Source: Utricularia gibba (lineage: Eukaryota; Plantae; Magnoliophyta). From it: DNA of 64,000 nt. The stretch covers positions 1,674,001-1,738,000 of the forward strand of contig NEEC01000008.1 of NCBI GenBank assembly GCA_002189035.1, in the 5' to 3' direction. The first letter of the stretch is position 1; each line of letters starts with the position of its first letter. The translations under genes and the position numbers were made by a program. Positions 1-64,000 of this stretch are shown one piece after another. Under the pieces are notes generated by a model. The model was given only the letters and a program-made list of their open reading frames with translations, was not told the origin of the DNA and did not search any database.

Positions 1-2610
1 GGTCGCGATTAGGGGTATTGTGAAAAATGGGGTGACGTTAGCTACGGCGGGGATATTCACCAGGGCTTTTTATGCTGATTCTACCGACATCAAATTAAAC
101 GATCCTTGGTGGTTTTTTTACGCCGGTGTGTCATGTTTCCTGGTAATTTTTGCCGGAATTATGTCCGGATTGACGTTGGGATTGATGTCAATCGGAGTAG
201 TCGAACTTGAAATTCTCCAACGGAGTGGCAGTCCGATTGAACAGAAGCGAGCTGGTAATTCAATTTCCGCCACCTTTTATTTTGGTACTGGATTGAATAT
301 ACGATGTGTGATGAGAATTTTACACTGGCTTGAATTTTGTGGGATTCCCAGCGGCTATTTTCCCGGTTGTTCAAAAGCAGCACCAGCTTCTTGTGACTCT
401 GCTTTTATGTAATGCTGCCGCAATGGAGGTTTGCTGTTTTTGTGTCATCTCAATGGAGAATACTTGAGATTAGGTTGTGAAACTTTCATCAAACTGAGCT
501 CATCTGAGAAAATTCATTCTCAATGTTGCAGGCTCTTCCAATATATCTTGACAAGCTATTCCATCCTGTGGTGGCAGTCATTCTCTCCGTTACATTTGTT
601 CTCGCTTTTGGTGAGGTACAGTATGCAGCCTCCCTTACATAGTGGTATGACCTTATATGAATTGAGCTTAAGCCTGCTTCTTCGATTGAGGTTAACCAGG
701 TAATTCCTCAAGCAGTATGCTCTAGATATGGGCTGGCGGTTGGTGCAAATTGCGTCTGGCTTGTACAGATTTTGATGATTGTTTGCTATCCTATTTCTTA
801 CCCAATTGGAAAGGTAAGTTTTTGTGTTCGAAACTATGAGCTGCCGATATTTTGCTTCACTTTGTGATATCTTTCTCGTGGCCTCTTCATGTTTCTTTGT
901 GATCCTTTATAACAGAGTTTATCTAGATTTCTCCATGCTGCAGTTCACCCCCTTGACGTTTTCATTTCTTTGAAACTAGTTCTGTTTTCTTTTTTCAGAT
1001 TCTAGATTTTGCATTGGGTCACGATGTCACTTTGTTTAGAAGACCTCAGTTGAAAGCACTTGTATCAATTCATAGCCAAGAGGTGTTCCTTTTATCTTTT
1101 ATTTGATGCGTGAACATCACGACTGATCCTGGAATGAAACAAACATATTGTAGCTATCATCCTCTCGATTTCCTTCTGAAACTCTTCCTTTCTGCTGCTG
1201 GCTCAGGCAGGTAAGGGCGGTGAACTTACTCATGATGAGGCAACTATTATAAGCGGCGCACTAGACTTGACAGAAAAGGCATGCTGAAGAATAGAAAGAT
1301 TCCCATCTTGTTCTGTTTACATGAAATGCATGATTTCTGTAAATTTACTGCAAAATAAACAGTATCTTTGCATGTGCAGACAGCTGAGGAGGCCATGACA
1401 CCCATTGAATCTACCTTCTCTCTTGATGTTGAATCAAAGCTAGATTGGTGAGGCTTAGGCTAGCTATTTTTGATTCATTCTTGCTGAGCTTTCTTGAAAG
1501 TGGTGAACTTGATGGAAGACGAGCATGTATTGTTTCACAGGGAGGCTATTGGAAAGATCCTTGCGAGGGGCCATAGTCGAATTCCTGTCTATTCAGGAAG
1601 TCCAAAGAATATTTTTGGCCTTCTACTGGTCAGTCCATATTTTCTCATGGTTCATCACAAGTTTCTTTTTTCATGAAGGAAACAGTTCCGTTTTTATGCA
1701 TGGCTCTGGCTTAGGTAAAAAGTCTTCTTACTATAAGAGCCGAGACGGAGACCCCAGTTAGCTCCGTTTCACTCAGGAAAATGCCTAGGCATGCACATCT
1801 CTGCACAATTTTTTCAGTTCTCTTGACTGCATACAGTATTGATACATAGCTAGTAAAAGAAGCTAATGTCATTTTGTCACAGAGTTCCGGCGGATATTCC
1901 GTTGTACGATATTCTCAATGAGTTTCAGAAGGGAAGCAGCCACATGGCGGCGGTGGTAAAGGTGAGATCAAGGGAGAAAAAGCTTTCCCGTTTGGGTGAT
2001 GATTCTGAGTTTGTGGGAGGAAGACATTCTGTCAGCAAGGACTCACAGCTGATCGTGCCTCTCCTGGAATCCAACCATGAGAAAAAACCAACCAGCCTTG
2101 CCATCGACATCGAAAAACCCTACCAAAACGGGAATGCAACAATCCATCCTGTGGAGGACATTGAAGATGGAGAAGTGATTGGGATCATCACACTAGAAGA
2201 CGTGTTTGAAGAGCTTCTCCAAGTAAACAAATCATCCTTCCTCTTGCTTTTACTTCAAGCTTTCAGCTTTCCTCATGGAAGCCATTTGCGCAGGAGGAAA
2301 TCGTCGACGAGACCGACGAATACATCGATGTACATAAAAGGTACGGTACACCCTTTTCTCCTGGTAGGGCAACCATTCTCCAGAGCACACGCATCCATCT
2401 TCCTGTGCATGAGCTCTGAGTAGTCTCTTGACTGAAATTGGCAACCGCAGGATACGAGTAGCGGCGGCGGCGGCGGCATCCTCCGTTGCTCGAGCGCCTT
2501 CAACTCGGCGATTAGCTTCTCACAAGGCCGGTACGTAGTTCCGGTTTCAAGTGGCCCGCCGTGTCTCTTCCCGGGAACGTCTTGTGTCAGATAAACGCTA
2601 TAATGATTAG
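1..2610 (+). CDS. DUF21 (CNNM transmembrane) + CBS-domain protein, about 12-13 exons; start codon lies upstream of the window
   Basis: Spliced translation gives [54 protein letters not shown]|[41 protein letters not shown] and [16 protein letters not shown]. The last exon is uncertain (stop at 2538 if unspliced, 2610 if spliced). Confidence 0.95.
1279..1379 (+). other. GC-AG intron, donor AAG|GCATGC
   Basis: The conserved junction LTEK|TAEE requires this donor; no in-frame GT alternative is present. Confidence 0.9.
1789..1882 (+). other. GC-AG intron, donor TAG|GCATGC
   Basis: The junction KMP-R|VPAD (AG|A) requires this donor; acceptor is cacag at 1878-1882. Confidence 0.9.
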
Positions 2611-2690
2611 AGGAATGACCAGCATAATATATGCTATAAATATTATTAAAAAAATTAAATGGTCCACGAGAATTTCGGAATCAGGCCTGA

Positions 2691-2741
2691 GGCCCAAATA
2701 GAAAGGACCGGACTGAAGGCCCAAAACATTAAATCGGCCCA
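2691..2741 (+). promoter_or_regulatory. Cluster of three site II elements (GGCCCA) with no recognisable downstream protein gene
   Basis: GGCCCA at 2691, 2718 and 2736, followed by a pyrimidine-rich, TSS-like stretch. Confidence 0.55.
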
Positions 2742-4309
2742 AAATGAGCTCCTATCTCTTCCCCTCGTTTGTGTTGAATCTGTTTATTGTGCGTGGGTCA
2801 CTTGTCGCTCATGGCAGCAGAGAAGAGGCAGAGTGCATGTCCACACAATGACAATTGAAAGGTGAGCCTTGCATTCTTAATCTGAGTTCGACTCAATTCG
2901 AATATAAATTGCTCATTCGTTATAACAATCCTTTTTCATGCTTCTCCCACTCAGAAAAATTGAAACCATCTTTCTCGTACATTTTACAACAACATAAAGC
3001 AAATACACTGAAGATGCCCAACATGCCATTTTCAAATGTCGTGCAAGTCAAGCCATCTGAAGCCAAATACAAATCTGGACAGAATACGTGATGAGGGTTC
3101 ATCCAGACAACTCTATTGACTTACCTATTAGCATTGTGTATGCTGATAGGTGTGCATAACAAGTAGGATCTGTTCTAAGATCCCTGATCTACGTAACAAT
3201 ATGGCTGATATGGAGGCGACGGAACACTAAAGTTTTCTGCCACAGAGAAGATCCGGCTTCACTAATTTTCAGCAACATTCAATTCCTTACCTTTTCCTGG
3301 ATTAATAAGAGAAGCAAACCTGACTCCACTAGACTGATATGGCAAGAGTGGATTACGTGTCCTGTGGGTGCAATATGCAACTCCACAATCAGTTCGCACC
3401 GCCTGGGACCGTAGATACAGGGGCTTTAGAGCCCTGGTGTATAGCAAATAGTAGAGACTACTTTATGCAATAGTGTAATGTGATGTATGATTTCTAGTAA
3501 TAAGATAACCGATCAAAAAAAATCTATCTTGTGCCTGGTTTATATAGCAGTAGAATGAACGATAAGGAAGACAAGCACGGGAAGGAGTGCCCCTTGTTAT
3601 GGATGGTGCTCATCTTCTTCTGGCAAGGGACACACAGAGAAGCGCACATTCCTATGATAAAAAGCTAACCCAGAAACACCAAATGGTGATGCGTCCCCAC
3701 GTGCGTACAGTACACCACACCACTCCATCCGGACGGGCGAGATTTGGATGGACATCTGGAGCGCACGTGAAGCTGCATTGCATTGTATGTTTTATACCCA
3801 CTCCAGATTCTGCAACCAAATGGAATTCCATTGCCAAACAGTTATCAACAGAACGCTCAGATTTTTTTTTTTTTTTTTGGTTTGCAGCAGATGAATTCTT
3901 TACAGCAGCAAGTATGCTGTTTATGGTACACCAAGCCAGCAAGTAAAAATCATATGACTGAAGAAGGAGAAAGAATTCATAGCACGTGACATTACAGTAA
4001 CCTAAATCTGTCCAGAGAGGGTAAGACAGACGGACCCCTTTACACAAGGCATATTTGAGAGAGAGTACCGCACCTAGAAGCAGGTGTCATTGATATTGCA
4101 TCATGGATGCTAGCCACCATGAGCCCAACAATGCATGCTGTGCTGACATTGTTGATTGTCCCACATCATTTGTCTTCGCAGTTAAAAAACATCTGCAACT
4201 GCAGCCAACCCAACAAAATCTGAACCTAAATTTAAATCCCAACAAAAAAAAAAAGAAGACCTCAGTTAAAGAGGGTGGCTGTTTACCTGAGGAGCTGTCA
4301 CGCAGAAAA

Positions 4310-7300
4310 TCATCTAGGTCTCCAGTAATCAGAAGCTGGAATGCACAAAAACTCGATCAGTTATAGGAGAGAGAAGAATTTGAAAGCTCACCACAGGAAA
4401 ACCACTGCAGGGGAGAACCTCTATTTTCAACAGGAATGGGGCCTTCACAATGGCTGTAGTGATTTACATGCCTATGGTTCACAGGGCCTGGAGGACAATT
4501 CCATCTATTGTTAGGAAACGAAGTCTCACGGGGTGGTCCATTATATTGTGGTGGAGCATGATTCATCCTGCTATTATCTTGATAGCAGGGGCCTGGAGAG
4601 GGGACAACAGAGAAGAATATTCAGCTCAATATCAAGCAACCAAGAGCCTACAATGAATAAGTTAGAGAGATCTAGTTACCAGAATTGTATGGGTATGGAG
4701 GCCGCCAGTGATCTCCTGGATGATCACGATAGTTAAATTTATTTCTGTCCCGGTGTCTGTAGAAATTATTATTTTCAGGATTGCGAGAACGGTATCTATT
4801 GTAATGTGGAGGAGGGTTATCTCTACGCGGTTGTTCCCTCTCATGAATGTACGAAAATTGACTTGAGGTGGCAGGTTGCGGAGGCCTCCAATGGAAACCT
4901 TTGCCATACGGGTCACTTCTCTGGAAGTCACTAGAAGCTCGGCCAGAAAGATGGGAGTTTGGCCGATTGACAGGACAGGCACTATTGGAATCAGGCAGCT
5001 TTCTAGGCGCCTGGTCTTCAAAATATCCATTGCCCTGACGGCGATGATGGACAGGATCCATTGTTGATTTTCCTCTTGGTGGATCAGATTGGCTGCATAC
5101 TGATTCCCTGAATTCCCTATTGCTATTCTGCACACGAACAAACAACACAAAAAAAATTGATAAAATATATGAACTTCCACCAACAATCTGGATATCACAC
5201 GCACAACAAAAAAAAATCTTTATATAAGAAGGCGGACAAAAAAAGAACCTGAGAATTCGAAAAACGCTTTGAGTCAAGATCATCAAGCTGGGGTGGAGGC
5301 TGCTGAGCGCATCGAGAAAATGGAGCAGATGCGAGCTGGGCATCCTCTTGCTGACGTATAAATGATGGCTCGTTGTTATTTGATGGGCAATGTGAAATAT
5401 GAGTGCTATCTGTTCCAGAAGTGCTAGGAAACGTAGCGTCAGCTTCACAAAACGGAGCTACATCCTCCATTTCAAGCTCACCCTCGACATCCTTCAAGAT
5501 GCAGGCACGTTTCTCTACTCTGGGAATTGGAGTCTTTTCAGCATCCTGACTATCAACATTATGCCATATAGATTCACAGTTCTCTCCATCAGATTCATTT
5601 CTTCCATCACTGTCACATCGCACAGGAGGCATACAAAAACCTGGAAGCTGAATGCTTGAATTACTGAAAAGAAACAAGGAACAATTCAGGCCTCAGGGGA
5701 ACCTGTGTAAGTGCGAAAAACACATCAACTCATTAACTTGCCTTCCATATTCGTCTACCAGCATACCCTCCATTTGTCTAACAGGATCATCAAAAGCTCT
5801 TTCATTTCTTTGAGGACGACGGGAGCCAACCACAGGGTATGGACAACAGAAGGCCTCAAGCTCTCTGATGTGATGACGGATTATGGGTTCTGGAAGTATT
5901 TTTCTATCCAGCCACACCTTCAGAACCTACTCATTATGCCAATTAATTAGATATCGCCATTGAACTGAACATCGAGAATGTTGATCAGGTGGATTGAAGC
6001 ATGAACATATAGAGAGAGATTACTCACTTTTAAACACTGGCGATGATTTTCACTAGAGCTACTGCTAGGAGGGGCGGCAGCAGATAACAGACGCGGCAAC
6101 ATGGCCTGCACCGAGGATATATAGACACCTCCATCACCTGAAAACAATGTAATAAATTCACCCTAAAATTTCCCCATTCAATGAAATGCAGTAAACAATA
6201 ACCGCAGCCACACAGCAAGCTCATTCACAATGGCAATGCCTTCATAGAGATAAAATAGCACTTCACCTTTCATCATCCGAGAGCATTGAGTGATGGAATC
6301 AATAAGGAAGAACAGATTTACTTTTTTGTGCGAACTTGACTCCCGTTCCAAAACACAAACCAGTATTTCCACCACCTAAAGCATAAAGAAAATTCAACAT
6401 TACAACCTGGTTAGAAGAATCTATGCAGTCATACCCTGACATATAAGATTTACTGGTCAGAAAATTCCAGGCAAACGCCAATTATTTGCAAACATGAATA
6501 CCTTGGACGCAAAACCAAATTTTGCAGCATCAATAGCCATTCGTGTAGCACGACCAATACTATCTTTTGTCCTGGTCAATGACCCTACCATGGTTTCAAA
6601 AGCTAATAAAGATTCTTCTCTGCTGCTTGACGTGTTTGAAGAATTGAATTTTTCAGGATGCATGTGTGAATAAGGACTTTGTGTGATGATATTATCCAGA
6701 GTGGGGTCATTTATCACACACTGTTTGCCCTTGGAAGAACATGGCGGAGATTCCCTTGCAGTCGGATGTAGACCATCAGTTGGCAACGAAGAAGGTTCAA
6801 AAGTGGTTCTCTGATCACCGAATTCGCAGGCAACTGAAGCAAATTGAGATTGATCAAGACCATCTGACAAGTCAGTGTGGGTTAAAATAGCATTTGAATC
6901 CAACGATGGTAGACACACTTTATCTTCAGAGTCAAACCTACAAAGATGGAAAATAGAGAAGGAACGCATACATTAGTTATGCTCACAAGCTGGAGGGAGG
7001 TGATGAATGATGATGCACGAAGACTGGAAAAATACTACCTCTTTTCATCCTGTTTATTCTCCATTGGAAATTCGCTGGTGTTACACTGATTATCAGCTCT
7101 ACCGTCTGCATCATTGAAAGCGATGGGGTTGATGATCTCAGGTGGAGCTACAGAAATTTCCTCTATAGTGTTTGAATGTGAAATCATCTGTGAAATAGCA
7201 TGATCCGGATTTTCTTCCATGCCAGCTTCTGCATTTCCTTCTACATCGCTGAAATGTGAATTCATCTGCAAAATTCCAGGATCTAATTTTTCTTCTACGA

Positions 7301-10300
7301 CATCCAAGTTGAGGCTACCAATCTTGCACTGATCAGTTAGGGAGATTTTTGGACTAGCAGACAATTCATCACCAGCTGCAGCTGAACCACAATTTTCATG
7401 AAGCTCAACCTCCAAGTCACGACCAGCCACAGTTGAACCAAAATTTTCATGAAGCTCGACTTCCATTTCTGTAACTAAATCATCAGCCAACGACATCTCA
7501 AGAGGACAACCTTCAGTTTTCACATATTCACATACTTCTCCTTCGTGATTTGCATTGTCCAGAGGAGTTTCAGAACAATCTGGCAGCACCATAACAATTT
7601 TTGTGTCATTCTCCACTTGACCCACACATTGCCCAGATTCATGATTATTCACATCCCTTTCTGCTCCAGACAATATTTCAACTGATTCCTTCTTTTCTGG
7701 AAGCAGCTCATAGCAGTCCTTCACAGAAGCACAGTAACTATTGGAGTAAACACTAATAGCAGGAGAATCATGGAGAGACCCTTCGCAGTCATCAGCTGCA
7801 TTAGCAGACATTGCCTCCAGTGCACGATGTATACGTTTTGATGGAGGCAATGTAGCTTCTCCATCCATGGAATTTCTCTTAATGTCCCAATGATGAATTT
7901 TTTCCTCAAGACTTACACTTGAAAAAGATGAATTTGGTCTGCCTTCCTTAACACTAGGAGCCTTAACTGCATAAGATTTCACACAGGTACCATGGCAATG
8001 CACAGACGGACCTTCAGGATCTTTAGACACTTCTGCCTTGTTAGGCACCCAGCCATCTTCTAACGATGATGGAGATGATCTGCCCATTCGTACTCTGGCT
8101 CTCTTTACCAATGGCAAGTGCTCATCACCGTCTTCCTTGACTGTTATTTGGGTTTTCTCAGGAAAACCAGGTGAAACATTGAAAGAGTTTACCACTTCAG
8201 CATCAGAACAGACAACAGCTTTAGATAAGGTAGTATTGTCACTCCCCTGCCTTTTTCGGCAGTGCATTCTTTTCTTCTTAATTATTGCTGTATCAGCTTG
8301 AAAGTTAAGCCTATTGATTAACTCGGTTTCAAGTAAACTGTTCTCAGTCGAAATCTTGGCTCCCATGGGTTTACTATTAATGTCAGAAGTTTTGCCATCA
8401 TTAATACTAACAGTATCAGATTCTAATGACATAATTTCAGAGCCACTTTCTTCATTACCATCCTCTGACATACTCCCACGCAGATCCGGAGCCTGTCCTT
8501 CAGAATCATCAGACAATTTCATGATCCTCCTGCTTCTTCTCAAATTCCGATCCTGAGGCACATTAGCCCCAGAGCTTCTAGTACGCCTACTATACCCACT
8601 CCCAAGGCCTTCAGTATCTGCATGGGAAGTACTTCTGGACCTAAGAATAGATTTCTTAGACTTGGAGGAACCATTTACCTGATAATATCTCGTTTTATTC
8701 CCTCGGGAATCAGACACAGGCATAGGTTCTGTGGACTCTAAAGCAGATGATGCCTCAGGAACCTTTTTCTCCCCATCATGCAGAGGTAGGTCACCAACTG
8801 CAGCCATAGCTGTCTCACTTAGACAGTGAATATCAATGCTGATCTCAGTTTCATGTACTTCAGCCGTTACCAAGTCAGCTTCCACTTCACGTTTCACTGG
8901 TGTAGTTGTTGACTGTTTAGAGTTGCTTTCATTAGGTACAATGTTCTCTTCAGAACCATTAGGTTTACCATCTGTATTTTGTTTACTCAACTTTTCAAAG
9001 CACTCAATTATCTCATTTACTGCTCTACCAAATTCAGCACCTTTACCATGGCGTCTTCCCAAAAGGGACACCTTTTTCTCTTCCGTAAATTCTTCTATGT
9101 CCGCAGGGTTGCAGAATGCACTGAAAAAGCACCATAAGTTTAGTTACGCTCATGAACATAATCCCCCCCCCCCCAAAAAAAAAAAATTAAAAAGCTGTAA
9201 GGAAATGCTGGAGTGTGTATTACCAAGAAAAAAACATTTGAAACCACGCAATACCCCGGTTAACGAGCCATAAGGGGGAAAAGAGAATAGACAGTGAAAG
9301 TTCAACAAAGTCTACACACTTTAAACGTATAGTTACCCAACCAAACAATACAAAAATTGGAAAAAAAATAAGCATGCTACATAATTTGAAAAACCTTCAA
9401 TAGAACTTAAAACGATTTTGTAAAACGCACATAACTAAGTAACCCTTTAACATAAGTACAAAGCTGAGTTAAGGACAATTTTCGGAGAAGGGACATTTCC
9501 ACAAGAACTCACATCTGGTCACCACCAAAAAAACACACTACCACTTTCTTTGAATCAGCTGTATGGCCCCACTTCTCAGGGTCACCAACCTGCCATGGGA
9601 AAGCAGAAAAAAAATGTAATTTCCTGATTCCAGCTTGCATAAAGAGTATGGGAATAAAATAAAAGCAGCCTTATCATAAAAATTCCAAGCAGTAATATTA
9701 TCAGCCAAATACACAAATATATCAAAATAATCAATCAAAAAATAGAATACCTGCCTACAATATTATCTAACAAAGAAAATCCATAAAAAAACGAGAAGCT
9801 GTTTCAACCCAGAACAGTCTCATTTACATACCATAACAAGACATCGCACTATGACATAGGCAAAAGCAAGTAGCAAGAATACTGCTAATACCATTTATCC
9901 AACAAACATTATAAATTTTGTAACATCTATTCAAATATTCCTATGTTCCCGCATCAGTTGATCTAGGTTGAACCGAATCAAAGTAACTTCATGCACACCC
10001 ATTTTTAGGATGCGTCTCAACAAGATAACACGTGACAGCAGAAAGTAGCAGCTACTAGATTAATCAATAGCTAAAAGTCCAATTCTAAAAATACTGCATC
10101 TTCAGCTAGAGTGCAATATAGTAGTAAAAAATACCAAGTTTTCTCCTTGAACCATGAAATCACCCCATGTCTCTCTCTCTCTCTCTATCTATATGTCTTT
10201 TCCTACTAAGCTAACATTAATCAAAATCCAATTTCAAAATTGAACACTCTTTCAATAATTTAAGCAATGACGAGGTTCAAAGTTAGACTAGTATAACCTT

Positions 10301-10536
10301 AATCCAGATCCAATTGGAGCAGATACCAGCCGACAGCAGAAAAACACCATAAACAGTGAAAATGCGAGACACACAAAAAATACACTTTCCCAAAGAAACA
10401 AACAAGTAAATTAAAGGCGTACCCTCGCAGGCCACGCCGGAAATCCTTTCACTTTAGCGAGCACGAGTTCCCCCACCTTCCACTTCCGCCGTGAGGCAGC
10501 TAGTCTCTGGGCAGAACTCCTTCCTCTAGGGGCCAT
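4310..10536 (-). CDS. HULK: HUA2-like (HULK) PWWP + CID domain protein, 11 exons
   Basis: N-terminus MAPRGR...KWKVGELVLAKVKGFPAWPA (PWWP). It also has EATLPPSKRIHRALEAMSAN, the CID region GSLTRTKDSIGRATRMAI...VDEYGSNSS and C-terminal DYWRPR*. The long PPLP tract of HUA2 proper is absent. Confidence 0.93.
5664..5741 (-). other. GC-AG intron, donor AAG|GCAAGT (consensus GC type)
   Basis: The junction DEYG-S|NSS requires this donor. Confidence 0.9.
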
Positions 10537-10879
10537 AAAGAACTACCAGACATCCATACAGAAACTCCAAAATACACAGAGCAATTCAAGAAACCCCAAA
10601 CCCAACAACAATTCACATTAACGCAAAATCCCCCGGCTCTCTTCAGTGTATCAGCCACAATACACCCAAAACAAATTAAGAGAACACACCCCAAAATCAG
10701 TAGAGTTGAGATGCAGGAGGAGACAGCGTGGATACAGTGGCTTGTGGTAGGCTCAAAAGACGCAAGCATAGAAAATCAGAAAGAACAGAGGCGTTGTAAG
10801 TAATGAGTTTCTTTATCAGTTCGATTTTTAGCTGCGAGCGTAGCTAACATGCGCCGCAGCCTCCTTAAGCCCGTGACCG

Positions 10880-10937
10880 GAGAGCCCACTTCAGTAACTG
10901 GAATGAGGCCCATTTCTTCACCTCGGCCCAAGCCCAG
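10880..10937. promoter_or_regulatory. Site II cluster upstream of the HUA2-like gene
   Basis: AGCCCA, GGCCCA, GGCCCA and AGCCCA within about 60 bp. Confidence 0.6.
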
Positions 10938-11066
10938 ATATCCGTCCGTACAGTGAAAATTGCATTTGGAACTATAGCTTCTTCTTACACCTACATGTTG
11001 TCTAAGCTAGGAGTGTTTTACTCATCTAAAACATTATTAACTTGTTAATTAAACCATGATCTGATC

Positions 11067-14000
11067 TCAGAACCCAGCTACGATGATCATCTCAGCAGCA
11101 GTCCCCATGGCGCCGATGCCGCTTATTCCCAGAATAGCAATGGCCAGCTCTTCCTCATTCCATTGCTTGAGCCCCTTGCTCACCCTCTTCACAACTTCGG
11201 CATCCACCTCCTGCATCCACCCCGGCGCGCAGCTCACCATTAAGCTCAGGTAGCCGGTCACGTACGCCCTCCACGTCGCCTTGCTGCAGCCGAGCGATAT
11301 CTTGCCGTCGATGGCGCTGGCGAGAAACTCCAGGTGCTCGCCGAGGAACTTCCGCCGATGCTTGGAAGCAGGGGTTGCGGAATCTACGCCCCATGCAAAC
11401 ATGGCGGAGAACACTGTGAAGTATGCCAGGGCATAGCCACCCAGCATGGGTAGAACACCTCTTGGTTCCTTGGAGCTAGGGTTCAGCTCGTGAACGGATA
11501 TGAACCAAGATGGCAAGATTTCTTTGATGAGGGACTGTACTGAACTCATGCCTCCGGAAAGCCAGATCAGGGAAGCCCCTAGGGATGCAGCCAGCTTCAC
11601 CTGGCTCATTGCTGTGGCAAGGGAGACGTGGCCATACTTTGAGGCGTATTTGGTTTTCCCGAGTTTCTCCAACTTCTCAGGGGGGAGCGCACTGGAGGTG
11701 ATGTCCTTCACTGTCTCGATTAGGAGGGACACTATCTTTTCGGTAACATAGACAATGTCTCTGATGGCTCGATGGACTCTCAGATAAAGAATCCCGGGGG
11801 CAACTGCTGAAAGGCCACAGGCATGGTGAGAGCCGAAGCCGTGACCGAGAAGAGCACCAGCTCCACCACTGCTTGCTACTGACGAAGAGTTTAACCCAAG
11901 AACTGTTGAGAAGCAAACTCGAAGAAGTTGAACTACTGCATCATTACTGTGGTAGAACACAGTCTGAGATGCAGAGAAGACAAGATAATCGCTCCATCGC
12001 TTTGCCTTCTGGCTCCATAAAGCAGCTAATATAGGCATGCACGGCCAAGGGCAACTTATTCCAAGATTGCTCAAGGCATGACCAACCAAGTTCAGATAAC
12101 GCCGATCTACCCCCCGGTCAAGTTTAAAAGTGATAGTAAGACTAACAAAAGCTGCCAGCGGCAATGGAAGAGTCACAGGAGAATTCCCTCCTGAAAGAAA
12201 GAGAATCATTTTAAAGTAGTAAAAAAGTCACAGATGTCTCGCCATCTCGCTTATAGACATAAGATAATTATGAGGCAAAACAAGACAGGTCATCTCACGC
12301 TGGCTTTATCATCAATGTTTACCTCGTTTCATCAGGTATGCAATATGCCCCACTACTATGTTTTAGAAGACATGCTCTGACAAGAGAGTGAGGCTGCTAA
12401 AAATACACAAACCATACCTACGGGAAGACCTGGAACATTCACACCAGTGGCAGCTACAATCTTTTTAATCTGTTGTTCCACCATGAACAAATTTGCTGCA
12501 GGGCTTGGCCAGTCAGTTCCATTCATGGAGGCAGGTTTCCATAAACCACGTGTAACTTCTGCTGAGAAGTAGCTGACAATAGTTGCAAGCGAAGCAGGAA
12601 GGAAATCAGCAAGGTCCTTGAGTCCTGAGACATATTCATTAAGAAGAGTAAATAAATAACACCAGATAAACAAGTTTGAAAATTAAACAAGAAGGCCAAA
12701 AGCTATTTCCATGTATAAGGGTTGTTGAATATTAACAGATAAAAGACAAAAAAGGCATGATTTGATAACTATAATATACTGACAAACCAGTTGTCAATTC
12801 TCGTGGTGACACTTGCCCATGGGCACAGGCAGTGAGGGCAGCATCAAGGACAAAAGGAACTGCCTCAAGAATATTCCAAGCAGGTAATTTTAGACAAAGA
12901 GAGGAATCATCTGTTCCAGAAACAGAAGCAGATGCAGATGAACTATTTTTTCCAGAATTGGGAAGTGTTGTTGGCGTTTCTTTCTTCATTTTCCTGAACA
13001 TCATGCTGAGGAGGGATTCCACAATCTGATGCACAGGATCTCCAGGAACTAGGCCAGAAAGAGTGGAAACAATACATTCTTGATTCTTCATGTGCCAACG
13101 CTTCAGCTTTGGAAAAGAATCCATCACAATTGTTCCTCTAGAAGAAGGGTAAGGCTGTTTTGACAATTCCACTATGTTATTGTGATTTCCCATTGGGTTC
13201 TCATTTAAAGCTTGATGCAAGTTGTGTATCAATAACAAGTAGTCTGGGGATAAACGGAAAGCAGCTGGTGTGGCATCTCCCATCCCAGAGTCCACAGGAG
13301 GTCGATAAAATCTCCATAATTTCAACAGCAGAGTGAATGCATTTGAAAAGACTGCGTGTGAAGTTATCACCTCCCCTGTATTCAAGCTCCATGACATGTT
13401 CGGTGCACAAGAACCGAACACCTCACATATAGGCATCAGCGCAGCTGCAAGTTGAGGAACCTGCGTACAAACAATTTAAAACACCATCATTATGTTGCAA
13501 AATAACAATTTTCTTTTCCCAGTCATGGATTTCGAAATGGAAGGTGATTTTCAGGAATAGGGAAAGGTAGGACATACCAACCCATGCAGTGAAAAAATCT
13601 GAATACAGTCAACAGATGATATTCCGGCAAGAAGAACGTTCAGGAAAGGGGCATATCCTATTAAATGACTTTCACTTCCAGCAAAATTTTGAGGGATCTC
13701 TGGTGCAAGCAATCTTATGATTAGAAAAACTGTACGTTCCTGTGCAAATATCATATGAAAAAGAGATTAAAGCACAGCTAGAAGATGAAACATAAATATC
13801 CCATATCAAAAGATAAGTGTGTTCTTCAGCCCCCAATGGCTTAAATTTCTCTTAAATTTCTAATTAATCTAGCAATATATCACGGTCATATATTTTGCAT
13901 TTGAAAGCTCATCTGCAAGGGCTGATGACATGCAATGGGCGCTGGAATTTCATAGTTCCAATTATTTAATAATGTGGTTATCTAAAGAGAAAACTTACCT

Positions 14001-17000
14001 GTATATTCCAACCACGGGATAGAGAAGCGCCACACAATACTGTAGCAGCAGATATCTTCTCATCATCTGAGCCACTGATCGCGATCTCATAAATTCTCTC
14101 AATCTCAGCTAAGCTTGTACCCGACGACATAAAAAATTTAGTTATCTCAATTTTAAATTCAAGCATTTGCACAGGTCATTTAGAAAACTACCGAAGAAAT
14201 ATAGTGTAATTGATTAAACAAAAAAATTGAATGATTTATAATTATAAATATTTATATCTACCTGTTAGCTGGAGTTGACTCCAAGACACTGACCATCTGT
14301 GGATTTAATGGTGATCCAGATATTAATGAAGACCAACTGGGCACTTGCCCAGAAATAGTCCGTGGAATGTTGTTGCCCAGATCTTTTTTCACATATCCAG
14401 GCCACAAATATGCCGATGTGTCCAGCAGATTCCTAGCAATGCAAGCCTCAACAATAAGATGCCAAAGGGTTCCAGCTGGAGATAATGTGAAATTCGTAAG
14501 CCAATCACTATTAATGATAAGCACAAACAAGACGACACAGCAGAAAAATGAGAAGCAAATGGATGCAAAGCCCTTTAAGAAAGAAATCTATGAAACTATA
14601 AAAAGAGAAGCAGAAAAGAAAATCTTGACAAGGAACAGCATCATGCCAAAACAGGGTGCAAATACCCCAAAACATAACAAGCAATAAACGTGATGAAAGG
14701 CTTGGATACGAAAGAGAAAAATAAACAATATAATTAATCCACCAAAAAAAACTCACAGCAATTTAACGGTAAGTCATTTAAGCTTAGGTTATCAAAATGC
14801 CCGATGTTAGCATTTTTATTTGTGTGAAGCACTGCTTTTGCATATGCTTGATTAGCCAATGTGCATACTGGAGGAGGAGGAGTCAACAATCCTTCAAAAT
14901 CACCCAAGCACTTCAGGCTGGAAACCAAATTTTCTCGGCGCTTCCCCATAGACTCGATACTCTTTCTCTGCCCAGTCAAGCTTTGTGGAGCTTCAGCTCT
15001 AATAATCGTCTCCTCCTCCTCAATAAGATTTACAACAGCCAGCGTTGCAATGGATAATAACATGCATAAACAAGTATCCAGTCGAGGAACAGGCCCCTCA
15101 GATGAATTGCTCTCCTAGACAAATCAAAGGAAAAAACTTCCACTAGTGACCTTATTTTACAATGAAAATTTTTTTAGTGTAGATGTTTTTGATCTGTGAA
15201 CATGGAAGAAGATGGAAAAAACTTGCTAGTTACTTTACTTCTTAGAAAGAGCATCATTTTTCAGGGAATTATTATATAAAGGCATACGGCAAAAACAAAA
15301 AGTATTACATTGCTGGTTTACAGGAGAAGTAAAACAGAAACGCTGCTTACCCGCTGAACAAGGCGCAGCACTGCAGTCCACATACCAAGAAATGAATCCT
15401 GCCAAGAGGTTTGATTTAGAGCCTGGAGAGACTTCAGTAAACCTGCAAATCATCTATATATTACACAGATATACAAAATTAAATAGCCTGAAATGAGAAA
15501 ATACGGGTCATGCCTGCAAGGGTTACTGCAGAACTAGTAGCTCTGATTTGTGATCCATCCATGGCATCTTCTAAATACAGATCAATAGGAAGCCAAAGTG
15601 CTGAATGAAGTGTGCCACGCCAATGGGCAGAAGATGGCAAAGGAGGCATAGCTGTCGCAGCATGGAAATGCTTGAGTGAGTTTGTTTTGCAATCACGGGA
15701 CAGCACTTGCCGCGTATCAGATGTCAGATTTAAAATTTCTTCTGGAGAGATATTTTTTGAACTTCTCAAAGATGATGAGTTTGAGGCCAGAACCCTAACA
15801 TTCTGTCGGAATATATTCCAATGTGTAGGCCTAAAAGAAAAATATGAATAGAAATGAGCCAGTATTGGTCACTTATCATTATGCCACATTTTTAAATGAT
15901 ACAATATTCACTAACCCACACGGACTAATAAGAACTTTGTGGAAAAAAGCTTACATGTTCCTACGGGCCAAGTAAAGGATACGACAAGTTATTCTGTCCT
16001 GCAAAAATTCACCAAATACTTCAAGAGCCAGTACGGTGTTTGTCTTACTCATTGCTGCCTTATGTTCCAGCCTCTTCCCATCAATATTATCCACAAAGTC
16101 AATGTCCATGTCTTGACTGTGGATTGGCCATCGTGACTTCTTCTCAGAAGTTAATTCCATCAGTCCTTCATCATCAAGTGAAGAATCAAGCAGCTTCCAC
16201 ACGATTGAAAACACAAATTCAACAACAAGAAACCCTGGTTCAGAGGATTCAAACCCATATACTTGTGAAAACTGCAGTACATCACTAATAGATGTCATGG
16301 TCCTGCACATGCGAAATTATAGATCAGAGAATGGAAAATGTTGATATGTGAAATAAAAACGATGATTGCATGTCAATCATATGACCAAAAATTACAACAA
16401 AACATGGTTGATGAATAGTTAAGACATCTAAAACTTTGTATTCAGTTTACAAAAAAGAAAAACCAAAACACAGAAAAACTTTAAGCAAAAAATGCACCAA
16501 TCATACCTCTGGTAATTGGGGCCATTGATCAGGGATGGTAATGAAAAGGCATATCGTCTGACAAGCTCAATGTATAATCTATATGCCTCGGGATGTTTCC
16601 ATCGACATGGTATGACCCTGAACAATGACAAAACCATAAAGGATTTATCAGAAAAAACCCTTCTCAACAACAAAAAGATCTCATTTATCAAAACATTGTC
16701 CTTCAGGCCTACCATTGAGATTTGAACTACTGAAGTGAATAAAGATTCAATCAATCTAACATCTCCCTACGTAATCAGACATAAATAACAGCAGTACTAA
16801 CCCATATTTTTCATTTTTTCATCCCACCCACAGATATTCTCACGAATGTCAGGTTTCAAAAAAATTGCAATAACAGCATTTTCATTATTCGTTGAAGACC
16901 ATTGAATTCATCTTTATGGAGAATTTTAAAAAATATATTTTAGGCCTTTATATTGCACAATGAAAATCCTTGAATTAAAACATGCGCTGATTACGGACCT

Positions 17001-17276
17001 TGCGGAGAGAAGTGCGAGAACAAACATAGGAGAAACGAGGCGGATGGAGAGAGCCTTCTCTAGGTATTTCCATGCGAGTGGGATATTGTTGGACCAACAA
17101 ATATGAGAAACTAGAAGCCCCGCCACTTCGACGGAGGGAACGGTAGCCCCTGCAGAGTTGAGAATTGCGGAAAGCTCCATTGCCCACACAAGAGAATCGG
17201 TGCCTTTCTCCAGCGCCGCCTTCGTCATCTCTAATACGCCGTCCCACAGCCGCGGCTTCGGTTCTTCCGCCGCCAT
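11067..17276 (-). CDS. MED33: Mediator subunit 33 (REF4/RFR1-like), 12 exons
   Basis: Motifs LWDGVLEMTK, SHICWSNN, LWLPIDLYLEDAMDG, EGPVPRLDTCLC, LKDLADFLPASLATIVSYFSAEVTRGLWKP, WPSPAANL and SLGCSKATWRAYV. Splice junctions stay in frame. Confidence 0.96.
15443..15513 (-). other. GC-AG intron, donor CAG|GCATGA
   Basis: The junction VTLA-G|LLKSLQ requires this 71-nt intron; read-through hits TAA. Confidence 0.88.
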
Positions 17277-17604
17277 CCAGCCGCCGAGTCGTGTCGGCGC
17301 TCCCTTGCTTAGATTCTAGCGCATTCGAACTGTGCAAGGTGTTAAACGAAAAAGCTATTTCCCCATACCCTTGGACTCGTCTTTCATACTGTGCAGTTTA
17401 CAAGTTCAAAGTGCACAACCCCAACTACTTCGTTCCCAGACCAAAAAAAAATATATATATATATATATATATCATTTTATTACATGATATAAGAGTAACG
17501 GTGTTTTTGCAAGATGAAATTAGCTATACTTTTTCTTTTATTATCCTTCCCTCCGGGTCCCAAGTTGCACTGCCTAATTTACCAATCAAAAAATAAATAA
17601 ATAA

Positions 17605-17608
<4 letters not shown>

Positions 17609-17650
<42 letters not shown>
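17609..17650. repeat. (AT)n microsatellite, preceded by (TAAA)n; a shorter (AT)n lies at about 17451-17472
   Basis: Direct sequence. Confidence 0.95.
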
Positions 17651-17654
<4 letters not shown>

Positions 17655-17682
17655 TATTAAAGTAAATTCTAATCAAAATTAA

Positions 17683-17917
17683 AGGAATATTTTGAAAAAA
17701 TTTTAAAATCTATTTTTATTTTTTAGAAGTAAAAATAATTTTATTTTAGAATAATTTTAATTGTAAAAATAATTCTATCAAAAACACTTTTAAAATTATA
17801 ACTACAAAAATTATTTTTGAAAAAAATAAGAAATTGGTTAATTTTATTTTTTTATTTACTTTTTAAAAGTAATTTTAAAAACTAAAAATAGGTTCAAAAA
17901 TTTTTCAGAACACTGCT
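17683..17917. mobile_element. AT-rich Tourist-like MITE, copy A
   Basis: Imperfect ~37-bp terminal inverted repeats (AGGAATATTTTGAAAAAATTTT... / ...AAAATTTTTCAGAACACTGCT) flanked by TAA on both sides. Related copies lie at about 19540-19760 and 41664-41945. Confidence 0.6.
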
Positions 17918-18289
17918 TAAATCAAAGTTATTTGATGTAGATGAATGTAATTTTAGTTATAAGGTTTCATAAAAATGGAAATGCTACTATAAGTATTTAT
18001 ATAGTAGAGGATCCCCATAGCAAGTGTCCAAAAAGGTACCTTCTTGAGACGAAAACACGAACCGGGTGTGTACACAAAGAAGGAAGTGCTCGAGTAGGAA
18101 GACAGAACATAGCTGCTGCGGACAAGAATGAGGAGTCTTGTATCTGGAGTATCTACCAGATCAGATAATGCATGGCTGGAGATGAGCATTAGGCACTACA
18201 CAACAATGTCAAAGTGCTCGCTCGGTTGGGACACATCAACTAGATGACACCACAAACACTCCTCATTATTAGAATACATAATACCAAAT

Positions 18290-18700
18290 CAAAAAATGAA
18301 AGTGAAATAATTAAATATATAAGAAATTGTAAATCACAGTAATCAATTAAGCATAATATTTTTTAATATAATATATGTTTATTATGTATTTATGTTTCAT
18401 ATGTACTCATTCAATTCATCGAATTCTAAATTTCAACATGATATTACTATCTATAATATGAACACTACCTACAATCAAACAAAAAAAATAAGTGTTAACC
18501 AAATCGAATATCAATTTAACTTGAGACCAGATGTTCGAATAGACAATCTCATATTGGAAAATGAAAATAAAATATTCAAGTATATAAAAAATTACAAATC
18601 ATAAGTAATCAATTGAATTTAATATTTTCTAATATGATTCATATTTATTGTATACTTGAATTTCATATATGCTCATCCAATCCATCGGATTCTGAATTTA
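18290..18700. repeat. Diverged direct repeat of about 140 bp (18290-18435 and 18558-18700)
   Basis: Shared blocks AAAATGAAA, GTAATCAATT, AATATTTT.TAATAT, TTTCATAT.T.CTCAT.CAAT.CATCG.ATTCT.AATTT. Confidence 0.75.
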
Positions 18701-19539
18701 TATACTCACGACAACGAATGGTAAGTCATGCATAAACCTTAATTTGGGTTCGAACCGATTGCACATCTAGGTGAGTGTCAGAAGAGGGCTGGGTGTTGGC
18801 CTTAACGGGTTGTGAGGTTTTGAAACAAAGTAAAGCTAAATCCAAAAATATCAGAATTAACCAGGTAAAACTCAATGTGAGAAACCTCATGATAGTATCA
18901 ATTCACCATACTTTGTTTATACCATACTGAGGCAACAGTTTTACAAAACACACACATACAGCACATCAGTTGAAATCCAATCCTCCAATCACTGAGACTC
19001 CCTCTGCATCACACCAAAACCGACAGAGTTATGACAGCAAAAAAAGCAAAAAATCATGCACCTCCCACTTTCTCCAACGCCCACGTAGCATAATTGCTCC
19101 ACTTGCACAACATGGAGGGCACCATTCTCCACACTTCTAACCTATGCACTCACCATTCGTTCCTGTGAGGAGTCATCTCTAGATCTGGAAAAACAGCTCC
19201 AACACAAGATCCAAATAACCCTGCACGCGAATGCTTGAGAAGCCACAATTATAGAGCTCAACATCCTGCAGCAGAGCAAACTTGCAGACGCGTCAAGATG
19301 CTGGGCAGCAAAGAAATGCCACCCATGGCGTGGCGGCAACTGCAAAAATCCCATAAACCCATTTGGGCTCTCGTCATCTATCGGCCAACCCATTTGGGTT
19401 CATTCATATTCACCACGATAGAAAGAAACCAAACGTAGAAAAAAAAATGTCCCGTAAACCCGAAAACTCTCTCGGCGCCTCCATGTTTCCCCGGATCCAT
19501 TGCCACTCGGGAAACTAAGAACTCTAAAATATCTATCTT

Positions 19540-19760
19540 ACTTTTATTATTTTATTCTACTATATTTAATGAGTGTTATATAAAATTTTTTAAAATTATT
19601 TTTATTTTTAAACATTTTAATTATAAAATTAATTTTATCAAAAACATTTTAAAAATTATATTACAATTTTTTTAAAAAAAATAATAAGTTTTTTATTTTT
19701 TATTTCTATTTTTCTAAAATAATTTAAAAAAATAGAAAACATATTTCAAAATTTTTCCAA
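19540..19760. mobile_element. AT-rich MITE-like element, copy B (degraded)
   Basis: The internal stretch TTTTAATT.TAAAA.TAATT.TATCAAAAACA.TTT.AAAATTATA matches copy A. Confidence 0.5.
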
Positions 19761-20981
19761 AATATTATTTTATATTCTATCTCATATACTGACAAAAAAA
19801 ATACACTATAAATGATCAAATTTCTAAATGACCCATCTTCATCTCGTATTTCATATTTTAAAACAGTATATTTAAAACATGGTATAAATATTTGATTTAG
19901 CTCATCCTTCATACAAAATATACAAATTGTTATACAAGTGTTAAGAGACTCAAAAACTATACCTAAAACATGCAATTTAATTATTAATATAGTTAATGTT
20001 ATACTATCCCATTATTTGAAGGGAATAATCCACATCATCATATACATACATGTTATGGAAATAAATGATTTTAAAATTAAAATAAATCAGCTTTTTAAAA
20101 TATTTATTTAAATCCATATTATTTTCTTTTAATTCAATCACATCAATCCAACAATAATTATTTTATATACAAATGTAAATAAATGAAATCATTTTTTATG
20201 TTACACTCCCCAGCCAAATATCAACTTGTATGTGCTCAAATGATGCACATTAAAACATCATGTGCACCAGCTAAGATAAGATCATGAGATGAGTGGTCCC
20301 CACAAGATCATTAGGAATCCAAATCATCATTCCATATGCAATTTGCATATCAAATAATCTAAACCCAAAAACCTAAAAAAAGTGACATCCAATGATTTTG
20401 AAAACTAAGCCCATGTTTGATAAGATTTCTTGAAAAACATTTTTCAAATAGTATAGTTTCTAAAAAAAAAAATCACTTATAATTTTAACGTTTTTTGAAA
20501 TGAAATTCGTTTGTATTTGATAACTTATGAAATATTTCTATATAAATTGCACATGAATTAATTGCATTCCATAAGCTGGTTTAGGATTGGTTAATCTCCC
20601 CTTAAATGGGAATTACATTAAAATAAATATTTGCAGTATTGAATTACATTAAAATAATCAGAAATTTACTTCTTTTTTTAAAAAAACTATTAATATTTAG
20701 ATAATTATATTGGATGAAAAAGGGGAGTAAAGTGAATCGGAATCTTCTTTTGTTAATTAATTAACGGAAACAAATTTTGAAATTTGGCCGTTTGAGGCCG
20801 AAGCAATAAAACCCCCACGGCTTGCGTTCGCTTCAATAATTTCTCTCCAAGAACCCAACTTTTTTCTTGAATGCGCTGCTGCTGTTTCTTGTTTTCTTCT
20901 TCGTCTCTCTCTTTTCGGGCTCTCGTTTTTTGACGCGAAATAAACCCGAGATCGGAAATCCCATTAACCGCCACCGGCGTC

Positions 20982-23098
20982 ATGGGGACGAGTGGCGCTG
21001 TGTGTGCTGAAGCGGAGGATGATTCGCAGCAGCAGCAGCAGCTCTCTTTGTTGGAGTTCATTCTGTCTGCTTTGAGAAAATCCATGGCGTCTGGTTGCCG
21101 CTTCGACTGTATGGATCAAGGGGTTATCTGCGCGGTTCGTCAGATGGAAATCGGGTGGCCTACGAACGTTGAGCACGTAACCCATGTCACCTTCGACAGA
21201 TTTCATGGCTTTCTTGGACTTCCTGTGGAGTTTGAGGTCGAGATTCCATGCAAAGTTCCCAGTGCTAGGCATGCTTCTCTGCTCTCTCCCAAATTCTTTC
21301 ACTGTTTCCTGTTTTGAATGAGAATATCATAATTCCTGCATGTGTTTCTGGATTTTCCTGACGATGATGAAGGGGTGCAGTGAAATCATGGAATCCCACA
21401 AACATTGAAAGCATTGCAGAAATAATTAATGGCTTACTTCAGAGAGTAGATACTATTCATTTACTCAAGAAATCAGTAGCTAGAAGTAGGTCCATGGATT
21501 GCATTTATTTGCTCTGTACGCAGTTATCCATTAGATGCATATAGCTACTACTTGGGACCAAGGTTTATTGTAGACATGATTCTCATGCTCCATGGTCTCT
21601 CTCCTTCTCTCCTTTGCTGGTAAATTTATGTGTTTGTCTTCTTTCAAAGGAGTGCTTCTCTCTCCACTTTTTCTACGCCAAGTTTTTCCCGGTCAAGGGT
21701 GTCCTGCCTCCTTCCCTATCTCTTGGTAGATTCGTACAACAATTTTCCAACTTGTATAATTTTCCTACTTCAATTGCACTGGATGAATATTGAATTGACC
21801 AAAATCTTCACCCAAGTTTCTGGTTTACTTCCCTGCACGAAAGGTAGAAAGAATGAGACTTGGACCAGAAGCAGTCTGAAGCAGGTTTTGCATAAGAAAA
21901 TCAATACCTTGAATATAAACTGCACAGGACAAAATAATACAAAGTGCATCTCCCTGTAAAGAGTGAATTCCGTTATGGGATGAAGATAATGCATGAAAAG
22001 ATCAAATTTTTGCATCTGCTGATAGTCCAAGTTTGATTCCTGTTTCACCTTTGTCAGCTACTTCAGCTTAGAAGTTTAACATTTTCTATGTGGCTGTGGA
22101 TTGTTCCAGTATTAGCGTTTTTGGGGTGTCTCCAGAGTCGATGCAGTGCTCATATGACTCGAGGGGGAACAGCGTCCCAACCATTTTGTTGCTGATGCAG
22201 GAGAGGTTGTATTCACAGGGCGGATTGAAGGTGAGTTACCAGGATTTCTGTATGCAACAGAGTTCATGAGGGCTGTGCTTTGAGATGCTGATTTTCCCTC
22301 CCTGCTGCAGTCTGAGGGTATTTTTCGAATAAATCCGGAGAACAGCCAAGAGGAACATGTGAGGAACCAGCTCAACAGCGGCATTGTGCCTCAAGACATA
22401 GATGTTCACTGCTTAGCCAGCCTGATAAAAGCCTGGTTCCGCGAGCTGCCTTCTGGTGTTCTTGATGGAATATCTCCTGAACAGGTACTACACTGCAAAA
22501 CAGAGGAGGAATCCCTTGAGCTCATCAAGCAACTGAGACCAACAGAGAGTGCTCTTCTCAGCTGGGCTGTTGATCTCATGGTGGATGTGGCCGAGGAGGA
22601 AGAATCCAACAAAATGAATGCAAGAAACATTGCTATGGTCTTCGCCCCCAACATGACCAAGGTCTTTTTGATTGCATTAATCCTTGTGCATTGTCCATTA
22701 GCTCAATGTTTTCCATTTCTGTGCAGATGTCTGATCCTTTGACAGCTCTAATACATGCTGTCCAAGTGATGAACTTGCTGAAGACACTCATCACAGAATC
22801 TTTGAGGAAAAGGCAAGAAGCGATCTCCAGCTCACCTCTTCCATCTCAGTCTGATCCTGAAAGTGAACAAGAATCTGATAGCCAACAAGAGATGGAGATG
22901 GAGGGAAGCAGCTGCGAATCTGTGGATCATGACGAGCAAGACAAATGCAGCAGGAAAATGGAAGAAGTGGGATCATTGAATAAGGTAAAAAAGACCTTTC
23001 TGGGACAAATGGATGACAATGAGAATGCGATCAATGGGTTCAGGAAACAGTTAGAAGGCAATGCAGGTCCACCAATTGGTTCTTTGACTGTCAGATAG
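20982..23098 (+). CDS. ROPGAP: CRIB-domain Rho GTPase-activating protein (RopGAP), 4 exons
   Basis: CRIB MEIGWPTNVEHVTHVTFDRFHGFLGLP; RhoGAP SEGIFRINPENSQEEHVR, DVHCLASLIKAWFRELP and NKMNARNIAMVFAPNMT. Confidence 0.95.
21269..22109 (+). other. GC-AG intron, donor TAG|GCATGC
   Basis: The junction VPSA-S|ISVFGVS requires this donor. The upstream GT alternative gives a stop or a frameshift. Confidence 0.88.
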
Positions 23099-23365
23099 AA
23101 TTAAGGGAAGTTCATTTTTCAGCAGGATTAGTTCTGTCACTGGAAGCATTAGAAGAAAATGGTTAGCAGAAACATGGCAGAATCAAATAGTTGTAATATT
23201 CTGTTTGAGTTGCTAGCATTCTGCATGCTTTTGCAGGTACCTTTCTCATGTTACCAATAATTCTGGGGTGCTTGTAAATTAGGACCAGATTGGTTTGCTT
23301 TGTGTGGCTTGTAAATTCATTCCCCCTTTCCTTTCTGTGTAATGCCAGCATTACATAGAATGCTA

Positions 23366-24451
23366 CTACTTTGTGAGATGATCGGGTGTGGGGAGGTTTA
23401 AATTCTTGAAGGATGACATGCCTCCATCCACCACAAGATTATGCCCGGTGACGTACTTGGCATCATCAGACGCAAGGTAAACAGCAGCATTCGCGACATC
23501 TGACGGCTCACAAACCGCTCCCTTGAGAGAACTGGTATCACGGAGCATCTGCACCAGCAGCTCCTGATCCGCCCCCGGATACATCTTCTTGAGCTCATCC
23601 ATCACCAAGGGCGTCGCAATCACCATCGGAGATATGCAATTGATCCTAATCCCGTTTCTGCTCATCTCCGGCACCGCGGATTTCACGATCCCGATCACAC
23701 TTGCCTTGGACAAGGAGTAAGTGAACTGCGCTAGACCTCCGATTACTCCAGTGATGCTCGCTGTGCAGAGAATGACGCCTTGTTTTCTTGGGATCATCAC
23801 GCGAGCGGCGTGTTTAACTCCAGCCACTGTGCCGCGGACATTGATCGCCGTGACGCGATCGAACGTCTCTAGGTCTAGATCAGCGATGCTCGGAGGCGTA
23901 TGGCAAGCGATGCCGGCGTTGTTATACATAACATCAAGTCGCCCGTGCTTTCCGACGGCGAAGTCCACCGCCGCCGATATGTCGGATTCTTTCATTACGT
24001 CGCAGAGAACGAAGGTAGCGTCAGAGCCGAGCTGCCGCGCCGTTGCCTCGCCTTGCTCGCGTTGGATATCAGCAACGATTACCTTAGCTCCATTTTCGAC
24101 GAATTTTCTGGCCGTTTCTCTCCCGATGCCGCTCGCTGCACCAGTTATCAGAGCAACCTTCCCTTCCAATTTACTGAATGAGAATAACTCACTTCAGCGA
24201 TTATCAGAAACGATTTCCAGAAGATTCATGAATCCGAACTCCACCACAAAATTCAAGAAACGCGAGGCGATTACCTCATTCCTGATCCTGAAGACAACCG
24301 CTTCCAAGATCTCGCGGTAATCACATCTCTGAAACGCGAGCAATTCCTAAGAATCCACAAACAATTAGTCACAAAAAGAATGCAGAAACCGGCAGCGTAG
24401 AAAGAAACACACACTCTCCTTCAAAACTCACCTGAATCCAGCCCTCAACAT
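23366..24451 (-). CDS. Short-chain dehydrogenase/reductase (classical SDR) with a presequence-like N-terminus, 3 exons
   Basis: MLRAGFR|NCSRFR...GM-S|KLEGKVALITGAASGIG, NNAG, catalytic YSLSK and VTGHNLVVDGG. The Arg/Ser-rich N-terminus suggests organellar targeting (inference). Confidence 0.93.
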
Positions 24452-24897
24452 ATTCCGCTACCGTGAATATACTCTCAATCTGCAGCGAAATCCTCCAATT
24501 TCTGACAGCGATCAACAAATTCGGAAAACCAGAACGTAAGCCCTAGTTTTCCATCATCATCTTTTGAAAGTCAAAATATTTCATAGACTGTAGGTAACTA
24601 CGATCCTTGTCGCTTAGAGTCATGTGCATTCGAGCAAACTGGGAAAAAAAAAATACTTATTTAATAATGATATGTCTTTGCAAATGGGCCATTAGTATTA
24701 TAAACTATGTATAGTGGGAAAAAAAATCTGGCTTCTGTGGTCGGTTTTCTAAAACCATGTGTGGCAACCTGTTTCTCAAACCGTTGTCGTGGTTCACATG
24801 ATAACTACCAGTGTCCACTGGCGTAACGGAGTCCAGAAACTACTTGTTTTTTCTATAAGTTACTGGAGGGTGAGCTGGAAAATTCCGAGTTTCATCA

Positions 24898-25835
24898 ATG
24901 GAGAAATCAGCGATTGTTTTGGGCGTCGATGAGAGTGAGCACAGCTTCTATGCTTTGGAGTGGACGCTCAGCCACTTGTTCGTCCCGGATCCGGCGATCT
25001 CTCCGTTCAAGCTCGTTGTCGTGCACGCTAAGCCTCCTGCCATCACCGCCGTCGGTCTTGCTGGGCCTGGTATGTGTATCCTGGCTTGTGCTCTGATTGT
25101 CGTCTGGTTTGTCCAATGCGAGAGAATTGAAGTGATTGTGGTGTCCATTCGAAGGGAAATTTGCAATTGAACTTCAGTTGAGGAACTTTTCTGTTGTGGC
25201 TGTGATTTGCAGGTACGGCGGATGTGCTCCCGATTATAGACAAAGACTTGAAGAAGATAGCCGCGAGGGTGGTGGAGAAAGCCAAAACAATTTGCCAAGC
25301 CAAATTGGTACTTATCGATAGCGTTCAAATCACCTGTTCATCTTCTTTTCTTAGTTTAGAATTTTTGTGTTGAGGAGCCTCAGATCAGAATCAGAATTCA
25401 AAGTAGGTGATTGATTAGTAGGTTTCATGGTAGGATTAGCAATTTGGTTAGCCCATAAATTTCAATGTGCACAGGCTTTATCCTACTAAAAATGGTCTTG
25501 CATCTACACTAAACAAAAGAACTGGGCATAGCTTCTGAACTCTGCCCCTGCTGCAGGTTACCGATGTGATCTTTGAGGTAAGTGAAGGCGATGCCCGCAA
25601 TGTTCTGTGCGAGGCTGTGGATAAGCACAGCGCATCCATTCTGGTTGTGGGCAGCCATGGCTATGGAGCAATCAAGAGGTATATATCAATCCCTGTATTG
25701 AGATTCAAGTGCAAGCTCCCATGGTGAATGAAATAACTTGCTTGCAGGGCTGTGCTGGGAAGCGTTAGTGACTACTTGGCTCACCATGCGCATTCCTCTG
25801 TGATGATCGTCAAGCAGCCCAAGACGAAGCACTAA
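24898..25835 (+). CDS. Universal stress protein A-like, copy 1, 4 exons
   Basis: IVLGVDESEHSFYALEWTL, EGDARNVLCEAV, VVGSHGYGAIKRAVLGSVSDY. Confidence 0.95.
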
Positions 25836-26963
25836 TCAATCCTCCATCTTCCAGTTACAAGAATGCTACAAGACGAAGTTCCACTGTACCCTTTCTTTTT
25901 TTTTTACTTCCAAGATAATGGAGCTGCAGCAGCCCTTTTGAGGCCAATGCAAGACTACTGTTCGTATTTTCGATTATCTGTAATTAAATAAATAAATAAA
26001 CTTTTCAAAAAAATTTAATGTTACTTACAGGAAACATTAAAAAAGGTCATATTTATAACTCATGAATGAATATTTATGAGATTAATTAATATATTTAATT
26101 ATTTAAATTAATATAAATATATGATTTAATATTTAAAAATTATATAATATAAATATCATCCAAATTTTAGAATTAAACTTGGAATGTAGTTTAACTACTC
26201 ATTCCAATTTATAATGAATATAAAAAGTTTAATCATAAAGTTTCAAAATTACATCATATGTTCTTCAAATTATTTTTTCTGTAAATACTTTGCTACTGAA
26301 CTTTTAAATTTATATATCTAACTCATAATATTATCAAAAGTAATCGGTTTTCACCCTAATGTCATTATGACGAGATCGTTGTAAACAATATACATGACAT
26401 TTACCTTTCTTTAATAATTTTATTCTTGTTAAACTCTAAAAATCACAAGATGTAAATGCAATATAATGCTAACAATGAATTTTGATTTGCAAAACTCTAG
26501 ATAAAAATATGAAAAGTTCTAATACAAAATTTTATTAAGTTTGAAATTAGATCTAGTTTATTGAATCGATTTATTTTTTAATAATTTTGAAAATTGTTTA
26601 ATTATTCATTACATAATTTTAATAAATTCATGTGTTTTTTTTTGAACGTGAGAGTTAAACATTTTATAATTATCAAAATTTGAGATGTTTTTCTCCTAAT
26701 TTTCTCATTAAAATTGCATACATATAGTATTTTATTTTTGAAAAAAGTAAATAAATCTGGTAAAAAGATGGATTGGAAAGATTACAAAAGTTGGTGCTGC
26801 TTTTGTGTAGCTGACTCGTTTTCATATTTCTCTGCTGTCGTCGCCGTGGTTCCCCTTGTTACGTAATGATCAAGCTCTTGGCCTCCTTTTTGTTAGCTTT
26901 ACTTTGTTCTGTAACCTATTTCAACGGCGTCTGTAAATCCTCTGGGAAATCAAACTGGATTCC

Positions 26964-27751
26964 ATGGGGAGGATGGTGATCGTGGTGGGTATGGATGACA
27001 GCGAACACAGTGCCTACGCTCTGGAGTGGACCCTCGACCACTTCTTCTCCTCGCCACCGGAGAAATCGCCGTTCCGTCTAGTAATCGTACATGTCAAACC
27101 CTCTGCAGGGGAGCTGTTCACCGGTTTGTCTCAAAGAAAAGATCCCCTGTTCCCTGTTCGACTTCTATAAAGAAAAAATGCGTTCTAATAGCTACCCCTC
27201 TTGTTTGTTTTTTGGTCTTTGGTTAGCCGGTAGTTCGTCGGCGGGCCATTGATATTGAACAGGAATTTGGCGAGTATTGGGGGCGGAGTTCTGAAGAAGG
27301 CTAAGGAAATCTGCGAGCGCAAATTGGTACTCATCAACCCGCATTCCTCACTATTCAAGCTTTAATTTTTTTCCCCCTCTTCCGATTTCCCTATTCTTGG
27401 CAGGTTTTGAACATAGTCTATGAACTGTTTGAAGGCGATGCACGGAGTGTTCTGTGTGAGGTTGTGGAAAGCCTCGATGCCTCTATTCTTGTTGTGGGCA
27501 GCCATGGCTATGGAGCCATCAGGAGGTAAGTTTTTCAATGGAATTCCACCTCTGATCATTATCATCATTCGATTTTGAAATCGGGTTTTTTGCTACCAAG
27601 CTGCTTTTAGTTGTAGTGAACAGGGGCAAGATCATAGTATGAGTTGAATGAGTGCATTTGCAGGGCTGTTCTGGGGAGTGTGAGTGATTACTGCGCTCAT
27701 CATGCACAGTGCTCGGTGCTGATCGTGAAGAAGCCCAAGATTAAGAACTGA
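26964..27751 (+). CDS. Universal stress protein A-like, copy 2 (divergent; first splice junction atypical)
   Basis: VVGMDDSEHSAYALEWTL, EGDARSVLCEVV, GSHGYGAIRRAVLGSVSDY. The frame is kept only with donor 27156 and acceptor 27233. Confidence 0.8.
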
Positions 27752-28402
27752 TTGGATGCCAATACTTCATTATTACAAGTCCAGTATAAACCATGTACTT
27801 AATACTATTATGATTGTTGTCGCTCTGGTTCTGTTTCTACATGATGGAGGTTCTTGAAACTTGAAAGCTGCAATCAGTAAACTACTTACTCTTTTACCGG
27901 CTGGGTTTATGGCGTAGGAGAAAGCACAAAACTTGACATTGTTTTGGCCATTTGAACACAGACAACCCATTAAGTCGCACATAAGTGTTTATAAAAGTTA
28001 ATCTTTATGTGTTCAACCCAAGAAAGAATGTGATTACATTAGTTGAATCTCAAATCGATTATAAATAAAATTGAAGTACGATTACGTACATGATAAAAAG
28101 ATGATTTATATAAAATAATCTTCTTTAATCTTGTATGATATCTTTTTTTTTTTTCTAAAATAAAAATATGTAAACTCATAAAATTAAATGTTCAAAATAA
28201 ACAATATCATATAATAGATTGTTACATATGCATTTTCTAGATGGTCATACCTCGTTGGATTTCATATAGGGCCTCTCGACGTGAGGCGGAGCGCAATAAA
28301 TGCGGGTGGTTGTGAACTCGGCCCATAAACAGATTATCCAAGTTTGGAGGTTATACTTTACCCTAGACTTGACAGCCGCAGGATTCGACCGGCGTCGCGG
28401 AA

Positions 28403-29896
<1,494 letters not shown>

Positions 29897-30278
29897 TTTC
29901 CGAATCTGAGATCAGTTGGTGCAGACTTTCATCTTTCTTTCAGTACATTTCACATTGTATCCCCACTTCACGGTTTTCTTGCAAGATACAATGACCTACC
30001 TGGAAAGACAATACACGTACGGTTGCATCACATTTGTAACTTGCTCGAATCCGATTCATGACACTTTATTTTTGTGGGGTCCATGCCCCAGTTGGGTTTA
30101 GAACACTGCGTACGCATTTCGGAAACTGACCAGAATCAGGTGTGTGTGGAGGATGGGGCTTTGAGCCAATAGTAATAAGCGGAAACTCGGGCCGAAATGA
30201 GGAAAGCCCAGTAAGGAGATGTAAGATAAAAACTTAACCTAAACCTAAAGGCCGCAAGCGTCGACAGGCGACGGAGCG

Positions 30279-31735
<1,457 letters not shown>

Positions 31736-31960
31736 TCTCCAAAGACTAGAACTTTGCCGGCTGGAGGTTCCATTGGTGCAGATTTTAAGCATTTTGTTGC
31801 TCCATTTTGCTAATCCTTTGTTTCTTTTGTGAAAGATAATTATCCTTAGATTTCCAATGCTGAACGTTGAGAGTTGCGATATCACAACTGCTGCATTTCA
31901 GCATATCTGAGGACAACTTCCCTGATTGGCAAAACGCCAGAGTGTAAAGGTAGAAAATGT

Positions 31961-32005
31961 CACGTGGTGGAATTCTCCGCCGACCAAGTGTGCTGTCTTC
32001 ACGTG
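31961..32005. promoter_or_regulatory. Two G-boxes (CACGTG) upstream of the DUF789 gene
   Basis: CACGTG at 31961 and 32000, each followed by G (ABRE-type ACGTGG). Confidence 0.45.
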
Positions 32006-32292
32006 GGCTCTAAAATTCGCTATCGATTCTCCTCAATTTTCTTCGTCACATGTTAATTGTTTGTCGAAAATACCCCTGCGTGATGAAAGTATATTCCGAC
32101 AGCGTTGTGTATCTTCTTCAACGAAAGCTTTCCCTTCGATTCCCCAATTTCTCTCCAACTGCAAATCGTGAATCTTGATTTTCTCGAATCTTCGGCGATC
32201 TTCACTCGACCTTTGAAAACTGCTTACTGGTAGTTTGTGTCTATCGATTAAGTTTCCATTGGAGTGTTGTGAAGAGGAGGCAAGCGCTAGTG

Positions 32293-34232
32293 ATGGCAAG
32301 CAAGGGAGGGTACGCGGCGGCGGCGGTGCCAAGGCAGGCAGGAGATAGGCTTTATAAGCCGCCGCCTAGACGCCGCCAGGAAGAGCTTTTGGAAAAGCAG
32401 CAGAGGATGCAGAAGCAGCAGCAGCAATCGTGCAGGAAGGAGGCGGCGCTTCAGGAATTTTTATTGGCGGAGAGTGGAAATGGTGTAGACTTATTATCCA
32501 AAGCGGCGGCATTGCCTGTGCCGCGTTCATTGGGCCGTGTTCCGGCGGCGGTTATGACGAACTTGGATCGTTTGATGGAAGCTGTCACTCCTTTCGTGGA
32601 GGCGAGGCTTTTGTCGGAGGTATTTTTCTTTTGGCCTTTTATTTATCGTTTATTATTTTTTCTTGTGTGTGTCTGCGCGGTGCGTGAGTGTGTGTACAAT
32701 GATGGCTTCGTTAATCTCAGCGTCAGTTGATTGGGATGTTTCTCGAGAGGTGTGATCAAGCCTTTAAATCAGCATTTCTCTATTTAGAAATGTTAGGATC
32801 TCTTGTTTCAGTACCGATATCTCAACAAGAAGAGATTTTCGAAGGCTTTGCTGTGGAATTTCTGGAAATCATGCATCTGTCTACTGTCATCACCTCGCTA
32901 ACTAGGAAAAATTTCTTCTTATTCAGATTACCTTTTGAGTCTTTGGCAGGTTTTTACGAGGCGACCAAGAAGCCGTGATCTGAATTCAGTTCCCTTTTAT
33001 TACTTGGAGGACCTTTGGGAATCCTTCAACGAGTGGAGTGTTTATGGCGCTGGGGTGTCATTGATGTTCAATGGAAGTGAACCTATTGAGCAATTTTATG
33101 TTCCATCGTTGTCTGGTATACAGTTATTCATGGACAAATCCTGTCTATCTTCACGAGCCAGGTTATTTAACCAAAAATCTATCTTCCTACTTGCAGTTAA
33201 CTCTTATATTGTGTATTTTTGTGTAGTGGGATGTGTTGAGTTCTTGTTTTGAAATGGGGCGATATTCACTCTTCTGAGTTAAGCATGTGAAGCGTTTTCA
33301 GGGGACCAAAGGATGATCATGTTGAGTCAAACAGGTCGGCAAGTATTGCTGGATGCAGCGACTCTGAAGAAGATGCAAGAGGGAAATCTGCTACGGATGC
33401 AGTGACTCTGAATACGTGGCGGCTTAATCGGCTATCTCTGGAAAATAACTCAGTCGCAAATTTCTCCTCCAGTTCTGATGCATATGATTGCGCACGTGCA
33501 CCGTTGTTTCGGTATCTAGAACATGAGCAACCATATAACCGCAGACCATTTTCTGAAAAGGTACGTTGTGCGTCCCTGATGCTTTCCTGTCTTTTGAGCT
33601 TGAAGATGATTTTGATCAATAATGCCCTTTACAGATGTCATTACTTGCATCCCAATCTCCTGAGCTAAGCAAGTTTAGGAGCTCCGATCTACATCCATCG
33701 AGTTGGATGTGTGTGGCGTGGTTTGTAATGTTCATTTGCTTCATGAACAACTCCGGCACATCTATATTGCCTTTTATCGTTTCAAAAACATTTCCTGCAG
33801 GTATCCAATATACCGGATTCCCATAGGCTCAACACTCCAAGATCTTGATTCATCCTTCTTGACCTTTCACCTATTATCCACACAACCTCGTAGTATGTTG
33901 CTTTTTTTTTCACTCTCTATTCGACGTTCACTTCTATTTAAACATCCTTGTAAGTATGATCTTGCCATGTTCTTATTGCAGCAAACAAGCCAGCTCTGTT
34001 CCATGGCCCAAATTCTAGAGAAGGCATTGAAGATCCGATTCCCAGGATCTCACTTCCGGTGTTCGCCCTCGCTTCATACAAGATGAAGGGCTCAATAGTA
34101 AGCCCCAATAGACCCAATGAATGTGAGCAAGAGGAGTCCCTCTTGCAAGCTGCAGATAAATGGCTTGGAGATATGCAGGTCAAGTTACCTGATTACCAGT
34201 TTTTTCGAGGTCACTACTCGCCACGAAGATGA
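32293..34232 (+). CDS. DUF789 family protein, 6 exons
   Basis: [68 protein letters not shown] and FLTFHLLS. Confidence 0.92.
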
Positions 34233-34479
34233 CGAGGTATCCATTTTTTGTCCAGCAATCTGTGCACGAGTTGTTTGTGAACAAAAGCACTGATCCTTCA
34301 GATGGAGTGAAAGCCGATTAACTGCAGCTCTGGCTCACCATGTGAGTCTTTGAATAGAATTGGTATACATGTTGAAGATGCATAACACTTGAAACGCTTT
34401 CAACTTCACAGCAACGTGGTCATCAAACATGTACATGAGGAGAAAGGAGTATCTGTTTTGCGTAACAAAAAAAAGGGCT

Positions 34480-34788
34480 TCAAAACTTGCCGGCGGGAAC
34501 GATCTTGATGACAAGACCGGGGAACACATCATCGGGATCCTGTATATGGGGGTTTCTCTCCACGATGTACGGATCCCCGCACTTGGCGCTGATCGTGTGA
34601 AGCGTTTCCCCTTCTCGGACGACGTATATCTCGTCGCACGCGCCGCCCTTCCATCTCCCCCCGCCGGCGCCCTCCTCCTGGTACGACGGAAACCACACCA
34701 TGGAGAGCAGCAAGCCCATGACGCAGAACAGAGAGGCGGCGTCGGCGGCGAGCACCACTGACGCCTCCAGGCAAGACCGGCATCGCAT
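34480..34788 (-). CDS. Small single-LysM-domain protein with an N-terminal hydrophobic segment
   Basis: CDEIYVVREGETLHTISAKCGDPYIVERNPHIQDPDDVFPGLVIKI; TATA (CTATAAAA, minus strand) at 34833-34840. Confidence 0.92.
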   Translation of the reverse strand: MRCRSCLEASVVLAADAASLFCVMGLLLSMVWFPSYQEEGAGGGRWKGGACDEIYVVREGETLHTISAKCGDPYIVERNPHIQDPDDVFPGLVIKIVPAGKF

Positions 34789-34871
34789 GTCTGAAACAAA
34801 ACACGGTTAATGGCATCGGCGGAAAGGGACTCTTTTATAGTCATACAGAAGAAAATTGGCCTGATGGTTGG

Positions 34872-35444
34872 TTGACTAAAACTAATTCTTCATATAAAGT
34901 CCAAATACTAATATAATGGATTTATAAATAATTTGATTGGCTGGGCGCTAAATATTTTTCTTGTCTAGAGATATGCAATAAATGTGCAAAATGTCAACGG
35001 GATTGACAAATGTAATAAAGATATTTCGTCCATAATGACGGTGGCTACGAATTCCTTAACCGCAATTAAGGTCGGTTTGTTCAATTAATCTACGTAAAAA
35101 AACAAAACTGGATCAATTAAAACCTGATGCACCGAATTAATTATTCCGGTTACGTGTTCATTCGGAAATTCCAAACATTGAATTTTAATACAAGTGTACC
35201 CATCTCCCCTGCACCATGCATATAAAGGTTGCTTGATCCATTTTGGGTAATTCGACGCAATTCTCGTCGTTGACTAAATTGACGATGTTACTTTTTGTAA
35301 TATTTTAACGTATTGTTTTTATTTGCTATATTATTTAAATTGTGAATTTGTAGCGCCGTCAAGGACGACCTATTAAGCTGCATCGGCCCAGGATTATATG
35401 TCAAATTCAGATGTTTTTGGTAGCAAGGTAGGAAGCCCGGTCAA
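34872..35444. promoter_or_regulatory. W-box-rich region upstream of the LysM gene
   Basis: Eight TTGAC cores on either strand, including full TTGACY at 34872, 35270 and 35439. Confidence 0.5.
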
Positions 35445-36320
35445 TTTACTTATTATAAAATAAATCTTATTATAAATAGTTTTTTTATTAAATACGACAA
35501 GGTAGAAATTAAGAATATGATTTTTTTCTTGTGTTTTATTGTTTTTATTTTTAAACACTGGTTTCATTACGAGTTTGAGTGGGTGGAATTGCCTCTCTGT
35601 TTGGATCAGGATCATGTGCCAATAATTTTGGGCCATAAATGCCATTACTTACATTGTTTATTTAATGATTTAAAATCTTAAAAAAATTGTGAATTGATTT
35701 GAAGAACAATTTATAATTCAAAATAATTCAATTACGATTTAATCTTAGTTTTATCAAATTTAACTTGTGAATATTCCATGACCCAAAATGATTTAACTAC
35801 GATTTCCTATTTTGGGTTTGGACAGTACCAATGGAGTCGGTTAGACGGTAAATAAATAGACAAGGCATTTCATTTTGATTTTATGGGTTTCCTATGTGTT
35901 CTTTGGATTCATTTTTTATTCTCCCAGAAACAAAAATAATATTTTTACAGAATATACATACAATTTTCACATTTTTATTATATTTTATATTTATATTTAT
36001 AGGATTTACTTATTTTTGCTTGTATGTGTTATATTTCTCAAAGAATGATTGCATAAGGATGTATGAGTAGAATCAATAGGTGTATTTTGTAATTTTAAAG
36101 TTGTGTTTCATATTATGTAAAATAGAATTACTTTTAAAATCATGTAAATAGAATCAATTTGAAATTATAAAACGATTTTCTGATATACTATAAAATTTAA
36201 TCAAATGATATATATATATATATAATAAAGTTTAATATAATAACTTATGATATAAATATATTTTTAAAATAGATTAAAAATAAATAATATATTTTTTATA
36301 ATTACAATTTTATTTAATCA

Positions 36321-36355
<35 letters not shown>

Positions 36356-37328
36356 AATTTAATAACTTTTGAAATTAAATCACAAAATATGAATTTTTAA
36401 ATTTTCTAAATAAAGATAAAATATTAAAATGTTTAAAAATTAAAAAAATCACTTCAAAAAATTATTAAAACAGAATAATCCCAATGTATATGTTCATTCT
36501 TCAACGGTTAAGTTTGAGCTGAAGAGAATGTTTCGCATTAATTATTTCGTGCCTAGAAAATGCGGCAACAAAATTATTTAATTTGCAAATTCAAAAAATC
36601 AAATGGATGAAATTAAATGGGTAACATAATATCAAAATAACAATAATTACAGAAATTACAGCTAGTAATAAATTCTCCACGCGACAACTCCATGTCTATG
36701 CACTGCTGCTGCTTTTTTTTATATCTCTCTCGCTCTCGCTCCTCTGTCTCGGTCTCTCTCTACGCGATCTCGAAATTCACACGCGTAAGCATTGAGTGGA
36801 AGCATTGCGGCGTCCTTTTCAAGCGCTTATTGACTTAATCGCTGAAACTGAGCTCGAATTTGTGCCGGGTGTAAGTTTGTTTTCCAATTGGGATGTAAGA
36901 ACCTGAGGAGTTGAGGTTGAAGTTTTGGTTTTGGATTTTTGTTTCTTGTACCTCATGTTAAGTTAATTCTTTTGATAATTGGGTTTAGATCTGTTGCGAC
37001 AGATGATGGTTTTGAGTCGTGGGAAGTTCGTGAATAGATAATACGGCCATTGGCGTTGTTTTTTTTTTTTTTAAATACTGCGAGGGAAGGTTTGATGAAG
37101 ATGGATACGAATGTCAAATGGGGAGGATCTGAGAATGGGGAGATTTTGTTGATAAGTTTTGGATATTTTTAGGGATAATTGGGCTGGTAAAAGACGAATT
37201 TTGAGAAGAACAATCATTGAGAAATTTGAAAATTTTGTTATGAACTGAGAACATCTTTCTGATTTGTTTTTGTGAGCATATATCTGATATCTTCTTGACT
37301 CTCTTGTCATTGAGTTGTTTCAGGAAAT

Positions 37329-40300
37329 ATGCCTTCATGGTGGGGGAAGTTTTCATCCAAAGAAGCAAAAAAGAAAGTGACTAAAGAAAGTTTTATCGAT
37401 ACATTGCACAAGAAGTTTAAGAGTCCTGATGGTAAATCTTCCACTAGGTCAGGAATTCTTAGGAGGCGTTCAGGTGACATTGGTTCAGAGCGAGGATGTC
37501 TGTCACGAGTTCAATCTAGGTCTCCATCACCTTCCAACAAGTATGTTGAACGATGCCAAAGTTTTTCTGGAAAGCCACAAGCTCAACTGCTCTTGCAACA
37601 AGGACATTGCCCTGGCAATGTCTGCCGTACAAATTCTAGTTTAAGCGAAAAATTGAAGCCTAGCGTAGAAAAGGCCTCCAAAACCTCATTATTCCGGCCT
37701 CTTCCAAGACCTGCATGCATCCGGCAAAGACTTGAACCTGATGAAATGGATGCAGAACCAACCGTTTCTTCAATCTTCAGTGAATCGCCAATGGAGACTA
37801 ATGATCCTCCTGATTCGAAACAGTTTATTCTTCTGGTGAATGACAGTGATTCTGGCCCTAGAACAGCAACTTGCACCATGTCCAAGTGAGTTGTCCAAAG
37901 CTTGTAGTTTTTATTAGTTTTATGTTGATCACGTTTAGTAACTGTAGTCCCTCCCCCCACTTGAAGCACTCCAATTGCAGATCACTTCTCCATTGCACCA
38001 ATAGTTCCAACAGAGTCAAGAAAGGTGGTGAAACTCTCCTGCAACCAAAGTGACTCGTTACCACCACCATCAAGAAGACGATTATTGAATGGTCAATTGC
38101 CGAATGTATCTGTTCCTCATCGATGTCCCATTTTCAGTGCTCCAGATAGCTCAATGTCGAGTCCCTCCAGAAGTCCTGTGAGAGGTGCACGTCATGAGCA
38201 AGTTGCGAGTAGTATCATCAATTCTGGGAAGCACAGTGATATTCCCATTCTTGGATCTGGTCAATGCTCCAGCCCTGCTTCAGGTCAGAATTCTGGTCAA
38301 AATTCAATGGGAGGAGACACCTATGGCCAATTATGTTGGCAGCCTAGCAGGGGAAGCCCTGAGTATTCTCCAAATCCTAGCCCTAGAATGACAAGCCCTG
38401 GTCCGAGCTCAAGAATACAAAGCGGCACTGTGACACCCATTCATCCACGTTCTGGAGCGCATTCTGATTCAGTGAATAACAGGACTGAAGATGGGAAACA
38501 GCAGAGCCACCGGCTACCTCTTCCTCCAATAGCAATATCAAATTCCTCTAATTTCTCCCATCAAAATTCAGGCATGTCCTCACCATCTGTATCAAGCCCG
38601 GTTTCACGCTGGATAAAGGGTAAATTGCTTGGTCAAGGGACATTTGGACATGTCTATGTGGGTTTTAACAGGTATGGAAGCCTTATCATTCTCTCTATAA
38701 ATCTTGTTTATGGAACTTTTGCTCCAACGCTTCATCCTGTATGCAGTAAAAGTTCATGCATAAGTGCTCCCCAAATTACCATATTTTTTTGATTTTAATA
38801 GTGAAACTGGGCAAATGTGTGCCATGAAGGAGGTAACTTTGTTTTCTGATGATGCAAAGTCCAAGGAGAGTGCAAAACAGTTGGGACATGTAAGTCCTGA
38901 TCTTCCATATTGTACAACGGGAAATGGGCAGTATGGAAAAAGAAACAGGCACGATGACTATTTCTGGTTGATACCAGCTTTTTCACAGTGCATTTCTCTT
39001 TCTTGTAGGAGATTGCATCTCTCAGCCGCTTCAGTCATCCTAATATCGTGCAGTACTATGGATCTGAAATGGTAAGTAACATATCATGCTATGTGTGAGC
39101 TCACTCTGAAATATCTTGAATTGCCAATTACTGGGGCACAGTGGTTTCTCTCTGAAATCAAATGAATATAAGAACTTTCAAAATTCCTGTGTGGTGAGAG
39201 CAAAATCGTGAGCATGGATTTTTTTACCAGCTTCATTGATTCTTACTTGAGCTCACTCTAACAGGTTGGTGATAAATTCTATGTTTACTTGGAATATTTA
39301 TCGGGTGGCTCTATACATAAGATCCTGAATGACTATGGCCGACTTGGAGAATCAGCTATCCGTAGTTACACTGAGCAAATTTTATCTGGGCTCGCCTATT
39401 TGCATGCTAAAAATACTGTGCACAGGTATGTGCTGCCTTTTTTTGGGCGCTTCCTTCAGGAATCATAGTCTTAAGTTATATTTTTTTTAAATCTTCTACA
39501 CATCTTTAATGCAGGGACATTAAGGGTGCCAATATACTTGTCGACCCAAATGGCCGTGTTAAGCTGGCAGATTTTGGAATGGCAAAATATGTTAGTTGAT
39601 GAATATTCATTAAGATATATTTGGTCAAATCCTCACTGGTTTTTTTATTTGTGATTAGGTTTTGGGTGTTTTATGAGACACCCTGAATTCTGCTGTGCTT
39701 TTTTCTTCTGATCCTTCTTTTCCGTATATTTGGACTTGTGTTTGTACACTGTAGATGCTACTGTTATTTTATTTTCTTCTTTGTTATTTATGTAATGGTT
39801 TGATATACAGATTGCAGGAAAGTACTGTCCATTATCTTGCAAAGGCAGTCCATATTGGATGGCACCTGAGGTTGGATTTTGACATTTGAATCTTTTTTAG
39901 CACTGGCTTATTTTTTTTTTTTTAATTTTGTGTAATTAGGTTAAATATTGGGTTCGATGTAGGTTATTAGGAATTCAAATGGATGCAGTTTAGCTGTTGA
40001 TATTTGGAGCCTTGGATGCACCGTGTTAGAAATGGCTACGTCAAAGCCACCATGGAGCCAGTATGAAGGGGTTTGTATTTGCCAGTGGCTTTTCTCTAGT
40101 CTTTTTATGCGTCTCTGACAGCTTACTTTTGTAATCAGGTCGCCGCTATGTTTAAGATTGGAAACAGTAAGGAACTTCCCACCATTCCGGATTACCTGTC
40201 TGATGAAGGGAAGGAATTTGTACGGCTATGTTTGCAGCGGAACCCCATGCATCGTCCTACAGCTGCTCAGCTCTTGGATCACCCCTTTGTCAAGGGTGCT

Positions 40301-41058
40301 TCTCCCATGGAGAAACCAATCATGGGTTTTTCTTCATCTGATCATTCTATGTTGACAAATGCCACCAAATCTGTGGTATATATCTCGTACTCACTCCCTT
40401 TTTGTAATAGCTGCTGTGGATGTTTTGCCGGTGTGACTTATAACATGATCCATGCATATAGGGTTTTGGGAATTGTAAAGTTCAGCTGCAGGCCGAATCA
40501 GAAAAGCTTGTTGTCCACTCATCGAGAATCACAAATTCAAACTTCCATTCGAGGTACTTCTCTGTTTCCACCATCATCGTCACCTCTTCATAAATTTCTC
40601 TAGTTGGTGCTTAGATTTATTATATCTTGGATCCTTGTCTTGATTTCAGCGACTCCTACATGCTACGAAACATATCCTGCCCAGTCTCCCCATTGGGGAG
40701 TCCTCTTCTAAACTCACAGTCTGGGAGAATGTCTCCTTCACCGATATCAAGCCCCAGAAACACATCTGGCTCATCTACTCCTCCAACTGGTGGCATAGGG
40801 GCGATCCCTTTCCGGAATCAAGTTGCATTATCACAAGAGTGTGTTGCATCTCTGCGATGCCCTACTAGCCCTTCCTATTGGGACCATGATATTCGAAGAG
40901 GGGTGCCTTTCAGACCTAATACTTTCCGGGAACTAAATTCACATGAAAGCAGTGGCCCGAGAAATCAGTATGGAAGGAATGGAACTAAAGAATTTCGCAA
41001 TGGACATTCAGTCTTAGTTGATCCTCTATACCTCAGCAAATACTCAAAGAACCGCTGA
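37329..41058 (+). CDS. YDA: YODA-type MAP kinase kinase kinase, 11 coding exons; 5'-UTR intron at about 36871-37323
   Basis: [51 protein letters not shown] and kinase motifs [31 protein letters not shown]. Confidence 0.93.
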
Positions 41059-41663
41059 TTCCAGGTTTGCTTCCTTTTTCAACCTTGGCATACCTGGGAC
41101 ACAAATGAATCCGTTGATTCTCATGTGAAAGACACGCTGAATCAAGCCATTTTTCCACAATGCTGGTTGGAAGCCTATATGAGCCTTCCATCTTACAGAT
41201 TAGCAAAATCTTGGTGGAGACAGTGAGTGCTCTCTGCAGTGACAGCTTTCTTCGTTGCTCTGAAACTGAGTAGACATCACCCAAATTTCAACTGTGCTAA
41301 CTCTTGAGTTTGAAAGCTTGCCGGCCGGAGGCGGCTGCCGGCTTTAAATGTGTACAGGCTGTAGTGTCTGGCGAGGCCGCCTTTGGAGATGACTCCGGTT
41401 TACTTGTGGAGTCCAGAATGAGCTTAGTGGAGCTATCTATCAGCATAGGTTTGTTCACATGTACATGCACAGGGAAAGGGAGAAGGATGGTTGAGAGATG
41501 GTTCCATATTTGTTTCTTGTTTATTGCATCCTTGTTGTTTTGTATAGAAAGAGATGGTAACCAACAGTAATACACTAACGGACAGTTGGGATTTCACCCT
41601 ATCTCTTGCCTTCTTCTCCAAAGCATCAATCTTCAAATCATTATTTGTTGGGATAGTTGTTTA

Positions 41664-41945
41664 AGTAATGTTCTGAAAATTTTTAGAATCTATTTTAAAT
41701 TTTTTAAAAATATTTTAAATAATTAATAGAAATAGAAATAAATTGAAATTGTTTTAGAAAATTATAAAAATAAATGTAGAATTACTTTTTAAATCAAATA
41801 AATAAATAAGTAAAAAAATATATAAAAGTATACTATTATTTACTTTTTAATTTTTTTAATAATTTATAATATTTTAAAGTAAATTAATTTTATTTTTTAA
41901 AAATTAAAAATAAATTCTAAAAATTTTACAAAATAGTATATTACT
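41664..41945. mobile_element. AT-rich Tourist-like MITE, copy C
   Basis: The left end TTA|AGTAATGTTCTGAAAATTTTTAGAATCTATTTT matches the reverse complement of copy A's right end, with an inverted counterpart near 41905-41945. Confidence 0.55.
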
Positions 41946-42020
41946 GTACCCTGGCAGAACCTTCATTTTAAAAAAATGTGGAGTTCCATTTTTTTTTTTT
42001 TCTGGGTTTAAGAAACTTAG

Positions 42021-42106
42021 CAGCCCATTGAAGGTTGCGAGTAGCCCATTAAGCCCGCCCATCATGGTTCTCCAATATCGCATAAATGGCAAATGCGAAA
42101 CCCTAA
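42021..42106 (+). promoter_or_regulatory. Site II elements plus telo-box (RPL36 promoter)
   Basis: AGCCCA twice and AAACCCTAA at 42098-42106, a typical plant ribosomal-protein promoter. Confidence 0.8.
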
Positions 42107-42272
42107 ATTTTTGTTCTTGACGGCTCGCTCTCACCGGAGGGATCGGAGGAAAAGGTGAGTGCTCCGTGTTTGTTGAAGCGAGGTTACGGTACACAGTGTG
42201 TTTCAATTCAAAGCATGTGTTTGTCTGCGGGCTTTAGTTAGAAATTGAACATGATTTCTTGATTTCGCGCAG

Positions 42273-42899
42273 ATGGCCCCGAAGCAGCCGAACAGTGGGT
42301 TATCTGTGGGATTGAATAAGGGCCATGTAGTTACTCCTAAAGAATTAGCTCCTCGTCCTTCCGACAGGAAAGGAGTAAGATTTTCCTGTTTTTGCAATTA
42401 TCTGTTTGATTGGTTGTTATGTTCGTTTTATCTTCTAAGAAAAATTTCCTATTACTTCTGCTGTGATTTTTAGTATTATATTGAACGTGCTACAAGGGTT
42501 TCTATCAAAAATCGCATATTTTTATCACGTTTGTGGTAAATTTGGAATGGGTTGGTGATGATCGTTTCATCATTGTAGAGAACCAGCAAGAGAGTGCATT
42601 TTGTGAGGAGTCTGATCAGAGAAGTGGCTGGGTTTGCACCATACGAAAAGAGAATCACTGAGCTTCTCAAAGTTGGGAAGGATAAGCGTGCCCTGAAAGT
42701 GGCTAAGAGGAAGTTGGGCACCCACAAAAGAGCAAAGAAGAAGAGAGAAGAGATGGCTAGTGCTCTTCGCAAGATGAGGTGAGCTTTTCTTGGACTGCTT
42801 ATTTTCTTCCTGAATTTCTAAGAATACATTGTTGAACTCGTATTGCCATTTCCTGTACACTTTTCCAGGGCTGCTGCAGGAGGTGATAAGAAGAAGTGA
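42273..42899 (+). CDS. RPL36: 60S ribosomal protein L36 (eL36), 3 coding exons plus a 5'-UTR intron
   Basis: [21 protein letters not shown]...[35 protein letters not shown]...GGDKKK*. Confidence 0.98.
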
Positions 42900-44591
42900 T
42901 TTTGTATCTAATGGTATGATACAAAGTGCTACTGCCATTTCCTTGGTCTTTTCATCGCCAACTGTTTTCTGGCATTATGACCGGTTCACGTTCTTGTTTG
43001 ATTTCTCTAGTGGTATGAATATTTTACCATGCAAAGCTTTTTCTTTACCCTATTTATCGTATGCTATAATCTTGATAGATCAACGCATGGTCAAAGAGCA
43101 AGCTTGTAAAATTATTCATACAACTCGAAAAGTAAAGGTTGTAACTTGGGTTATTGTATCTCCGTGAAATGAAGAGCATCCTTACATTAAAGTTAGGTAT
43201 AGTTCTGACAATGCCTGGTTATAATCTCATGTTTTGAACCTGCGTGATTGCCTCTGAAGCCCATCTTTACAATCTGCTGAAAGTAGTTTGGCACTTTCTT
43301 TGACACCAGATATCACTGTAGTGTAATCATCAGGCATTGCAGGGAACTGTCCCATCTACATTTGGTCTTCTTGTAGCTCTGCTCCTCGTTTCTTCAAGTT
43401 TGATATAATCCCTACTGTCGTCCCAACTATTTTTGATGATGTATTTCTGAGTCTTACGCCCACTTCTACTACTCGACCAGTTTTCTCGAGCAATGTCTCT
43501 GCTCGCTTGATATTTTCTTCAGCTGAAATTTGTCGTACACTTCCCGGCCATGTCACTGCTGCTTCACCTTCGTCCCTAAGCCCTTGTTTTTATCCTCTGC
43601 CTACTAAGAGGGATTACCGGCAGATTCAAAAAGCAGTATTTTAAAACAGAATAAAGAAACTCAAGGGAAGGATAATGCACTGAAAGCTCCCACACGTAGA
43701 AGAGTCTTCTTCCAGGGATCATAAGAACTTAGACCAATGACGCCATCACTCATGCTCCACGCCGAAATCTCGCCAAAACCACATTCCAACTCATTCCCAT
43801 TCACCGCGTTGCGTCGTACCCATGATACCACAACTTAAGCATCGCGGCGATGAGCCGCCGGAACCGCAAACCTGAAATTATACTTCCGTTGGCGGCAGAT
43901 GGCCAGTTGTGGTTGAGAGTTGACACGATGCCAGACATGGTAATTGATGCGAAGAATGCCGACAATAAGGTGGAGGATCGGAAAATATCTTGAAGATCAC
44001 GACCACATCAAGACAAGGGCTCGTCGGAGCCTCCGGAACCAGCAAACGGTCGACTTCAACAACCTACCCAGATCCATATTTCTTCCAAAAAAGAATGCCT
44101 CGTCTCTTTCCTGTTAGAGCGTGTCTAACGGTTTTCATGAAAATATACGTGTCAATTACGTTTAGTTTATTAGATTTCCGAAAATCATTGTACTAATGTA
44201 ATTTTGTTTCCGATTTCGTTGAATGGAATTTCCATTTATATTATGCACATCGATTAAACTGTACATAAAAAGAATGACACGTCAGATTTTCGAAAATGAT
44301 TTATATTACGAAAATCATTGTAAATAATATGAAAATTTAGTAATTAGATTTTGGGAAATATATTAAAAATGACTTGACATTCCAAATTTTCGAAAACCAG
44401 ATGCTGTTATAAATATTTTCCGAGCACGAGACAAAAGTCGTTCATAAATGGAGGAAGAATCGATAATTATGAATATTTGCCCTCGCGCCAATTTGCGGTG
44501 CCGTTTCTGGTTTTCGGTTGGCAACGCGTAACCACTCAACCGCCGTCCGGCTTGGCAGAAGAAATTATCCGGCAGGAGACGGACATCAAAA

Positions 44592-47398
44592 AGGGGAACT
44601 TCAGTTCAAGTGAAACCGTTGTGCGGTTTATACAATGAGAACCCTCTGTCGTTCTTTATTTCAATTGACGGGCTTATTTTTCTCATGGATTGCGGCTGGA
44701 ACGACCACTTTGATACCGCTATCTCGAGCCGGTTTCCAGGTATTGAGGAATTTTTTTGTTTGTTTAATATGTTTTCCTGGGCGTTGTTTGTCGATCTGGC
44801 CCCCTGGATGCTGTACTGCTATCTCATCCTGACATGCTTCATCTTGGAGCTTTTCCCTATGCCATGATCTGTTTTTGCAACTGAACTCTTTTACAGATTG
44901 GGCCTCCTGGTAATGTATGATCACTATTTATCTCAAAAGATGAGCTTTTACTCACTTTATTTCTGCTTAATCTCCATACTGGAACTCACAGCATGAACAT
45001 TCTTTGATCTCTAGATCATTTAAGTGTAATGTAGCTCTTATCCAGTTTGCCTGCCTGTATTTCTCATGGTTTACGTCCTAGCACACCATGTCTCGTTTTT
45101 TCATCCCTTTTTGTGCAATTTTGCAGCCCTTTTAGTGAAATCCTCTTTATTGCATTTGCAGAAAATATCAGACTTCGAACTGTTTACATTGGATGATATT
45201 GACAATGCCTTCCAAAATATTACGAGATTGACTTTCTCTCAGAAATATTTCATTTTTTTTTTGCACGGGCTTGTGAGCTTTTAATTCTCTAAGTATTGTC
45301 TTTTCTGTGGTGACTGAAAATGTGGGGTTTCTGGATTTCAAGTGAGATATGTTTTATGCCTTTGGCCGCACACATAAACTATTGATGCCTGACCAATAAT
45401 GTAAAATGCCTTTGATTCTCATAAATTTGTACTGCCGAAATAAAACTAGGAAAAGGAGAAGGGATTGTTATTGCTCCCCATGCAGCATGTAACCATTGAG
45501 GGAGTGTAATTTGGAAGATAAAAAAGGATGGAGAGGATGTTATATACGCTGTAGACTTCAACCACAGAAAAGAAAGGTGCTACATTGAATGCTTGCTTTC
45601 ACCCTGAAGTGGACTTATCATCACTTTTTGAAGCTTCTAGTCATGGCTTTTTTGAATTAGGCTTTTGAGTGGAACAGTTTTGGTAACTTTCGCCCAATGC
45701 AATGTTAACCAACCTCAAAGACGTAAAAGAGATCAGCCATTTTTTGGTAAAAAAAATGGTAAAAGCTGTTATTATGAAATTAACTTCCTTTATATTTTGT
45801 CTCAGGTCTATACTCTTAACTATGGGGTAGCAGCAGTGCTTTATAATCATAAAAAACATTCAAGGGAATACTCTTATTGAGTTTGTTTATAATATTTTTG
45901 GATGCTTCAGAATTTCTCCCCAAGCACTATAAGAAAGATGTTGCCTTTTATCTTGTTTGTGGAGGAGAACCTAATTTTTTTTTTGTCTATGGATTTAGAT
46001 ACTATCCTGAGAACGTTAAGAGCAGGTGGAAAGATTTTGATACCCGTAGATTCTACTGGTAATGTATTAAAGCTAATTTTGTTGTTGGGGCAGGTGATAT
46101 CAATTATGTATCATTATCATTTTGATTTAGATTCTTGTCTACTAACTGCTGATGACTGTAAAATTGCATTCTAGACGCACCTCAATATGAGCTATCCCAT
46201 CTATATTCTGGCATACGTTTCCTTGAGCACAATCAATTATGGAAAATGTTATGCCATTTCTTTTCCTGTTGCTCATACATATGAATATGCCTTGTGCTGA
46301 AATTTCAGAAACGTCACCCTGTTAGTTAAGAAGAGTGAGCTTGTCAAAGTTCCTGATGGGCCGGAGGTTTATTCACAATGGCTGCGATAGTTTCTTAATT
46401 CCAGATCTTCGTAGAGTATTCTTTGGCCTCCATGGACTTCAGGGTCGTTCGGATGGTAATTCAATTAAAAAGATCCTCTGCCATGTTTCGCCATTGTAGC
46501 TTGTAAGGAATTCCATGGACTCTTGTGACATTTATACATTTTCGGTGTCACGAACTCAGTCTGCGAATATTATTTCCTTCCTTGTCCCATTCCTTTTAGC
46601 CATGATCTCTTAGTCTCATGTTTTTCCGCTAATCTCATTTGTTTTCATTATGCTTCTCTGTTTGGTAAACAGATCAGCAGAGGCCACTGAACATTTGAAG
46701 CAGCAGTGATTAAAGAATGGTTGTCAGCACCTCAATGCAAACATGGCATGATTCTCATGACTGTTCCGTTAGAACTTCTTGATTCACCAGCCAAACCCCA
46801 TCACAGCTTTTGTTGTGCTGGTTCAACTTTCTGAGAAACTGATGACCAGTGTTCTGTTTAAGAAGCTAGACGCTTCTCTTGTGAACAGGCCTTGATCTGT
46901 CTTCTCTTGTGTTTAGGATCCTGGGTACGCAGATGCTTTAACTGAGTTCACCACTAGGCAGGGGTGTGATCATGTCGGAAATTTCGCTCTTACTGAAGTT
47001 TCTTATGTAGCAGCTTGGATCGATGCCGAAGTAGAAAACATGGAAAATGACACATTGTCTCCACCCTCCCTTTCGACTCCACCTCCACCTCCACCTCCAC
47101 CACACAGACAGTTCTGGTGGGGGATGCAAGATGGCTGATTTCAAGAAATATCTGGAGTGCAGGTGCATCTCCCCTTAACGCACTCCTCAAATGCATGAAA
47201 CCTGTGATCCGCTAAAATCTGCCAGATTCTCAGGTGGAATTCGTTAACGGCGCACTTCGCTGCGGCGGCCGGACTCAGAAAGCAGTCCTTGAAGGTCCGA
47301 GAAGCACTACCATCCGCGAACACTTGACCCGGCAGCTCCTGGACGGTCCCGACGACCATTGCCGAAATCCCTCTGTCCAATTCCTTCCATCACGGTGA
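44592..47398 (+). pseudogene. CPSF100: Unprocessed pseudogene of cleavage and polyadenylation specificity factor 100 kDa subunit
   Basis: Colinear exon remnants [89 protein letters not shown] and VEFVNGALRCG. The start codon reads AGG; there are frameshifts, stops (TGA 45497, TAG 46497) and large deletions. Confidence 0.92.
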
Positions 47399-48195
47399 AT
47401 TGATACACAGGAGCTCAGCCTTCAAAAAAGTAATGCGCATCAACATGATTGTACATGCCATTTGCTGTTTCAGGTTTAATCGCGCCGGTGAAGAAGCACA
47501 GTGCAACCGCAGATCGTACATGAGGGTGGGTCTCCCCCTGTCCAAGAAGACGCAGCTCACGAGCCCTTGTTTGCCCCACCCACTGCAACCGCTGCGGCAT
47601 GGTCTTCGTCTTGGACCCCAAGAAGCAATACTTTCCAAGTTGGCGATCAGACACGCGTGTGGTGCTCCGAGGTACAGCCAAGGGCCGTAAGAGGGACGGG
47701 CAGTCAATTCACCCACAGGATAGACGGATAAGATCCCCTCCCTCATTGGATGAGCAAGACGCCGCAGTGATCGTCTGTCTCTTTCCCTGCTACCCGACAA
47801 CCCTAAACGGAAACCCTAACACCCACCCCCTCTTCACCACCAAACAAGAGACGACGATGATGATGTGGGTGATGAGAATTTACCCTCCAAATTGAATAAA
47901 GTCTGTATTTTCCTCATTCTCCGGCGAAATTGAAGGGGCCCGTCGTTGCCATCCAGACCCCCAAAATCACTCCATTACTAGGTTTTCACAGCTCCGGCAA
48001 TAATTAGTTCAGTTGTCAATGGCACCACCGCAACTGCCTGCCGGATGCGGTGGGTCTCCTTCAGTAGCGTAGCGCTTTAATGCTCCTTGTTTTATTCACC
48101 ATTTGCTTGTATAATGATGATGTGTGCGCATTCTTTCTTTCTTCATAACAAATGAAGAAAAGGAATAGGAAACAAATGAAGTGTGACGCAACAAG

Positions 48196-49326
48196 CTATA
48201 CCAATTCCCGTCTCCTCTCGCCTTGGTACACCTGCAAGACGCCGTTGGAGCTTCCGGCCACCATCGTGCACCCTCCCCCGCCGCTCTGCCGCCAGCACAC
48301 GCCGCCTACGAAGCCGGGGTTGGATCTCGTCGTCGGGGCGGCGGATCCGAATCCGTGTACCCAAATGGGGTCCCCCCACTTCTGGTCGTACACGAAGACG
48401 TGGTTGTTTTCTGAGCCACAGCACAGTAAACCGCCGTGTCTCCACACAGATAGCCCCACGAATCTCAGGCTATTGGCGTGTCCCTTGTATGTCCTCACGA
48501 GGCGCCCCTGCGCCTCCGGCCGCCACATTTTTAGGCACCCGTCGATCGAGGACGAAACAATGGTTCTGGAATCCAGGAATTTCGCGTATGTCACGGCCTT
48601 TTCGTGGCCATCCAGGGTGAAAGCCGGCGCTGCCGTTGACCGCATATCGTAGCCGTAGATTTTCCGATCCGCGCATCCGACGGCTATCACGTGTTCATCG
48701 AACGGGTTGAATTCCACGGAGCAAACCGGACTCCCGGAGTGGGTGTCCGGCTGGACAATCGCCACCGTGCTCCCTGGATCGCACCGTGAATCCCATAACT
48801 GCATGGTGCCGTCCTCGGAGCCCGACGCGCCGATGGCCGCGGAACCCCCATGTGAGTAATCGATTGTGAACACGCGCCGCCCGCCGTGCTCGTCGCGCTC
48901 GTAGGCTGGCACGTGCTTCTCAAGATCGTACTCCGTGATGACGCCGTCATAGTCCCCTGCTCCGACGATCTGGGAACCAGTCCCCGGCTTCCATCTCAGA
49001 CTACTCAACTTCGCCGGCGTGCACATATAGAACGAGCAAGCGTCACCGTGGTCCAGCATCGCCGTGCCCGACCCCGATTCACCCACCATTTTGCCCACAG
49101 CATAGATTCTGATTTTCCGGGCGATTCCTCCGGTGGCTAAAAGATTCTCCGTCTGGTCAAACTCCACCACTCCAATCGCATCGGAACCTGCCCCACATGC
49201 CGGCGACGACACCACAGCAGCGAGACTGAAATCCCACTCGTACCGGATCCCGTCCTCCTCCACATTCCCCCGCCGTGGTTCTGAGCTCCGACCAGAAAAT
49301 TGAAGTAAATGACCATTATCTCCCAT
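48196..49326 (-). CDS. RUP: WD40-only protein RUP (repressor of UV-B photomorphogenesis) type; exact N-terminus uncertain
   Basis: YEWDFSLAAVVSS, IGVVEFD, ATGGIARKIR, PAKLSSLRWKP, GDYDGVITEYDL, LCCGSENNHVFVYD; COP1/SPA-like WD40 with no RING or kinase domain. Confidence 0.93.
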   Translation of the reverse strand: MGDNGHLLQFSGRSSEPRRGNVEEDGIRYEWDFSLAAVVSSPACGAGSDAIGVVEFDQTENLLATGGIARKIRIYAVGKMVGESGSGTAMLDHGDACSFYMCTPAKLSSLRWKPGTGSQIVGAGDYDGVITEYDLEKHVPAYERDEHGGRRVFTIDYSHGGSAAIGASGSEDGTMQLWDSRCDPGSTVAIVQPDTHSGSPVCSVEFNPFDEHVIAVGCADRKIYGYDMRSTAAPAFTLDGHEKAVTYAKFLDSRTIVSSSIDGCLKMWRPEAQGRLVRTYKGHANSLRFVGLSVWRHGGLLCCGSENNHVFVYDQKWGDPIWVHGFGSAAPTTRSNPGFVGGVCWRQSGGGGCTMVAGSSNGVLQVYQGERRRELV

Positions 49327-49623
49327 TCAATAAAAAAACAAAAAAAAAAAACCTTATTGACGCCGACTTCCAAAAACACAACGCATTTCGTTTCAAATGA
49401 GGCCTATTTATCCCCACCCTACACCTAATTCTCAAATCAAACACATTTTCCTCATTTTTCTTAAAAAAGGAAAAACACTCTCCTTAATCTGTTTGCAAGG
49501 GCAAGAAAGTAAATATACCTATCACACACATGAAGCCGTGGCTGAGTCGCGGCGGCGGCAGCTTATTCACAACGGCCCAAGTTTGACGGAGCGCAGCTAG
49601 AAGCCGGGAGGAAGCGCGGTGGA

Positions 49624-49682
49624 TATATAGAACGAGTGGTCAGATCCACAGGAGATGTGGCCATCCGATGGTGGTGACGTGG
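49624..49682 (-). promoter_or_regulatory. TATA plus CCACGTCA (C/G-box, HY5-type ACGT element) in the RUP promoter
   Basis: TATATA on the minus strand at about 49624-49629 and TGACGTGG at 49675-49682. RUP genes are known HY5/UV-B targets. Confidence 0.55.
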
Positions 49683-49721
49683 CTCCTTCTAAGCCTCCAC
49701 AATGCCGGCCCGGCCCCCACA

Positions 49722-49746
49722 CCCCCCTCCCCCCCCCCCCCCCCCC
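49722..49746. repeat. Poly-C tract (C6-T-C18)
   Basis: Direct sequence. Confidence 0.9.
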
Positions 49747-49949
49747 GGTCTCCTTGATGTGGAGGAGGAACTACTAGTGTTTCAAATCATAGGTTACACT
49801 CACAAAAAATAAACACACAATAATGCAGATGTGAAGAAGATATTTATATAGTTTATAGATGAAATTCTTCTATGCTAATTACGACCATGGAGTACGTATT
49901 ATAATTCGAAATAGATAATAAATGATTCGGATATGAGTAAAAACTATAA

Positions 49950-50217
49950 GGTCATGTTTGATAGCAGGTTTGAAATAATAGAGTTAGAATTACTAAGGTT
50001 TATAATTGTGTTTAAATTTATCACTCTTTAAATAAAAATTAGTTTGATAGTAACGTTTATTTAAATCCTGAATTCATAATGTGAATTATTTAGTAGTAAA
50101 CATTCTATTTATTTTAAACATACAAGGAGAGTGGGTTTAATTCAAATCCAATAAGTACAGAAAAATGGTGTTTAGTTTAAACTTGGATTTAAATTTATCT
50201 CTTTTACCAAACATGGA
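49950..50217. mobile_element. Tourist/PIF-Harbinger-like MITE (second family)
   Basis: TAA|GGTCATGTTTGAT ... ACCAAACATGGA|TAA. A similar solo end, TAA|GCCCATGTTTGATAA, occurs at about 20409. Confidence 0.55.
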
Positions 50218-51541
50218 TAATATTAAACACAACCTAATAAAACCAAGCTAAACATCCCTACCAACACACCTCCTAAGAATTGATTATGAATGAGAAACTT
50301 TGCCATCCCAAATAACAAGATTTATAGTATAATATACATAAAAATAACATATTTTTCACAAAATTTTATAGCATTTCTATTCGAAACCAATTAAGAACGA
50401 GTCTCGTAATCGTTTTTCTATTCCTAATCCATTTCGGGTAAGAACCGATTACACGAATATTTAATTGGGTTCGATTCTAATTCTTGTCGATACCGGTTAA
50501 ACCCCATCCACTACGAGCCAATTGACCCTGAATCAAATGCCAAAGAGGGAAAAAAAATATCATGGATCATGTTGCATATAAGTGCCCACGTAGGCCACTC
50601 TTAATAGCCGCACTTGTGGTAGCTCATGGCATCCCTACATGATCCATACTGCTTTTTCTTTAAGGTATACATTATTCATTTTGGATTAAAATAAAACATC
50701 AAGATACAAGCGTATGATTGAAATGAGTTTTGCGAAGAATGCCTTTGTGTGATTTTACATCTTGAAAAGTACTTCTTAAAAAATAATTTGAGATAAATGC
50801 AAAAAAAAAAAAAAATGAGAATTTGAATTATTTTTTTAAAAAAACAATATATTACTTATTCTTTTTGAAATGAAAATCATATTTGTTTAAAATATTGTTG
50901 CATAAAGCTTCTTTAGTCGCGAATAGTGTTAATGTCTTTTTTTATGGACAAGTGGTTGAATTTCATAATGCAAAATAATAATAAAATATGTATTGTTTCT
51001 CTCACATGGACCAATTTTTGCAAAAGTAATTTGGGGCTTGTACTGTAAAGTAAATTTTAAAAGTAATTCTGTTTAATTTTTTTCGATTTCAATCGTATTA
51101 TGTAATATTAGAAAATAAAAAAATTAATTAATTTAAAAATTATTATATTTATTATATTTCTATTTCATGAATTAAATAGGAAACTTAATTAGAAAAATAA
51201 TATTATTTAATTTAGTTACATTTTCAAATGTATTTATATTATCAAATTAAATTATATAATATTTTAATAGTTATCTATTAATTAAATTTTAAAATGATTT
51301 TTTCATTTTTTAAATTTTATTTAGACAGAAATCAGGGTGATGATGTGGGCCTGTAAAGATATTAGGCCCAATTCGTACAGATATTTGGTGGTGGGCAGTG
51401 GGTCTCGTGGTCCAAAGCGGTGCGGCCTTCTTTTGTGTGGAAGCACGGAAGCAGCTTCTCAACTTGGTGTTGTTAAGGGTTGGTTCCTCGGGATTCATCG
51501 CCACCCTTTCTTGATTGTACGTACGATTCAGGAAGGGGAAA

Positions 51542-52778
51542 ATGGTGCTGAAATTGTGGGAGGCTGTGAAGGAATCCATCACGGCGTACACGGGGCTGTC
51601 TCCGGCTACCTTCTTCACGTTTCTCGTGCTGGGACTTACGCTTTACTATGTGCTCTCCAACTTGTTCGCTTCTTCGGGTGATGCCCACAGTCATCGAAGG
51701 TCAGTCGACGCGGGTGAATCGGTGCAACCGCTTCCTCCGCCTGTCAACGTCGGTGAGATCACGGCTGACGAACTGAAGGAGTATGACGGGTCTGACCCGA
51801 AGAAGCCTTTGCTCATGGCGATTAAGGGTCAGATCTACGACGTTTCGCAGAGCAGGTGTAGTTTCTCTACCGATTGCGTGGTGTTGCGCTTAGGATTGTC
51901 TATCTTTTTTGTCATTTTGGGTTTTTGTAGGTGATGTGGTCACTGAATTTTAGTAAAATAGGCTCCTTTACCAGTGCAAAAAGTGAGGAATTTGAATCTG
52001 TCAAGGTTTCTTTTGTGTGCTTTTTGACAGTGATTCTTTCTGTGTATCCCGCATTTGCATATCAAATTTCATTTGCTTTAGCCTGCTTAAAGTGGTCATG
52101 CTTTTTAATGTTGCGTCAAGTGGAAACTGATTGATTGTTCTAAATGAGTCCTTGGGTTAGTTTAGGAACTGGGCCTTGAGATTTTGTTTTGAATCATTGA
52201 TTTGCAGGATGTTCTATGGGCCTGGAGGACCATACGCCTTGTTTGCCGGGAAGGATGCTAGCAGAGCTCTGGCTAAGATGTCATTTGAGGATAAAGATCT
52301 GAATGGCGATCTCACTGGCCTTGGCATTTTTGAGCTTGAGGCTCTACAAGATTGGGAATATAAGTTCATGAGCAAGTATGTGAAGGTGGGAACTGTCAAG
52401 GCATCTGTACCTACAGCCGACGCTGTTTCTAATCCTAAAGAGGGTTCTGAAGGCTCCGGTTCCAAAGCTGAAGAAGCTTCTCAGGTTGATGAAGCCAAGC
52501 CCAGAGAAATCGCTGAAAATGGAGGTGCCAAACCTGTAGAGGCCCCTGAATCTAGTGAAACTGAAAAGCATAACAAGCTGCTCTCGGAAAACAGTCCTAC
52601 CCAGCCCGTGGATATCTCTGAAAGTGCTGATGCTACAAAACCCAGAGAAATTGGTGAAACTGATGTTCTAAAGGATCAACAAAACGTGATCATTAAGCCT
52701 TCAGAAGCCTCTGAAATTGCTGATGCAGATGCAGTGAGGCACCCGGAGAACCAGGGAGACCACAAGGAAAAGGAATAG
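51542..52778 (+). CDS. MSBP: Membrane steroid-binding protein (cytochrome b5-like MAPR), 2 exons, long acidic tail
   Basis: WEAVKESITAYTGLSPATFFT, DGSDPKKPLLMAIKGQIYDVSQS-R|MFYGPGGPYALFAGKDASRALAKM, DWEYKFMSKYVKVG. Confidence 0.96.
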
Positions 52779-54903
52779 AGGATCATGAGCAAAAGGGTAT
52801 GGTTTCTATGAAGAAAGTGCAATAAAGGGTTGGTGTCTAGTTCACTTCTGCACTCTTTATGTATTGAAGAAGCTTGATCCTGGATGCTAAGCGGCTTTCC
52901 AACAGTTACTTACAGCCCATGTACGCACCTGTGTATGCATGAACGCCAGTCGCTATATATATAAAATATCGGTTTAGAGCTGCTTCAATGGCGGACGCGT
53001 CATGTTGAGGGGTGTAAGGAGTGTCAAACGGCTGAATAGAATCTTCCAGAAGTGTTTGCGATAAATCCATAATTATCCTTATAAGAAATCTCTTATGTTA
53101 TACGTAATTTAAATTAAAATAAATGTTGACTATTTTGTTTAAAGATAATATTTGATTTGAATTAAATTACTTTTACATGAAATTATTTTAATTTCATCAA
53201 TTAACGTACTAATCATATTTAAGGAATGCACTAATCAATTCCATCAATCAGCGGGTCAATTAGAAATCTAGTCATATCCTTTTCAATATATGAGAAAATT
53301 GACTAGCCGTAATGTAAGAATTTTAACTACTTATATGAGATAAATTGTATGAACATTTTTTAAATGAATTTCAAATTGTTTAAATAATCACGCCGACAAT
53401 TACACATTTGAGGGAGTTTTGTACCCTTATTTTATAACTATTTTATTTATTTATTTTTTCAGTTTTGAGAAATAACATATATAAACAAGTATTATTATTT
53501 TGTAACATTAATAAAAAATTTTATATGTAATATTTATTTTCGAATTTTTGAGCACGTGGAGCTTTTTCATTGGTGTGAAGGTATTTGAAGAACTTGGGCT
53601 TTGAGGCTGGTTGCCTTTTGCGGCCCATTATGTTTCTGGAAGGTTGACGCTATGAGGGTTTTAGTGGAAGACACTGGGCTTGTTAGCATTGGATCTCTTT
53701 CTTTGTTTCTGCATCAAGTTTCAGCATGCGATTTGGAGAAGTGAAGCCAATTTGTTTTTGAAATTGCAATGACTTGGAGTCCTGCCAGACCTCAAAGTGG
53801 CTTTTGGGATTGATCATTCTGATTCTGAATCCCCTGGATATTTGTTAAGCGAAGAATGGGGCTGCCTTTTTCGATTTAGAAAAGGAACATGAAAAAGGTG
53901 AGGGAAGCTTTTATCAATCGATTGGAGAATCAGGATATTGCCTTTGAATGATGGATAGATCCAATGTGCAACCTAAAGTTCTGGTGCTCTTGTTTTTGGA
54001 ATAAAGTGATTTGAGCTGCTTTCACTCCAACTAGCATCAAATCCTGCTTCCCTTTTATTCACTACTCTGGAGTCTGGTGGGGCTGGGTTGTTTTCTACCA
54101 GGACTTTAGTTCCAGTAAATTGGAACATTCTTGTCATTATGTTTGTTGTCTGAAATGCTGTATAATGGAATGCAAATGAATATACAGCAGCCAGTTGCAC
54201 TGTGATACATCCTTTTCTGATTGCCTGGTGGAATAATCTTCTTTGTGCACTTCAATCATTGTTGCATCTACTCATTTGCATTCAGAAAAGCATTATTTGA
54301 TAAACTATGAATTGTTGCATCTCTTCTCTTCTATATTTTACACGCTTTAACCCATGTGTGGAATCTTGTAAACAGAGATTAAAAAAGTTCAGCCAAAACT
54401 CATCCGGAACAGTTCAATAGAACTGTTCTTGGGAGATCAAATTCACTAGAAGCGGTGATGGAAGTCTTCTTCTACCAGTTGATGATTTATGAACTCATCA
54501 TCACATGTTTGATATTGTCGAGCTAACTCTTGATTTGTAGCTTTCTTGTTTTCTGGATCTTCGTACAGAGTTGAAGTGGATGAGTTGTAACCCTTTATCG
54601 AGGCCTTTTACAGCATCTGAGTGAAACCAACAATTGCTTTGGGATTTTTACAGTGACCACGAGGTAAAAATGCTTTTGAAGGTGGGGAAGGTTCTGCCTT
54701 TGCCATGAAATGAGACACAAGATAAGAGCACGGAAACCAAGAATGCAGAGAATTCCATTTACTTCACTTGGTGATTAACTTGCTTGCTTCGAGTACAAGG
54801 ATTGAGCGATGAGCAATTAAGTGGTGTGCCTCAGCATATTCACAAAAGAAAGATGATGAAACACAGAGAACAATTCTGAGCTTTTGTAGCAATGGAGCCA
54901 TTT

Positions 54904-55905
54904 TCATGCATTGGGGTACTGAAAGCCAGATTGCATATGCTGCAAACCTACGTCTTCAGCTGCATAAATGGATTCTTGAGCAGGCACATGTCGACAGTAG
55001 GATGAGTTAACTTCCAATGGTGATGCGGAGGAGATGATACTATTAAAATAATGATTCTGAGAACCAAACCCCATCATGAATTCTTCATTGGTAGTGTTGC
55101 TCCACTGGAAGAAGGGAAATTTCGGTTGTGTTTCAGGTGCCGGCACCGGCGAGTTCTTCTTGTTTTCCGGTGGGGATGCCTCAACTTCAAGATTCAACGT
55201 TGTTATGTCATGAATGCTTGCTCTTCTCTTATCCTTGCCGCCGTTCAGCTGACGAATGAAATATTTCTGCGCATGACTGGCTACCTGCGTAGGCGTTCTT
55301 GTTACCACTAAGTTCCTGGATATGTTTCTCCAGTCACCTTTTCCATATTTCTTCAGCCCCATTAGGAAAAGCCTGTAGAAGAAACAGGTGAATGGAGCTC
55401 AGCATTGATGAGCAAGCATGGCTAAAAGAAACATGGGAGAGAACTCATACTTGTGCTCCTCTTCACTCCATGGGATACCCTTTTTGCGTTCATGATCGGA
55501 GGACCGGGAAATGGTCGATTTACGGGCGGCGGAACACGGTTTAAACCCAGTAGTAGCTGTGGCGGCGACGCTTCCCCATTCAAGAATAAAAGGAGTATTA
55601 GTAGAAGACATGGTGGTGGTGGTGGTGGAGGAGGTGTAGCCGGGAACAGGGATAAGCCCTGCCTCTATGCTACTAACATCATCTTCTAACTCCCTGTACC
55701 GCCTGATGACATCGACAACGGTTTTCCCAGGAACCATGGCGGCGACCTTGTGCCACCTATCCGGCGTATCCTCGTCGAAGACAGCGAGAGCATTCTCAAA
55801 CACCTTGTTCTCCGCGGCGGTCCATGTGGTGCTCCGATGGGCGTCTCCGGCGAGCCAAGTAGCAAAACAGGAGGTTGGCGATAAGATTTTCATCTCCCAA
55901 GTCAT
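54904..55905 (-). CDS. DIV: DIVARICATA-type R-R (SHAQKYF) MYB transcription factor, 2 exons (start at 55905 or 55893)
   Basis: [31 protein letters not shown]|[40 protein letters not shown] and C-terminal [10 protein letters not shown]. Confidence 0.95.
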
Positions 55906-57910
55906 AGGAAGCTGGAGCAGTGCAAGGGAAGGGAAAGGAAACTCGAAACTTGGAAGCACAGAGAAATGGAAAGAGCAGAGCAGGCTAAACCAAGAAGCAT
56001 TCAGTTCCTGCAGGAATCAGAACAGATTAGCTTTTCCCTGTCCTTTCTTCCTCCCTTCCCTTCATCTCTTCTCTTCCCTCAGCTCGAGGAATCTGAGAAA
56101 GACCCTGCGTTGCCATTCCTCGACACAGATGAATGCAACAATATATAGAGAAAGGAACAGAAACTCAAAAGAAGGGGGAGCCAATGGGAATTGAATTCAC
56201 TTTCCTTTTCAGAGGCCCATCACCTACATTCAGCTCACTCCCATCCAGCTTACAGTCTCAAAAGATGTGGAAATGCCAGAACCTCGCGTTATATGCTCAT
56301 ATGGCGCACATTGGGGCGCATTGTTCATGTGCGACACTTGTTCCCTCCAGAGCCCCAAGTACTATTGATGATTAGGTGGCTGTCCAGGTCCCCTACTGAG
56401 GGGACCAACCACTACACATTGCCACTTCATTTATGTCAAGCTATTGAGATTTCCCTTCATTTTTAATTTGTTTGTAATTTGGTTGAGAAAATTGATATAT
56501 TTGAAAATATTTTAATATGAATATATAGATGAAAAAGGGATATATAAAGAAATGTGTTAAAAAGTATGTTTGATTGATAAATTGAAAGTGTGATAATAAA
56601 TGATTTGAATGAATTTATTTTTATAGAGAGATGATTATATCTTTTTTAAAAACATAATATAAAATATCTTATAAATGCTACATCTTTAGAGAAAATGATC
56701 TCATGCAATATTATGAAATGTCACTCTATATAAATTTCCTATTTTTCCCATTTTGTAACTAATGTAAAATTTGTTTAAGATACTTACATATTTTATTAGG
56801 TTAGGTTCCCTCTTTTGAAAACTTGGCTTCCTTGTTGAAATTTATCCCCATTGCAGTCATGTGTCATACTCTCATACCAAATGTAATAATTTATTCTTTC
56901 ATTATACGATATTGTTCATTTAAAATATCTAATTTTTATATTTTATATTTTATATTTTTTTAAGAAAGAAGTTTAATGTAAAACTAGGAAAGCTTTCTCA
57001 ATATAAACTCTATTTTTCCTCTGTCCATAATCTATATTGAATTTGACTAAGTTCCTAATACCTTTACTTAAGGTGGGCCCTTGGATATGATATCAATAAT
57101 AATCAAATCCCATTTAGGAAACACATACTAAAAATTTAAAGAAAGATGTCCTGAGGGAAGAATCAGCTATCCCAAAGTTGGAATTTGCAGGGCTGTTGCA
57201 TCGTTTCGACGTTCGGTGTCACTGCTGCACAGAAGTCTACGTAGGAACATTAAATTTAATAACAGTATGGCTTGATTCAACTTGCGGCCACATGGAACAT
57301 GTGGTGCGACCTGTACTTGGCCAGCTAGCCGTACAGAGCCTCGAATGTCTCAACTCTATTATGCATGAATGCATTAACGTGCCCGGCCCCTACATTTATT
57401 TATAGCGAGAGGGTCATCGTACATCCCGACCCGACCCGCATTTGCAGGGAGATCCGGCTTCACAATTGATGGACCCGCCCGCGGTTGGAGGTTCAGTCTA
57501 CGATGTAATCTGCGGGCCGACCCGGGAGAAGAAGAGGGCCCATGGGAAATGAGCACCGCTCTTGAAATTGGGAGGCAGGCTTGCCGGGCGGTGGGCTCCA
57601 AGGCCACGGAATGCAAAAGGAGCCCAAACGGAGATGGGAATCAGGCAGTAAACAAACTGTGGATCAAATTAGAGAAGACGACAGGGCAAACAGGGATGGA
57701 GATCGCAGATCTTGATGGCACATACATGGCATTGACGGTAGGAGTTGTATGTCCAACAGCCATGTTGTGTGTGCTTCATTGATTTTTACTTTTCCAATTA
57801 CAATGCGTGTGGTACAGCCCAACATTGACAACGTGTTGGATAAGGACACAATTGAAAAACTGAAGCAGTAACTGTTTATTGTCATTAAGATTTCCACTTA
57901 CTTGGGATAA

Positions 57911-58676
57911 TCAGTTGCTGCGAGCGGGCTTACCGGTGATCACCTGAACCTGACAACCAAAGCAGCCGAAGTTCTGATGAATGAAGTGCCGGTAAATCAA
58001 CAAAAAAATGGCTGAAAGAGGATGGAAATGCTGTTTTTTTTTTTCTTAGTGTAGTAAAAAAAACCTTATCAGGAGACGCCGGAATCCAGTCGTTGGTTGC
58101 TGGATTTCCCTTGTGAGCGGGGTGGCATTCACAAACCAAATTCGACGACAGTGCTAGGCAATCCCCATTTGTGACATCAGCAGCTATGAAACCAGTTCCC
58201 GTCTACGACAATTTCCAAGAGAGGAAAACAAAAATTCAAATAGAATCGGAAGAATTCCGCAATTCATGAAACGTACCGTGTGATGGTGTTTGTCGATTCC
58301 GATTAGATCCGTATAATATTCCGTTTCGGAGAATTCCTCCGTAGGCTTGGTTGCTTTGAAGTTAAGTTTCTAGAATTACGAAAATGAAGCAAACCGCCAA
58401 TCATCAGATCTAATCGAACTAGAGGTAGGTGAAGAATGTCAGGGCGATTTTAACCTCATTTTCCTGCTGCTCCAGTCGCTGAAAGTGAACGTATTCTGGA
58501 ATGACGTGGTCGCCGGAAAGAGCGTCGTCATAGGAGGAAGAGTACTCGCTGCGCTGAGGCTTGGTATGACGTTTCGGCGCCGCGTCTTCGAAGTACTGGT
58601 GTATGGCGGCCTCAACTTCGGCCGCCTCCTCCGCCCTCAAGTGGACGTCGCTCCGATTAGGCTTTGTGTTCTCCAT
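57911..58676 (-). CDS. Small plant protein of the MEE59 (maternal effect embryo arrest 59)-like family, 4 exons
   Basis: TKPNRSDVHL, APKRHTKPQRSEYS, EEFSETEYYTDLIGIDKHHHT|TGTGFI, KGNPATNDWIP and GKPARSN*. Confidence 0.82.
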
Positions 58677-59070
58677 CAAGCCTTATCTCTTGGTATCTTA
58701 GGTCCGCCGAAAATGCCATTATATATAAGGAGGCAAAGAGATATTTTTGGTAGATAGATATTTTATGTTGGTTGGGGTGGACCGTTTAGTCTGGTGGTCT
58801 GGGCCAGTTGGATGAGGTGAACTCAGCCACTCTACGTTCGGTGCGATCCGTGCAAAATCATGCACCGGGTGTGTGACTCACGAGATACACGTAAAGTACG
58901 TGATTTTTAAGTTAGTTATTAAATTTGATAAATTAATTTTATCTTATTTATGATTGTATTAATTTACATATTTTTTAAAATAATACACTTTTAATGTATC
59001 ATAAAAATTCCTTAAATGGACGAATATCGCTCCTCGCACCCATTTTGGTGCAACGTACGAGCCACTTACC

Positions 59071-59234
59071 GGTGGGTGGGGCCCGTGAGCGCGATGGGTT
59101 GGTCCATATACATGGGTGTTGGCTGGACCTCATACATTGGTGGGTTGAGCCCCTTGAAGGATGGTCTGGGCCAGTTAGAGAGGGTTGGGCTGGGCCTCTT
59201 AGATGGTGGGCTGGTCCTCTTAGATGGTGGGCTG
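59071..59234. repeat. Degenerate 21-25 bp minisatellite, about 7 units, containing site II-like cores
   Basis: Two near-identical units GGGCTGG(G/T)CCTCTTAGATGGT at 59187 and 59208, with older diverged units upstream. Confidence 0.75.
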
Positions 59235-59390
59235 AAAGCGTTATATATGATACATATATATATATAATATTTTTTTCCCTTACCGGTAACTAATGAAAGA
59301 AGAATTTCTTGACTCTTGTCTTGCTGTATAGGAGAAGCAACGCCGCGTTGGTCTCAGACAGCCGCCGACATATCTTTAACTGCTTTGAAC

Positions 59391-62300
59391 ATGGAAGCGG
59401 TGTCGCTATCCTCTCATTATTTTCTGAAGTACACTTGTCGCCCCTTGAAGAATTTGGGCACCTTCAAATGTGCGGTTTCACCGCCGGCTTCTGGTGGGTC
59501 TCTTTAATCTTTATCTTGCATTTGTTGGCATGCCGATGAAGTATCTTGGTTTACCCTGATTATTTTTGGATTTTGGTTTTTGGTTTTCGGCAAGGTGCCT
59601 TTTCTTTGTTCTTGTGAGGCATCTTGACTATACACCTGAAATTTGTGACTGCCGGGTTACAAAGCTGTTGCATATCTTCATATTGCAGCCAAGTGATCAA
59701 CTTTACTACAAAATAAGATCCGGAACGTTTTGATTTTGATTATCGAATCAATATCTCTTTTTGACTTGTAGGGTGAGTGCTTCTAGAGAGTGAGTGAGGC
59801 AAAGGCATGATTATTTGTTGAGACCTAAATGGGGGAACGCTAAACCCTGAAGATCAATAGAAAAACTTGCCAATAATGACATAAACGGTGATTATAGTTA
59901 CTTGTCATGGTATAGCAATGCGTACCTTTTGTTTTTGTAGCTCAAGTATGCGTGTAAGTTTATGCTTGGGGTGGTTTTCTGGAATGTTGTATGTTTGTGA
60001 TAAAATTTAGGTTACTATAACTGAACACAATCTGTTTACTGAACTTGGAAATTGCAGTTGAGAACTCAATAAAGTTCAGGGAAGCTACTAAGACAGGGAA
60101 TCTAGTCCCACTATACCGGCACATATTTTCTGATCATTTGACTCCAGTACTTGCATATCGGTGTTTGGTGAAAGAGGATGAGAGGGATGCGCCTAGCTTC
60201 CTCTTTGAGTCAGTGGAGCCTGGTCTCAATGCATCCAGTGTGGTATAATTCAATTTTTTTCTACTTAATTTACACATACACGATTGATTTTAATTGAAAC
60301 TTTCATTTTTTGATATGGAAAATCTTTTCATTAGGGTCGATATAGTGTTATTGGAGCCCAGCCGACAATGGAGATTGTGGCAAAAGAGAACAAGGTTGTC
60401 ATAGTTGATCACCTTGTGGGAAGTACAACTGAGGAATTTGTTGAGGATCCCATGTCTGTACCTCGCAGAATTATGGAGAAATGGATTCCCCAGCGCATTG
60501 ATGAGCTTCCCGAAGCATTCTGTGGTAATATTCATAAAATGAGGTTAATGCCAAATGATTTTCAGCACTCCTTCGTCCATGAGACTCATTTGCTATATTT
60601 TGAAAACAGGAGGTTGGGTTGGTTACTTTTCATATGACACAGTACGATATGCTGAAAAGAAAAAGCTTCCCTTCTCTAAGGCACCCTTGGATGATAGAAA
60701 TCTTCCTGACGTTCATCTTGGCCTATACGATGATGTTATTGTGTTTGATCATGTGGAAAAGGTATAGATTTCTTACTGCATATCCATTAAAATTTTTGTT
60801 TCTTGTGTTCCGTGAAATTCAAGAAATTTATGTGGAAAAGTCACGTTCTAGTACAAGCCTAGGTTGTATTAAGTGCACGCTGTTCAGTTCCTTCCTCGTA
60901 ATTTTGCTATGGCCTTAATGTTGGAGACTTCAAAATCCTTCTGAAGGAGTGATTTTTCGTTTGCATGTAACATCTGTATCAGAAAGCATGTGTAATACAC
61001 TGGGTGAGGTTGGATCAGTTTACTTCAGTTGAAGAGGCCTATGATGATGGGATGAAAAGATTAGAAGCTTTAGTATCAAGAGTGCATGATATAGATCCGT
61101 AAGCTTTCAGACTTCTTAAGGTTAATGGTGTTGGTCATTTGTCCTAATGCACAATTTTCTTGTTCTGGCTATCAACTTAGGCCTCGGCTTGCTGCGGGTT
61201 CAATAGACTTGCACACTAATCTGTTTGGGCCATCTTTAAGCAAGTCGAATATGACAAGTGAAGAATACATGAAGGCAGTACTAGAAGCAAAGGAGCATAT
61301 CCAAGCTGGGGATATCTTCCAGATAGTTCTTAGCCAGCGGTTTGAACGCCGAACTTTTGCAGACCCCTTTGAAGTGTACCGAGCGTTAAGAATTGTCAAC
61401 CCAAGTCCATATATGACTTATTTGCAAGTCTGCAACCACACCGTCGCTCTTGCAGTCTTGATGTTACTTTAATGCCTTTAAAATTTTTAACATAAGTTGT
61501 TGATCAGGCAAGGGGTTGCATCCTTGTTGCTTCAAGTCCTGAAATTCTCACACGGGTCAAGAAAGTATGCTACTCTACTTTTGAGTGATTGTGTTCATAT
61601 TGTTTGGTTATGCGTTGTGTGATCTTCTCAAGATTCTCTTTTTTTTCTTTTTTGTATCAGGGTAAGATCACTAATCGTCCTCTAGCTGGAACTGTGCGGA
61701 GAGGCAAAACACCAAGGGAGGACCTCATGTTGGAGAAACAGCTTTTGCAAGACGAGAAACAATGCGCAGAACACATAATGCTTGTAGACTTGGGGAGAAA
61801 CGATGTGGGGAAGGTTTGCTTCTTTTGTTTCTTAAGTTGATCTCATGGATTTGATACATGGAGACAATCTTCAACTTGACAGTTGAAAAGGCACATATTT
61901 GCGCAAGCATTTTCATGATTGCACATTTGATTGATCAGGTATCAAAATCCGGTTCTGTAAAAGTTGAGAAGCTCATGAATATTGAACGTTATTCCCATGT
62001 CATGCACATCAGCTCAACGGTATGCATCTGTTCTTGTGCTTATATTTTTTTTAAATACAATTCTAGTATATACTTAACCTGCATATTTGATTTGAAGGTG
62101 ACTGGGGAATTGTCACCTGGTTTGACGAGCTGGGATGCTCTGCGCGCGGCACTGCCGGTCGGAACAGTGAGTGGAGCCCCAAAGGTCGTCTCCAACGTTC
62201 CTCGGAACCCAAAAGCTAGCTAGCAATGAAACCATCTTTCTGAGCTTGCTATTCCTTCTTTGGTTCGCAGGTTAAGGCTATGGAACTGATCGATCAGCTC

Positions 62301-62612
62301 GAAGTTACGAGACGAGGGCCATACAGTGGTGGTTTTGGAGGCATTTCATTCTCAGGCGACATGGACATCGCCCTGGCTCTTAGAACTATCGTTTTTTCGA
62401 CCAGCGTCCTCTATGAGACCATGTTTTCTTACAAGGACGGCAAGAAGAGGCGCGACTGGGTGGCCCATCTCCAAGCTGGTGCCGGAATCGTCGCAGACAG
62501 CAAGCCGGAAGACGAGCAGGCCGAGTGCCAAAACAAGGCTGCAGCTCTCGCGCGCGCCATTGATCTTGCAGAGTCTTCGTTTCTTGGAGTCACTGAGAGC
62601 CGGAGGAAATGA
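59391..62612 (+). CDS. ASA: Anthranilate synthase alpha subunit, plastid-targeted, 11 exons
   Basis: [85 protein letters not shown] and [12 protein letters not shown]. Confidence 0.97.
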
Positions 62613-62909
62613 ATCCACCAACGCCGCCGTGATCCCACTTCGTATCATGGCGGCTCCGGTTACAGCCGTTATTATTCCCTGTGATTTCTAGACGCTAGTG
62701 CTGTGGTACAGATTACGGACCATGGGATTGCTTCTCAGAAGGCATTGTAAAAAGAAGTGTCTGACATCGTTTTGGTCGAACCAACTCCATTCTCAAGCCT
62801 TCTTCTCCGATGATCTGATCACACGCACTATGCTTAAAGTTTCTATTATTTGTTCTCAAGTGATATGTCTGTCCTAAATCCCTCATCATGATGGAAAAGT
62901 TTCTGTTAT

Positions 62910-64000
<1,091 letters not shown>

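Follow-up and report, generated by a model that had tools for sequence, protein, structure and literature searches.

U2-type GC-AG introns make up about 0.8–1.2% of plant introns (Sheth et al., 2006, PMC1557818; Pucker and Brockington, 2018, PMC6310983), and compensation at their donors is documented (PMC1557818). In other lineages, switching between GT and GC donors is frequent with a net accumulation of GC, and GT-to-GC conversions are commoner where sequence evolves fast (Churbanov et al., 2008, PMC2490688). A search of the literature on GC-AG introns or splice sites in Utricularia found nothing relevant, and the RUP-like (376 aa) and LysM proteins encoded in the window, the 64-kb stretch of bladderwort (Utricularia gibba) DNA analysed here, had no exact match on record. 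Four neighbouring genes of this window bear five introns with GC donors (Table 1; introns are named below by donor position, and a slash marks the exon–intron boundary). At a rough probability of 60%, we read these as genuine major-spliceosome (U2-type) GC-AG introns, each of which arose via a single T-to-C change at +2.

Table 1. GC-AG introns in the window, with positions counted from its first nucleotide.
Intron	Length (nt)	Position	Strand	Donor	Basis
DUF21/CNNM-CBS, sixth intron seen in window, GC-AG	101	1279..1379	+	AAG/GCATGC	RNA contig joint
DUF21/CNNM-CBS, ninth intron seen in window, GC-AG	94	1789..1882	+	TAG/GCATGC	RNA contig joint
HUA2-like (HULK; CID domain), GC-AG	78	5664..5741	-	AAG/GCAAGT	RNA contig joint
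MED33, putative GC-AG	71	15443..15513	-	CAG/GCATGA	read from sequence
CRIB-RopGAP, first intron, GC-AG	841	21269..22109	+	TAG/GCATGC	conserved protein across junction

All five motifs reported by a first-pass annotation were found in the window sequence at the listed positions and strands, and its counts of the motif were upheld: positions -2/-1 are AG at every GC donor and four of the five read GCATG. Its proposal that RNA junctions would confirm the donors was borne out for three of them (1279, 1789 and 5741), where contigs assembled in two or three independent RNA studies show exact splicing; the contig joints cover window positions 1–6000 in runs X1, X2 and X5. Both DUF21 introns are joined in all three runs (1276>1378 and 1786>1881, each with an ambiguity of 2), the joints resolve to GC..AG, and the reading frame was unbroken when the spliced sequence was checked. 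The HULK joint (5663>5742, ends CT..GC) was present in X1 and X2, and X5 had loose contig ends at both joint places, 5663 and 5742. The remaining joints listed were all GT..AG.

All five introns have GC..AG ends at in-frame exon joins, those of 15513 and 21269 being read from the sequence. The first-pass annotation had held that splicing in frame was possible only with a GC donor, which needs qualifying for RopGAP: two weak in-phase GT donors lie at 21230 and 21311, but either would disrupt conserved protein sequence. The 21269/22109 junction is the sole one yielding the conserved PSAS/ISVFGVSPESMQCSYD, the conserved stretch across it being PSAS/ISVFGVSPESMQ; from this protein we infer the use of 21269. 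The claim failed for MED33: a rival in-frame GT donor (ACCC/GTATTT, G at 15504) follows 9 nt after the GC donor, and its use would lengthen the protein by three residues. By sequence reading, the GC junction gives TLAG/LLKSLQALN, collinear with orthologues, and we infer GC use at 15513, a putative donor; an index look-up of 15505–15564 (60 nt) in three RNA runs found one of the two words sampled, which favours neither donor.

An artefact, whether a misassembled C at +2, faulty gene models or introns of U12 type, is highly improbable. It is true that this base is known from assembly letters and that two junctions, 15513 and 21269, depend on reading the sequence; however, three exact junctions are present in RNA contigs, and five independent identical substitutions are unlikely as errors. 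Neither an ATCC donor nor a TCCTTRAY branch site in the last 45 nt was found in any of the five introns, and U12-type introns were ruled out, the donors being GCATGC, GCATGA or GCAAGT with no branch-site match.

Comparison of orthologous introns for GT or GC, as the first-pass annotation had proposed, gave GT at all five positions in every relative recovered (about 110 for RopGAP, 10 for HULK, two or three for DUF21 and two for MED33), the relatives being distant ones with about 70–76% exon DNA identity. The codon after PSA-R begins with T in about 110 homologous RopGAP exon reading frames; two depart from this, the annotated protein P0027 (R followed by I) and P0119 (with K), and none has C at +2. 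The Genlisea aurea donor is TAG/GTCAGT. All 10 orthologous HULK exon reading frames run EYGR and then a stop, Y, F or C, which places T at +2, where the window reads RQ and hence C. The orthologous donors are AAG/GTATAC and AAG/GTGCGC for DUF21 intron 1279; AAG/GTCTTT, AAG/GTATGCACAC and AAG/GTCGTG for intron 1789; and, at the same position in MED33 (n = 2), CAG/GTATAT and CTG/GTACAA. One DUF21 orthologue has GTATGCACA against GCATGCACA in the window, and at the ninth DUF21 intron the nearest orthologue has AAG/GTATGCACAC against TAG/GCATGCACAT in the window. Because every orthologue recovered has GT, sequence comparison makes the five donors derived, lineage-specific T-to-C changes at +2, and ancient GC-AG introns conserved across angiosperms, a possibility that the first-pass annotation had set against its own reading, were ruled out. 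A derived state alone is not unusual, since switching between GT and GC is frequent elsewhere (PMC2490688).

The context AG/G.A.G is present at all five GC donors as opposed to one of 12 transcript-confirmed GT donors nearby (Fisher p about 0.001). These GT donors are rather degenerate, with G at +5 in three of the 12 and A, C and T at +4 in six, four and two, respectively. The GC donors occur in the strongest contexts only, as the classical compensation rule would have it, rather than as relaxed recognition would; and no special machinery is required. Such donors would persist through the strength of their remaining positions (A at -2, G at -1, G at +1, A at +3 and G at +5), which would base-pair first with U1 snRNA and afterwards with loop 1 of U5 and the ACAGA box of U6, so that a C.A mismatch at +2 would be tolerated. 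Positions +4 and +6 are off consensus in four of the five GC donors. Of the four GCATG sites, three have T at +4 in at least one orthologous GT donor as well, so that this T was probably already present and is not a new compensating change. The first-pass proposal of T-to-C drift at AG/GTATG donors survives in part: all five donors are derived by T-to-C change and the ninth DUF21 intron fits the proposal, whereas the relaxed recognition attached to it gives way to ordinary compensation.

The form that such relaxed recognition might take is an altered 5' splice-site system, through a variant U1 or U6 snRNA, lost or changed U6 m6A (FIO1/METTL16) or changed U1-C/LUC7, which would prefer AG//G.AUG and make C at +2 harmless. 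Parker and colleagues reportedly found, in 2022, a preference for U at +4 where U6 m6A is absent. Four of the five GC donors do combine U at +4 with exon AG, like the class of high U5-loop-1 interaction potential described in PMC9803359, and the scarcity of G at +5 among the confirmed GT donors points the same way. We nevertheless consider this explanation very unlikely, given that A is the commonest base at +4 in the 12 confirmed GT donors, among which no global +4 shift of the kind tied to U6 m6A loss is visible, that the restriction of GC donors to the strongest contexts speaks for normal recognition, and that T at +4 was probably inherited. A search of the whole 64-kb window with Rfam gave no hit, and hence no snRNA gene.

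For animals and Arabidopsis it has been suggested that GC donors make splicing tunable, and GC could have been kept here as a weak donor for regulated use of alternative 5' sites or intron retention. In MED33 the in-frame GT donor downstream of the GC would suit such a role; a contig of X5 spans part of intron 1789–1882, which suggests some retention; and alternatively spliced genes are known to be rich in GC donors (PMC2490688). Against this, each of the three sites tested shows one junction only in the assembled contigs and the GC state occurs in no relative, giving no sign of conservation, and we regard regulation as an unlikely explanation.

As to frequency, the local rate is five of about 90–110 introns, the denominator being a rough count only (roughly 90–110 introns in the window) from a crude home-made gene finder. 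This finder recovered 9/9 tested DUF21 junctions within gene spans; its errors (e.g. MED33 at 14.5–14.9 kb and anthranilate synthase at 62.2 kb) were corrected by eye. Under a lenient GC penalty it offered extra GC donors, of which 4471 and 2368 were excluded by RNA contigs, and the others had poor motifs or a break in the coding sequence. The probability of at least five GC donors among 87–97 introns is 0.004–0.006 at a rate of 1.2% and 0.03–0.05 at 2%, and at these rates 6–70 of 1,593 genome windows would be expected to hold at least five. Because about 1,593 windows of the genome were read, the local excess is not significant; five introns in four adjacent genes are a local excess, but on the data available it looks no different from the upper tail to be expected when a whole genome is read in windows. 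Of the first-pass figure of ~6% (5/~87), the five GC motifs stand, over a rough denominator of 90–110, but the excess is not significant among the windows read. Three observations run against a view of ordinary turnover: four of the five donors are GCATG rather than GCAAG (post-hoc p 0.016–0.03, for draws from A+3/G+5 donors with an assumed 25–30% T at +4); the octamer AGGCATGC is common to three; and none of the five lies beyond the first 22 kb (p about 0.013 if spread evenly over the window's introns).

Fast sequence evolution has been reported for the bladderwort lineage, and on our preferred reading it would speed the turnover from GT to GC, with a probable role for drift. If the window were typical, GC-AG introns might be several times as frequent across the whole genome as in other angiosperms (e.g. 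at least 4% against 1–2%), weak purifying selection or a high mutation input having fixed GT-to-GC changes in strong contexts. The local rate (95% CI 1.7–12.9% for 5/87–97) and the fact that all five donors are derived are consistent with such a rise, as is the span of 1.0–2.5% among angiosperm annotations (PMC6310983); however, the gene finder yielded no further credible GC donor among roughly 55 introns at 22–64 kb of the window, and a lineage-wide rise is possible but doubtful. A several-fold rise across U. gibba that is moreover enriched in AG/GCAUG donors with poor U1 pairing, whether via drift or a U1/U5/U6-dependent change in recognition, is a shade less likely again.

If the excess is merely local, the window holds five more ordinary GC-AG introns, and their main use is as a warning that gene models here must allow GC donors. 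If a several-fold rise is true genome-wide, the bladderwort would be a natural experiment on the tolerance of the plant spliceosome for C at +2, and could reveal whether exon AG and +4U/+5G contacts replace U1 pairing.

Among known systems, U12-type GC-AG introns (GCATCC) share the GCAT start with most of the donors described here, although the latter continue with GC or GA at +5/+6 instead of CC, follow exons ending in AG and have no TCCTTRAY near the 3' end. Exon AG with U at +4 recalls the donors that lean on U5 loop 1 (Parker et al., 2022, PMC9803359; 2023, PMC10581693); those, however, are GU donors with a genome-wide preference, and the confirmed GT donors here have no +4 shift. Our preferred reading, U2-type GC-AG introns as known from plants, fits the GC..AG ends, the short AT-rich introns, the strong -2A, -1G, +3A and +5G and, for 1279, 1789 and 5741, the absence of the introns from mature transcripts. 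These introns differ from that type in having T at +4 in four of five and C at +6 in three (GCATGC), with weaker predicted U1 pairing than the textbook GCAAGT, and in lying, all five, within 22 kb. The conversions of Churbanov et al. (2008, PMC2490688) were genome-wide, polarised on a tree and found in mammals, whereas ours are five sites in one plant window; in both, GT has changed to GC in a lineage-specific manner, at conserved intron positions and in strong contexts.

The window is gene-dense plant DNA with a G + C content of ~41%, and a check of its sequence found all five GC donor motifs at the positions claimed by the first-pass annotation (5/5). None of the five introns has the U12 donor sequence ATCC at +3 to +6 (0/5) or a TCCTTRAY branch site in its last 45 nt (0/5), and on these features all five are therefore classed as U2-type.

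GC donors read in the window sequence (vertical bar, exon–intron boundary)
Gene	Donor position	Strand	Donor
DUF21	1279	+	AAG|GCATGC
DUF21	1789	+	TAG|GCATGC
HULK	5741	-	AAG|GCAAGT
MED33	15513	-	CAG|GCATGA
RopGAP	21269	+	TAG|GCATGC

The first 6 kb of the window is represented in nine RNA runs of one organism; splice joints on 1–6000 were taken from transcript contigs of four RNA runs from three studies, allowing for a 2-nt joint ambiguity. DUF21 introns 1279–1379 and 1789–1882 were spliced as GC..AG in runs X1, X2 and X5, and HULK intron 5664–5741 (minus strand) in X1 and X2, with loose contig ends at the same two places in X5; the remaining listed joints in this region were all GT..AG (12/12). 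Joining the DUF21 exons at these joints gave a single uninterrupted CNNM/CBS protein. Use in RNA is thus proven for three of the five GC donors, those of DUF21 and HULK, the MED33 and RopGAP donors being read from sequence. One X5 contig covers part of intron 1789–1882, which suggests some retention. Run X5 (2017) represents a different genotype, as shown by its many SNPs relative to the assembly and by 3-nt insertions (GAT after 3746; GAG after 5304, inside the HULK coding sequence), yet the DUF21 GC junctions are used in it too. The RNA joints also place the HULK (HUA2-like) stop codon at 4312–4310 (minus strand), followed by two 3' UTR introns (4199–4286 and 3810–4073, minus strand); as the second of these junctions lies ~150 nt beyond the stop, the mRNA could be a target of nonsense-mediated decay. 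In run X6, one contig connects 3009 to 3522 through 40 intervening letters of other sequence (window 2977–3604, minus strand), a sign of an unannotated transcript, spliced or rearranged, in the interval separating DUF21 from HULK.

The RopGAP exon join 21268–22110 would encode ...EIPCKVPSAS|ISVFGVSPESMQCSYDSRGNSVPTILLLMQ, the conserved CRIB–GAP interdomain linker; the in-phase GT alternatives at 21230 and 21311 are both weak and would delete or insert 13–14 residues. The putative MED33 junction gives ...AVTLAG|LLKSLQALNQTSWQDSFLGMW, collinear with orthologues. The original observation is real, apart from the claim that only a GC donor would be in frame, which was wrong for MED33: a competing in-frame GT donor, ACCC|GTATTT, lies 9 nt downstream at 15504 (minus strand) and adds three residues (MTR). 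A home-made gene finder chose this GT site at a 2–3% GC prior and the GC site at a lenient prior, and a 60-nt index look-up of MED33 in RNA, which sampled just two words, did not discriminate between the two. The two donors (window 15495–15513, minus strand) may be an alternative 5' splice-site pair.

Donor states in other plants were taken from exon-sized reading frames on contigs; because such frames continue past the end of the exon, the first intron bases can be read from them. Orthologous donors were AAG|GTATAC and AAG|GTGCGC at the first DUF21 site, AAG|GTCTTT, AAG|GTATGCACAC and AAG|GTCGTG at the second (three orthologous DUF21 loci in all); two MED33 orthologous contigs have CAG|GTATAT and CTG|GTACAA at the equivalent codon. 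At the second DUF21 site the window TAG|GCATGCACAT differs from the orthologous AAG|GTATGCACAC by a plain T>C. In 10/10 orthologous HULK frames EYGR is succeeded by a stop codon or by Y, F or C, versus RQ (CAA) in the window. For RopGAP, the homologous exon frames compared (~110, drawn from many angiosperms) have a codon beginning with T after PSA-R (Y, F, C, S, W or stop), except in P0027, an annotated protein with I, and P0119, which has K in place of R; C at +2 is absent from all of these frames. The window encodes H (CAT) at this codon, and a Genlisea aurea contig reads TAG|GTCAGT. With GT in the relatives recovered at all five positions, the GC donors are derived in the bladderwort lineage, which bears out the earlier proposal of lineage-specific T>C change at +2, often at GTATG donors. 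The best named match is G. aurea (82% protein and 76% DNA identity), and the relatives compared are distant (exon DNA identity ~70–76%), so that the changes are not datable.

A-2, G-1, A+3 and G+5 occur together in 5/5 GC donors versus 1/12 transcript-confirmed GT donors in 1–6000 (Fisher p ~0.001). Compensation of GC donors by strong context is classical (PMC1557818, PMC2490688), and its presence here argues for normal recognition. A shift towards +4U is tied to U6 m6A (PMC9803359, PMC10581693); no such global shift was seen among the 12 confirmed GT donors in 1–6000, since their +4 base is most often A. T at +4 is also present in one or more orthologous GT donors for three of the four GCATG sites, so this base was probably inherited there. 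These 12 GT donors are strikingly degenerate (e.g. GTTTGC, GTGTTC, GTTCTT, GTTCTC and GTGCGG), with G at +5 in just three.

GC-AG introns make up 0.8% of the total in Arabidopsis (PMC1557818) and 1.2% in plants on average (PMC6310983); from the per-species table of the latter we computed 1.0–2.5% for angiosperms and 1.5–2.0% for Lamiales. The window holds 90–110 introns by rough count, and the gene finder returned no further credible GC donors in 22–64 kb. The probability of at least five among 87–97 introns is 0.004–0.006 at a rate of 1.2% and 0.03–0.05 at 2%; as 6–70 windows with at least five GC donors are expected at these rates among the 1,593 windows read from the genome, the count by itself is not significant after selection. 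The preference for GCATG over GCAAG (4/5; post-hoc p 0.016–0.03), the AGGCATGC common to three of the five donors and the location of all five within the first 22 kb (p ~0.013) are leads rather than findings, because n = 5.

Elsewhere in the window, the ribosomal protein L19 gene is present as two tandem near-identical copies (28300–29800 and 30200–31750, plus strand). In the C-terminal part of a CPSF100-like gene (~47100–47140, plus strand) the conserved ...TVLVGD and KMADFKKYLE... lie a few bases apart in different frames, adjoining a run of G, which could reflect a frameshift, an assembly indel or an unusual tiny intron.

In the bladderwort lineage substitution rates are very high and the genome has shrunk strongly, which would be expected to accelerate GT>GC turnover. 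The lineage-wide excess of GC donors and the altered snRNA or m6A machinery proposed earlier are hypothetical. As GT<->GC switching is frequent in other lineages (PMC2490688), our default reading is that these GC-AG introns are ordinary ones, carried by a genome that evolves fast.
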